Below, piece by piece: positions 1 to 49,599 of a DNA stretch of 49,599 bases (the first letter of the stretch is position 1; every line of letters starts with the position of its first letter). The stretch comes from Sphingomonadales bacterium (GTDB lineage Bacteria; Pseudomonadota; Alphaproteobacteria; Sphingomonadales; Sphingomonadaceae), in assembly GCA_038238995.1 (NCBI GenBank), contig JBBSFF010000001.1:1-49599 (forward strand), in the 5' to 3' direction. The position numbers and the translations under genes are program-made. Below the pieces are notes generated by a model. The model had not been told where the DNA came from. It saw only the letters and a program-made list of their open reading frames with translations, and made no database searches.

Positions 1-48
1 CCATCTCCTGAGGGCGGGAGATGGGTCCCCGCTTTCGCGGGGATGACG
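1..48. repeat. REP doublet (REPIN-like palindromic element), left arm cut by the window edge
   Basis: CCATCTCC...GGAGATGG inner palindrome followed by GTCCCCGCTTTCGCGGGGATGACG, nearly identical to the arms of the element at 47655-47734. Confidence 0.8.
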
Positions 49-74
49 GAGGGGTGGGTAACGTGATCGGCCCC

Positions 75-115
75 AAAACGAAAGGGGCGCGGGAAGCTCT
101 CGCCGCCCGCGCCCC
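75..115 (-). terminator. Intrinsic terminator of rpmI-rplT
   Basis: 10-bp stem GGGGCGCGGG (84-93)/CCCGCGCCCC (106-115) followed by TTTCGTTTT on the minus strand, just after the rplT stop. Confidence 0.75.
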
Positions 116-138
116 GCAACGTCGGTCGGGCGATCCGT

Positions 139-516
139 TTACGCGGCCATCGCCGGCTTGGCGTCGAGCGCGGCCTGCGCCTGCGCGGCAATCGCGCGGA
201 ACGCCTCGGGCTCGTGCATCGCGATGTCGGCGAGGATCTTCCGATCGAGCTCGACATTGGCCAGCTTGAGGCCGTGCATGAACACGCCGTAGGTCAGGCC
301 GACTTCGCGCACGGCGGCGTTGATCCGCTGGATCCACAGCGCGCGGAAGTTGCGCTTCTTCGCCTTGCGGTCGCGATACGCGTACTGGCCGGCCTTTTCG
401 ACCGCCTGCCGCGCGACGCGGATGGTGTTCTTTCGACGGCCGTAATAGCCCTTCGCCAGTTCGAGGACCCGCTTGTGACGGGCGTGCGAGGTTGTCCCGC
501 GTTTGACACGTGCCAT
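139..516 (-). CDS. rplT: 50S ribosomal protein L20
   Basis: MARVKRG...AKGYYGRR...QYAYRDR...LWIQRINAA...[10 protein letters not shown] signature. Confidence 0.99.
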
Positions 517-528
517 TTCGGGGCCTCC

Positions 529-735
529 TTAGCGCTTCAGGCCGTACGGGGCCCAGAGCTTGATCGTCCGCGCATCGGCGTCGGAAATCGTGTCTGTGCC
601 ACGGTTCTGGCGGATATACTTGGCGTTATGATGGGTCAGGCGGTGACGCTTGCCGACGGCACCGTGCTTAACCTTACCCGACGCGGTGATCTTGAATCGC
701 TTCTTGACACCGCTCTTCGTCTTGAGCTTGGGCAT
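529..735 (-). CDS. rpmI: 50S ribosomal protein L35
   Basis: [21 protein letters not shown]; start reassigned to ATG at 735 with AGGAG upstream; adjacent to rplT. Confidence 0.98.
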
Positions 736-885
736 TTCGTCTCCTGTGGACACGTAAACAGAATCGCCTCGGCAGCCCATTCAGCCGGGCGATTCAGACG
801 TGGAGGCGGGCGTATAGCGGGGCCAACCGCGATGCGCAACCGATGAAGCACCGGAACGACATCGGCGGGCCGCCGTTACGGTCCG

Positions 886-2925
886 ATGGAACCCGTGACC
901 ACGTCCCCCGTCGCCGTGCGCCGTAAAGATCCGCTGCACGGCGCGATTGGGGCGCTGCTCGGGGTCCTGACGACGCTGCTTGGGCTGATCGTCCTTGCGT
1001 GGCTGATCCTGTTCGTCACCAAGGGCCGGTTCCTCAAACCGACCTTCGAGAAATACTCAAGCCGCCTGGCCGCTCGACCGGTCGCGGTCGCGGGCGACTT
1101 CCAGCTGTATTTCGACCCGTTCCACCTCAAGTTCCTCGCCGAGGGGTTGAGCCTTGCCAACCCGGCGTGGGCGCACGATCCGCAGCTCTTCACCGCGCAA
1201 CGGATCGAGTCGGAGATCAGCACGATCGACCTGTTGTTCGGCAAACAGCACGTCCTGTTTCTCGATCTCGACGGCGGCAGCGCCGGGCTCGAGATCGACA
1301 AGGCCGGGCGCAACACCTGGACCTTCGCCGGCGACAAGCCGTTCAAGGTTCCGCCGATCGACCGGGCGAACGTCACCGGCACCGTCGCGCATTATATCGA
1401 CGCCACGCACAAGGCCGATGTTCGCCTGGCTTTTGGCGACCTCGCCGGGTCGGTCGGGACGCGCGGTAATCAGAACGTCGCCGGGCCGCTGACGTTCAAG
1501 GGCGGCGGTACTGCGCTCGCCGCGCCGTTCACGCTGCGCGGCAGCCTGACGACGCCGAATTCGACGATGACCGGGGGCAAGACCGGCCTCGATCTTCACG
1601 CGACGGTGGCGCAGACGCAGATCGACGTGTCGGGAACGCTGCCCGGTGCGACGCGGATCGACGGCGCCGACCTGCGCGTGACGATCGCGGGCAGGAACCT
1701 GCAGAATCTGTTCAAGCTGGCGGGTGCGAACGCCCCGGCGACGCGCCCGTATGAGCTAGCGGCGAACTTCACCAAAGTTGGCGGCGACTATAAATTCACG
1801 CGGATCAACGGCCACTTCGGCGATTCCGACCTCGCCGGCAGACTGTCGATCGCGACCGGCGGCGCACGCTCGAAGCTGGTCGGCGACCTGCGCACCGACA
1901 CGCTCGACATCCTCGATGTCGGACCGTGGATCGGCTACTCGCCCGAGAAGCTCGATGCGCAGGGCGGCAAGGGCGCGATCACGACGGTCAACGGCCATCC
2001 GAGCGTCCTGCCCGATGCCTCGCTCGATATCGCGTCGCTCAAGGGGTTCGACGCCGACGTGAAATATTCCGCCGCGCGGATTCGGACGGGGAACGTCCCG
2101 CTCGCCAATCTCAGCCTGGCGCTCGCGCTCGACGACCGCAATCTTAAGCTCAAGCCGGTCGCGTTCGACGTCATCGGCGGCCGGGTCACCGCCGATATCG
2201 AGCTCGATGCGCATCAGGAGCCGATCGTCGCAGACTACGATATCCATATGACGCAGGTGCCGATCGGGCGGTTGCTGACGTCGTTCAAGGTCGAGGATAA
2301 CGGCACGACGGCGAACGTCGGCGGGCGGATCAAACTCAAGGGTCGCGGCGATTCGGTACGCGCGTCGCTCGGCGCATCGTCGGGGCGGATCGCGATCATC
2401 GTCAGCAAGGGGACGCTGTGGATCCGCAACATCGAGCTCGCCAAGCTCGACGTGCAGAATTTCCTGTTCGCGGCATTCGGCAAGGACCTCAAGAAGCCGC
2501 GCGACATCCGCTGCGGGCTGGCTGCCTTCACCGTCGGCAACGGCGTCGCGCGCGCCGACCCGGTGATCTTCGACACCGGTCGCGCGGTGTATCGGATGAA
2601 CGGCCAGTTCAGCTTCAAGGACGAGTCGGTCGGGCTTTCGTTGCGCGGCAAGTCGAAGGAATTCAGCCTGTTCTCGGGCCAGTCGCCGATCGGTATCGGC
2701 GGCTGGTTTGCCGCGCCGAAGGTAAACCCGATTTCGAAGGAACTGCTCGCGCGCGGCGGGACGAGCATCTTGCTCGGCATTGTCGCGACCCCCGTCGCGG
2801 CGATCCTGCCGTTCGTCGATCTCGGCACGGCAAAGAATTCGAACTGCGCGGCGGTCGAGGGGGCGAAGACCGAGGCGGTGGTCGACTCGGCGACGCCCGA
2901 CCCGAAGGTCAAGAAGAAGAAGTAG
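886..2925 (+). CDS. AsmA family protein (YhjG-like bridge-type lipid transfer protein)
   Basis: 679 aa, N-terminal TM anchor, LANPAWA...NTW motif, beta-rich repeats, C-terminal amphipathic helix. Confidence 0.85.
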   Translation: MEPVTTSPVAVRRKDPLHGAIGALLGVLTTLLGLIVLAWLILFVTKGRFLKPTFEKYSSRLAARPVAVAGDFQLYFDPFHLKFLAEGLSLANPAWAHDPQLFTAQRIESEISTIDLLFGKQHVLFLDLDGGSAGLEIDKAGRNTWTFAGDKPFKVPPIDRANVTGTVAHYIDATHKADVRLAFGDLAGSVGTRGNQNVAGPLTFKGGGTALAAPFTLRGSLTTPNSTMTGGKTGLDLHATVAQTQIDVSGTLPGATRIDGADLRVTIAGRNLQNLFKLAGANAPATRPYELAANFTKVGGDYKFTRINGHFGDSDLAGRLSIATGGARSKLVGDLRTDTLDILDVGPWIGYSPEKLDAQGGKGAITTVNGHPSVLPDASLDIASLKGFDADVKYSAARIRTGNVPLANLSLALALDDRNLKLKPVAFDVIGGRVTADIELDAHQEPIVADYDIHMTQVPIGRLLTSFKVEDNGTTANVGGRIKLKGRGDSVRASLGASSGRIAIIVSKGTLWIRNIELAKLDVQNFLFAAFGKDLKKPRDIRCGLAAFTVGNGVARADPVIFDTGRAVYRMNGQFSFKDESVGLSLRGKSKEFSLFSGQSPIGIGGWFAAPKVNPISKELLARGGTSILLGIVATPVAAILPFVDLGTAKNSNCAAVEGAKTEAVVDSATPDPKVKKKK

Positions 2926-2948
2926 TCAGGCGGTGCCGGGGCTGGTCG

Positions 2949-3536
2949 TCACGCGGTTCCCGCGACCGGCGACAAGTGCCCGACGTCGATGCCGAGCGAG
3001 GCGAAGGCGCGCGGCCAGCGCTGGGGGACGGCGGTGGCAAAGATCAGATCGTCACTGCCGTCGATGCTGTGCCACCCGTGTCGTCGCAGTTCGCCGTCGA
3101 GCTGCCCTGCGCCCCAGCCGGTGTAGCCGAGCGTCGCCAGCCAGCGGCTCGGCCCGCGCCCGAGCGCGATGTCACGCAGCACGTCGACGGTCGAGGTCAG
3201 CCCCCAGCGGATACCGCCAAGGCTGCCGACATGGATCGTCCCCTGGCCGCTATAGTCGGGGGAATGAACGACGAAGCCGCGTCCCGGCTCGACCGGCCCG
3301 CCGTTCATCACCTTCGCGCCGACCGGGGTCGTCCCCGGGGCGATGTCGAGCTGGATCATCAGGTCGCGCACCGTCATCACGGGATGCGGGCGGTTGACGA
3401 TCAGCCCGAGCGCGCCGTCGTCGTCGTGGACACACATTGCGATCACCGTCCGGTCGAAGCGCGGGTCGCCGATGCCGGGCATCGACAGCAGATACTGGCC
3501 GGTCAGGAACCGCGGGTCGCTCATCCGAACCGTCAT
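2949..3536 (-). CDS. YqgE/AlgH family protein (UPF0301)
   Basis: LLSMPGIGDPRF, GALGLIVNRP, GGPV, LGYTGWGAGQLDGE motifs; start may be 3524. Confidence 0.93.
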   Translation of the reverse strand: MTVRMSDPRFLTGQYLLSMPGIGDPRFDRTVIAMCVHDDDGALGLIVNRPHPVMTVRDLMIQLDIAPGTTPVGAKVMNGGPVEPGRGFVVHSPDYSGQGTIHVGSLGGIRWGLTSTVDVLRDIALGRGPSRWLATLGYTGWGAGQLDGELRRHGWHSIDGSDDLIFATAVPQRWPRAFASLGIDVGHLSPVAGTA

Positions 3537-3604
3537 AAACCGGGGCGCTGGACGCGTGCAATGCGCGTCGCTATCGCAGGCGCGACAATCGAGGAGAGAA
3601 TGCG

Positions 3605-4090
3605 ATGACGATCAAGGTGGGCGATGCCGTCCCGAGCGCGACGCTGATCAAGGCGACCGAGGCCGGACCGCAGCCGCTGTCGACCGAGGCGTTGTTTGCC
3701 GGGCGGACCGTCGCCTTATTCTCGGTCCCGGGCGCGTTCACTCCGACGTGCTCGGCGAAGCACCTGCCCGGCTACATCTCGAACGCCGACGCGATGAAGG
3801 CGGCCGGCGTCGACGAGATCGTCTGTATCTCGGTCAACGACGCGTTCGTCATGGGCGCATGGGGCCAGAGCGCTGGGGCGGCCGACAAGGTGACGATGCT
3901 CGCCGACGGCAACGGCGATTTCGTCACCGCGCTCGGGCTGACGATGGACGGCAGCCGGTTCGGCATGGGGCTGCGCGGTCAGCGCTTCTCGATGCTCGTC
4001 CGTGACGGCATCGTCGAGAAGCTCAATATCGAAGACCCCGGCGCATTCCAGGTGTCGTCGGCCGAACACCTGATGGGCCAGCTGGCCTGA
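3605..4090 (+). CDS. Peroxiredoxin (Prx5/redoxin type)
   Basis: PGAFTPTCS..HLPG active site, VNDAFVM; GGAG upstream. Confidence 0.96.
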   Translation: MTIKVGDAVPSATLIKATEAGPQPLSTEALFAGRTVALFSVPGAFTPTCSAKHLPGYISNADAMKAAGVDEIVCISVNDAFVMGAWGQSAGAADKVTMLADGNGDFVTALGLTMDGSRFGMGLRGQRFSMLVRDGIVEKLNIEDPGAFQVSSAEHLMGQLA

Positions 4091-4148
4091 GGCGCTACAC
4101 CCCGACCGCGCGCCGCCGTTAAGCGGGCAGCGGCAAGGGGATTGGGCG

Positions 4149-5225
4149 GTGTATCATCCGGGAACGTTGACGGCGGCAGGTACCACCGAGCCGACGGAGA
4201 TGCCGTTGATGCGCTTCGACCGCATCCGCGCGTTGCTCGTGCTGACCGGATTGCCGCCGGTTCCCGACGTCTACGACCTGTTCTGGCGCCACCTCGACGG
4301 CGACGATTTCGCGCTGAGCGCGGCGATCGACTCGGCGATCGTCGAGGGCAAGCTCGACATGGCGACGGTCGCCGCGCTGCGATCGGCGCATTGCGACGGG
4401 CTGGCGGCGGGCGAATTGTCGGCGCTCGTCGCCGCGGCGCACGAGCAGGCGGTGCGGATGACCGAGCGATTGTCCGACGGCCGCACCGATCTGGTCGAAT
4501 ACGGGCGGACGATCGCCGACGGCGACGCCGCGTTGAACGCGGTCGGCTCGACGCTGTCGCCCGCCGCGCTCGCGACGCTGATCGACCGGCTCGGCACCGC
4601 CACCGGGGCGATGCTGGTCGCCAATCAACGGATGCAGGCCGAGATCGGCGCCGCCGCCGACGAGACGATCGGCCTGCGCGACCGGCTCCGTCACGCCGAG
4701 GCGGCGGCGGTGACCGACCCGCTGACCGGGCTGCTCAATCGCCGCGGCGTATTCGAGCTGCTCGAGCGGACCCGGGCGACGCCGGCCGTCCCGCTGAGCG
4801 TCGCGATGGTCGACATCGACTTCTTCAAGCGGGTCAACGACCGTTGGGGCCACGCCATCGGCGACGAAGTGCTCCGCTATGTCGCGCGGCACCTGAGCGA
4901 CGGCCTCGCGCGGTCGTGCGGCGGCACGACCGGGCGCATGGGCGGCGAGGAGTTCATCGCGTTGCTGCCGGGCACGCCGCAATCGGTTGCGGTCGCGACG
5001 CTCGACGCGCTGCGGACCAGTCTCGTCGGGCAGCTGCTGCGGCGCAACGACGACGGGGTGAGCATCGGGCGGGTCAGCTTTTCGGCCGGGGTCGCCGCCG
5101 ACCGGCCCGGCGACCCGGTCGATTCGGTTATCGCGCGTGCCGACGACGCGCTCTACTCGGCGAAGCGTCTCGGCCGCGACCGGATCATCCCCGACCGCGC
5201 CGTGGCCTCGGCCGCGTCCGGTTAA
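4149..5225 (+). CDS. Diguanylate cyclase with helical N-terminal domain (DgcB-like)
   Basis: DPLTGLLNRR, DIDFFKRVND.WGH..GD, GGEEF; start could be 4200 or 4209. Confidence 0.92.
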   Translation: MYHPGTLTAAGTTEPTEMPLMRFDRIRALLVLTGLPPVPDVYDLFWRHLDGDDFALSAAIDSAIVEGKLDMATVAALRSAHCDGLAAGELSALVAAAHEQAVRMTERLSDGRTDLVEYGRTIADGDAALNAVGSTLSPAALATLIDRLGTATGAMLVANQRMQAEIGAAADETIGLRDRLRHAEAAAVTDPLTGLLNRRGVFELLERTRATPAVPLSVAMVDIDFFKRVNDRWGHAIGDEVLRYVARHLSDGLARSCGGTTGRMGGEEFIALLPGTPQSVAVATLDALRTSLVGQLLRRNDDGVSIGRVSFSAGVAADRPGDPVDSVIARADDALYSAKRLGRDRIIPDRAVASAASG

Positions 5226-6559
5226 GTGGCGGCGCGCAATCGTCCGAGACGCCCGAACCATTTCCTCGGCGGGGCGACGGCGATGACCGCCATGACCGGC
5301 ACGCCGCTGTAGAATTCGAGATCTTCGGCGCCGCGCACCATGCGCCGCATCATCTCACCCAACAAAACGATCGCGATTCCGAGCGCGAGACTGAGTGCCG
5401 CCGCGAGCCCGACCGTCGCCGGCGTGTTGGGAAAAACCATGTCGTCGCTGGCGATGGTGTCGCCGAGGACGATCAACCCGCTCGGCGCGGCGGCGACCGC
5501 GTCGAAATCCTTCACCCGCTGCTCGGCACTGACATAAAGCCGCGTGCGCAGGGTGATTTCGCGGTCGAGCGACGCCAGCTGGTCATAGAGCGGGGCGCGG
5601 TCGAGCAGGCGCAGACGCGCCTCGAGATAGTCGCGGTTCCGCTGCGCCCGGTTGGCGACGATCTGCGCATCGGTCGCACTCGTCCCCGCGTTCGCGAAGT
5701 CGGTCTCGCGCACGAGTTGGGTGCGAAGCCGGTCGCGCAACCCCGACAGGTTGATCGTCACCGGATCGCTCGGTCCGCGATCGGCAGCGAACACCGCGAT
5801 CTGTTCGTCGAGGTCGCTGATCCGGCGCTTCAGCGCCGTCATCGTCGAGGTTATCGTCGGCGTCAGCGTCGTCGACTTCGACGGCACCGCGGCCGCCGAC
5901 AGCGCGGACAACTCGAGCATTTCGAGGCTGCCGTTGCTCGAATCGATCGGAATCTGGTTCGCTCGAACGAACGCGGCGCGTTTGGCTTCGACCGCCCGCA
6001 ACGCCACCAGCGACTGTGCGGCGATGGTGCGGTTCCACGACGACGCCTTGCGCGCGGCATCGACCCGCAACCGGAGATCGTTCGCGATATAGGCTTCACG
6101 GATCATGGCGACGATCGTCTTGGCGGCGTCGACCGACTGCGCGGTGTAGAAGATTTCGATGATCGAGCTGCTCTCGAACTGCTGCGCCGCGACCCCGGCG
6201 GCGAGCCGGTGCGCCGCCCACGTGGTGATATCGCCCCGTCCACCGGTCGCCTCCTCCCACGCGGAGATGACCCCCGGATCCGACGGCCAGCCGAGCTTCG
6301 TCACGACTTCGCGCATGACGCCGTCGTCGCCGACGAGCCGGATCTGGGTCGAGATGTAGCTGATCTCGGTGTTGCGCTTGAGCGCGGAATATTGCGTCGG
6401 ATCGACGTTGCCGACGTTGAGCATGATGCGCGCCTTCGCCGTATATTCCTTCGTCAGCGACGACGAAAAGGCGAACGCCACCAGCGAGGCGACGACGACC
6501 ATCGCCGCGATCGACACCCACGCCGCGCGGAGGATCGCCAGAAGTTGGCTGAGGTTCAC
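5222..6559 (-). CDS. Polysaccharide co-polymerase/chain-length determinant-like protein (Wzz/GumC/EpsF-like)
   Basis: MNLSQLLAILRA-TM-YTAKA start, long coiled coil, P+TM near the C-terminus, ..EDLE...GVPV motif; no kinase domain. Confidence 0.75.
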   Translation of the reverse strand: MNLSQLLAILRAAWVSIAAMVVVASLVAFAFSSSLTKEYTAKARIMLNVGNVDPTQYSALKRNTEISYISTQIRLVGDDGVMREVVTKLGWPSDPGVISAWEEATGGRGDITTWAAHRLAAGVAAQQFESSSIIEIFYTAQSVDAAKTIVAMIREAYIANDLRLRVDAARKASSWNRTIAAQSLVALRAVEAKRAAFVRANQIPIDSSNGSLEMLELSALSAAAVPSKSTTLTPTITSTMTALKRRISDLDEQIAVFAADRGPSDPVTINLSGLRDRLRTQLVRETDFANAGTSATDAQIVANRAQRNRDYLEARLRLLDRAPLYDQLASLDREITLRTRLYVSAEQRVKDFDAVAAAPSGLIVLGDTIASDDMVFPNTPATVGLAAALSLALGIAIVLLGEMMRRMVRGAEDLEFYSGVPVMAVIAVAPPRKWFGRLGRLRAAT

Positions 6560-8832
6560 TCGGCCGCCTGGGCGACGTCGAGGTTCCGGCAGATGCGCCA
6601 GACCCTTTCGATCGTCGCGGGCATTTCGAGTTGGGTCCCGTCGAGCGCGTCGATGATCGCGTTCATGATCGACGGCATCGCGCCGATCGTTCCGGCCTCG
6701 CCGCAGCCCTTGACGCCGAGCGGGTTGGTCGGCGAGGGCGTGCCCAGCGTCGCGAAGCCGATCGTCGGCGGCATGTCGTCGGCGCGCGGGACGCCGTAGT
6801 CCATGAACGATCCCGTCAACAGCTGCGCGCCGTCGCCGTAGACGATGTCTTCGAGCAGGACCTGGCCGAGTCCCTGCGCGACGCCACCGTGGATTTGCCC
6901 CTCGACGAGCATCGGGTTCATCAGCACCCCGAAATCGTCGACGAGGCTGTAGTGGACGACCTTGGTTGTGCCGGTCGCGGGGTCGATCTCGACCTCGGCG
7001 ACATGGCAGCCGTTGGGAAAGGTCGGGCGCGGGTTTTCCGGCTTGTACGTCGCCCGCCCGTCGAGCCCGCCCGGATGCTTCGCGGCGAGCTCGGCGAGGC
7101 TGACCGTGCGGTTGGTCCCGCGGGCGCCGAACACGCCTTCGTTATAGTCGACGTCGACGACGTCGAGGTCGGCCTTGGCGAGTTCGATCCCGCGCCTGAC
7201 CATGTCGTCGCCCGCCTCGATGACCGCGCCGCCGCCCCACGCGAGGCTGCGCGAGCCGCCGGTGCCGTTGCCTTCGTCGAGCCGGTCGGTGTCGCCCTGG
7301 ACGATGCGGACGTTTTCCATCGGCAGGCCGAGCCGGTCGGCGAGCACCTGCGCGTACGCGGTCTCGTGGCCCTGGCCGTTCGACTGAGTGCCAACCGCAG
7401 CCTCGACGACGCCGTCGCTGCCGACCCGGATGTCGGCGAACTCCTCGGTCGAGCCGCCGCCCGCGATCTCGACGTAATAGGCGATGCCGCGCCCGTAGCG
7501 CAGCCCCTTGCGCGCCGCCGCCGCCTTGCGGGCGGGGAAGCCCGCCCAGTCGGCGTTCGCCAGCGCCTTGTCGAGCACGGCGGGGAAGTCGCCGATGTCG
7601 AAGGTCAGACCGAGCCCGTTGGCGTGCGGCAATTCGTCGGGCCGAAGCAGATTCTTGCGGCGAATGTCGTCGACGCCGACGCCGAGCTCGCGCGCGGCCG
7701 CCTCGAGCAGCCGCTCCATGATATACGCCGCCTCGGGCCGCCCGGCGCCGCGATACGCGTCGACCGGGGTGGTATTGGTGACGACGCCGTGGACGAGATT
7801 GTGGATGACCGGGATGCGGTACACCCCGCCGAGGATGCGCCCGCCGGCCACCGTCTGGATCGCCGGGCCGAACTGCGACTGGTACGCGCCGAGGTCGCTC
7901 CACGTCTCGACCTTGAGCGCGGTGATCAGCCCGTCGGCGTCGAAGCCGATCGCCGCGTCGCTTACCATCGCCCGCCCGTGCGTGTCGGACTGGAACGCGT
8001 CGCCGCGCTCGCCAGTCCATTTGACCGGGCGGCCGAGGTCGCGCGCGGCGTGGAGGACGAGCAGATATTCGGGATACAGGAACGCTTTCATCCCGAACCC
8101 GCCGCCGACATCGCCGGTCCGGATACGGACCTGCGTCGGATCGACGGCGAGGATCCCGGCGATCATCTTGCGCGCGGCGGCGACGCCCTGTCCGCCGAAA
8201 TCGAGGGTGAAGCCGTCGGCCTCGCTGAAATCACCCACCGCGGCGCGCACCTCCATCGACGTCGGCGCGACGCGGTTCTGGACGATCCTAAGCCGGGTAA
8301 CGTGCGCGGCGGCGGCAATCGCGGCAGCTGCCTTGTCGACGTCGCCGAGCGGGAAGGCGAACAGGTCGTTCGACGGCGCGTCGTCCCAGACCTTCGTCGC
8401 ACCGGGCGCAATCGCATCGGCGATGCTGGTGACGACGGGGAGTTCGTCATAGTCGACCATCACCGCGTCGGCGCCCTCGCGGGCGGCCTCGCGGGTTTCG
8501 GCGACGACGAAGGCGATGCCGTCGCCGACGAATCGCGCCTTGTCGCCGGTCAGCAGGTGGCGCGGGGTGGTGATCTTGCCCGAGAACGGCACGAGGCACG
8601 GGACGACCCCGTACGCCGCGATATCGGCGTGGGTATAGACCGCCACGACGCCGGGCACCGCCATCGCCGCGCTCGTGTCGATGCCGACGATCCGGGCATG
8701 GCCGTACGGCGAGCGGACGGTCGCGGCGAACAGCGCGCCGTCAAGCTGGATATCGTCGGTGAAGCGCCCCTTGCCGGTGAGCAGGCGATGATCCTCGACG
8801 CGCTTCGGGGACTGGCCGATACCGAATTTCAT
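6556..8832 (-). CDS. Xanthine dehydrogenase family molybdopterin-binding subunit (form II CoxL-like)
   Basis: RVEDHRLLTGKGRF, VGGGFG, AYRGAGR, GQGHET, GQIHGG, KGCGE motifs. Confidence 0.93.
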   Translation of the reverse strand: MKFGIGQSPKRVEDHRLLTGKGRFTDDIQLDGALFAATVRSPYGHARIVGIDTSAAMAVPGVVAVYTHADIAAYGVVPCLVPFSGKITTPRHLLTGDKARFVGDGIAFVVAETREAAREGADAVMVDYDELPVVTSIADAIAPGATKVWDDAPSNDLFAFPLGDVDKAAAAIAAAAHVTRLRIVQNRVAPTSMEVRAAVGDFSEADGFTLDFGGQGVAAARKMIAGILAVDPTQVRIRTGDVGGGFGMKAFLYPEYLLVLHAARDLGRPVKWTGERGDAFQSDTHGRAMVSDAAIGFDADGLITALKVETWSDLGAYQSQFGPAIQTVAGGRILGGVYRIPVIHNLVHGVVTNTTPVDAYRGAGRPEAAYIMERLLEAAARELGVGVDDIRRKNLLRPDELPHANGLGLTFDIGDFPAVLDKALANADWAGFPARKAAAARKGLRYGRGIAYYVEIAGGGSTEEFADIRVGSDGVVEAAVGTQSNGQGHETAYAQVLADRLGLPMENVRIVQGDTDRLDEGNGTGGSRSLAWGGGAVIEAGDDMVRRGIELAKADLDVVDVDYNEGVFGARGTNRTVSLAELAAKHPGGLDGRATYKPENPRPTFPNGCHVAEVEIDPATGTTKVVHYSLVDDFGVLMNPMLVEGQIHGGVAQGLGQVLLEDIVYGDGAQLLTGSFMDYGVPRADDMPPTIGFATLGTPSPTNPLGVKGCGEAGTIGAMPSIMNAIIDALDGTQLEMPATIERVWRICRNLDVAQAAE

Positions 8833-8913
8833 GCGAGCATCCTCAGGCGGCGTGAGCCCTACCTTTAGCGCGGGCGCTGCCTCGGGTCGCGTGTCAATTT
8901 GTCCGCACCGCGC

Positions 8914-9954
8914 TCAGCGCCCGATCAGCTTTCGCGCCAGCGCGTCCGCGACTGCATCGGTCGTCCGCCCGCTTGCGTCCGCCTCGGTGAAGATTGCGGT
9001 GAGGCGCGGCTCGATCTCGGCGATCTGCGCCGCGACCGACGCCGCATCGCCGTTTCCCGAATATTCGGCGACGACGTTGATGATGCCGCCGGCGTTGATG
9101 ACATAGTCGGGCGCGTACAGAATGCCGCGTGCCTGGACCCGCGCGCCGTCGGCCGGGGTCGCGAGCTGGTTGTTCGCCGCCCCCGCGACGATCGCGATGT
9201 CGAGATTGGCGATCGTGTCGGCGTCAAGCACCGCGCCAAGCGCGTTCGGACTGAAGACGTCGGCGCTGACCCGCATGATCTCACCGACTGAAACATGCGT
9301 CGCGCCGAGCGCCGCCGCCATCCGGGCGGCACGCGCCCCGTCGATATCGGCGACGGTCAGCTTCGCGCCTGCCGCCGCCAGCCGTTCGGCGATGCCGCCG
9401 CCGACGCTGCCGAGCCCCTGGACCGCGACATGGACGCCGGTGAAATCGCTGCGCCCGAGCGCATGGCGGACCGCCGCGCGCATGCCGACGAACACGCCCT
9501 GCGCGGTCGACGGTCCCGGATTGCCGCCCGCCGCGCCGCCGCTGACCGGCAGGCCCGACACGAACCGCGTCCGCCGCGCAATGACCGTCATGTCGGCGTC
9601 GGCCATGCCCACGTCTTCGGCGGTGACGTACTTGCCGCCGAGCGACTCGATCGCCGCGCCGAATGCTTCGAGCAACGCCTCGGACTTCGGACCCGTCCCG
9701 GACCTCAGGATGACCCCCTTGCCGCCGCCCGCCGCGAGCCCCGCCAGCGCATTTTTATAGCTCATGCCGCGCGACAAACGCAGCGCGTCGGTCAGCGCGG
9801 CGGCGTCGTCGGCGTAGGTCCACCACCGGCATCCCCCCGCCGCCGGGCCGCGATGCGTCGAATGCACCGCGATGATCGCCATCAGACCGCTCGCGGGGTC
9901 GTCGAAGAAATGCACGCCCTCGTGGGCGTCGAAGTCGGGGGCGTCGAACACCAT
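8914..9954 (-). CDS. Leucine dehydrogenase (Glu/Leu/Phe/Val dehydrogenase family)
   Basis: LSRGMSYK, GGGK, TAEDVG, QGLGSVG, GAANNQL, PDYVINAGG; start reassigned to MVFDAPDF. Confidence 0.93.
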   Translation of the reverse strand: MVFDAPDFDAHEGVHFFDDPASGLMAIIAVHSTHRGPAAGGCRWWTYADDAAALTDALRLSRGMSYKNALAGLAAGGGKGVILRSGTGPKSEALLEAFGAAIESLGGKYVTAEDVGMADADMTVIARRTRFVSGLPVSGGAAGGNPGPSTAQGVFVGMRAAVRHALGRSDFTGVHVAVQGLGSVGGGIAERLAAAGAKLTVADIDGARAARMAAALGATHVSVGEIMRVSADVFSPNALGAVLDADTIANLDIAIVAGAANNQLATPADGARVQARGILYAPDYVINAGGIINVVAEYSGNGDAASVAAQIAEIEPRLTAIFTEADASGRTTDAVADALARKLIGR

Positions 9955-10019
9955 CGTGAATGCCTGTAACGATCGAACAGGCGCGCGCAATAAACGAACA
10001 CGCCGAGCCGGGGAAGCCT

Positions 10020-10370
10020 TCAGGGCGTTACGAAACTGGGGTCGGCGCGACTCGGCCACGCGTCCTTGTCGAAGCCGGGCCGCCCGTCGAGCGATGTCGC
10101 ATCGAAGCCGAGCGACAGCGCGCCGCCGACCGGGTCGACGACGAACGCTCCCCAAGGGACCGCGAACAGCCGCTCGCCGATGCCGACGATACCGCCGACG
10201 CTGAGCGCGACGTAAACGATCTTGCCCTCGGCGGCGGCCATCATGACGTCGGCGACCGTGCCGACTGGTTTGCTGTCGGGTCCGGACACCGTCGCGCCGA
10301 CGAGCATGCTGAACGGTGTCAGCGCGGCGTCGCGGGCGCCAGGAACCCTGGCTTCGTCGGGCGCGCTCAT
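10020..10370 (-). CDS. PRC-barrel domain protein
   Basis: VG.VADVM....GKIVYVALSVGGIVGIGERLFAVPW pattern; ATG overlaps the upstream stop (ATGA). Confidence 0.85.
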   Translation of the reverse strand: MSAPDEARVPGARDAALTPFSMLVGATVSGPDSKPVGTVADVMMAAAEGKIVYVALSVGGIVGIGERLFAVPWGAFVVDPVGGALSLGFDATSLDGRPGFDKDAWPSRADPSFVTP

Positions 10371-10645
10371 GCCGTCTTCCGCGTCGCGGCCGCCGCGCCC
10401 TTGTCGTAGCGCGCCCGCAGGCCGAGCCAGCGCCAGACGCCGAGCAGGTTGACGAGCAGGAGGACGGCGTTCTGCCAGATCAAATTCGCCTGCCCCGTCG
10501 CCGCACCGATCACCATCCAGCCGACCGATCCGACCGCGAACGCGATAAAGCCGATCCCGGTGACCCGCGCGCCAAGGTTCGCCGCGACCATCAGCGCGGC
10601 CATCGTCGTCGCGATCGGCGCGACCCAGTTGGCGATTTGCTCCAT
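10367..10645 (-). CDS. Small 3-TM membrane protein
   Basis: MEQIANWVAPIATTMAALMVAANLGARVTGIGF...GVWRWL; GGAG upstream. Confidence 0.75.
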   Translation of the reverse strand: MEQIANWVAPIATTMAALMVAANLGARVTGIGFIAFAVGSVGWMVIGAATGQANLIWQNAVLLLVNLLGVWRWLGLRARYDKGAAAATRKTA

Positions 10646-10727
10646 TACATTGCTCCCGCGGCGCCGAAGGCCGGCGACCCCGTGCCAATCCGCTGCGGAC
10701 GGGTCGGTTCCCTGCGGCGTTTCGCCG

Positions 10728-10748
10728 AGTGTAAAGCCCACCGACACT
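10728..10748. promoter_or_regulatory. Putative sigma54-activator enhancer (PEP-CTERM box, PrsR-type)
   Basis: AGTGTAAAGCCCACCGACACT: TGT-N11-ACA palindrome about 120 bp upstream of a sigma54 site. Confidence 0.65.
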
Positions 10749-10864
10749 TTCCGGCTTCAATACTTAGTTAATAACCCTCGTCGTCGCGCGGGTCGAATTG
10801 ATTAACGAAGCGTAAAGCATTCCGAACCATGGAGAAAAAATATTGTCGTCGATCGAAGGTGTGT

Positions 10865-10879
10865 TGGCATGGATTTTGC
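10865..10879 (+). promoter_or_regulatory. Sigma54 (-24/-12) promoter of the PEP-CTERM gene
   Basis: TGGCATGGATTTTGC = GG-N10-GC with TGGCA and TTGC, about 55 bp before the ATG. Confidence 0.85.
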
Positions 10880-10935
10880 GGGGGCAAAGTCGACCATCAG
10901 CGTCACAACATCGAGCAAGTAGGGGAATTCACAGC

Positions 10936-11661
10936 ATGCGTAAGACCGCTTTTCTCGCCGGGGCGCTTGCGCTCGGCGTCGTCACGGCCCCGGTTCAGGC
11001 GAAGCAATTCGTCGTCAACGGCGGCTTCGAAACAACCACCAACGGTGCCAAGCAGTTCGATTCCCAGACGGTCGCGACCGGCTGGTCCTCGGCGGGCTAC
11101 AACTTCATCTTCGCCCCAGGCACCGGTGACACCACTGGCTCGACCGGCATTTATGGTACCCTGTCGCTCTGGGGCACGAACAACGGCGGCGTCAATGTCT
11201 TCACCGACAGCCCGACCGGCGGCAATTTCGTCGCCGCCGATGGCGCGTTCCAGGTCGCGCCGGTCGAGCAGACGTTGACGGGCCTGCGCATCGGCAACAC
11301 CTATACGGTCGCCTTCGACTGGGCGGCTGCTCAGCAATATACGTTCACCGGGCCGACGACCGAGCAATGGCGCGTCAGCCTCGGCAGCCAGACGATCTCG
11401 ACCGCCGTGTTCAGCAACCCGAACCACGGTTTCAGCGGGTGGATCCACGAGAGCTTCGCGTTCACCGCAACGAGCGGCACGGAGGTGCTGTCGTTCCTTG
11501 CGATCGGCACGCCCGACGGGCTTCCGCCGTTCTCGCTGCTGGACGGGGTGTCGGTGACCGGGTCGGTTCCCGAGCCGGCGACGTGGGCGATGCTGATCGC
11601 GGGCTTCGGTTCCGTCGGCGTGTCGCTGCGTTCGCGCCGCCGCAACGTCGTCGCCGCCTGA
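10936..11661 (+). CDS. PEP-CTERM (PEPxxWA-CTERM) sorted surface protein with a jelly-roll-like domain
   Basis: Signal peptide MRKTAFLAG...VQA, VVNGGFE, C-terminal VPEPATWAMLIAGFG..G..LRSRRR. Confidence 0.93.
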   Translation: MRKTAFLAGALALGVVTAPVQAKQFVVNGGFETTTNGAKQFDSQTVATGWSSAGYNFIFAPGTGDTTGSTGIYGTLSLWGTNNGGVNVFTDSPTGGNFVAADGAFQVAPVEQTLTGLRIGNTYTVAFDWAAAQQYTFTGPTTEQWRVSLGSQTISTAVFSNPNHGFSGWIHESFAFTATSGTEVLSFLAIGTPDGLPPFSLLDGVSVTGSVPEPATWAMLIAGFGSVGVSLRSRRRNVVAA

Positions 11662-11677
11662 CTGCGACACTGATGAC

Positions 11678-11740
11678 CGCCGGGCGGAGTGATTTACGCC
11701 GCCCGGCGACCGTCCCGACCGTCGACGGCGGCGGCTTTTT
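11678..11740 (+). terminator. GC-rich hairpin(s) with a T tract between the PEP-CTERM gene and the desaturase
   Basis: CGCCGGGCGG (11678-87)/CCGCCCGGCG (11699-708) stem; alternative pairing with GGCGGCGG followed by CTTTTT. Confidence 0.45.
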
Positions 11741-11756
11741 CGCTTAAGCGTCGATT

Positions 11757-12587
11757 ATGCCGCACCAGCTTCAGACCTTCGCCATCGACATCTTCCGGCT
11801 CTGCGTCTGGCTGGTTCTGCTCGCTATCGTCTTCGTGCCGCTCGAACGCCTGTTCGCGCTGCGGGCCGCACGCGTCCGCCGCGCCGGCATCGGCACCGAC
11901 CTCGTCTGGTATTTCGTCTCGAGCCTGATCCCCGGATTGATCCTCGGGCTGCCGATGGCATTGGTCGCGTGGGGTGTCCATCACGTCGTCCCCGGGCAGG
12001 TTCAGGCGTTCAGCGCGAGCCTTCCGCTCGGCGCGCGCATCGCGGCGTCGCTCGTCGTCGGCGAGATCGGCTTCTACTGGGGCCATCGCTGGAGCCACGA
12101 AGTTCCGTTCCTGTGGAAGTTTCACGCGATCCACCACAGCGCCGAACACCTCGACTGGCTCGTCAACACGCGGGCGCACCCGGTCGACATGGTCTTCGGC
12201 AAATTCGTCGGGCTGGTGCCGCTCTATGTCCTCGGCCTTGCCAGCCCGTTGTCGGGCAAGCTTGACATCGTGCCGCTGATCGTCGTGCTCGTCGGGACGA
12301 TCTGGGGGTTCTTCATCCACGCCAACGTGCGGTGGCGCTTCGGCTGGCTCGAGCACCTCGTCGCGACCCCGGCATTCCACCATTGGCACCATACGCGGCG
12401 CGATCACGTCGATCGCAACTATGCGTCGATGCTGCCGTTCGTCGACCGGCTGTTCGGCAGTTATTACGTGCCGCGCGAATGGCCGACCGACTACGGGACC
12501 GACCACCCGGTACCCGCGCGTTTCCACGAGCAAGTGCTTGCGCCGCTCACCGGTCGCAGCGATCGAGTGGAGCCGATGCGATCGTGA
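11757..12587 (+). CDS. Sterol desaturase/fatty acid hydroxylase family protein
   Basis: His boxes HRWSH, HAIHH, HAN, HHWHH; TM segments. Confidence 0.92.
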   Translation: MPHQLQTFAIDIFRLCVWLVLLAIVFVPLERLFALRAARVRRAGIGTDLVWYFVSSLIPGLILGLPMALVAWGVHHVVPGQVQAFSASLPLGARIAASLVVGEIGFYWGHRWSHEVPFLWKFHAIHHSAEHLDWLVNTRAHPVDMVFGKFVGLVPLYVLGLASPLSGKLDIVPLIVVLVGTIWGFFIHANVRWRFGWLEHLVATPAFHHWHHTRRDHVDRNYASMLPFVDRLFGSYYVPREWPTDYGTDHPVPARFHEQVLAPLTGRSDRVEPMRS

Positions 12588-12600
12588 CGGGTCGGACGGC

Positions 12601-12678
12601 TGGGGCGACCAACGGGGATCGAACCCGCAACCTCCGGCACCACAAGCCGGCGCTCTAACCAATTGAGCTATGGTCGCC
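12601..12678 (-). tRNA. tRNA-His (GTG)
   Basis: Cloverleaf GGCGACCATAGCTCAATTGG...CCGGC-TTGTGGT-GCCGG...GGTTCGATCCC...TGGTCGCCCCA; encoded CCA, G-1 and C73. Confidence 0.97.
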
Positions 12679-12698
12679 ATGCGCGCGCGGCGAGCTTT

Positions 12699-12728
12699 GC
12701 CTTACGGGCGCGCGCGGCGATTCGTCAA
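12699..12728 (-). promoter_or_regulatory. Probable sigma70 promoter of tRNA-His
   Basis: TTGACG-N18-TAAGGC about 20 bp upstream of the tRNA. Confidence 0.45.
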
Positions 12729-12733
12729 GGAAA

Positions 12734-13279
12734 CTACCGCGCGGGCAGAACCCCGCACGCGATGCGGTCACCGCTCGCGCCGCTTGGATCGGTCTTATAA
12801 TCGTCGGGCCCGGCGTGGAGGACGACCGCCGCGCCGTCGGCGTCGAGCAGCGGGCCGGGGCCGCCGACGAGCATCAGCATCGGCACGGTGAAGTCGACCG
12901 TTCCCGTTCCACCGGGGCCGACGACGACGTTCGGCAGATCGCCGAGGTGCGGCCCCATCGGATTGTCACGCCCGTGCATTTTCATCGTCGGGTTGAAGTG
13001 TCCGCCCGCCGTGGTGAACTTCGGCCCTTCGCACTTGCCGACGGCGTGGAGGTGGATCGCGTAAGTTCCGGGCGGCATGCCCTCGATCCGCGCGCGGACG
13101 ACGGTGCCGTCGGGCCGCTGGCTCAGCGTCGCTTGTCCGCGCAACTCGCCGTTGGGGCCGAGCAATTGCGTCGTCGCCTCGATCGGCGGCGGGCCCGCGC
13201 GGGTCTTGCCGAGCGACGTGCCGGGATGGCTGCACCCGGCGAGCAGTGCGAACGCGGCGACGACAGGAGCGATACGCAT
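12734..13279 (-). CDS. sodC: Cu/Zn superoxide dismutase family lipoprotein
   Basis: Lipobox LLAGC; HLH, GGHFNP, MHG, HLGDL, VLHA, GDRIACG. Confidence 0.93.
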   Translation of the reverse strand: MRIAPVVAAFALLAGCSHPGTSLGKTRAGPPPIEATTQLLGPNGELRGQATLSQRPDGTVVRARIEGMPPGTYAIHLHAVGKCEGPKFTTAGGHFNPTMKMHGRDNPMGPHLGDLPNVVVGPGGTGTVDFTVPMLMLVGGPGPLLDADGAAVVLHAGPDDYKTDPSGASGDRIACGVLPAR

Positions 13280-14703
13280 CAGCCGAGGTCCTTGTTGATC
13301 GCCTCGACCATCTTCTTGGCATCGGCGAGGAGCATCATCGTATTGTCCATGTAGAATACGCTGTTGTCGACCCCGGCATAGCCCGCGCCGCCCATGCTGC
13401 GTTTGACGAACAACACGGTCTTGGCACGTTCGACATCGAGGATCGGCATGCCGTAGATCGGTGAGGTCTTGTCGGTTTTCGCCGCCGGGTTGGTGACGTC
13501 GTTCGCGCCGATGACGAAGGCGACGTCGGCCTGGGCGAATTCGCCGTTGATGTCCTCAAGCTCGAAGACCTCGTCGTACGGCACGTTCGCCTCGGCGAGC
13601 AGGACGTTCATGTGTCCCGGCATCCGCCCCGCGACGGGGTGGATCGCGTATTTGACGCTGACGCCCTCCTTCTTGAGCAGGTCGCCCATCTCGCGCAGCG
13701 CGTGCTGCGCCTGGCTGACTGCCATGCCGTAGCCTGGCACGATGATGACGCTCTCGGCGTTTTTCATCACGAAGGCCGCATCCTCGGCCGACCCGCGCTT
13801 GTACGGCCGAGCCTCGGTCGCGCCGCCGCCCGCGACCGCCGCATCGCCGCCGAAGCCGCCAGCGATCACGCTGATGAAGCTGCGGTTCATCGCCTTGCAC
13901 ATGATGTACGACAGGATCGCGCCCGACGAGCCGACGAGCGCGCCGGTGACGATCATCGCGGTGTTCTGAAGCGTGAACCCCATCGCCGCCGCCGCCCAGC
14001 CCGAATAGCTGTTGAGCATCGACACGACGACCGGCATGTCGGCGCCGCCGATCGGGATGATCAGCAGGAAGCCGATCGCGAGGCTCATCACCACGATCGC
14101 CGCGAACATCGCGGGATTGTGCAGGCTGAACACCCCGACCAAGATCAGGATCGCCGCGAGCAGGGCGATGTTGATGACATGGCGCGCGGGCAGCAGGATC
14201 GGCGCGCCGCCCATGTTGCCGTTAAGTTTCAAGAAGGCGATGATCGAGCCGGAGAAGGTGATCGCGCCAATCGCGACACCAAGGCCCATCTCGATCTTGC
14301 TCGACATCGCGATGTCGCTGGCGTCGGCGTTGAGGATGCCGAAAGCGCCTGGATTCAGATAGGCCGCGATCGCCACGAGCACAGCCGCCAGCCCGACGAG
14401 GCTGTGGAAGCCAGCGACGAGCTGCGGCATCGCGGTCATCTGGATGCGGCGCGCGATGACGAAGCCGACCCCGCCGCCGACCGCGACCGCAGCGACGATC
14501 AGCGGCAAGCCGACCCCATGAACGATCAACGTCGTTACGACCGCGATCAGCATGCCGATCATGCCGTAGCGGTTGCCCTGCTGCGACGTTTCGGGCGACG
14601 ACAGGCCGCGCAGCGCGAGGATGAACAGCACGCCCGCGACGAGGTAGGCGAGCGCGACCCACGCGGGGGTGGTAGCCCCAAGAGCGATTGCGGTTTCGGT
14701 CAT
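13279..14703 (-). CDS. pntB: NAD(P) transhydrogenase subunit beta
   Basis: MPQLVAGFHSLVG, GGADMPVVVSMLNSYSG, PGYGMAV, HPVAGRMPGHMNV. Confidence 0.98.
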   Translation of the reverse strand: MTETAIALGATTPAWVALAYLVAGVLFILALRGLSSPETSQQGNRYGMIGMLIAVVTTLIVHGVGLPLIVAAVAVGGGVGFVIARRIQMTAMPQLVAGFHSLVGLAAVLVAIAAYLNPGAFGILNADASDIAMSSKIEMGLGVAIGAITFSGSIIAFLKLNGNMGGAPILLPARHVINIALLAAILILVGVFSLHNPAMFAAIVVMSLAIGFLLIIPIGGADMPVVVSMLNSYSGWAAAAMGFTLQNTAMIVTGALVGSSGAILSYIMCKAMNRSFISVIAGGFGGDAAVAGGGATEARPYKRGSAEDAAFVMKNAESVIIVPGYGMAVSQAQHALREMGDLLKKEGVSVKYAIHPVAGRMPGHMNVLLAEANVPYDEVFELEDINGEFAQADVAFVIGANDVTNPAAKTDKTSPIYGMPILDVERAKTVLFVKRSMGGAGYAGVDNSVFYMDNTMMLLADAKKMVEAINKDLG

Positions 14704-14725
14704 TATGCGTGCCCCCTGAGCGCGA

Positions 14726-15031
14726 TCACTTGCTTTCGACCTTGCGCTCTTTCTTCTTGTACATGCCGAGCATCCGCTGCGTCACCGCGAAGCCGCCGAA
14801 GATGTTGACGCTCGCGAGCACCACCGCGCCGAGGCCGAGCCACTTCGAAATCTCCGACCCGCCCGACGCCGCGCTCGCCGCGACGAGCGCGCCGACGATG
14901 ATGACGCTCGAGATCGCATTGGTCACCGCCATCAGCGGCGTGTGCAGCGCGGGCGTCACCGACCAGACGACGTAATAGCCGACGAAGCAGGCGAGAACGA
15001 AGATCGACAGTTGCGGGATCAGGTGTTCCAT
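14726..15031 (-). CDS. pntA: NAD(P) transhydrogenase alpha subunit, membrane part (PntAb)
   Basis: [22 protein letters not shown]...[13 protein letters not shown]. Confidence 0.97.
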
Positions 15032-15043
15032 CGGGTCAGTCCT

Positions 15044-15268
15044 TCACGCGGCGACGCGGCGGGGGAGAGGAGCGGCACGACCCATTTCGGCGGCGGCCTC
15101 GAGCCAGCACGCGATCGCATCATAGGTATTCGCCAGCGCCTCGGCGGGCGTCGCGCCGTCGGAGCGGCAACCGGGAAGCTCGGGCGCAACCCCGGTAAAG
15201 CCGCCGCCGTCGGCTTTGGCAAGCCGGATGATGTCGACCTCGTACGCCTTAAGCTGAGACATCATCAC
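15044..15268 (-). CDS. hicB: HicB family antitoxin-like protein (N-terminal domain only)
   Basis: DGGGF...PELPGC.SDGATPAEALAN..DAI..WLE.....GR..P.P; start may be 15262. Confidence 0.85.
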   Translation of the reverse strand: MMMSQLKAYEVDIIRLAKADGGGFTGVAPELPGCRSDGATPAEALANTYDAIACWLEAAAEMGRAAPLPRRVAA

Positions 15269-15618
15269 TTAAATACCGCTGCTTGGAGCACGCCAAACGT
15301 CTTGCTGTCTGTTGTTGCAAGTAGTTTCCTACCGTCCTTCAAAACACCGACGAAAGTAACTTCCTTCGATTTGCCTCCCAGGAGTAACCCCGCGAGCATT
15401 CCGACCGGGCCGAGCAACACGCTTCCGACCGCCCCCCAGCCGATGGTTCCAGATAGCTTTTTAACGGATTCCTCGTTGGCGATCTCAATCTCGGTAAATT
15501 GCTTCGGCTTTATCAGTTCCGGTTTCCATGCATCTTTAGTCGGGAACTGGTAGGAGCCGAACACCATTGGAACGGTGCATTTTCCCCAGTCTCCGGCATG
15601 AATACGCAGCTTACTCAC
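15265..15618 (-). CDS. Hypothetical protein with glycine-zipper-like TM hairpin, AT-rich codon usage
   Basis: 117-aa ORF, GTIGWGAVGSVLLGPVGMLAGLLLGG; GTG start overlaps the pntAa stop. Confidence 0.8.
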   Translation of the reverse strand: MSKLRIHAGDWGKCTVPMVFGSYQFPTKDAWKPELIKPKQFTEIEIANEESVKKLSGTIGWGAVGSVLLGPVGMLAGLLLGGKSKEVTFVGVLKDGRKLLATTDSKTFGVLQAAVFK

Positions 15619-16742
15619 GCCGCGACCAGGCGCTCGTGCACCACCGCCCCGCCGCGCGTCAGCGTCACGCCCTTGACGATCTCGTCGTCGGCCGGGAAGG
15701 CGACCGTGTCCGCGTCCTTGTCCCAGAACGCCGCAATGAAATTGTACAGGTTGCGCGAATACAGCGCGCTCGCGTCGGCGGCGAGGCGACTCGGCATGTT
15801 GCGGTGGCCGATGATCGTCACGCCGTGGACGATGGGCGCCTCGCCGACGACCGACCCTTCGACGTTGCCGCCGCTTTCGACGGCAAGGTCGATGATCACG
15901 CTGCCAGGGCGCATCGTCGCGATCTGCGCGTCGCTGACCAGCCGCGGCGCAGGACGCCCGGGGATCAGCGCGGTGGTGATGACGATGTCCTGCTTGGCGA
16001 TGTGGCTCGACACCAGCGCCGCTTGTGCCGCCTTATATTCGTCCGACACTTCGGTCGCATAGCCACCCGCGCCTTCACCCTGACCGGCGATGTTCTCGAC
16101 GAAGATCGCCTTCGCCCCGAGCGATTCGATTTGTTCGCGGGTTGCGGCGCGGACGTCGGTGGCGCTGACCAGCGCACCCAGCCGCCGCGCGGTGGCGATC
16201 GCCTGCAGCCCGGCGACGCCGACCCCCATCACGAAAACCCGCGCGGCGCTGATCGTGCCGGCTGCGGTCATCATCATCGGAAAGGCGCGACCGTACGCTT
16301 CCGCCGCGTCGATCACCGCCTTATAGCCCGCCAGGTTCGATTGCGACGACAGCACGTCCATCGACTGCGCCCGCGTGATCCGTGGCATTAATTCCATCGC
16401 CATCGTCGTCAGGCCGTCGGCGGCATAGGTGTTGACCGCCTCGCGCCGGGTGAACGGCGACAGGATCGCGACGAGCATGGCGCCCGACTTGACCCCCGGC
16501 AGCGCGCTCGTGTCGGGGCCTTGGACCGCAAGGATCAGGTCGCTGGCGGCGATCGTCGCGTCGCGCCCGCCGACGGTCGCTCCGGCCTCGGCATAGGCAC
16601 CGTCAGCGATGTTCGCGCCGTCGCCCGCGCCGTTCTCGACCGCGACGGACGCGCCAAGCGCGATTAGCTTCTTGACCGTCTCCGGGGTCGCGGCGACGCG
16701 ACGCTCCCCCTCCGCCGTCTCGCGCAGAACCGCGATCCGCAT
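15615..16742 (-). CDS. pntA: NAD(P) transhydrogenase alpha subunit, NAD-binding part (PntAa)
   Basis: ERRVAATPETV, PRITRAQSMDVLSSQ, GVGVAG, GGYA, TTALIPGRPAP; start reassigned to MRIAV. Confidence 0.97.
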   Translation of the reverse strand: MRIAVLRETAEGERRVAATPETVKKLIALGASVAVENGAGDGANIADGAYAEAGATVGGRDATIAASDLILAVQGPDTSALPGVKSGAMLVAILSPFTRREAVNTYAADGLTTMAMELMPRITRAQSMDVLSSQSNLAGYKAVIDAAEAYGRAFPMMMTAAGTISAARVFVMGVGVAGLQAIATARRLGALVSATDVRAATREQIESLGAKAIFVENIAGQGEGAGGYATEVSDEYKAAQAALVSSHIAKQDIVITTALIPGRPAPRLVSDAQIATMRPGSVIIDLAVESGGNVEGSVVGEAPIVHGVTIIGHRNMPSRLAADASALYSRNLYNFIAAFWDKDADTVAFPADDEIVKGVTLTRGGAVVHERLVAA

Positions 16743-16768
16743 CAAATCTTCCCCCAAAAAAACCGTCG

Positions 16769-16912
16769 CTAGTGGACGAGGAACAGTGCCATCGCGATCA
16801 ACAGGAAGGCAAGCGCCACTACCGCCCATTTGAGGACGTCGACGAAGCTGCCGTAGAACCTCGTGTTCGGCACGTGCGCCTGCGGGGCGGCGGCATTCTG
16901 ATCGTCGGCCAT
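16769..16912 (-). CDS. 47-aa single-TM protein, aa3-type cytochrome c oxidase subunit IV-like (not in the ORF track)
   Basis: Hand translation MADDQNAAAPQAHVPNTRFYGSFVDVLKWAVVALAFLLIAMALFLVH; AGGAG RBS; position upstream of pntA. Confidence 0.7.
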   Translation of the reverse strand: MADDQNAAAPQAHVPNTRFYGSFVDVLKWAVVALAFLLIAMALFLVH

Positions 16913-16979
16913 CGTGTCACTCCTCGCGCGGGGCATCCCCATAGCGCACGGTCGACGCGCGCGACAAGCCGACCGGCGT

Positions 16980-18350
16980 TCAGGCGATAAGCGTCGCCGT
17001 CGCAGGCGGTTCCAGCCCGGCCCGCGCCAGCGCTTCGGCCTGCCGCGCGGCGAGCCCGTCCTCGGTGAAGCCCGCGATCATCTCGCCGAACAGCCGTCGC
17101 CAGTTGAGCTCGGCCCCCAGATGCATGAAGACCCCGCCAAGCCCGATCGCGGCCCGGTCCATGAAGACGAATTCAGACGGGACGGTGACCGTGCCAAGTT
17201 CCTTCAACCGCCTGTGGACCTTCTGCGCGGTCTCGCGGCCGTAATCGACCGGACTGCCGAGGTCGTCGATTCGTCGGACCCGGTCGTCGAGCAGCGGCCC
17301 ATACAGAAACGTCGCCCAGATCAGCAGCGTCTCGATGATCTCGCTCGACAGGCCGATGAAGCCCCAGCGTTCGAACGCATCGACCGCGAGCGCCTTGTCG
17401 TTCGATTCGATCGCGTGGAACAGGTCCACGACACCCTTGATGAAGCGCGGCGGGAATATACGGACGCAGCCGAAATCGAGCAGATTGATGCCGTACCCGC
17501 CGTCGGCATCCTCGCGCACCGCGTAATTGCCAAGGTGCGGGTCGCCGTGGATCACGCCGTATCGATGGAGCGGCCAATACCACGCGCGGAACAGCGTCTC
17601 GGCGATCCGGTTGCGGACCTCGAGCGGCTCGCCGGTGAAGCCCAGCAACGGCTTGCCGTCGAGCCACGTCATCGTCAGCAGCCGTTTGGTCGACAGGTCG
17701 GGCAGCACCTCGGGCAAATGCACTGCCGCCTGGCCCGCGAGCATGTCGCGGTACAGCGCGAGGTGCTTCGCCTCGCGCGAATAATCGAGTTCCTCGCGCA
17801 GCCGGTCGGCAAGTTCGTTGCGAATCTGGCCGGTATCGATCGATTTGTCGAACTGGCGGTAGATGCCGAACAGCACGTCCAATTGGCCAAGGTCGGCTTC
17901 GACCGCGCTCGCCATGTCGGGATATTGCAGCTTGGCGGCGAGCGCGCGCCCGTCGTGGCCGACCGCTCGGTGAACCTGGCCGAGCGAGGCCGCGGCGGCG
18001 GCGGTGTGTTCGAACGAGGCGTAGCGCGCTTCCCACTCGGGGCCGAGTTCGGCCTTCATCCGCCGCCGGACGAACGGCCACCCCATCGCTGGGGCATCGG
18101 CCTGCAACTGGCCGAGCTCGGCGGCGAACTCCTTGGGCACCGCGTCGGGGATCGTCGACAGGATCTGCGCGATCTTCATCACCGGACCCTTCAACCCGCC
18201 GAGCGCAACGCGGAGCTGCGCCGCCGCCGTCGCCGCGTCGGCCCCGCCCGTCAGCCGCGCGCCCGCAAAGCGTGCTGCCAGCCCGATGCCGGTCCCGCCG
18301 ACGCGGGCGTAACGGGCGAGCCGCCCAACCAGGGTATTCGCTTCGTCCAT
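16980..18350 (-). CDS. ABC1/AarF/UbiB family atypical kinase
   Basis: LKGPVMKIAQ, AAASLGQVH, KLQYP, EELDY, HGDPHLGN, LDFGC. Confidence 0.93.
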   Translation of the reverse strand: MDEANTLVGRLARYARVGGTGIGLAARFAGARLTGGADAATAAAQLRVALGGLKGPVMKIAQILSTIPDAVPKEFAAELGQLQADAPAMGWPFVRRRMKAELGPEWEARYASFEHTAAAAASLGQVHRAVGHDGRALAAKLQYPDMASAVEADLGQLDVLFGIYRQFDKSIDTGQIRNELADRLREELDYSREAKHLALYRDMLAGQAAVHLPEVLPDLSTKRLLTMTWLDGKPLLGFTGEPLEVRNRIAETLFRAWYWPLHRYGVIHGDPHLGNYAVREDADGGYGINLLDFGCVRIFPPRFIKGVVDLFHAIESNDKALAVDAFERWGFIGLSSEIIETLLIWATFLYGPLLDDRVRRIDDLGSPVDYGRETAQKVHRRLKELGTVTVPSEFVFMDRAAIGLGGVFMHLGAELNWRRLFGEMIAGFTEDGLAARQAEALARAGLEPPATATLIA

Positions 18351-18543
18351 GCGGTGCGAGATAAACTCGGGGTGGGACAAGCGCGAGGGGCTTTGATGTC
18401 GCTGTAACGCTGTCGGGCGGATCGCTGGATAGCGAAAGACCGATCGACATCGAATTGGTCAGCCAGGCGTCGCTGCCGCCATCCCAAAGGTCGCCAAGTC
18501 GACCGGAAACGCGGGGTTGAACGACCGCAGTGTCCCAGTCGTC

Positions 18544-19548
18544 CTACGACCGGACCGCCTGCCAGAGACGAACCGCCTGAACCGTCGCGGCGACATCGTG
18601 GACCCGAACGATTTGCACGCCGCGCGCGGCTCCGTGCAGCGCCAGCGCGAGCGAGCCGCCGAGCCGGTCGCCGACGCGCGCGCCGTCCGACAAGGCCCCG
18701 ATCATTTGCTTGCGGCTCGCCCCGAGCAGCAGCGGTACGCCGAGGCCGTGGAACAGCGCGATCCCACGAAGCAATGCGAGATTATGCTCGAGCGTCTTGC
18801 CAAAGCCGATCCCAGGGTCGGCAATGATCCGGGCACGGTCGACCCCCGCCGCGACGCAGACTGCGATGCGCCCCGCGAGCCAGTCGAAGACATCGCGGAC
18901 GACGTCATCATACACTGGCGCGTTCTGCATCGTCTGCGGTGTGCCCTGCGCATGCATCAGCACTACCGGACACCCTCGTGCGGCGACGAAGGCGAGCGCG
19001 TAGGGGTCGTGCGTCAGCGCCGAGACGTCGTTGACGATCGTCGCTCCGGCATCAAGCGCCGCTGCCATCACCGCTGCCTTGCGCGTATCGATCGACACGG
19101 TCAGCCCGTCGACCCTGGCGAGCACCGGGCCAACTCGCGCCAGTTCCTCGACGAGACTTACCGTCGCCGCGCGTGGCCGGGTCGACTCGCCGCCGATATC
19201 GATGACGCTCGCCCCCGCCGCTGCCATCGCCTGCGCCGCGACAACCGGGTCGCCGCCTTGCCCGCCATCGCTGAAGCTGTCGGGAGTGACGTTGACGACG
19301 CCCATGACATGCACCCGGTCGAACTTGAGGCCGGCAATGGGCGAACGCGGGGCGATCAGCGCATTGCGCAGCCCAAGGATCTGCCGGCGGACCGGTTCGG
19401 GCAGGTCGGCGATACCGCGCTCCAGCCCCTCAAGCGGAAGGCGACGCTCGAGATCGTCGAGGAAAAGGCGCACCGTATCGAAGCGGACCGGCCCGCCAGC
19501 GAGCCGTTCGCCGTCGCCAAATCCGGTCGGCGCGAGGTGGACGCGCAG
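18544..19548 (-). CDS. folP: Dihydropteroate synthase
   Basis: MGVVNVTPDSFSDGG, DIGGESTRP, DPGIGFGK, GASRK, RVHDV; start uncertain (CTG at 19548 proposed). Confidence 0.93.
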   Translation of the reverse strand: MRVHLAPTGFGDGERLAGGPVRFDTVRLFLDDLERRLPLEGLERGIADLPEPVRRQILGLRNALIAPRSPIAGLKFDRVHVMGVVNVTPDSFSDGGQGGDPVVAAQAMAAAGASVIDIGGESTRPRAATVSLVEELARVGPVLARVDGLTVSIDTRKAAVMAAALDAGATIVNDVSALTHDPYALAFVAARGCPVVLMHAQGTPQTMQNAPVYDDVVRDVFDWLAGRIAVCVAAGVDRARIIADPGIGFGKTLEHNLALLRGIALFHGLGVPLLLGASRKQMIGALSDGARVGDRLGGSLALALHGAARGVQIVRVHDVAATVQAVRLWQAVRS

Positions 19549-19553
19549 GGCGA

Positions 19554-20096
19554 CTAGAGCCCGGCCAGTTCGACCGGCAACGCGTCGATCGCGGCAATCG
19601 CGACCGCGGTCGCACCGGCAACTACCGGCAGCGTTGCTGCATAGATGAAGCCGTACACCGGATAGTCGCGCCGTCCGATCTCGCCGACCGGCGCGTACCA
19701 TACCCTGACGCGGCTCCAATCACCGGCGTCGGAGGTATCGACCACTGCCACATCGTTCTCGACCTGGCCGCGACGTCCGTGGATTGGCGACCAATTGGCG
19801 TGCGTGACCCTGACTTCACGCGGCGACACCACCGCGCTGACCGTCGCGACATGGCCGACGTGGAGTGCTGCCGTCGCCTTGAAGACGAGCACTCCGCCAA
19901 CCCGCGGTGCGTTTCCCTGGGCATATTTCCCCGCCGCCTGGTCCCACCATGTCGCCGCATTTCCGTGCAAATCGATACCCGAAAAAGCTCGAGCGAACGT
20001 CACGCACTGCCACGGCCCGGCTGCGGCCGGCGTACCGCTCAGAATGCCCGCCGCCAAAGCGATGGAACCGACAAGGCGCGCCAACCGCTTATTCAT
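19554..20096 (-). CDS. Exported CHAP-domain peptidoglycan hydrolase-like protein
   Basis: Signal peptide; WQCVTFAR..SG...GNA.TWW, GHVA, HANW. Confidence 0.88.
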   Translation of the reverse strand: MNKRLARLVGSIALAAGILSGTPAAAGPWQCVTFARAFSGIDLHGNAATWWDQAAGKYAQGNAPRVGGVLVFKATAALHVGHVATVSAVVSPREVRVTHANWSPIHGRRGQVENDVAVVDTSDAGDWSRVRVWYAPVGEIGRRDYPVYGFIYAATLPVVAGATAVAIAAIDALPVELAGL

Positions 20097-20404
20097 GAAC
20101 TATCGCTCCCCCGCCTGCCACTTGGGTTTGCCGGGTGCCCCTGACGATGAATAGAGCTGAACGACTTCGATACGACGGATCGACCCCGCTTTACGACGAA
20201 GCGTCGCGGGTCCGGACCCGGTCAGCCCGTGCCCACATTCCGAGAGTGTCCTGAAAGCTTCATCGAAAACGGCACGATTTTCCTGGGTGCGACCGCGTGC
20301 GGCTTATTGACACCGAACCAAGTTGAGTTCATCGCAGCGTCAGTCTTGTGTTCAGGTTGGCAAAGCCCGGGCGCCTTGTCGGTTAACTTTGGGGGCTACA
20401 GCTC

Positions 20405-23400
20405 ATGTCTGTCGGTGTTTCGTTGCGCGTTCGCAATGCGTTGCTGCTCGGTTCGTCAGGCCTCGTCCTCGCAATGCAGGCGTCGGGTGCGGGCGCAGTC
20501 CCGGTCGTCTTCTACGACGGCGTTTCGACCATGCCGCTGGGCGCGGCCGCGACCACGGCGACGAGCACTGCAGGCGGTAACAATGCGCAGGCGACCCAGA
20601 CCGACACGACCGCGATCGGTGCCAATGCCAACGCGACTTCATCCGATTCCACCGCGTTCGGTTCGAACGCAAACGCAACCACCGGACCCAGTGCAACCGC
20701 GGTCGGTTCGTCGGCCTTCGCAACCGGCTTCCACGCGACCGCGATTGGTGCAGCGGCCGTTGCCTCGGGAACGAATACCGCTGCGTTCGGCTATCTGGCA
20801 CAGGCGCTCGGCAACGAAGGGACCGCGATCGGTAACAATACGGTTGTCGGCACGCTCGCGCAGGCGGCCACCGCGCTCGGTAACAGCGCGACGTTCACCA
20901 ATGCCGACAATACTTCGCTATCGACATCGGCGGTCAATGGCCTGACCTTCGGCGGGACCGCCGTCGCCCCTGTGCCATTCGACTCGACCAACAACCGCGG
21001 CGTCTCCTTCGGTGTTAGCGGCTCTGCGGCGTCACGGTTGCTCAATGTCGCCGCCGGTCGCATTACCTCGACTTCGACCGACGCCATCAATGGCGCCGAG
21101 CTCTACCAGGTTGCGACAACGTTACAGTCGAACATCACGTCCGGTGCAGGCGCGACCGCGAATGTGTCGACATCGCTGAGCAACGTTTCAATGTCGGTGA
21201 CCAACAACACCTCCTCGCTCGCCGCAGCTTCGATGTCGACGATGAACAACTCGAGTTCGATCGCAAATACGGCGATGTCGCTGACTAACGTATCGTCGTC
21301 GACCATGGGGAACTCGACCTCGATCGCCAACAACTCGACGTCGATCGCCGGTCTCGCCTCGTCCCTGAACAACGTGTCATCGTCAACCATGGGCAGTTCG
21401 ACCTCGATCGCCAACAGCTCGATGTCGATCGCCGGCCTCTCGTCGTCGTTGAATAATGTGTCGAGTTCGACCGCGAACAATTCAATGTCGATCGCGAACA
21501 GCTCGACTTCGATCGCCAACAACTCGACGTCGATCGCGAACACGACGAGCTCGCTGGGCAATGTGTCGACATCGACCGCGAACAACACTACATCGATCGC
21601 GAACAGTTCGATGTCGATCGCGGGTCTCGCGTCGTCGCTGAACAACGTGTCATCGTCGACCACGGGCAACTCGAGCTCGATCGCCGCGGGTTCGACCTCG
21701 ACCGCGAACAACTCGACGTCGATCGCCAATATCGCGACGTCGCTTGGCAATGTCTCGACATCGACCACGGCCAATTCGTCATCGACTGCCGCCAACTCGA
21801 TGTCGATTGCGGGTACTTCGTCGTCGACCGCTGCCAATTCGGCGTCGATCGCCGGTCTCGCGTCTTCCCTCACAAACGTGTCATCATCGACCGCGGCCAA
21901 CACGACGTCGATCGCCGGTCTGGCGTCGTCGCTGAACAACGTGTCGACGTCGACCGCAAACAATGCCATGTCGACCGCCAACAACTCGACGTCGATCGCC
22001 AACAACTCGACGTCGATCGCGAATGTCTCGGCTTCGCTCGCGAGCGTCATGACGTCGACCACCAACAACTCGGCGTCGATCGCCAACAACTCGGCGTCGA
22101 TCGCCGGGCTCGCATCGTCCCTGACTAACGTTTCGTCTTCGACGGCGAACAGTTCGACATCGATCGCCAACAATTCGACATCGATTGCGACCGTCGCCTC
22201 GTCGCTGACCAATGTGTCGTCGTCGACCGCGAACAATTCAATGTCGATCGCTGCCAACTCGACGTCGATCGCCAATGTGTCGACCTCCCTAGTGAGTGCG
22301 ACCACGTCGCTGACGGCGGCTGATACATCGCTCACGACACGGGTCAGCAGCTCGGAAGTGATCGTCGGTCAGAACGCGACGTCGCTGACGAATGCGTCGA
22401 ACTCGCTGACGACGCGGATCAGCAGCTCGGAAGTGGTCGTTAGCCAAAATGCGACGTCGCTTCAGGCGGCGTCGAACTCGCTGACCAACCGTGCGGTGGT
22501 CGACGAGGCGGTGATCACCGCGAACGGCGTGTCGCTGACCAACGCATCGAACTCGCTGTCGACGCGGGCATCGAACACCGAGGTCGCGCTGACCAATGCG
22601 TCGAATTCGCTTTCGACCCGGGCGACGACCGACGAGACGAGCCTGACGAACGCCTCGAACTCGTTGTCGACGCGCGCATCGACCACCGAGACCAACCTGA
22701 CCAACGCGTCGAATTCGCTGTCGACGCGCGCGACGGCCGACGAGACGAGCCTGACCAACGCGTCGAATTCGCTGACGACACGGATCTCGACGAGTGAAGT
22801 TAGGGTCACCGCGGTCAGCTCATCGGTAACTGCGGTCTCGTCATCGACCGCGACCAACACCGCGAACATCGCAGGTCTGACCAACGGAACGATCGGTGTC
22901 GTCGAGACGAACAACACCAGTGCCTATCCCTTCCCGACCGCGACCGGCCTCAATTCGCTGGCGATCGGGTACGGGTCGACTGGCAGCGGCGATGGATCGT
23001 TCGCGGCCGGTACCCAGGCGAGCGCCACCGGGTTCGAATCGACTGCGATCGGTCGCGGCGCGGTGGCCCAGGGCGGATCGGCAGTTTCGGTCGGCTCGCG
23101 TAACGTCGCCACCGGCAACGGTGCGGTCGCGATCGGTGATCCTAACGTCGCCACCGGCACCGGTGCGGTTGCGGTCGGTAACAGCAATACCGCCAACGGC
23201 CAGGGCGCGGTTGCCATCGGTAACCTGACCAACGCTGGCGGGCAGAGCTCGGTCGCGATCGGCGACTCGGCGAACGCCAGCCTGGTCGGGAACGTAGCGA
23301 TCGGCCAAAGCGCCATTACGACGGGAGCGCGCTCGGTCGCGATCGGTTCGGGTTCGACCGACGGTGGCCAGGCGGGCGTCTTCGCGGTCGGCGGCACGGC

Positions 23401-24115
23401 GGCGGGAACCCAACGCAAGGTCGTCAACGTCGCCCCAGGCACCATCGCCGCGGGGTCGACCGACGCGACCAACGGCGGTCAGTTCTTTACCTTCCAGACG
23501 TCGGTCGACACCCGGTTCGCGTCGATCGGGGTGGTCGGTCCGTTCGCCACGAACTCGGTGGCGGTCGGCGTCGGGTCGAATGCGGCGGCGAACGGCTCGG
23601 CCTTCGGGGTCAACGCCAATGCGTCCGGGGTCAGCTCGTTCGCCGGCGGGTATAATTCGGTCGCCGCCGGGACCAACTCGGTTGCACTCGGTGCCAGCTC
23701 GTCGGTCACCCCGGCTGGCGTCAACTCGGTCGCGATCGGTGCCGGGTCGGTTGCCAACACGCCCAACACAGTGTCGTTCGGAGCGCCGGGTGCCGAGCGT
23801 CGCCTGACGAACATCGCGCCGGGCATTCTGTCGACCGACGCGGCGACCCTCGGGCAGTTGAACTCGGTCCGTAACGACGAACGGCGTGCGCGCGGCGGTG
23901 TCGCGATGGCGCTCGCGGCAGCAACCGTCAACGTCCCGCTCGAGCCGGGCGAGATGGGTGTGGTCGGCGGCGTGGGCTACTTCCGCGGCGAGACCTCGCT
24001 TAACCTGAAGTATCAGGCACGCCCGGGCACGCAGTGGGTGCTCGGAGCGAGCGTGGGTGTCAGCACCCGCGCGGGCGATGTCGGTGCATCGGCGGGCGTC
24101 GGCTACAAGTGGTAG
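20405..24115 (+). CDS. Trimeric autotransporter adhesin (YadA-like) with long Ser/Thr/Asn-rich stalk
   Basis: Signal peptide; A(I/V)G..A.A head repeats; necks (NVAAG...STDAING, NVAPG...STDATNG, NIAPG..STDAATLGQL); anchor GGVAMALA...GVGYKW. Confidence 0.93.
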   Translation: MSVGVSLRVRNALLLGSSGLVLAMQASGAGAVPVVFYDGVSTMPLGAAATTATSTAGGNNAQATQTDTTAIGANANATSSDSTAFGSNANATTGPSATAVGSSAFATGFHATAIGAAAVASGTNTAAFGYLAQALGNEGTAIGNNTVVGTLAQAATALGNSATFTNADNTSLSTSAVNGLTFGGTAVAPVPFDSTNNRGVSFGVSGSAASRLLNVAAGRITSTSTDAINGAELYQVATTLQSNITSGAGATANVSTSLSNVSMSVTNNTSSLAAASMSTMNNSSSIANTAMSLTNVSSSTMGNSTSIANNSTSIAGLASSLNNVSSSTMGSSTSIANSSMSIAGLSSSLNNVSSSTANNSMSIANSSTSIANNSTSIANTTSSLGNVSTSTANNTTSIANSSMSIAGLASSLNNVSSSTTGNSSSIAAGSTSTANNSTSIANIATSLGNVSTSTTANSSSTAANSMSIAGTSSSTAANSASIAGLASSLTNVSSSTAANTTSIAGLASSLNNVSTSTANNAMSTANNSTSIANNSTSIANVSASLASVMTSTTNNSASIANNSASIAGLASSLTNVSSSTANSSTSIANNSTSIATVASSLTNVSSSTANNSMSIAANSTSIANVSTSLVSATTSLTAADTSLTTRVSSSEVIVGQNATSLTNASNSLTTRISSSEVVVSQNATSLQAASNSLTNRAVVDEAVITANGVSLTNASNSLSTRASNTEVALTNASNSLSTRATTDETSLTNASNSLSTRASTTETNLTNASNSLSTRATADETSLTNASNSLTTRISTSEVRVTAVSSSVTAVSSSTATNTANIAGLTNGTIGVVETNNTSAYPFPTATGLNSLAIGYGSTGSGDGSFAAGTQASATGFESTAIGRGAVAQGGSAVSVGSRNVATGNGAVAIGDPNVATGTGAVAVGNSNTANGQGAVAIGNLTNAGGQSSVAIGDSANASLVGNVAIGQSAITTGARSVAIGSGSTDGGQAGVFAVGGTAAGTQRKVVNVAPGTIAAGSTDATNGGQFFTFQTSVDTRFASIGVVGPFATNSVAVGVGSNAAANGSAFGVNANASGVSSFAGGYNSVAAGTNSVALGASSSVTPAGVNSVAIGAGSVANTPNTVSFGAPGAERRLTNIAPGILSTDAATLGQLNSVRNDERRARGGVAMALAAATVNVPLEPGEMGVVGGVGYFRGETSLNLKYQARPGTQWVLGASVGVSTRAGDVGASAGVGYKW
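21161..22300 (+). repeat. Intragenic 21-bp/7-aa heptad repeat array (NSTSIAN/LASSLNN/VSSSTAN)
   Basis: About 50 consecutive degenerate heptads visible in the translation and as recurring AACTCGACGTCGATCGCC in DNA. Confidence 0.9.
22328..22801 (+). repeat. Intragenic 75-bp (25-aa, x3) then 54-bp (18-aa, x5) repeats
   Basis: SLTTR.SSSEV...QNATSLTNASN units from 22328; SLTNASNSLSTRATTDET-type units 22532-22801. Confidence 0.88.
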
Positions 24116-24148
24116 CCCGCTCGATCGTCTGACCTTCGAAACCAAAGC

Positions 24149-24177
24149 AACGGCGCGTCAGATGATGACGCGCCGTT
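24149..24177 (+). terminator. 12-bp hairpin between the adhesin and downstream genes (weak terminator or mRNA stabiliser)
   Basis: AACGGCGCGTCA-GATGA-TGACGCGCCGTT; only a short U run follows. Confidence 0.6.
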
Positions 24178-24199
24178 TGCCGTTCGCTAGATAGAGCGC

Positions 24200-25312
24200 A
24201 TGAAGCTTCGCGTCGGCGTCACCTTCGGTCGAGCGAGCGACGACCCGACCGATCTGCTATGGTCGTCGGGCATCGGTCAGAATTGCGTTTTGCTCGTTCT
24301 GCTGCTCCAGCGCCTCGCCAGCATCTGTGAAGTCGTCGTAGTCGATTGCTCGGGTGCGCCCGCACCGCACCCGCTTGCAGCATGGTGTGGGATATCGACC
24401 GCGACCGCCGAGGAGGCTGCCGACCGGCTCGACCTGATCATCGAATGCGGGATGCGCGCTCCTGCCGACGCGATGCATCGATTTCGTGAACGCGGCGGGC
24501 GGCTGGTGTCGTACATGGCGGGCAATTCGATGGCGATGAACTTCGAGGCGCTGGCGAGTGCGATGCCGCACGGTGAAATCGTTTCCGCGGTGCCGTTCGA
24601 TGCGGTGTGGATCACCCCACAGCATTGGACGATGAACCGCGCGAGCTGCCTGCTGACCCGGTCCGATGTGGTCGAGCAAGTCCCTCACATCTGGGACCCG
24701 ATCTTCGTCGAGGCACGCGCCCGCGCGGCCGGACGCAATCCGTTCTATAAGGCCGACCGCGATACCGACGCGCTGCGTGTCGGTATCCTCGAGCCCAACG
24801 TCAATGTGCTCAAGACGTTTCATCTACCCCTCCTTGCCTGCGAGGAAGCCTTCCGGTTGGCGCCCGAATCGATCGACAATGTCCTGTTGTTCAACACCAG
24901 CTTGATCAAGCTCGTGCCGCACTTCCTCGAACTGACGAGCTCGCTCGACCTCTTCCGCGCCGGCAAACTCTTCGCCGAGGGGCGGATGCCGATCGCCGAG
25001 GTCCTCCACACCCACGTCGATGCGGTCGTTGTCCACCAATGGGAAAACGACCTCAACTACCTTTACTGGGACGTTCTGTGGAGCGGGCACCCGCTGATCC
25101 ACAACTCGCCATCGATCGAGGGGGTTGGCTACGCCTATGCCTCCTTCGACCCGGCCGATGGCGGGCGGGCGATCGTTGACGCGAGCCGTCGACATCGCGG
25201 GCGGGCGGCGGCGGCGCGCGCCGAGGCGATGGCGTTCCTCCACCGGTTCAGCATAGACTCGAGCGCAGTGCGTGCACGCCATGAAGAGTTGATCGCGGGA
25301 GTGATGGGATGA
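24200..25312 (+). CDS. DUF2827 family protein, copy 1 (putative GT-B glycosyltransferase)
   Basis: LRVGVT...LWSSGIGQN, EPNVNVLKT..P, HQWENDLNYLYWDVLWSGHPLIHNS; no signal peptide; family recognised from memory. Confidence 0.8.
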   Translation: MKLRVGVTFGRASDDPTDLLWSSGIGQNCVLLVLLLQRLASICEVVVVDCSGAPAPHPLAAWCGISTATAEEAADRLDLIIECGMRAPADAMHRFRERGGRLVSYMAGNSMAMNFEALASAMPHGEIVSAVPFDAVWITPQHWTMNRASCLLTRSDVVEQVPHIWDPIFVEARARAAGRNPFYKADRDTDALRVGILEPNVNVLKTFHLPLLACEEAFRLAPESIDNVLLFNTSLIKLVPHFLELTSSLDLFRAGKLFAEGRMPIAEVLHTHVDAVVVHQWENDLNYLYWDVLWSGHPLIHNSPSIEGVGYAYASFDPADGGRAIVDASRRHRGRAAAARAEAMAFLHRFSIDSSAVRARHEELIAGVMG

Positions 25313-25869
25313 AGGGCAGGGTGCGGGTCATGGCGGCGGCGGTCGCGCTGGCCGGGACCACGGTTCCCGCGGCGAGTGCGCCGCCGGTTCCCGGAGTGGC
25401 TGGCGGATTCCGCGCGAGCGGCGCCAGCGCGAATCAAAGACTTACCGCCGCGCTCGCGCAGATCCGGATGTCGACCTGCGCGTCGGTCTTTCAGCAGGCG
25501 GGGGCGTTCGTGTTCGAGACCGGCGAAGCAAACTTCACCGTCCAGCCGCTCGGCCCCGACGCGAACCGCTGGCCGACCGTCGTCACGATTGAAAGCAGCC
25601 ACCCGGCGACGGCGTCGACCAAGACGCCGCAGACCCGGCTAACGACGCTCGTCATCGCGCCGGCGGGGACATGTTCGGGACTCTATACTCAGGTCATCTA
25701 TTGGCCCGAAACGTGCGCCGCGTTGAAGGCGCGGGTGTTCACGGGCTTTGGCCCGGAGAAGCCGTTGCTCGCGCGCGTCATGCAGAGCGAGGCGAACCCG
25801 GGGTTGCAACTCTACCTCACCGCGGCGGGTCCGGGGTGCGTATCGGTCAAGAAAGAACTGATCGGGTGA
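25309..25869 (+). CDS. Exported hypothetical protein with 4 Cys
   Basis: Signal-peptide-like N-terminus; overlaps both neighbours by 4 bp (ATGA, GTGA). Confidence 0.8.
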   Translation: MKGRVRVMAAAVALAGTTVPAASAPPVPGVAGGFRASGASANQRLTAALAQIRMSTCASVFQQAGAFVFETGEANFTVQPLGPDANRWPTVVTIESSHPATASTKTPQTRLTTLVIAPAGTCSGLYTQVIYWPETCAALKARVFTGFGPEKPLLARVMQSEANPGLQLYLTAAGPGCVSVKKELIG

Positions 25870-27020
25870 GCGACCGGCGGGGGGACGGCGGGTACGTCAT
25901 CGGGATCACGATCTTCATCCAGAGCGACGGCGAGCTCGGCCTGTACGAGAATGGCCTGCGCCAGAACGTCCTGTTCCTGTACCAGATGTTCGCCGCCGCG
26001 CCGGGGTGTCGCCGCGTCCATTTGCTCAACCATGGCGACGGCGAGTTCACCGGCTGGCCGCCCGACCTCGGCATGGACGGGGTTCCGGTCGTCCGGACGG
26101 CGACGGTCGCCGACGATCTCGACGTCGTTATCATCCTCGGTGCGAGCATCGAGACCGCCGAACTCAAGGCGCTGCGCGAGCGCGGCATCCGCGTCATCGG
26201 TTACAAAGGCGGGAACGGCGCGGTGATCTCGCTCGAGGCGATCACCGCCAATCCGGTCCGGGCCGACGCCGAACGATATTTCGATCTCGATTGCTACGAT
26301 ATGCTGTGGATGACGCCGCAGCACCTCCACACTTATGCCGGCTGGTGTCGGACATTGTACCGCGTGCCCGTCGAGCCGATCCCGCAGATCTGGCGACCCA
26401 CCTTCATCGACCATCGCGCGAGCCACCTCGGCGACCGGTTCGGCTACCGGCCATCGGCGACCGGGTGGCGGGTCGGCATCATGGAGCCGAACATCACCGT
26501 GATGAAGACGAGTCACCTCGCGATGCTGGTGTGCGAGGCGGCGTGGCGGGCCGAGCCCGCGGCGGTGCGCGAGATATATGTTTCGAACACCGCCAAACAC
26601 CGCGAACAGCCGCATTTCCTCAGCTTCGCCAGCGCGTTGCGCGCCACCAAGGCGGGGGTGATGACGTTCGAGCCGCGCTTCGTTTCGGCAGATTTCCTGG
26701 CCAATTATTGCGACGCGGTGGTCACACATCATTGGCAGAACGGGCTCAACTACCTGTATTACGAGGTTCTCCACGGCGGCTATCCGCTGATCCACAACTC
26801 CGAATTCCTGCGCGACTACGGCTATTATTATCCGGATTTTGCTGCCGATGTCGGGGGCGAGGTGCTGCTTAAGGCGTTCCACAGCCACGATGCGAACCTC
26901 GATGCGTATCGGGCGACGAATGCCGAACTGCTCGCGCGACTGGCTCCGACGAATCCGGCGAATATCGCGCTCCACGAGCGATTGGTCGAGGCGGTCCTCG
27001 ACGCGCCAGCACGGCGCTGA
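25866..27020 (+). CDS. DUF2827 family protein, copy 2 (putative GT-B glycosyltransferase)
   Basis: IGITI...LYENGLRQN, EPNITVMKT, HHWQNGLNYLYYEVLHGGYPLIHNS; paralog of 24200-25312; GTG start reassigned to 25866. Confidence 0.8.
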   Translation: MSDRRGDGGYVIGITIFIQSDGELGLYENGLRQNVLFLYQMFAAAPGCRRVHLLNHGDGEFTGWPPDLGMDGVPVVRTATVADDLDVVIILGASIETAELKALRERGIRVIGYKGGNGAVISLEAITANPVRADAERYFDLDCYDMLWMTPQHLHTYAGWCRTLYRVPVEPIPQIWRPTFIDHRASHLGDRFGYRPSATGWRVGIMEPNITVMKTSHLAMLVCEAAWRAEPAAVREIYVSNTAKHREQPHFLSFASALRATKAGVMTFEPRFVSADFLANYCDAVVTHHWQNGLNYLYYEVLHGGYPLIHNSEFLRDYGYYYPDFAADVGGEVLLKAFHSHDANLDAYRATNAELLARLAPTNPANIALHERLVEAVLDAPARR

Positions 27021-27021
27021 C

Positions 27022-27519
27022 CTACTCCATGTGGTCGGGGGCGTAGCCCGGCGTCGGGACGATCGGCAGGACGGCGGCGAGGGCGGCGATCGCGATGAGC
27101 CAGCTGCCAGCGACCTTGAGCGCGATCCCGCGCCGGGTCGCGACGAGCCATACGGCTGGCAAACAAAGGGCAAGCAGCGGAGCGGCCTTGGCGATGTCGA
27201 GCGTCGTGCCTGCCACCGCGGTGGTCGCGCCCGCCCAGACCCCGGCATTGACCCCGAGCGCCAGCGCGATGCGATCGCCGATCCCGCGGCGTCGGTGGAT
27301 CGATGCAGCGGTGACGATGACGGACAGCCAGCAGCCGGTGAAGACATGATCGACCCAGCGCGGCGCGATCGGTGTCTGGGCGATAGCTGCGGCGGAAATC
27401 AATGCCATGACGATTGTGAGCAGTCGTGCCCCGCGCGGCGCATAGGCGAGCGCGAAGGCGAGCGCAGCGAACAGCAACGCCGGGGGCAGGACACCGCCCC
27501 TCAACGCAGCGCGGCCCAC
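27022..27519 (-). CDS. Hypothetical multi-TM membrane protein
   Basis: About 5 hydrophobic segments, C-terminal PGYAPDHME; overlaps the 3' end of hupE/ureJ. Confidence 0.75.
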   Translation of the reverse strand: MGRAALRGGVLPPALLFAALAFALAYAPRGARLLTIVMALISAAAIAQTPIAPRWVDHVFTGCWLSVIVTAASIHRRRGIGDRIALALGVNAGVWAGATTAVAGTTLDIAKAAPLLALCLPAVWLVATRRGIALKVAGSWLIAIAALAAVLPIVPTPGYAPDHME

Positions 27520-28157
27520 AGGAACCAGACGCCTGCAAGCATCACCAGCCCGCCCAAGCTCCTGGTGATGACCGCGCCGCCGGGACGGTCGTTGATCAGG
27601 CCGAGGCCGACGCCGACGACGTGAAGCATGCCCGTCGCCAGCACGAACCCCGCGCTATAGCCGACCGGATCGGCCGCAGAGGGCAATTCCTTGCCGTGCG
27701 CGTAGCCGTGGAAGATCGCGAACACCGCGACGATCAGCGACGCAAGCCAGACCGGCGCGCGAACCGCTCCGGCGATCATGCCGCCGAGGACGAGGACAGA
27801 CACCGCGATGCCGATCTCGACCGGTGGCATCGGCAGTCCGGCGATACCCAGTACGCCGCCGATCGCCATGACGGTCGGGAAGATCACCGGCAGGGCAACG
27901 ATCAGCGGTCGGCCAAGGAAGGCGCCCCACAGCCCGACCGACACCATCGCCAGCAAATGATCGAACCCGCTCAATGGGTGGAGAAAGCCCGATCCGAAGC
28001 CCCCAGCGAGACCCGTCCCACTGTGCGCGGCGGCGGGCGCAGCGATCGACACGATGCACGCGGCTGCGATGCAACGATGCGTCCACCCGAGGTGTTGACC
28101 GTAACTTGACGTGGCGGCATCGAAGCGGTCGGCCTTATCGGGATCACCCGCCAACAT
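27501..28157 (-). CDS. HupE/UreJ family Ni/Co transporter
   Basis: AAAH.G, GFLHPLSGFDHLLAMVSVGLW, FHGYAHG.E; start uncertain (nearest upstream in-frame ATG is 28157). Confidence 0.9.
   Translation of the reverse strand: MLAGDPDKADRFDAATSSYGQHLGWTHRCIAAACIVSIAAPAAAHSGTGLAGGFGSGFLHPLSGFDHLLAMVSVGLWGAFLGRPLIVALPVIFPTVMAIGGVLGIAGLPMPPVEIGIAVSVLVLGGMIAGAVRAPVWLASLIVAVFAIFHGYAHGKELPSAADPVGYSAGFVLATGMLHVVGVGLGLINDRPGGAVITRSLGGLVMLAGVWFLWAALR
28101..28124 (+). promoter_or_regulatory. Possible SigF/ECF16-type promoter of the DUF4198 gene
   Basis: GTAACT-N14-CGAA 31 bp before the ATG; spacer 2 nt shorter than at the sigF promoter. Confidence 0.4.
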
Positions 28158-28992
28158 GCGCAAACTTGCTCTCCTTATCGTCGCCAGCGCTTCGGCCGCG
28201 ACCGTCGCCGCGCATGATTTCTGGGTACAGCCGCAATCGTTCGCCGCCGCGGTCGATTCGCCGGTCCCGGTGACGATCGAGGTTGGCCACGGCACGCTTC
28301 GGCAGCGCTGGTCGGCGGCGCTTGACCGGATCGCCAAATTTGCCGCGGTCGGTCCGACGGGCTTGGTCGACCGACGCGCCGATCTGAAGCCGCCGACGGG
28401 TGGCGCGAGCGATGCCGAAATGCGCTTCGCCCAGCCCGCGACGTACATCATCGTGCTCGAAACAAATCGCGCCGAGAGCAATCTGCCAGCGCTGCGCTTC
28501 AACGACTATATCGCTGCCGAGGGAATTGCGCCGGCGATCGCCTTGCGGGCGCAGGCGGGAACGACAGATACCCCGGGGCGTGAACTCTATAGCCGACGGG
28601 CGAAGGCGCTGGTGCGGATCGGCGCGTCGCCCGAGCCGCAGCCGCAGGTAACCCGACCGGTCGGCATGACGCTCGAGATCGTGCCAAATCGCGATCCATA
28701 CGCGATGGGCGTGGATCAGTCGCTGCCGGTAACGGTCCTGTACAATGGTCATCCGCTCGCCGGTGCGTTCGTCAAGCTCAACAACCTCGATTTCGATGCG
28801 CGTCCGGTCGAAACCCATAAAACCGATGCCCGCGGGCAGGCGACCTTCACGATCCCTTTCCGCGGGCTCTGGCAGATGAACGTCGTCTGGACCAAGTCGT
28901 TAATCGGGAACCCGAAGGCGGACTTCGATACCGTATTTTCAAGCTTGACGTTCGGTTATTCGCGCCCGGGCACAACCCCCGTACGCGGATAA
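28156..28992 (+). CDS. DUF4198 family periplasmic protein (NikM/metal-uptake associated)
   Basis: Signal peptide ending AA|HDFW; LEIVP..DPY, VLYNG.PL.G, TDARG.A motifs. Confidence 0.85.
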   Translation: MRKLALLIVASASAATVAAHDFWVQPQSFAAAVDSPVPVTIEVGHGTLRQRWSAALDRIAKFAAVGPTGLVDRRADLKPPTGGASDAEMRFAQPATYIIVLETNRAESNLPALRFNDYIAAEGIAPAIALRAQAGTTDTPGRELYSRRAKALVRIGASPEPQPQVTRPVGMTLEIVPNRDPYAMGVDQSLPVTVLYNGHPLAGAFVKLNNLDFDARPVETHKTDARGQATFTIPFRGLWQMNVVWTKSLIGNPKADFDTVFSSLTFGYSRPGTTPVRG

Positions 28993-28999
28993 CAGTGCG

Positions 29000-29245
29000 T
29001 CAGAGCGGAATCGGCTTCGTCGTCAAACTGAGCGGGGCCAGATCGGGACATGGTACCGGGTCCGTCGCCTTGGTATTAGGCGCGGCCCGGAAGCGCGTCC
29101 CGAAGCAGCCGCCGAACTGATCCTCGGTCTTCGTCACCGGAGTGACGACAGGGGGCGCGGCCGCTTGCCCATTGTTGTTGTTGCCGCACGCGGCCAACCC
29201 GGCGAGGATCGACAGCGTGAAGAACGAGCGCAAGTTCTTGTTCAT
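29000..29245 (-). CDS. Small lipoprotein
   Basis: Lipobox LAAC; GGGGG RBS directly after the DUF4331 stop. Confidence 0.85.
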   Translation of the reverse strand: MNKNLRSFFTLSILAGLAACGNNNNGQAAAPPVVTPVTKTEDQFGGCFGTRFRAAPNTKATDPVPCPDLAPLSLTTKPIPL

Positions 29246-29257
29246 CGTCTGCCCCCC

Positions 29258-30865
29258 TTACGGCTGCGTCTGCGGACGCGGCGAGCCGCGGAGCGGAGGG
29301 TTCAAGTAAGGGAAAGTGTTCAAGATGTTCGTCGCGCTGCTCGGCGCACCATCGGTGTACGCCGCCATACCGGTCGACGCGTCGGCGGGGGCACACAGGC
29401 CAAGATTGGTCTGTACGCCGGCAACCGGTATTGGATAGCATAGCCGCCCCATCGCGACTCGCAGGACAATGTCGACCGTATCGTCACCCGGACGACGTCC
29501 ATTCGGGAAGCCGGCGAGATCGTTGCCGACAACCCCGAAGGTGCTCTGAGTTGCCTGCGGGGTGGGGGCGACCGCAGTGTTGAGCCGCAACATCTCCGAC
29601 GCGACAGGCGCGGTCGCCCCCGCCGGTGCCTTCAGTTGGTTGACACCGGTGAAACCAGTGAGAAACGTTGCGACAAGGTCGTTGCGCGGGAAGTTGGTCG
29701 GGGCGATCGACCCCGACCCACCGATGACACCGCGAACTGGCGTGCGGAACAGCGCATCGAGTATCGCCGGGAACGTCGGGTTGGTGACATAATCGATCAG
29801 CGCAGCGTCGCCCTTCGGCTCGGCGGCGTTAAACAGGTCCTTGTCCTTGATGCCGATGACAAGCTCGTTGACGAGCGGCATACCGAGGCGCGAGACCTGT
29901 ACATATGCGCCACCCTGCAGCGTCGCCTGGTTGAACGACGGCGTGGTCCGCAGCAGGCGCGCCTGTGGCAAGCTGGCGGTCGACCAGACACCGATGACAC
30001 CGTTGCCGGTTCCGACGAGGCACGCCTTCGGAATTTCCATGGCGATGGTCGTGACGTTTTTCTTGCCGATCAGCTCCTGGTTAGCCTGGTCCTGGACGAT
30101 ACCGCCGGGGAAAGCGGTGCCGTTGCCGTAGATCGGATTCAAATCGCCCTCGACAGGAACGAAATTGACGAGGTCGAACACCGGACCGAGGTTGACAGCG
30201 AAATATTCGGCGCGGCTACCGACAAAAACCTTCGCCGGGGTCGCGCAACCGGGGATCGTTGCCCCATAAATAAATGTGTTGGCGTACGCCGCATAGCCGC
30301 CCGGGAAGGTTTTGTTCCCGACATTTTCCAACGGCTTATAGAAGGTAGTCGTGCCAACCGGCGTCACCGTGGCGCGGGTGCCGAGGCGACGGTCGCCGGT
30401 GATTTGGGTAACCGTGTATGTCTCGTTCTCGCCGAGGTTGGGATCGGCTGCGCGAGCGACTGGGCCGATCGCACGCAGCGGGATCGACAGGTTCTTCCCG
30501 CCGACATTAAGCTGGATGCCGACATCAGCGGTCAAGGCGTTCGTGAACTTAAACTGATAAGTCAGGTTCTCGACCGCGTCGCCGTCATTGTCGACGTGAA
30601 TTTCGTAAATCGCGTCGGGGTCCATCGTGTAATAGTTCGGACCGCTGCCAGGATCTTCGGCGGGCTGGAAATTGGCCATCAGGGTAACGAAATCTTGACG
30701 ACCCGGCTCGTAGCTCGTGAAAGCGTACGTATCGGTATTGTCGACCTTTGGCATCTTAGTGATGTTAGGAGCCTCGCGGTGGCTCGACGCCATTGCGGGG
30801 GACGTCCCGATAGCCATCAGCGCCGCGCACGCCGTTCCGGTAATCAGCCGATTTCGAATCGTCAC
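29258..30865 (-). CDS. DUF4331 family exported protein
   Basis: Signal peptide then ASSHREAP; D.TDTYAF, QVSRLGMPLVNE, GFPNGRRPGDDTVDI, FPYL. Confidence 0.9.
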   Translation of the reverse strand: MTIRNRLITGTACAALMAIGTSPAMASSHREAPNITKMPKVDNTDTYAFTSYEPGRQDFVTLMANFQPAEDPGSGPNYYTMDPDAIYEIHVDNDGDAVENLTYQFKFTNALTADVGIQLNVGGKNLSIPLRAIGPVARAADPNLGENETYTVTQITGDRRLGTRATVTPVGTTTFYKPLENVGNKTFPGGYAAYANTFIYGATIPGCATPAKVFVGSRAEYFAVNLGPVFDLVNFVPVEGDLNPIYGNGTAFPGGIVQDQANQELIGKKNVTTIAMEIPKACLVGTGNGVIGVWSTASLPQARLLRTTPSFNQATLQGGAYVQVSRLGMPLVNELVIGIKDKDLFNAAEPKGDAALIDYVTNPTFPAILDALFRTPVRGVIGGSGSIAPTNFPRNDLVATFLTGFTGVNQLKAPAGATAPVASEMLRLNTAVAPTPQATQSTFGVVGNDLAGFPNGRRPGDDTVDIVLRVAMGRLCYPIPVAGVQTNLGLCAPADASTGMAAYTDGAPSSATNILNTFPYLNPPLRGSPRPQTQP

Positions 30866-30913
30866 GCGTCGTTCTCCCTGTGGCCACCGCGGTCAACGCC
30901 GCGTGCAAGTTAA

Positions 30914-30939
30914 TTACGCGTTCAGCTATAAATGGATGC
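30914..30939 (-). promoter_or_regulatory. Possible ECF-type promoter of the DUF4331 gene
   Basis: GCATCC-N15-CGTAA in an AT-rich spacer about 50 bp before the GTG. Confidence 0.35.
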
Positions 30940-31003
30940 GTAGGAGAAAAAAATAATCGCAGTGGATCCAATACTTTTGGCGGAATATGTTCGTGATATA
31001 GTC

Positions 31004-31618
31004 TTACGATAGTAATTGCGACCATCGCCACGTGCCGGAGCCAATCGCAACCGCAACGGGATTTCCGCCGTTTGCGACGATCAACAGTCGCGGCCCTACC
31101 ATTGGCGAATTGCGGCAGGCGGCGCTCGCGGCTTGAATGTGTTCCATGACGATGCGGCGGATCGATCGTTCGGCGGGTGACGCGTCGGGTCCCCACCTGC
31201 CGTCCCAGACCATCACCGCCGTGGCATTGGGCTGAGCGGCGAACGCCGCCGCAACGTCATGGTCTCGCGCGAGCGCCGCGGTGATCGTGTCGATCAGTGG
31301 GCAATCGTCGATCGGGACACCATCGGCGACCTCGATCACCGGCATCGCGACATCAGCTGGGATGGTCGACATCGCGGGCGGGGTCAGATCGAGGAGAGGC
31401 ACCGAAGGAACCGCTATTTCACGAACTGCGATCGTCGCGGCTTGCCCAACGGGAGCGGCGCGGCGGCCGCCGGACAGGACCTCCAGTCCAGCGACATGGA
31501 GCAGCACAACAATGCCGACTACGGCCGCGTGCCGAAGGTCGCTCGAACGATGTCTCGAAAGAGAAGTCACAACGATCATTGCCCGAGAGAAACGAGCCGA
31601 CCGCGCGACCGGTTTCAC
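31004..31618 (-). CDS. Hypothetical single-TM periplasm-facing protein with 2 Cys
   Basis: ORF 22 bp after nrsF; TM AVVGIVVLLHVAGL, Pro-rich linker; start uncertain. Confidence 0.65.
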   Translation of the reverse strand: MKPVARSARFSRAMIVVTSLSRHRSSDLRHAAVVGIVVLLHVAGLEVLSGGRRAAPVGQAATIAVREIAVPSVPLLDLTPPAMSTIPADVAMPVIEVADGVPIDDCPLIDTITAALARDHDVAAAFAAQPNATAVMVWDGRWGPDASPAERSIRRIVMEHIQAASAACRNSPMVGPRLLIVANGGNPVAVAIGSGTWRWSQLLS

Positions 31619-31640
31619 CCTCCCGCGATAAAGCCAGCGA

Positions 31641-32291
31641 TCACCAGCGCGTCAGGCGCGGCAGAACCAGGCGTGCGAGCCATGCGACGATGGCGATCGA
31701 AACCGCGAACCACAGCGCAACATAGAGCGGATCGTCGTGCGGGCACGCGAGGACAAATACCGCGCCGCCCCACGCCGCTGCGGTCAGCCCGACCGCCGCC
31801 GCCGTCCCGCCGGGATCGGTCGGTGCGCCGCGACGCATCAGCAGCCCGAGCGCGAGCAGCGCGGGGATGCTGAGGAGGACGACCGCACGGACGCAGGCGA
31901 GCCCCTCGCGCCAGTCGAGCCGCGCGATCAGCGGCCCGACCCCGGCGCTCGCCGCGTCGATCGCCCAGCCGGCGGCGATCGCCACCGCAGCGGCGACCGC
32001 AAAGCCGCGCAGGCCGCGCCGGGGCGACCGCGTCGGGTCCAGCGCGCCGAGCGCGGTCGCGCCGCCGATCACCGCGAGCACGCCGAGGCTCGCCGCCTTC
32101 CACCAGAACGCCATCAGACCCATCGCTTCGGGCATGTCGGGGCGCATCCCGCTAACCCAGATGTAGATCGCGATCTCGACGATGCCGAGCCCGATGAGGA
32201 TCGCCGCGTCGCGCAGCGGCAGGCGCCGTCGGACCGGCTTCAGCCCGTGCGCGAGCCGCTCGATCAGCCGGTCATGCGGTTCACTCGCCAT
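31641..32291 (-). CDS. nrsF: NrsF/DUF1109 family membrane anti-sigma factor
   Basis: LIERLA..LKPV, MRPD, FWWK, Cys motifs LAC and LACPHDD....WF; overlaps the sigma gene. Confidence 0.88.
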   Translation of the reverse strand: MASEPHDRLIERLAHGLKPVRRRLPLRDAAILIGLGIVEIAIYIWVSGMRPDMPEAMGLMAFWWKAASLGVLAVIGGATALGALDPTRSPRRGLRGFAVAAAVAIAAGWAIDAASAGVGPLIARLDWREGLACVRAVVLLSIPALLALGLLMRRGAPTDPGGTAAAVGLTAAAWGGAVFVLACPHDDPLYVALWFAVSIAIVAWLARLVLPRLTRW

Positions 32292-32850
32292 CGTCGCGTC
32301 CTTCGATCGGTTCGGCGGCGAGGCGCTTGGCGAGGCGCGCGAGGCCACGGTGGATATTGACTTTGACGAGGCTTGCCGACTGGCCGGTCCGCGCCGCCGT
32401 TTCCTCGATGCTCAGGCCCGATAGCTTGACGAGGCGGATGACCTCGGCCTGCGCCGGTTTAAGCTCGCCGAGCAGCGCGGTCAGGACCGTCGCGCTCGTC
32501 ACCGCCGCTTCGTGGTCGCCGACCGACAGGTCGTCGGGAAGTTCGTCGGCGGCGGTTCGCTTCATCGCGCGCAGCCGGTCGATCCACTTGTACCGCGCGA
32601 TCGCCGCGAGCCACGGGCCGAACGGGCGATCGGGATCGTAGGTGTGCCGCTTGGTGTGCAGCGCGATCATCGCCTCCTGCACCGCGTCGTCGACCGAGGG
32701 CGGCGGCAGGCGGCGCGCGTAATAACGCAGCAGCCACGGACGGACTTCGGCGAGCAGCCGCCGGTACGCGCCGCCGTTACCGGCCTGCGCCGCCAGCATG
32801 AGCGACCCCCATTCTTCCACACGCGACTCCCGCCGGACGAAACCGACCAT
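32281..32850 (-). CDS. sigF: ECF sigma factor, SigF/ECF16 group
   Basis: LMLAAQAG....YR.LL, DDAVQE, HTYDP.RPF.PWL..IARYK.ID, VKVNIHRGL; alternative start 32910. Confidence 0.9.
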   Translation of the reverse strand: MVGFVRRESRVEEWGSLMLAAQAGNGGAYRRLLAEVRPWLLRYYARRLPPPSVDDAVQEAMIALHTKRHTYDPDRPFGPWLAAIARYKWIDRLRAMKRTAADELPDDLSVGDHEAAVTSATVLTALLGELKPAQAEVIRLVKLSGLSIEETAARTGQSASLVKVNIHRGLARLAKRLAAEPIEGRDDGE

Positions 32851-32919
32851 AGTTGGCGCCAGACCGTACGCAAAGGCACGGGCCACGCCCGAGGCAGCAG
32901 GTGCGGGCATGTGCGCTTG

Positions 32920-32945
32920 TTCGTGTGGCGCGGGCCGATGGTTAC
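32920..32945 (-). promoter_or_regulatory. SigF autoregulatory promoter
   Basis: Exact GTAACC-N16-CGAA, the Caulobacter SigF consensus as I recall it. Confidence 0.8.
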
Positions 32946-32974
32946 AGCGGTGGCAAAGCGTGCGACGAAGCGGG

Positions 32975-33718
32975 GTGATCGCGCTGCCGCCCCCGTTGTT
33001 CGCCGTCGCCTTCGGCACCGTCGGCGCGGTCGTCGGCAGCTTCGTCGCGCTGGTTGCGGTGCGGCTCCCCGCCGGGCGGCCGATCGCGCTGGCCCGGTCG
33101 GCGTGCGCGGCGTGTGGCGCGATGCTCGGACCGATCGAGCTCGTCCCGCTCGTCAGCTTCGCGGTCCAACGCGGGCGGTGTCGCAGTTGTCGCGCGGCGA
33201 TAGCTTGGCGCGATCCGGCAACGGAAGCGGCGGGAGCGGCGATCGGGGTGGTCGCGGCGTTGGCGATCGCCGATCTGCGGATGGCGGGAGCAGTCGCGGC
33301 CCTCGGCTGGGCGCTCCTGCTGCTCGCGCGGCTCGACGCCGAGCATTTTTGGCTGCCGTCGGCGGTGACGCTGCCGCTCGTCGCCGCCGGGCTCGGCGTG
33401 ACATCGTGGCTCGCGCCCGGCGACCTTGTCGATCATGTGATCGGCGCGGTGGTGGGATATCTCAGCCTCACCGGAGTCGCGGCGGCGTACAAGGTGCTGC
33501 GTGGACGAGTGGGGCTCGGCGGCGGCGACGCCAAATTGTTCGCCGCGAGCGGCGCGTGGCTCGGCTGGGCGGCGCTGCCGGTCGTCCTGCTCGCGGCGGC
33601 GCTGTCGGGGATTGTCGTCGCGCTGCTGCTGTGGCGGCGCGGGATCACCGCGACAACCCGCCTGCCGTTCGGAGTTTTCCTCGCGGCGGCGACGTGGATC
33701 GTCGCGGTCGCGGGCTAA
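32975..33718 (+). CDS. gspO: Prepilin peptidase/N-methyltransferase
   Basis: VGSF, RSAC..C, RGRCRSC, LDAE..WLP, GLGGGDAKL, LPFG.FL; GTG start proposed. Confidence 0.93.
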   Translation: MIALPPPLFAVAFGTVGAVVGSFVALVAVRLPAGRPIALARSACAACGAMLGPIELVPLVSFAVQRGRCRSCRAAIAWRDPATEAAGAAIGVVAALAIADLRMAGAVAALGWALLLLARLDAEHFWLPSAVTLPLVAAGLGVTSWLAPGDLVDHVIGAVVGYLSLTGVAAAYKVLRGRVGLGGGDAKLFAASGAWLGWAALPVVLLAAALSGIVVALLLWRRGITATTRLPFGVFLAAATWIVAVAG

Positions 33719-33900
33719 GGCGATTGGCGCTGTCCTACATCCTGTCGGACCTGCCATAAGGGCTTTGAAGGGCGGAGCGCGATCGGGTTGTAGAAAAGGA
33801 AGCCGACTCGTTGAGCAGCAATATTACTGAGAGTTGGGAATTGGCGCAATAACAGGCATGCTCTTCGTGTGAAAGTTGCGAACTTAGCCTTACCAATTCG

Positions 33901-34704
33901 TTAATTCAGGCCTTCTCCGATCGAACGCGCGATCGTCGCGACGACCGGTGTCCGGCCACCCCGCCGCTCGAGCAGGCTGGTCAGCGTCTGCGTCGTTCCG
34001 CCCATCGTCACCGTCGTCGTCACCACATAATGGTCCGAAGTGTACCCCGCTCCCGCCGCCAGCCGCAGCCCGGTCGCAGCGAAGTCGGCGGGGGTCAGCA
34101 GTCCGGCGCGGTCGCGGCGATCGCCGAGGATCCGACCCCCGACGGGGTCGCCGACCAGCACCGCGAGAAGTTCTGGAGCAGCGACGTTGACGTTGACGTC
34201 GGCGCGTCCCGGCAACGCGGTAACGAGCGAGCGCAGCTTGGCGATCGTTTCGGGGTCGATCTCGGCGCGGCTCAGCTGCGCGAGGTCGGAGACCCGGCCG
34301 CGCTCGGCGATCGACTTGGCGATCCGGCTGGCGATATCGGGGTCGAGCCGCAGCGCTGTCGTGATCGCTGCGAGCACCGGCTCGCCCGCCCCGGCCGCGT
34401 CGTTGACATTGAACCGCCCCTGCGCGTCGGCAATCGTCAGGGTGAAGGTGCCGCCTTCGATCGGCGTTTGCGCCTGCGCGACCTTCGCCCACGCTTCGGT
34501 GCGGTTGTCGGTACCGGGCGCGGCGATCATGTCGCGGCGGAGCGCGGCGATCGCCGACAACTCACCACCGCGCGCGACGCTCAGAGCCTGGGCCGCCTCG
34601 CGCAGCCGGATCGCGCGGTCGAGCGCGGGGTCCTGGGTGCCGAGCATCAGCATCACCGCCGCGACCGCGACCGCGACCATCGCGAGGACGTTGAGCAGGA
34701 TCAC
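33901..34704 (-). CDS. gspK: T2SS minor pseudopilin K
   Basis: Hydrophobic N-terminus, D...EAW, I.DAQGRFNVN, VNVN.A..ELL; GTG overlaps the gspJ stop. Confidence 0.85.
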   Translation of the reverse strand: MILLNVLAMVAVAVAAVMLMLGTQDPALDRAIRLREAAQALSVARGGELSAIAALRRDMIAAPGTDNRTEAWAKVAQAQTPIEGGTFTLTIADAQGRFNVNDAAGAGEPVLAAITTALRLDPDIASRIAKSIAERGRVSDLAQLSRAEIDPETIAKLRSLVTALPGRADVNVNVAAPELLAVLVGDPVGGRILGDRRDRAGLLTPADFAATGLRLAAGAGYTSDHYVVTTTVTMGGTTQTLTSLLERRGGRTPVVATIARSIGEGLN

Positions 34705-35252
34705 GGCGCTACAACCGCGCCAGGAGCAAGCGGGCGTACCGGCAGATCGATCACTCGGCGCAGCGTGCCGCCGAGCCCCGGCCCGGCGACATCGACGTCG
34801 ACCGCGACAGCCACCGGCCAGCCGCGCGCCTGGACCGTCGTCGTCGGCCAGCGGTCCTGCCACCCGCCGGGGACCGCGTAATAGCGCCAGCGCACGCCGG
34901 CGACATGGTCGAGGACGACTTGTGTCCGCCCGTTGGCGATCCGCTCGAAGACCACCCCATCGAGACGGTAGGTAACGCCGATCGTGCTGCCCCCCCCGGC
35001 GTGGCGGTCGAAGCCGATGCCGACCGCGCCGCCGACGAGCGGCGCGTCGGCCAGTTCGGTCAGGTCACGACCGATAATGACCATCGCGCGCTGCAGGTCG
35101 CCGAGCCGGTCGAGGCGGCCGGCGGTCCGCTGCCGCGCATCAAGGACGGTGTTGACCAGCGCCACGCCGGCGAGGGCGATGATCGCAAACAGCGCGAGCG
35201 CGACAACGACCTCGATCAGGGTGAAGCCCGCGTCGCGATCGGTCGACCTCAC
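34701..35252 (-). CDS. gspJ: T2SS minor pseudopilin J
   Basis: AG|FTLIEVVVALALFA, LQRAM....RDL, W...WP, P.AV. Confidence 0.9.
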   Translation of the reverse strand: MRSTDRDAGFTLIEVVVALALFAIIALAGVALVNTVLDARQRTAGRLDRLGDLQRAMVIIGRDLTELADAPLVGGAVGIGFDRHAGGGSTIGVTYRLDGVVFERIANGRTQVVLDHVAGVRWRYYAVPGGWQDRWPTTTVQARGWPVAVAVDVDVAGPGLGGTLRRVIDLPVRPLAPGAVVAP

Positions 35253-36253
35253 GTCTGGCTGTGCGCGACCGTGCGGAACTCGCCGCCCTCGGCGACGAGG
35301 ATCGCCAGCTCGCGGGTCGCACTGCCGTCGGCGCGAAAGCGGACCGCGCCGGTGACGCCGGGGAAACCCGCCGATCCGGTCAGCCCGTCGCGGTCGAGGT
35401 GGCCATTCGCGCGCAGCGTCCGGGCGATGCCGACCGCGTCATAGGCGAGGCCCGCGATCAGCCCCGGTGGGTTGCCGTACGCGGTCTCGAACCGGCGGGC
35501 GAAATCGGCAAAGCCGTCGGGGTCGGGGGCGGCAAGCCAGGCGCCGTCGATCGCCGCGAGTCCCGCCCCCGATAGTGCCAACGCCTGATACGTGCCGAGA
35601 AGCTGGACCTCGCTGCCCTGCAGCCCGTGCGCAGTCACCGCGAGCGCATCGGCGTCGCCGGTGACGAGCACCGCGTCGGGCGTCGCGCCCGGGGCAAAAT
35701 CGGTCAAGGTCAGGCCCAGATTGCCCGCGTGCACCCGCGCCGCCGTGGCCGCGAGACTGTCCCACCGGGTCGCGCCCGTCGCCAGCGCGACGCGCCGGAC
35801 CCCGCGCGAGCGCGCGTAGCCGAGGATCGCGCCGACGGTCTGCGCGGGCGTAATGCCGATGGCGAAACTCGCCGTCCCGGCGGCGTCGTTCGACAGCGCG
35901 ACGACCGGCACGCCCTTCGCCGCCGCGACGACCGGCGCGACCTGCGCGGCGAACATCGGCCCGACGATCAGCGGGGCGCCGCGCCGGACCGCCTGCGCCG
36001 CCGCCGCCGCTGCGCCGTCGGGAGTGCCCCCGGTATCGAGGATCATCAGCGTGGTCTTCGTCGCGTCGGGCGGTTGCGCCAGGGCGGCGGCATGCTGCAT
36101 GCTGCGCGCGAGGTCGGCGGTCGAGCCGGTCAGCGGGAGTAGCAGCGCGGCGAGCGGGCGATCGTCGCCCTTCACCTTCGCCGGAACCGGGGGACACGCC
36201 GATGCCAGCGTCGCGAGCCATGCCGATCGCAGCAGATGTCGACGCGCGATCAT
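35249..36253 (-). CDS. LppC/LpoA-like (penicillin-binding protein activator family, PBP1 fold) putative Tat lipoprotein
   Basis: ALLLPLTG, DTGGT, IVGP, LAYDAV, GFPGVTG..RF..DG...R.LAI; RRHLL and LASAC in the signal region. Confidence 0.8.
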   Translation of the reverse strand: MIARRHLLRSAWLATLASACPPVPAKVKGDDRPLAALLLPLTGSTADLARSMQHAAALAQPPDATKTTLMILDTGGTPDGAAAAAAQAVRRGAPLIVGPMFAAQVAPVVAAAKGVPVVALSNDAAGTASFAIGITPAQTVGAILGYARSRGVRRVALATGATRWDSLAATAARVHAGNLGLTLTDFAPGATPDAVLVTGDADALAVTAHGLQGSEVQLLGTYQALALSGAGLAAIDGAWLAAPDPDGFADFARRFETAYGNPPGLIAGLAYDAVGIARTLRANGHLDRDGLTGSAGFPGVTGAVRFRADGSATRELAILVAEGGEFRTVAHSQT

Positions 36254-36921
36254 CGCGATTCTCCCCGTGGCTGGCCGTCGGCGGTGTTGCAATCTATATA
36301 CTGGCGCTCGCCATGACGCTGCCGGCGCGGGTCGTGCTGCCGAAGGCAGTCGACGCCGTCGGTACAGTCTGGCGCGGTGAGGCGGCGCTCGGCGAAAGCC
36401 ATGTCGCCGCGTGGCACGCGTCGCTGCTCGGTTCGCTTGCTGCCGTTGGGGTGGCGGGACACTGGACGGTCGACGGCCCTGGCAGCGCGCTGCAGGGCGG
36501 CGCGCGCTGGCGCCCGTTCGCCGGAGTCGCGCTCGATACCGTGACCGGACGCGTTGGCTGGCCGCTCGTCGCGGTTGCCGTGCCGTCGCTGCCCTTCACG
36601 TGCGATTTCGGCGTGCACGTCGCGCTCGACCAAGTCGATTTCGCGGCGAAGCACCAGGGTGTTGCGGGCAGCGTCACCAGCGACCCGGGGTCGTGCACCG
36701 CCCGGGCGCAGGGGGCGACGCGCGCGGTCCCGCGCCTCGTCGCCGACTTCGCGGTCGCCGGCGGGCGGACGACGGGGGTCGTCGCGCCGTGGGCGAACCG
36801 CGCGCTCCATGTCGCCGACCTGACCATCGAAGCCGGCGTCCTGCGGCTGCACACGTCGCCGACCGGGGCTGCGCTGATCCCCGCCGCGCGCGGGCCGAGC
36901 GACCTCGAGATCGAGCTTTAG
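36220..36921 (+). CDS. gspN: T2SS protein N-like
   Basis: TM ending TLPA, GTVWRG motif; position in the gsp cluster; start uncertain. Confidence 0.65.
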   Translation: MPIAADVDARSSRFSPWLAVGGVAIYILALAMTLPARVVLPKAVDAVGTVWRGEAALGESHVAAWHASLLGSLAAVGVAGHWTVDGPGSALQGGARWRPFAGVALDTVTGRVGWPLVAVAVPSLPFTCDFGVHVALDQVDFAAKHQGVAGSVTSDPGSCTARAQGATRAVPRLVADFAVAGGRTTGVVAPWANRALHVADLTIEAGVLRLHTSPTGAALIPAARGPSDLEIEL

Positions 36922-36926
36922 CCCGT

Positions 36927-38141
36927 TCACTGCACGGCCAGATTGTTGAGATCGATGATCGGCAGCAGGATCGACAGCACCATCAGCAGTACGATTCCGC
37001 CCATCGACAATAGCACGGCGGGTTCGATCAACCCCATCAGTGTCGCCACCAGCGCGTCGAGATCGCGGTCGAGATCGACCCCGGCGCGCGCCAGCACCGG
37101 GCCGAGCTTACCGCTGCTCTCGCCGCTTGCAACGATCGCGACGAGCATCTGTGGGAACACGCGCGCCTCGTCCATCGCACGGTGGAGACTCGTCCCCTCG
37201 CGGACCCGCGTCGCGACCTCGAGCGCGCGGGCGCGGACAAACACGTTCGGTGTGACCGCGGCGGCGGTGGCGATCGCGTCGACAAGCGGGACGTCGCTCT
37301 GAACGAGTGTCGCGAGGCTTCCGGCAAAACGCGCCGCGTTGAGCTGGCGGCTGATGCCCGAAAACGGGCGCGTCGTGGCGATGAACTTGTGAAATCGCAG
37401 TCGGTTGGTGGCAACCGTCAGCCAGCGCCGTGCGAAGACAATTGCACCGGCGATGACGATTGCAGCGACGAGGCCATAACTCGAAACGGCGTTGCTCAAG
37501 CCGATCAGTGCGCGCGTCAGGAACGGCAGCGCCGCCCCGCGCGTGATGAACACCCGCGTGATGTCGGGGACGACGTAGATCAGCAGCAACGTCATCATGC
37601 CGAGCGACACCGCCCCGAGCAGCGCCGGATAGAGCAAGGCGAGCTGGAGCTTGTTCGCCGCGCGGTACCGGCTGTCGACGAAGTCGGCGAGGTGACCGAG
37701 CACTTGCGACAGCTTGCCCGACTGCTCGCCCGCCGCGACCGACGCGCGATAGAATTCGGGGAAGACCCCGGGGTGCTCGGCGAGCGCGACCGCGAGGCTG
37801 CCGCCGTCGAGGATCCGCCCGCGAACGTTGAGTAACAGCTCGGCAACCGGGGTAGCCGCCGCCTGCGCGGCGACGAGCCGGAGCGCCTCCTCGACGCGGA
37901 TGTCGGTGCCGACCAGCGTAGCAAGCTGGCGGGTCAGCGTAGAAAGCGCTTTGGCACCGATCTTCCGCTCGAACAGCGCGGCGCGCGGGGAGGCCGCCGT
38001 CGCGCGAGTCGCCTCGACCGAGACGGGCAGCAGGCTTCGATCGCGGAGCAGTCGGCGCGCGCTCGCGGCACTGCTCGCCTCGACGACGCCCCGCTGCGTC
38101 TGGCCCAGCCCGTCGACTGCGCGGAAGACGAAGGCCGCCAT
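36927..38141 (-). CDS. gspF: T2SS inner-membrane platform protein F
   Basis: TRQLATL, AGEQSGKL, ALLYP, SGESSGKL, LIEP. Confidence 0.96.
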   Translation of the reverse strand: MAAFVFRAVDGLGQTQRGVVEASSAASARRLLRDRSLLPVSVEATRATAASPRAALFERKIGAKALSTLTRQLATLVGTDIRVEEALRLVAAQAAATPVAELLLNVRGRILDGGSLAVALAEHPGVFPEFYRASVAAGEQSGKLSQVLGHLADFVDSRYRAANKLQLALLYPALLGAVSLGMMTLLLIYVVPDITRVFITRGAALPFLTRALIGLSNAVSSYGLVAAIVIAGAIVFARRWLTVATNRLRFHKFIATTRPFSGISRQLNAARFAGSLATLVQSDVPLVDAIATAAAVTPNVFVRARALEVATRVREGTSLHRAMDEARVFPQMLVAIVASGESSGKLGPVLARAGVDLDRDLDALVATLMGLIEPAVLLSMGGIVLLMVLSILLPIIDLNNLAVQ

Positions 38142-38153
38142 CAGTTCGCGGCC

Positions 38154-39647
38154 TTAAGCATCGTCGCGGACGACGCGGGCGACTTCCTCGACGGTGGTCA
38201 TCCCCGCCGCGATCTTCGCCGCCCCGTCTTCGAGCAACGCCGGGCCGGCACGACGCGCGGCAATGGTAAGGTCTGCCTCCGACACGCCGTCGTGGATCAG
38301 CCCCTGCATGGCGGCGTCGACCTCGATCATCTCGTAGATCGCGCCGCGCCCGCGGTAGCCCTCAGTGTTGCACGCGGCGCAGCCGACTGCGCGGTGGATC
38401 GGGGCCCCTGCTGCGATCGCACCGCCGAGCATCGCGCTTTCGATCGCAGTCGCCTGGCCGGGTGCGCGGCAGACCGGACACAATGTCCGCACCAGCCGTT
38501 GCGCGATCAGTCCGGCAACCATCGGCGCGAGCAGGTAGCGTTCGACCCCCATGTCGACGAGTCGCGTGATGCTGCCGACCGCAGTGTTGGTGTGGAGCGT
38601 CGACAGGACGAAATGCCCGGTCATGCTCGACCGCACCGCCATTTCGGCGGTCTCGTGGTCGCGAATCTCACCGACCATGATGACATCGGGGTCCTGCCGC
38701 AGGATCGCCCGCAGGCCACGCGCGAAATCGAGGTCGATGCGCGGATTGACCTGCATCTGGCCGATGCCCTCAAGCTCGTACTCGATCGGGTCCTCGACCG
38801 TCATGATGTTGCGCTTGCGGTCGTTCAGCCGGTTGAGCGCGGCATACAGCGTCGTCGTCTTGCCCGATCCGGTCGGGCCGGTGACGAGGACCATCCCGTT
38901 CGGCCGCGCGAGCAGTCGTTCGAACACGCCGAGGTCGCGCGCGCTCATGCCGAGGCGCGACAGATCGAGGTCGGTCGCGTCGCGGTCGAGCAGGCGGAGG
39001 ACGACGCGCTCGCCGTGCTGCGCGGGCAGCGTCGAGACGCGGACGTCGATCTCGTGGCCACCAACGCGCAAGGTAACCCGTCCATCCTGCGGCACGCGCT
39101 TCTCGGCAATATCGAGCCGCGCCATAACCTTAATTCGGCTGGTGAGCAGCGGCGCGAGCGCGCGTGCCGGTTCGACCATGTCGCGGAGCACGCCGTCGAC
39201 CCGGAAGCGGACGACGCACCGCTTCTCCTGCGTTTCGAAATGAATGTCCGACGCACCCTGGCGGACGGCTTCGAGCAAGAGCGCGTTGATCAGGCGGATG
39301 ACGGGGGAATCGTCGCGACTGTCAAGCAGATCGTCGAGGCTCGCCGCCGTGTCGGCAAGCGCAGCGAGATCGGTGTCGGCAGCGGCGAAGTCGGCGGCGT
39401 CGCTCGCGTTGTCACGATAGAGCGCGCGCAGTCGCGCCTCGAAGGTCGCCTCGTCGACAGGCTCATAGGTCAGGTCGCCGAAGCGCCGCTGGACTTCCAT
39501 CAACGCCTCGATGGCGATCCCGGGACGATGGCTGCAAACGCCGGTCGCGGTCGCGACGACGACGCCGTGCCGCCGCGCGAAGGCATAGGGCAGCTGCGCC
39601 GCGGCAACCGGCGGCAGGTCGATGTCGTCGTTCATCGCGTCGATCAT
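38154..39647 (-). CDS. gspE: T2SS ATPase E
   Basis: ASDIH, PQDGR, GPTGSGKT, EDPIE, LRQDPD, LSTLH, CxxC...CxxC. Confidence 0.97.
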   Translation of the reverse strand: MIDAMNDDIDLPPVAAAQLPYAFARRHGVVVATATGVCSHRPGIAIEALMEVQRRFGDLTYEPVDEATFEARLRALYRDNASDAADFAAADTDLAALADTAASLDDLLDSRDDSPVIRLINALLLEAVRQGASDIHFETQEKRCVVRFRVDGVLRDMVEPARALAPLLTSRIKVMARLDIAEKRVPQDGRVTLRVGGHEIDVRVSTLPAQHGERVVLRLLDRDATDLDLSRLGMSARDLGVFERLLARPNGMVLVTGPTGSGKTTTLYAALNRLNDRKRNIMTVEDPIEYELEGIGQMQVNPRIDLDFARGLRAILRQDPDVIMVGEIRDHETAEMAVRSSMTGHFVLSTLHTNTAVGSITRLVDMGVERYLLAPMVAGLIAQRLVRTLCPVCRAPGQATAIESAMLGGAIAAGAPIHRAVGCAACNTEGYRGRGAIYEMIEVDAAMQGLIHDGVSEADLTIAARRAGPALLEDGAAKIAAGMTTVEEVARVVRDDA

Positions 39648-40192
39648 GTCGTGGCCAGCGTGACTTGCGCCGAGACGACGCCGGGATCGGGGCGGCGCTC
39701 AAGCTTGAGCTCGACAACGCGCATTCCAGCATCGCGTTCGAGTGCGGCGAGCCAGCCGACCAGCGCGTCGAACCCCGCCGCGTCGAGCGTCACGCCAATA
39801 TTCACGCCCTGCGGCTCGATTCGCTGAATGGTCAGCCCGGCCTTCGCTGCGCTATCGGTTATCGTCGTCGACGGCGTCACCGCCCGCGCCGCCGCCATCC
39901 GTGCGACATCGGGTCCGGCGACGCGGAGGCGAGCGGCGATGCGGTCATAGCGGTCGATATCGGCGAGCGCCGCACTATGCGCCGCCTCGATCGGCCGCCA
40001 GACGAGCGCGACTAACAACGTCGCCGCCGCGACCACGGCAAGCGCGGCAATCAGCCAACGTTCGCGCGGGGAGCGCGCATCGATCCAGCGCGCCATCCCC
40101 GACCGCAGCGGCGCGATCGCGGGCAGCGGCAGCGCGCGCAAACCGGGCAGGCGGCGGACACCGACAGGAAGCCGGATCGCGCTCAACTGCAT
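39644..40192 (-). CDS. gspM: T2SS protein M
   Basis: W...SPRER.L-TM-WRP, FD.LV.WL..LE; between gspL and gspE. Confidence 0.88.
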   Translation of the reverse strand: MQLSAIRLPVGVRRLPGLRALPLPAIAPLRSGMARWIDARSPRERWLIAALAVVAAATLLVALVWRPIEAAHSAALADIDRYDRIAARLRVAGPDVARMAAARAVTPSTTITDSAAKAGLTIQRIEPQGVNIGVTLDAAGFDALVGWLAALERDAGMRVVELKLERRPDPGVVSAQVTLATT

Positions 40193-40194
40193 TC

Positions 40195-41289
40195 TCACGA
40201 TGCGGTGCTCCGGATGACGATGTCGCCGTCGGCGCGCCCCGCGGTTGCGGTCGCTGCACCGCTCACCGGGCTGAGCCCCGCCGCGACGAGCGCCGCCTGC
40301 GCCCGCTGCAGCCCGCCGATGTCGGCGGCCTCGACCCCGAGCGTCAGCGCGCCGTCGGTGTCGGCATAGCTTAATTTGTTCAGCGTGAGGCCGCCGACCG
40401 AGGCAAGGGCGGTCGACGCGCGCGTCAAAAGCGGCAGGAAGCGCCCGCGCCCAGCAGTGCCACTCGGCAGCATCCGGTCGAGGTCGGCGGTCAACGGCGT
40501 GCCGGGCAGCATCTGCCGCACCAGCGCCTCGGCGGTCGTCCGCTTCGCGGCGGCGATGCTGCGCAGCTTGAGCGTGTCGGCGGCGGCGATCGCGGTATGC
40601 GCAAGCAGCCCGGCAGCGAGCACGATGCCGAGCCGCCGCAGCGCGGCGGGTACGGGCCGCGCGGCGGCGGCATAGCGGCCTTGGCGCAGGTCGAGCGCGG
40701 ATGTGAGCAAACGCCGCGACGCCGCGGGCTCGCCGATGCTGCTCATCGGCAGGTCGAACGGAAGCTGCGCACCATGGACGACGCACGGCAGCGAGCCCCC
40801 CGCCGCCCAGACCGCAGGGAAGCGCTCGACCGCGACGGCGAATCCACCCGTCTCGGTCCGGACAATGATCCGCCCGAGCGCCGCCTCGACGCTCCATGTG
40901 CCGGGCATCGGCACCGGCAGCAACAGCGTATCGGGGACGATCGCAGCGTGGCCGAGCCCCGCCGCCGCCAGTGTCGCCACCCAATCGGCCATGACCGTGT
41001 GCCGCACGACTCCGGCAAGGTACGATCCCGCCGCGAGCTCGGCTCCCAATGCGACGTGGACGGTGTCGAGCGGGTCGGCGATCCGGTCCTCGATTGCAAA
41101 CGGCAACGCGGCGAGGCGCTGCGCGGCGCGACCGAGTGGCAGGTCGACTGCAAGGAGCAGAACCGCCTCGGTCGGCACGAGGACGGTAGCGGGCCCGACA
41201 TCCCAGTATTCAAGCGCGATGGGCACGCCGTCGGACAGCGTCCAAATGCCCCCGGTCGGAGCGGCGATGTCGGCGGCGTCGCGGTTCAT
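40195..41289 (-). CDS. gspL: T2SS protein L
   Basis: VLVP.E.V, ALPFAIED.IA, VHVA, PD.L.LP, LDLRQG.Y then TM. Confidence 0.9.
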   Translation of the reverse strand: MNRDAADIAAPTGGIWTLSDGVPIALEYWDVGPATVLVPTEAVLLLAVDLPLGRAAQRLAALPFAIEDRIADPLDTVHVALGAELAAGSYLAGVVRHTVMADWVATLAAAGLGHAAIVPDTLLLPVPMPGTWSVEAALGRIIVRTETGGFAVAVERFPAVWAAGGSLPCVVHGAQLPFDLPMSSIGEPAASRRLLTSALDLRQGRYAAAARPVPAALRRLGIVLAAGLLAHTAIAAADTLKLRSIAAAKRTTAEALVRQMLPGTPLTADLDRMLPSGTAGRGRFLPLLTRASTALASVGGLTLNKLSYADTDGALTLGVEAADIGGLQRAQAALVAAGLSPVSGAATATAGRADGDIVIRSTAS

Positions 41290-41359
41290 TCCGGCCCAGT
41301 TCGGTCGTTTACTATCGGCAGGTCGATAGCGTTTGGCTTCGTCCATTCTATAAGACGGT

Positions 41360-41851
41360 ATGACGTTGCACACAATTTACCCAAGGGTTCGACATTTGCG
41401 TGATCCAGCGGCGCGAGAACCTCTCGCCGCCGCCGATGCAGGGCTGACGTTGATCGAAATGATCATCGTTCTGGCGATCATCGCGCTCGTCGCGGCGCTG
41501 ATCGTGCCGAGTGTGATCGGGCGGCCCGACCAGGCGCGGGTCACGGTGGCGCAGGCCGACCTCAAATCAATCGGCGCAGCGCTGAAGATGTACCGCCTCG
41601 ACAATGGCAGCTACCCGACGACCGAACAGGGGCTGGGCGCGCTGGTCAGCAAGCCGACGACCGGGCCCGCGGCGACCAACTTTGCCGCTGACGGCTATCT
41701 CGCGCAGTCGCCCACCGATCCTTGGGGCCACCCCTATGTTTACCGCAGCCCCGGCGAATCGGGCGCTGGATTCGACCTGTTGTCGTTTGGACGCGACGGC
41801 AAGCCGGGCGGCGAGGGAATCGATGCCGATCTGCAGGACAAGGGGCGTTGA
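41360..41851 (+). CDS. gspG: T2SS major pseudopilin G
   Basis: AG|LTLIEMIIV, ALKMYRLDNG.YPTTEQGL.AL, DPWG.PY.Y. Confidence 0.97.
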   Translation: MTLHTIYPRVRHLRDPAAREPLAAADAGLTLIEMIIVLAIIALVAALIVPSVIGRPDQARVTVAQADLKSIGAALKMYRLDNGSYPTTEQGLGALVSKPTTGPAATNFAADGYLAQSPTDPWGHPYVYRSPGESGAGFDLLSFGRDGKPGGEGIDADLQDKGR

Positions 41852-42279
41852 GCCGGGCCGGGGATGCGGGGCTACCCCTTTCTCCGGCGGAGGCTGGATT
41901 GACCTTGATCGAAATGCTCGTCGTCCTCGCGATCATCGGCATCGCGTCGGGGGCGACGGTGATGTCGCTGGCGAGCCACGGACCGGGGGCGGAGGTCGAG
42001 GCTCGGCGGCTCGCGGGGACCATCCAGGCCGCCGCGGACCGTGCCATGCTCGGCGGCCCGCCTGCCGCACTTTACGCCGACGCGAATGGCTACCGGGTTG
42101 GGATCGACCATCATGTCCTCCCCGACGGAATGCACCTTGAGGGCGTGCCCGGCGCTGCCCCCCTCGCGCTCGACGATACGTCCGCGGTGGATGTGACGCT
42201 CGTGCGCGGCGACGAGGCGTGGGCGGTGCGCTTCGACGGGCTACGCGCCAGTGCGACGCGGGCGTTGCCAGCACGATGA
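41848..42279 (+). CDS. gspH: T2SS minor pseudopilin H
   Basis: AG|LTLIEMLVVLAIIG, EA.RLA; TTG start overlaps the gspG stop. Confidence 0.82.
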   Translation: MSRAGDAGLPLSPAEAGLTLIEMLVVLAIIGIASGATVMSLASHGPGAEVEARRLAGTIQAAADRAMLGGPPAALYADANGYRVGIDHHVLPDGMHLEGVPGAAPLALDDTSAVDVTLVRGDEAWAVRFDGLRASATRALPAR

Positions 42280-42641
42280 CCGCGCGCGACGCTGGCTTCA
42301 CGCTGATCGAGGCTCTCGTCGCGATGGCAGTCCTCGCGGTCGCCTCGGCCGGGCTGATCCGCGCGACGAGCGCGCACATCGATCTGATCCGCGGCGTCGA
42401 GGCGCGGACGATCGCCGGTTGGGTCGCGGAAAACCGCCTCGTCGAGGCGACGCTGCCGGGCGCGCCGCCTGCGCCCGCAACCGTGACGATGCTTGGCCGT
42501 CAATGGGCTGTGACCACCACCGCCAAGCCGAGCGATGACCCCGACCTCGTTGCCGTGACCGTCATGGTCGCGCCCGCCGGGTCGACGCAGCCGCTCGCGA
42601 CGTTGCGCGGCTTCCGCGATCTGCGGGCCGCAACGCCGTGA
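42276..42641 (+). CDS. gspI: T2SS minor pseudopilin I
   Basis: AG|FTLIEALVAM, A.WVAEN.L.E, MLGR.W. Confidence 0.92.
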   Translation: MTARDAGFTLIEALVAMAVLAVASAGLIRATSAHIDLIRGVEARTIAGWVAENRLVEATLPGAPPAPATVTMLGRQWAVTTTAKPSDDPDLVAVTVMVAPAGSTQPLATLRGFRDLRAATP

Positions 42642-43438
42642 CGCCGCGAACGATCGATCGGGGGGTTGCGCTGATCGCCGTCGGGGTCGTCGCCTCGGTC
42701 GCGGCGGCGCTCGCCGGGGTGACGTGGCGGCTGATCGGGGCCGACGACGGGCGCACGCATGTCGCCGCAGTCAGCGCCACGCCACCGCCACCGCCGCTCG
42801 ACCTGTCGCCGGTCACCCGCTTCGCGCCGTTTGGGCAGCTCGTCGCATTGACCGGCACGACCGGCGACCCGACTGCGCTCGGGCTGCAACTGCGCGGGAT
42901 CATGCTCGCGCACCCGCAGTCGGCGTCGAGTGCGTTGATCGCGGCGGCGGGCGGCCCGGCCAAGGCTTTCGCGGTCGGGGAGACGTTGCCCGGCGGCGCG
43001 GTCCTCGACGCGGTCGAGTTCGACCTCGTCGTCCTGCGCGTGAACGGCCAGCTCCAGACGCTTGCCTTTCCGGTCAAGCCCAGTGCCGCCAGCGGGGTTG
43101 TGCCCGAACCAACGCTCGTCCCCGGACCGCAGCCCGAGGTCGGCAATCCCGCGCCCATCGAGGCGTACCGCGCACGTGCCGCCGATCCGCTGTCGCTGCT
43201 CGGCAGCCTCGGCGCGACCGCCACGCCCGACGGCTACCGCGTCGGTGCGACTCCGTCTGAGGACATGCGCCGTGCCGGACTGCAGCCGGGCGACATCGTC
43301 GAGAAGGTCAACGGTCAAGCGGTCGGCGATCCGGCGCGCGACCGAGCGCTGTTCGACGAGGCGGTCGTTTCCGGGCGCGTCCGCGTCGAGGTCGTTCGAG
43401 ACGGCAAGCGCATCGCCATGTCGTTTCCATTGCACTAG
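42638..43438 (+). CDS. gspC: T2SS protein C with PDZ domain
   Basis: TM, L.LRGI HR domain, GLQPGDIVEKVNG PDZ motif. Confidence 0.88.
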   Translation: MTPRTIDRGVALIAVGVVASVAAALAGVTWRLIGADDGRTHVAAVSATPPPPPLDLSPVTRFAPFGQLVALTGTTGDPTALGLQLRGIMLAHPQSASSALIAAAGGPAKAFAVGETLPGGAVLDAVEFDLVVLRVNGQLQTLAFPVKPSAASGVVPEPTLVPGPQPEVGNPAPIEAYRARAADPLSLLGSLGATATPDGYRVGATPSEDMRRAGLQPGDIVEKVNGQAVGDPARDRALFDEAVVSGRVRVEVVRDGKRIAMSFPLH

Positions 43439-43443
43439 GAGGC

Positions 43444-45561
43444 ATGACCATGCGCACGATTAAGCATCTGGTCGCAATCGGACTTATCGCGCTGCCCGGC
43501 ATCGCTGCGGGTCAAGCCGCGTCACCGGTGCCGGCGCGGGTCCGGGCGAACGATGTCATCGTCAATATGCGGGACGTCGAAATCGCGCAGGTCGCTGAGC
43601 AGGTATCGCGGATTACCGGGCGGACACTGATCCTCGATCCCGCCGTCAAGGGCGTCGTCAATGTTGTCTCGGCCGAACCGCTGTCGGCCGACGGGGTGTG
43701 GGATCTGTTCCGCTCGGTGCTGCGCGTCTACGGCTTCGCGGCGGTCAAGTCGGGGGCGGCGTGGCGGATCGTGCCGCAGGCGTCGGCGATCCAGGGCGGC
43801 GCGACGGCGGCATCAGGGCGCAACGTCGTTCGCTCGCAGGACGTCGTCACCCGCGTAATCCCCTTGCGAAACCTGCCGTCGGACGCGGCGGTCCGCGTGT
43901 TCCGTCCGCTCGTCGCGGCGTTCGGCAGCATCGAGGCACTCGCCAACCCCAATTCGATCGTCGTCACTGACTATGCCGAGAATGTGCGCCGGGTCGAGCG
44001 GCTGGCGCAGGAGCTCGACGCCGGCGGCGGGACTTCGTTTGAAAGCCTGCCACTGAAATACGCGTCCGCCAAGGACGTAGGGGCGGCGCTCGCGCGTATC
44101 ATCGGTGACGGCAGCGCGCCGGGATCACCCAAGATCGCGGTCGACGAGCGAAGCAACATTATTCTTGTTCGCGGCGACGCGAAAAGCCTGTCGGAGGCGC
44201 GGCGGATGGCGGCGCTGCTCGACAAGGCGGGCGGCGCCGCGCCGACGACGCGGGTCTTCCGCCTCAACTTCGCCGATGCCGAAAGCGTGACCAACGTCCT
44301 GCGGGGGCTGACCGGCAGCGGCAACCAGCAGGCGGCGGCGACCAACCCGGTCGCGCGAACGCTGTCGCGGTCGCGGTCGAGCATCGGCGCGGGATCGACC
44401 TTCGGCACCTCGTCGGGAAGCGCGAACGGCGGGCAGGCAAGCGGTCTCGGGAGCTTCGGCGCGCTCGGGGGGCAGGGCGTTCTCAACGGCGGTGGCGCGA
44501 CGATCGGCAGCCAGATCGCGGCGCTGTCGGGTGGCGCGAGCGCCGCGACCCCCGCGCAGGGCATCCAGACCGACGACCTGTCGATCCAGCCCGCGCCCGA
44601 ACTGAACGCGATCGTCGTTCGCGGCACCCCGGCGGCGATCGCGGCGATCGCGGCGCTGATCGACGAACTCGACGTCCGGCGACCGCAGGTGCTCATCGAG
44701 GCGGCGATCGCCGAGGTCACCGGCGATGCCGCCGAAGCTCTCGGCGTCCAGTTCGCTGCCGGCGGCGCGGCGGTCATCGACGGCGGGAGCGGCGGAACTT
44801 CGTTTGCCAACACCGGCGTCTCGCTCGGCGCGATCATCCAGGCGCTGGTTCCGACCGGGGTCGGCCTCGTCGGGCAGGGGCTGTCGATCGTCGGGGGCAG
44901 CAAGGGCAATTTCAACATCCTCGTCCAGGCGCTCGGCACCTCGACCAAGTCGAACCTGTTGTCGACGCCGTCGATCACGACGCTCGACAACGAACCCGCC
45001 GAGATCGTCGTCGGGCAGAATGTTCCTTTCCGGACAGGCAGTTACGCGACCGACGGCAACACCACGACGCCGTTCACGACGATCGAGCGGCAGGACGTCG
45101 GCATCACGCTCCGCGTCGTCCCGCGGATCCACGAGGGCGACAGCATCCGGCTCGAGGTCAGCCAGGAGGTGTCGTCGCTCGTCGGCAGCGTCACCGGCGC
45201 CGCCGATCTGATCACCAACCGGCGCAGCATCCAGACGACGGTGCTCGCCGACAATGGCGATACGATCGTGCTCGGCGGGCTGATCACCGACGACCGGACC
45301 AAGACCAAAAGCCAGGTGCCGGTTCTCGGCGACATCCCGGTGCTGGGTAACCTGTTCAAATCACGGCAGCAAACGCAGACCAAGCGGACGCTGTTCGTGT
45401 TCCTGCGCCCGACGATCCTGCGCGACCGGGCGTCGGTCGTCGCGACGGCGAAGGTCAAATACGACCGGTTGCGCGCGCAGGAACTCGGTGATCCCGACCG
45501 CAGCATCCTCCTCCATCCCCCGGCCCCGCGGCTGCCGCTGGAGATCCCCGGTATCTACTGA
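43444..45561 (+). CDS. gspD: T2SS secretin D
   Basis: N0-N3 domains, LDVRRPQVLIEAAI.EV, LSTPS..TLDN, VP.LGDIP.LG.LF. Confidence 0.97.
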   Translation: MTMRTIKHLVAIGLIALPGIAAGQAASPVPARVRANDVIVNMRDVEIAQVAEQVSRITGRTLILDPAVKGVVNVVSAEPLSADGVWDLFRSVLRVYGFAAVKSGAAWRIVPQASAIQGGATAASGRNVVRSQDVVTRVIPLRNLPSDAAVRVFRPLVAAFGSIEALANPNSIVVTDYAENVRRVERLAQELDAGGGTSFESLPLKYASAKDVGAALARIIGDGSAPGSPKIAVDERSNIILVRGDAKSLSEARRMAALLDKAGGAAPTTRVFRLNFADAESVTNVLRGLTGSGNQQAAATNPVARTLSRSRSSIGAGSTFGTSSGSANGGQASGLGSFGALGGQGVLNGGGATIGSQIAALSGGASAATPAQGIQTDDLSIQPAPELNAIVVRGTPAAIAAIAALIDELDVRRPQVLIEAAIAEVTGDAAEALGVQFAAGGAAVIDGGSGGTSFANTGVSLGAIIQALVPTGVGLVGQGLSIVGGSKGNFNILVQALGTSTKSNLLSTPSITTLDNEPAEIVVGQNVPFRTGSYATDGNTTTPFTTIERQDVGITLRVVPRIHEGDSIRLEVSQEVSSLVGSVTGAADLITNRRSIQTTVLADNGDTIVLGGLITDDRTKTKSQVPVLGDIPVLGNLFKSRQQTQTKRTLFVFLRPTILRDRASVVATAKVKYDRLRAQELGDPDRSILLHPPAPRLPLEIPGIY

Positions 45562-45740
45562 CGCGCCTACTGACGCGGCCACGAAGATGAACAACTTAAC
45601 GAACTTTACGCCGCCACACCCGTTTTACCGGGCCATCGCCGCCTGAACAGCGCGTGCACCACGAACCGCACGAGGCCGCACCAGTCGACGACGCCCCCGC
45701 TCGCGAACCATCACACCGCCGCGCGCGGCCGGCGGCCCGC

Positions 45741-46268
45741 TCAGAATGGGACGTCGTCGTCGAGGTCGTCGCTGAAGCTGCCGCCGCCGAACGCGGGCTT
45801 TTTCGCCGGGCCGCCGCCGCCGAAGCTCGCCTCGCGCCCCGGCTCGCGCCCGCCGCTATAGCCGCCACCATTGTCGCGCGCACCGCCGTAGCCGCCGCCC
45901 TCGCGGTCGCCGCCGCCTTCACGCCCGTCGAGCAGCGTCAGGTTGCTGTTGAAATTCTGCAGCACGACCTCGGTCGTATACTTGTCGGCCCCCGACTGGT
46001 CCTGCCACTTGCGCGTCTGGAGCGAGCCTTCGAGATAAACCTTGCTGCCCTTTTTCAAATACTGGCTGGCGACCTTGCCGATGCCTTCGTTGAAGATGAC
46101 GACATTGTGCCACTCGGTCTTTTCCTTGCGCTCGCCCGAGCCCTTGTCGCGCCACGTCTCCGACGTCGCGAGGCTGAACTTGACGACGCGCCCGCCGTTG
46201 CCGAATTCCTTCGTCTCGGGGTCCTTGCCGAGATTGCCGACGAGGATGACCTTATTGACGCCCGCCAT
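45741..46268 (-). CDS. ssb: Single-stranded DNA-binding protein
   Basis: [20 protein letters not shown]-terminal DDDVPF; AAGGAG RBS. Confidence 0.99.
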
Positions 46269-46291
46269 GATTTCTCCTTTGCGATCCAACA

Positions 46292-46306
46292 GAACGTATC
46301 GTGAAC
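46292..46306. promoter_or_regulatory. Alphaproteobacterial LexA (SOS) box upstream of ssb
   Basis: GAAC-GTATCGT-GAAC (GTTC-N7-GTTC on the minus strand) 23 bp upstream of the ssb ATG. Confidence 0.85.
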
Positions 46307-46425
46307 GAATAGCGCGATCCGCGCGACTCGTCGAGTCCGAAACCTAGCCCGCCGCGCTTGAAAAGGCGACTGTCTTACGACAGCATGACGCCTGCGCCCG
46401 GGACGGGGGCCGAGCGGAGGGACCG

Positions 46426-47646
46426 ATGACCGGCGAGATCGAGGCGATGGGCGCGTTCACGACCGCCGGGCTCGCCGCGTCGACGCTCGATGGACCGCCG
46501 GACCGCCGCGCCCACCCCGCGCGGCGCGGGTCGGCCGCGCGTCCGGTCGGCGGCACGCTCGAGCGCGATCCGCGCGACCTTGGCCACGGTGCCTGCGCCA
46601 ATTGCGGCACGACGCTCACCGGCAACTTCTGCCACGCCTGCGGGCAGTCGGCGCATGTCCACCGCAGCGTCGGCCATATCTTCGAGGAGTTCCTTCACGG
46701 CATCTGGCACTTCGACAGCAAGGCGTGGGCGACGCTGCCGCGGCTGGTGTTCCGTCCGGGCACGCTGACCCGCGACTATGTCTACGGCAAGCGCGCGGGG
46801 TTCATCGCCCCGCTCGCGATGTTCCTGTTCTCGGTCTTCCTGATGTTCTTCGTCTTCGGCATGATCGGCGGACCCGATATCAACCGCGGGTTCAAGTCGG
46901 TCGGGGGCGCATCGGTCGCGGACGCGCGCAGTGAGGTCGCCGACGCCAAGGCCGAAGTCGTCACGGCGCAGCAGGAAATTGCCGCCGCCGCCGACGCCAA
47001 GCCCGGCGACGCCGGGGTGCGGGCCGGAAAACTCGCGGCGACGCAGGTGGCTCTGGCGACGGCGGAAGCGGCGCTCGACCGGGCGAAGGCCGCGCCGACG
47101 GTCGCAGGTACGCCAACGACTTGGCAGGCAGAGGTCGCGAACGCAGCACGATCGGGCAAGCTCAAGGTCAACGTCGGCTCGTCCGAAATGAACGCGAACA
47201 TCCGGCGGGCGCTCCAGAGCCCCGATTTCGCGCTCTATCGGATCGAGCAGAAGGCGTACAAGCTCAGCTTCCTGCTCGTGCCGCTGTCGCTGCCGGTGCT
47301 GTGGCTGATGTTCGTCTTCCGCCGCGACGTCCACACCTACGATCACGTCGTCTTCGCGCTCTATTCGTTGTCGTTCATGTCGCTGCTGTTCATCGTCATC
47401 GCGCTGCTCGCGAAGTTCGATCCGACCGCGGGTGGGCACGTACGCGGCAACGATACCAACTTCTCGGGCGGGATCGGCGGCGCGCTGATCCTTGCCATCC
47501 CGGTCCACATGTTCGCGCAGCTCAGGGGGGCGTACCGGCTCGGCTGGTTCGGGGCATTCTGGCGGACGATCGTGCTGACGATCGCATCGCTGATCACGCT
47601 CGCGATGTTTGCTGCGCTGATCGTGGTCGTCGGGTTGGCGGACTGA
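46426..47646 (+). CDS. DUF3667 domain membrane protein
   Basis: CANCG......FCHACGQ zinc ribbon, L..RPG.LT..Y..GKR.....P, multiple TMs. Confidence 0.85.
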   Translation: MTGEIEAMGAFTTAGLAASTLDGPPDRRAHPARRGSAARPVGGTLERDPRDLGHGACANCGTTLTGNFCHACGQSAHVHRSVGHIFEEFLHGIWHFDSKAWATLPRLVFRPGTLTRDYVYGKRAGFIAPLAMFLFSVFLMFFVFGMIGGPDINRGFKSVGGASVADARSEVADAKAEVVTAQQEIAAAADAKPGDAGVRAGKLAATQVALATAEAALDRAKAAPTVAGTPTTWQAEVANAARSGKLKVNVGSSEMNANIRRALQSPDFALYRIEQKAYKLSFLLVPLSLPVLWLMFVFRRDVHTYDHVVFALYSLSFMSLLFIVIALLAKFDPTAGGHVRGNDTNFSGGIGGALILAIPVHMFAQLRGAYRLGWFGAFWRTIVLTIASLITLAMFAALIVVVGLAD

Positions 47647-47654
47647 TAATCACA

Positions 47655-47734
47655 GCCGTCATCCCCGCGAAGGCGGGGACCCATAATTCCGAACGATTGT
47701 GGCTATGGGTCCCCGCCTGCGCGGGGATGACGGC
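47655..47734. repeat. REP doublet (REPIN-like inverted pair) between convergent genes
   Basis: GCCGTCATCCCCGCGAAGGCGGGGACCCATA...TATGGGTCCCCGCCTGCGCGGGGATGACGGC. Confidence 0.88.
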
Positions 47735-47741
47735 CATTCGA

Positions 47742-49599
47742 TTATACGAGTGCCCGCGCGATCCAGTATGTCGCCCCCGCGCCGACGTAGGCCATCGCGA
47801 ACAGGTAGGCGAACATGAACCCCGGCCATTTCCATCCCCCCGTCTCGCGCCGGGTCACCGCGAGTGTCGACAGGCATTGCGGCGCGAAGACGTACCACGC
47901 GAGGAAGGCGAGCGCGGTCGGCAGGCTCCACGCGGTGCGCAGCCGCGCGACGAGGCCCTGCGGATGCTCGGGGTCGGCGTCGAGCGAGTAGACCGTGCCG
48001 AGCGCGCTGATCGCCACCTCCCGCGCCGCCATGCCGGGGACGAGCGACAGCGCGATCTCCTTGTTGAAGCCGATCGGCGCGAACAGCGGTTCGAGCGTCG
48101 CGCCGATGTGCCCGGCGACCGAATAGTCGATCGCGGGCTGGGTCGCTCCCGGTGGCGGCTTCGGCCACGTCGCCATCGCCCACAAGGCGACGGTCGAAAC
48201 GAGGATGATGCCGCCCGCGCGCGCGAGAAACGCCCACGCCTTCTGGTACAGGCCGATGCCGATGTCGCGCGGCGCGGGCCACTGGTATTTCGGCATCTCC
48301 ATCAGGAAGGTCGGGGTCGGGCCCTTCGTCACCGTCCGCCGCAGCACCCACGCCGCGCCGAGCGCGCCCGCGACGCCGAAGCCGTACAGCGCGAACATCA
48401 CCAGCCCCTGGAGCCCTAGGACGCCAGCGACCTGCCGGTCGGGGATGAACGCGGCGATGATCACCGCGTACACCGGCAGCCGCGCCGAACACGTCATCAG
48501 CGGCGCGATGAGGATCGTCGTCAGCCGGTCGCGCGGCTCGGCGATCGTCCGCGTCGCCATGATCCCCGGGATCGCGCAGGCGAAGCTCGAGATCAGCGGG
48601 ATGAAGGCGCGGCCGTTGAGCCCGACGCGCGCCATCAGCCGGTCCATCAGGAACGCCGCGCGGGTCATGTAGCCCGACTGTTCGAGGCAAAGGATGAAGA
48701 AGAACAAGATCAGGATCTGCGGCAGGAACACCACGACCGAGCCGACGCCGTGGAGAATTCCGTCGACGAGGAGCGACCGAAGATTGCCAGCGGGAAGCGC
48801 GGCGGTGACCGCATGCTGGAGCCGATCGACGACCGCCGACAGCAGGTTCATCGGCGCCTGCGCCCACGCGAACACCGCCTGGAACATGAAGAACAGCAGC
48901 GCCGCGAGGATGATCGGGCCGAACACCGGGTGAAGCGTGACCGTGTCGAGCCGCTGCGACCAGCGCCGCGCCGACCCGCGCTGGGTCGTCACCGCGGCGG
49001 CGATCGCGCGCGCCTCGCGCTGAAGCAGGAGCAGGTCGCCCGGCGACTCGGCGAGACGGGCAGCAACGCCGTCGAGCAGCGGGCCGAGCGCGGCGGCGAT
49101 CTCGGCAAGCCCGCGTCTCCGCACCGCGACCGTCGCCACGACCGGCCGCCCGAGGATCGTCCTCAACTGCGCAACGTCGATCACCGTCCCGTCGCGCTCG
49201 GCGAGGTCGGCCATGTTGAGCGCGACGACCATCGGCAAGCCGAGCCGCCGCAGTTCGAGGACGAAGCGCAGGTGATTGCGCAGGTTGGTCGCGTCGACCA
49301 CCGCGAGGATCGCGTCGGGACGCGCCTCGCCCGCCTGCTCGCCGAGAACGACCGCGCGCGTCACCGCCTCGTCGGGCGAGCGCGGGGTCAGGCTGTAGGT
49401 CCCGGGCAGGTCGATCAGGTCGACGCCGCGCCCGTCGGAGAGGACGAGCTTGCCGGTCTTGCGCTCGACGGTGACCCCCGGATAGTTGCCGACCTTCTGA
49501 CGCGAGCCCGTCAGTGCGTTGAACAGGCTGGTCTTGCCCGCGTTCGGATTGCCGACGAGCGCGACGACCGGCGCGGTGCGGACCGCGGTTGCGGGGGCG
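47742..49599 (-). CDS. feoB: Ferrous iron transporter B, 5' end outside the window
   Basis: Frame open to the edge with GNPNAGKT, GNYPGVTVE, DLPGTYS, NMAD; gate motifs FACAIP, TCSARLP, PQC. Confidence 0.96.
   Translation of the reverse strand, partial: APATAVRTAPVVALVGNPNAGKTSLFNALTGSRQKVGNYPGVTVERKTGKLVLSDGRGVDLIDLPGTYSLTPRSPDEAVTRAVVLGEQAGEARPDAILAVVDATNLRNHLRFVLELRRLGLPMVVALNMADLAERDGTVIDVAQLRTILGRPVVATVAVRRRGLAEIAAALGPLLDGVAARLAESPGDLLLLQREARAIAAAVTTQRGSARRWSQRLDTVTLHPVFGPIILAALLFFMFQAVFAWAQAPMNLLSAVVDRLQHAVTAALPAGNLRSLLVDGILHGVGSVVVFLPQILILFFFILCLEQSGYMTRAAFLMDRLMARVGLNGRAFIPLISSFACAIPGIMATRTIAEPRDRLTTILIAPLMTCSARLPVYAVIIAAFIPDRQVAGVLGLQGLVMFALYGFGVAGALGAAWVLRRTVTKGPTPTFLMEMPKYQWPAPRDIGIGLYQKAWAFLARAGGIILVSTVALWAMATWPKPPPGATQPAIDYSVAGHIGATLEPLFAPIGFNKEIALSLVPGMAAREVAISALGTVYSLDADPEHPQGLVARLRTAWSLPTALAFLAWYVFAPQCLSTLAVTRRETGGWKWPGFMFAYLFAMAYVGAGATYWIARALV

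What the first reader, a model, noticed from the sequence alone, without database searches (positions are those of the whole stretch)
20405..27020. Candidate undescribed adhesin-glycosylation system: sequon-saturated trimeric autotransporter plus two DUF2827 enzymes and an exported helper
Seen: four co-oriented genes, the last three joined by 4-bp overlaps. The adhesin stalk is about 550 aa of mostly Ser/Thr/Asn/Ala with more than 50 N-X-S/T sequons by hand count. The two ~375-aa paralogs lack signal peptides and end in D-A-V-V-x-H-x-W-(E/Q)-N-x-L-N-Y-L-Y-x-(D/E)-V-L-x-x-G-x-P-L-I-H-N-S, which resembles the nucleotide-sugar-binding segment of GT-B/GT4 enzymes. Known: HMW1C, Aah/TibC and GtfA/GtfB are cytoplasmic glycosyltransferases encoded next to their adhesin substrates; DUF2827 is, to my knowledge, uncharacterised. 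Inference: these proteins glycosylate the adhesin stalk before Sec export, which would define a new protein-glycosylation module for type Vc adhesins.
Basis: partly seen in the sequence, partly recalled or inferred. Interest (0 to 1): 0.88.

Follow-up and report, generated by a model that had tools for sequence, protein, structure and literature searches.

The report
Serine-rich adhesin with glycosyltransferase pair
A soil bacterium keeps the gene for a long surface adhesin packed with serine and threonine next to two enzymes predicted to have a sugar-transferase fold, which likely sugar-coat those serines rather than its asparagines; a 2026 preprint already proposed the enzyme-adhesin link and it remains untested.

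Summary
The four-gene locus is real: a trimeric autotransporter, DUF2827-A, an exported protein, DUF2827-B. The DUF2827-B model is GT-B (pLDDT 90.6; Z 24.6 to the GT4 enzyme BshA). It is not undescribed: bioRxiv 10.64898/2026.01.22.700529 already names DUF2827 as potential glycosyltransferases beside trimeric autotransporters, untested, and this scan noted the pairing 21 times on other DNA. The sequon argument fails: the stalk's heptad pattern explains the sequons (45 seen, 43.8 expected), and DUF2827-linked adhesins are no richer in sequons than controls (p 0.15-0.21). What tracks the enzymes is Ser/Thr: best 150-residue window at least 40% S+T in 39 of 43 linked adhesins, 0 of 60 adhesins from DUF2827-negative genomes, also within this genus. 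O-glycosylation of Ser/Thr is therefore the likelier chemistry. A and B are old subfamilies kept together even when the operon splits. The exported protein also follows adhesins in DUF2827-negative rhizobia, behind IalB, so it is adhesin-linked, not glycosylation-specific. No activity is shown.

The parts
20405..24115 (+). Trimeric autotransporter adhesin, 1236 aa (P0001): likely Sec signal peptide (about aa 1-31, by eye), N-terminal head/neck, Ser/Thr-rich stalk, second head cluster, YadA anchor
   Evidence: Pfam YadA_head (8 stretches) and YadA_stalk (3); YadA_anchor; only ORF of 739 scanned in the genome with a 150-aa window at or above 40% S+T
21173..22327 (+). 55 unbroken heptads (aa 257-641), predicted trimeric coiled coil: Ser at g in 55 of 55, S/T at e in 44 and at f in 42, Asn at c in 34 and at d in 21; 122 Ser; 45 sequons (31 at c, 14 at d). 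Likely acceptor region
   Evidence: register assigned by eye from I/L/T and V/N spacing
22328..22894 (+). Second stalk repeat (aa 642-830, about 18-residue TSLTNASNSL-type units), 10 sequons, at chance level
   Evidence: 10 seen, 9.1 expected for aa 641-830
23942..24112 (+). YadA-type membrane anchor
   Evidence: PF03895 E 1.3e-7, over cut-off
24149..24177 (.). 12-pair GC-rich hairpin between adhesin and DUF2827-A; possible mRNA stabiliser or partial terminator (inferred)
   Evidence: 84-nt spacer z -3.2; 2 of 200 shuffles as stable; terminator-like sites overall are at chance level (4 seen, 4.5 expected)
24200..25312 (+). DUF2827 subfamily A, 370 aa (P0002), predicted cytoplasmic GT-B enzyme
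   Evidence: PF10933 E 3e-86; 32% to P0004; clade support 1.0; keeps the family's invariant residues; not folded itself
25309..25869 (+). Exported protein, 186 aa (P0003), no Pfam family, four invariant Cys, alpha+beta fold without a clear structural match; homologues flank adhesins with and without DUF2827
25866..27020 (+). DUF2827 subfamily B, 384 aa from GTG (P0004), predicted cytoplasmic GT-B enzyme; similarity to relatives' DNA stops at this stop codon, marking the unit's end
   Evidence: PF10933 E 3e-108; AF2 pLDDT 90.6; Z 24.6, rmsd 4.0 over 326 aa to BshA; DNA matches end at query 8457-8477 in 6 of 7 carriers
26712..26801 (+). Predicted nucleotide-sugar-binding motif of P0004 (aa 283-312): N292-x7-E300 in the place of the GT4 E-x7-E motif; the same motif in P0002 lies at 25019-25108
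   Evidence: gap-free match to GT4 motifs printed; D/E at 300 in 261 of 261 bacterial and 99 of 99 viral rows, H310 near-invariant

Best explanation
The two DUF2827 proteins are predicted GT-B glycosyltransferases that likely attach sugars, in the cytoplasm and before Sec export, to serine (and threonine) hydroxyls of the adhesin's 55-heptad stalk. Shown: operon, fold of B, conserved diphosphate/ribose-binding positions in both, and the coupling of DUF2827 to Ser/Thr-rich stalks. Inferred: the donor is a housekeeping NDP-sugar (no sugar-pathway gene in the unit); A and B do different jobs, most likely priming and extension, or a two-subunit enzyme; the acceptors are the Ser/Thr at heptad positions e, f and g; the sugars keep the almost uncharged stalk soluble and protease-resistant during export and form a hydrated coat on the finished fibre. 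The exported 186-aa protein likely works in the periplasm on adhesin folding or export, independent of the sugar step.
For: GT-B fold: AF2 pLDDT 90.6, pTM 0.89; top structural matches are retaining GT4-type enzymes (BshA Z 24.6, rmsd 4.0, 326 aa; Foldseek E 1e-9); the Ser-O-GlcNAc transferases SdgB (Z 18.2-19.5) and GtfA (Z 17.6) are in the same lists. Polar active-site-like residues are conserved over 360 sequences in both paralogues (Q33, N34, E124, N209, K214, R271, H288, N295, D/E300, H310). Of 11 long representatives scanned, 9 join DUF2827 to another glycosyltransferase domain (8 over the Pfam cut-off), 1 to a methyltransferase, 1 is a triple DUF2827. Adhesin within 2.5 kb in 58 of 80 genome loci; 13 contigs too short, 9 without. 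Ser/Thr coupling: 39 of 43 linked adhesins (this one included) against 0 of 60 control adhesins from 40 DUF2827-negative genomes reach 40% S+T in a 150-aa window; medians 0.53 and 0.27. It holds within Sphingomonadales and Burkholderiaceae and within this genus: linked 0.41-0.47 with 11-14% Ser (5 adhesins), unlinked 0.25-0.31 with 5-6% Ser (5 adhesins). In G358 the DUF2827-adjacent adhesin is a Ser-repeat protein, 7 others reach at most 0.33. Orphan DUF2827 triplets come with Ser/Thr-rich adhesins elsewhere (G253: 2 of 6; G766: 3 of 6), and in G765, whose one detected adhesin scores 0.21, the third DUF2827 gene is broken. Linked stalks use several unlike repeats. A and B form separate clades (support 1.0 each) with both present in each of the 21 such loci in the tree; G762 and G763 keep both although B lies elsewhere.
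Against: No experiment, no RNA or protein data. The fold does not name the acceptor: the best matches act on small molecules and lipids. DUF2827 has only the two Rossmann domains and none of the extra acceptor-binding domains of GtfA-type enzymes (DUF1975; PMC5796085 passage). Asn replaces both the Arg and the first Glu of the GT4 motifs, so catalysis may differ or be absent. Profile comparisons with GT4, GT41 and NGT sets were all weak (probability at most 6%). 4 of 43 linked adhesins fall under the threshold, which was chosen after seeing the data; related genomes are not independent and the 80 loci are the closest of 704. Only 18 of 79 viral DUF2827 loci have an equally Ser/Thr-rich ORF within 8 kb. 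In this stalk Asn at c goes with S/T at e (31 of 34 against 13 of 21, p 0.014; p 0.68 over the 39 distinct heptads), so N-linked sites are not excluded. Heavy modification at e and g, which flank the core, could hinder trimer folding (own reasoning).
Confidence: 0.6

Rival explanations
1. One reading: one or both enzymes N-glycosylate the N-X-S/T sequons in the cytoplasm, as HMW1C/NGT do, alone or besides O-linked sugar.
For: 57 sequons in the stalk, 31 with Asn at the exposed c position; sequon observed/expected 1.57 here and about 2 in four betaproteobacterial adhesins; no GT41, STT3 or HMW1C_N gene found in this 87.6%-complete genome to serve them; the DUF2827 profile is marginally closer to GT41 than to GT4 in local alignment (P 0.006 against 0.037); OGT-like structures score Z 19.2-19.3.
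Against: Heptad-preserving shuffles give the same count. Family-wide sequon density (1.97 against 1.67 per 100 aa, p 0.21) and observed/expected (1.05 against 1.15, p 0.15) do not differ from controls; 13 of 43 linked adhesins are sequon-poor (below 0.8), one almost free of them. Unlinked adhesins of this genus have observed/expected 0.98-1.61. Motif spacing is GT4-like, not GT41-like, and an NGT set gave no profile match.
Confidence: 0.13
2. The pair builds a glycan on a lipid or other carrier that a separate periplasmic oligosaccharyltransferase moves onto the adhesin, or modifies another surface glycan used with the adhesin.
For: Closest solved folds include lipid-, LPS- and small-molecule GT4 enzymes; fusions to GT2, GT25, GT32, GT9 fit glycan chain building; orphan clusters exist away from adhesins.
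Against: No flippase, initiating transferase or oligosaccharyltransferase gene in the unit or seen in the related loci inspected; STT3 not found with a control that rang; Wzy_C_2 not found but its control did not ring. The tight tie to the Ser content of one protein is more simply explained by direct transfer.
Confidence: 0.1
3. One or both proteins are not sugar transferases: a GT-B-fold chaperone for the unfolded low-complexity stalk (as GtfB is), an epimerase, or a transferase of a non-sugar group.
For: Arg and first Glu of the GT4 motifs are Asn; GT-B also covers UDP-GlcNAc 2-epimerase (Z 16.0); GtfB is a non-catalytic partner in the streptococcal system (PMC5796085 passage).
Against: Both paralogues keep the Lys and the acidic ribose-binding position, and a large set of invariant polar residues; single-copy and multi-GT-fusion forms exist; epimerase scores 8 Z units below the GT4 matches.
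Confidence: 0.12
4. The linkage is incidental co-transfer on a mobile cassette and the enzymes have no bearing on the adhesin.
For: Patchy spread: 4 of 401 genomes of the phylum, 3 of 301 of the order, 7 of 20 others in the genus.
Against: Ser/Thr-rich adhesins were found only in DUF2827-bearing genomes, also when unlinked; gene order recurs across three orders; DUF2827 genes appear broken where the adhesin is reduced or absent (G765, G783).
Confidence: 0.04

Closest known systems
DUF2827 genes next to trimeric autotransporter genes (Dorison et al., bioRxiv 10.64898/2026.01.22.700529; abstract, section 6 and passages read)
   Same: Same Pfam family, next to a trimeric autotransporter, in two or three copies, cytoplasmic, proposed as potential glycosyltransferases of the adhesin.
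   Different: The preprint places them in Burkholderia, Veillonellales and Pasteurellales; its main text has no occurrence of 'sphingomon', 'caulobacter', 'serine', 'threonine', 'sequon' or 'O-linked' (supplements closed). The alphaproteobacterial A-helper-B layout, the Ser/Thr coupling and the A/B subfamilies are not in the text read. No experiment there either.
GtfA/GtfB with serine-rich repeat proteins; SdgA/SdgB with Ser-Asp repeat proteins (GT4)
   Same: Two related cytoplasmic GT-B proteins encoded with a Ser-rich surface adhesin; GT4-like fold and motif spacing; the G358 adhesin has SRRP-like Ser-Ala repeats.
   Different: No DUF1975 domain (370-384 aa against about 500), both copies look catalytic, Asn in place of Arg and Glu, substrate a Gram-negative type Vc coiled coil, no SecA2/SecY2 genes in the unit.
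[quoted passage not shown]
   Same: Cytoplasmic glycosylation of a type V adhesin, GT-B fold, sequon-rich substrate in this one case.
   Different: No HMW1C_N or Glyco_transf_41 domain, about 270 aa shorter than the NGT frames seen (629-713 aa open frames), motif spacing differs, no profile match to four NGT sequences, sequons not enriched across the family.
Aah/TibC autotransporter heptosyltransferases (PMC4358343, search listing only)
   Same: Dedicated cytoplasmic enzyme hyperglycosylating an autotransporter encoded beside it; serine acceptor (recalled).
   Different: Different family, acts on monomeric type Va beta-helix passengers with ADP-heptose (recalled); not among the top 50 structural matches (inconclusive).
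Serine-rich SLST-repeat trimeric autotransporters of Burkholderia (PMC3417366, PMC7142374; passages read)
   Same: Ser/Thr-rich repeat stalks, suggested in print to be O-glycosylated; such adhesins sit beside DUF2827 in the loci fetched.
   Different: Those papers name no enzyme; the repeat here is SIANNST/SLNNVSS rather than SLST and is far richer in Asn.
Adhesin helpers TpgA, SadB, and the IalB-associated small exported protein (preprint section 6)
   Same: Small exported protein encoded in the adhesin operon; homologues of P0003 directly follow IalB after the adhesin in rhizobia, which fits the preprint's unnamed protein.
   Different: No Pfam match to BamE/OmpA, SadB or IalB; no solved-fold match (best Z 5.9); identity with the preprint's protein could not be checked (supplements closed).

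Membership tests
DUF2827 (PF10933) | Match to the Pfam model over its cut-off, full length | tested here: met
   289.9 and 362.5 bits against cut-off 25, profile 1-360 of 362
Trimeric autotransporter adhesin (type Vc) | C-terminal YadA anchor plus head and stalk/neck domains | tested here: met
   PF05658, PF05662; PF03895 33.2 bits over cut-off 22.7
Trimeric autotransporter adhesin (type Vc) | Signal peptide and surface display as a trimer | not testable with these tools
   N-terminus looks like a Sec signal by eye; no predictor or expression data
GT-B fold glycosyltransferases | Two Rossmann-like domains superposing on solved GT-B enzymes | tested here: met
   P0004 model: Z 24.6, rmsd 4.0, 326 aligned to BshA; 50 listed matches all GT-B. 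P0002 by 32% identity only
GT-B fold glycosyltransferases | Sugar transfer from an NDP-sugar | not testable with these tools
   needs an assay
GT4 (Glycos_transf_1, GtfA/SdgB/BshA) | E-x7-E motif and G-R-x4-K loop; Pfam PF00534 match | tested here: not met
   spacing kept but N292-x7-D/E300 and N209-x4-K214; no PF00534 hit; works like GT4 by fold, not a member by sequence
GtfA/GtfB system | DUF1975 domain in both enzymes; one non-catalytic partner; SecA2/Y2 export | tested here: not met
   no DUF1975 hit, model has two domains only, both paralogues keep conserved residues, no such export genes among the flanking ORFs scanned
HMW1C/NGT (GT41) | HMW1C_N and Glyco_transf_41 domains | tested here: not met
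   no hit in either protein; family searches of the genome empty (PF18071 rang in 4 of 9 Pasteurellaceae-type genomes)
HMW1C/NGT (GT41) | Substrates selected for N-X-S/T sequons | tested here: inconclusive
   not enriched family-wide; enriched here but explained by heptad make-up
Aah/TibC heptosyltransferases | Sequence or fold identity with TibC; iron-binding motif; dodecamer | tested here: inconclusive
   no PDB sequence match for P0004 or its alignment; TibC not among the listed structural matches, which does not exclude it; oligomer not tested
General oligosaccharyltransferase pathways (PglB, PglL) | STT3 or Wzy_C-type transferase in the genome; D/E-x-N-x-S/T sites | tested here: inconclusive
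   STT3 not found, control rang; Wzy_C_2 not found, control silent; genome 87.6% complete; 1 extended sequon in aa 241-830
Known adhesin helpers (TpgA, SadB, IalB) | Pfam or fold match for P0003 | tested here: inconclusive
   no Pfam/NCBIfam family, no clear fold match, Atlas neighbours of a homologue unnamed

The most novel reading that the evidence does not exclude
DUF2827 is an unclassified family of protein O-glycosyltransferases that works without an accessory acceptor domain and with an Asn-substituted GT4-like active site; a two-subfamily pair hyperglycosylates hundreds of serines per adhesin trimer, and owning it is what lets a bacterium build Ser-saturated, nearly uncharged coiled-coil stalks. 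The exported partner is a third, widespread helper of trimeric autotransporter biogenesis besides TpgA and SadB.
Probability: 0.3. Interest if true: 0.72.

Novelty: new variant of a known kind. Interest (0 to 1): 0.46.

Why it matters
If right, it gives a function to an uncharacterised glycosyltransferase family found in bacteria and viruses (1317 representatives at 50% identity), names the missing enzyme for the O-glycosylation long suspected on serine-rich trimeric adhesins, and supplies a compact, harmless environmental test set (two soluble enzymes, one regular heptad acceptor) that can be rebuilt in E. coli. The comparative result changes the experiment: look at Ser/Thr first, not Asn. 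The idea of the link is already in a preprint, so the gain is a sharper, testable prediction rather than a discovery.

Tried and rejected
Sequence searches of solved structures with P0004 and alignment A1: nothing below E 0.02. Profile-profile comparison of DUF2827 with GT41 (24, then 13 sequences), GT4 (26, then 25) and NGT (4): probability at most 6.2%, so no family assignment; the first GT4 run was spoiled by a multi-domain first row and was redone. Fold searches for the exported protein: no match (best Z 5.9; Foldseek E 0.03). A complex prediction for A with B could not be run (tool not available), so whether they bind is open. Campos et al. 2013, cited by the preprint for the structural argument, is not held; it may already discuss these genes, and bioRxiv supplements were closed. 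Literature searches: 'DUF2827' 2 papers (the second lists it in a table under 'uronic acid pathway' without support in the passage seen), 'PF10933' 0, five further term sets found no test of DUF2827; most subscription papers are not searched. Sequencing runs: no RNA holder listed. Promoter scan: no plus-strand sigma-70 site. Plain residue shuffling as proof of sequon selection: rejected because it ignores the heptad. Helper as glycosylation-specific: rejected (6 of 60 control adhesins and loci L136-L139, L144-L146 have it without DUF2827 nearby). G764 has a DUF2827 triplet and no adhesin found, in a 2.8-Mb assembly: unexplained, possibly incomplete. Rows dropped: from the linked set, adhesins under 450 aa or without an anchor hit inside the locus; from the 150 listed anchor matches, 60 control and 16 within-genome adhesins were picked by hand for length and spread; L387 (only a 215-aa anchor ORF found) was left out of the genus comparison; four of the five genus-linked adhesins are the same records as L025-L027 and L031.


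Full report
Observation. The window holds four plus-strand genes at the stated coordinates: a 1236-aa trimeric autotransporter (20405-24115), a 370-aa and a 384-aa DUF2827 protein (24200-25312; 25866-27020, GTG start) and between them a 186-aa protein with a signal-like N-terminus (25309-25869). The last three overlap by four bases twice. The nearest named relatives of the 384-aa protein are from Polymorphobacter (86-88%), so the host is most likely a sphingomonad of that group. Contigs of two public runs from one study cover the whole stretch with almost no differences. In the genus, 7 of 20 other genomes carry the enzyme-helper-enzyme DNA, and in 6 of these the similarity stops at the last stop codon, which marks the end of the unit. 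The family is rare: 4 of 401 genomes of the phylum and 3 of 301 of the order.

The adhesin. Pfam finds YadA head, stalk and anchor. Residues 257-641 are 55 unbroken heptads with Ser at position g in all 55, Ser/Thr at e in 44 and at f in 42, Asn at c in 34 and at d in 21; residues 241-640 contain one charged and no aromatic residue. At the usual rise per residue this would be a coiled coil of about 57 nm (own calculation). It is the only one of 739 ORFs scanned in the genome with a 150-residue window of 40% or more Ser+Thr.

Sequons. The count is right (57 in aa 241-830) and beats plain shuffles (36.7 +/- 4.3; 0 of 2000), but Asn followed by Ser/Thr three places on is as frequent (61), and shuffling within heptad positions gives 43.8 +/- 2.3 against 45 seen in the 55 heptads. 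That null cannot exclude that the position preferences were themselves selected for sequons; the direct test of c with e is significant over all heptads (p 0.014) and not over the 39 distinct ones (p 0.68). The comparative test is clearer. I took the 80 closest of 704 confirmed genome loci, found an adhesin within 2.5 kb in 58 (57 plus L047; 13 contigs too short, 9 without), and compared 43 linked adhesins of at least 450 aa, this one included, with 60 adhesins picked by hand from 40 genomes that had no DUF2827 match. Sequon density (median 1.97 against 1.67 per 100 aa, p 0.21) and observed/expected (1.05 against 1.15, p 0.15) do not differ; 13 of the 43 are sequon-poor. Ser+Thr in the best window separates the sets almost fully: medians 0.53 and 0.27; 39 of 43 against 0 of 60 at 0.40, a threshold chosen after looking. 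The p values overstate, since kin are not independent, but the split repeats inside Sphingomonadales and Burkholderiaceae and inside this genus, where five linked adhesins have 11-14% Ser and five unlinked ones 5-6% with similar Thr and similar sequon ratios. In G358 the adhesin beside DUF2827 is a Ser-Ala repeat protein and seven others are ordinary. Where DUF2827 triplets stand alone, Ser/Thr-rich adhesins turn up elsewhere (G253, G766); in G765 the one adhesin found is ordinary and the third DUF2827 gene is broken; in G764 no adhesin was found. Against a universal rule, only 18 of 79 viral loci have so rich an ORF within 8 kb.

The enzymes. AlphaFold2 on a 69-sequence alignment gives a confident two-Rossmann model of the 384-aa protein (pLDDT 90.6). 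All 50 listed structural matches are GT-B, led by retaining GT4-type enzymes (BshA Z 24.6, rmsd 4.0 over 326 residues), with OGT-like proteins at 19.2-19.3, SdgB 18.2-19.5 and GtfA 17.6. D or E at 300 is invariant in 360 aligned sequences, K214, N209, N295, H310 nearly so, in both paralogues. Profile comparisons were too weak to assign a family, and neither protein hits a GT Pfam family. Long forms fuse DUF2827 to GT2, GT25, GT32, GT9, a PLOD-type GT or a methyltransferase. In a tree of 108 domains from 48 loci, the two window proteins fall in separate clades (support 1.0 each, sisters at 0.92) and each locus with a B copy also has an A copy; G762 and G763 keep A beside the adhesin and B elsewhere. 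This argues for two distinct, needed functions. Whether A and B bind could not be tested.

The exported protein. It has 161 homologues in the first search, four invariant cysteines, a confident model (pLDDT 88.3) and no clear fold match. An iterated profile finds it in 52 of the 80 DUF2827 loci, but also after 6 of 60 control adhesins in DUF2827-negative genomes and beside adhesins in metagenome loci without DUF2827. In three rhizobial cases scanned the gene between adhesin and homologue is IalB, which fits the preprint's remark on a small signal-peptide protein accompanying IalB. It is best read as an adhesin-biogenesis factor; that is an inference.

Mechanism. Most likely (0.6) the adhesin is made in the cytoplasm, A and B add sugars from housekeeping NDP-sugars to stalk Ser/Thr while it is unfolded, it passes Sec, meets the helper in the periplasm and is displayed through its anchor. 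Operon, fold, motif conservation and Ser/Thr coupling are shown; activity, donor, acceptor residue, order of A and B and the helper's job are inferred. N-glycosylation of the sequons (0.13), a chaperone or non-sugar role (0.12), glycan assembly for another transferase (0.10) and chance linkage (0.04) are the rivals. No GT41, STT3, HMW1C_N or Wzy_C_2 gene was found in the 87.6%-complete genome (the last control did not ring).

What is known. bioRxiv 10.64898/2026.01.22.700529 (abstract, section 6 and passages read) reports 327 DUF2827 homologues beside trimeric autotransporters, mainly in Burkholderia, Veillonellales and Pasteurellales, and proposes glycosyltransferase function without testing it. 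PMC3417366 and PMC7142374 (passages) describe serine-rich Burkholderia adhesins and suggest O-glycosylation without naming an enzyme. PMC5796085 (passages) summarises HMW1C-type N-glycosylation of Knh and EmaA and the GtfA/GtfB system. Campos et al. 2013 could not be read, and the preprint's supplements were closed; both may hold more. My searches found no experimental test of DUF2827. Earlier notes of this scan list 21 findings on the pairing, one with the same four-gene set in another genome; I treated them as leads and tested the claims myself.

Verdict. A real, well-bounded adhesin operon with a predicted dedicated glycosyltransferase pair. It works like GtfA/GtfB or TibC but belongs to neither family. 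The link is already proposed in print; what this analysis adds is the alphaproteobacterial A-helper-B form, the finding that Ser/Thr and not sequons track the enzymes, the paired subfamilies, and the separation of the helper from the sugar step. New variant of a known kind; interest 0.46.

Noticed in passing
L015:8541-9791 (G358): A 416-aa gene directly after DUF2827 in the Ser-repeat adhesin operon has no Pfam or PDB sequence match; its N-terminus looks GT-A-like by eye (recalled pattern), a candidate chain-extending enzyme.
   Followed up: partly
L013:15068-15682 and L023:4105-4677: DUF4019 genes sit inside or just upstream of DUF2827-adhesin clusters in G075 and G513, a second uncharacterised partner family; G075 also has an OmpA-domain lipoprotein gene after the adhesin.
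   Followed up: no
L011, L071, L080, L086, L091, L098 (Collimonas-type): DUF2827 triplet plus the exported helper and a MORN-repeat gene form a cassette away from any adhesin, while Ser/Thr-rich adhesins lie elsewhere in the two genomes checked: suggests action in trans on several adhesins.
   Followed up: partly
L386 (G783) and G765:C6:122119-122957: DUF2827 genes are broken where the adhesin is reduced to an anchor-sized ORF or absent from the locus; could be decay after loss of the substrate or assembly error.
   Followed up: partly
L252-L254, L258, L282, L283: Adhesin-IalB-helper order in DUF2827-negative rhizobia (five loci by inspection, IalB confirmed by Pfam in three); in L258 the helper follows the adhesin without IalB.
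   Followed up: partly
L147-L225 (viral contigs): 237 viral relatives of DUF2827, some loci with 2-4 copies; the closest predicted viral structure is from Pyramimonas orientalis virus (E 4e-20).
   Followed up: partly
window 27022-30865: Downstream block of a 165-aa membrane protein, HupE/UreJ, DUF4198 and DUF4331 genes is conserved in the genus separately from the adhesin unit.
   Followed up: no
window 32798-45561: Type II secretion gene cluster (prepilin peptidase, GspF, GspE, GspM-like, secretin) about 6 kb downstream; no evidence of a link to the adhesin.
   Followed up: no
window 15265-15618: 117-aa ORF without Pfam match between the transhydrogenase genes, in a stretch of slightly lower GC.
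   Followed up: no
window 20357-20368: One run's contig differs from the window by two substitutions and a 1-base insertion about 40 bases upstream of the adhesin start, while the other run agrees: possible strain variation in the promoter or leader.
   Followed up: no
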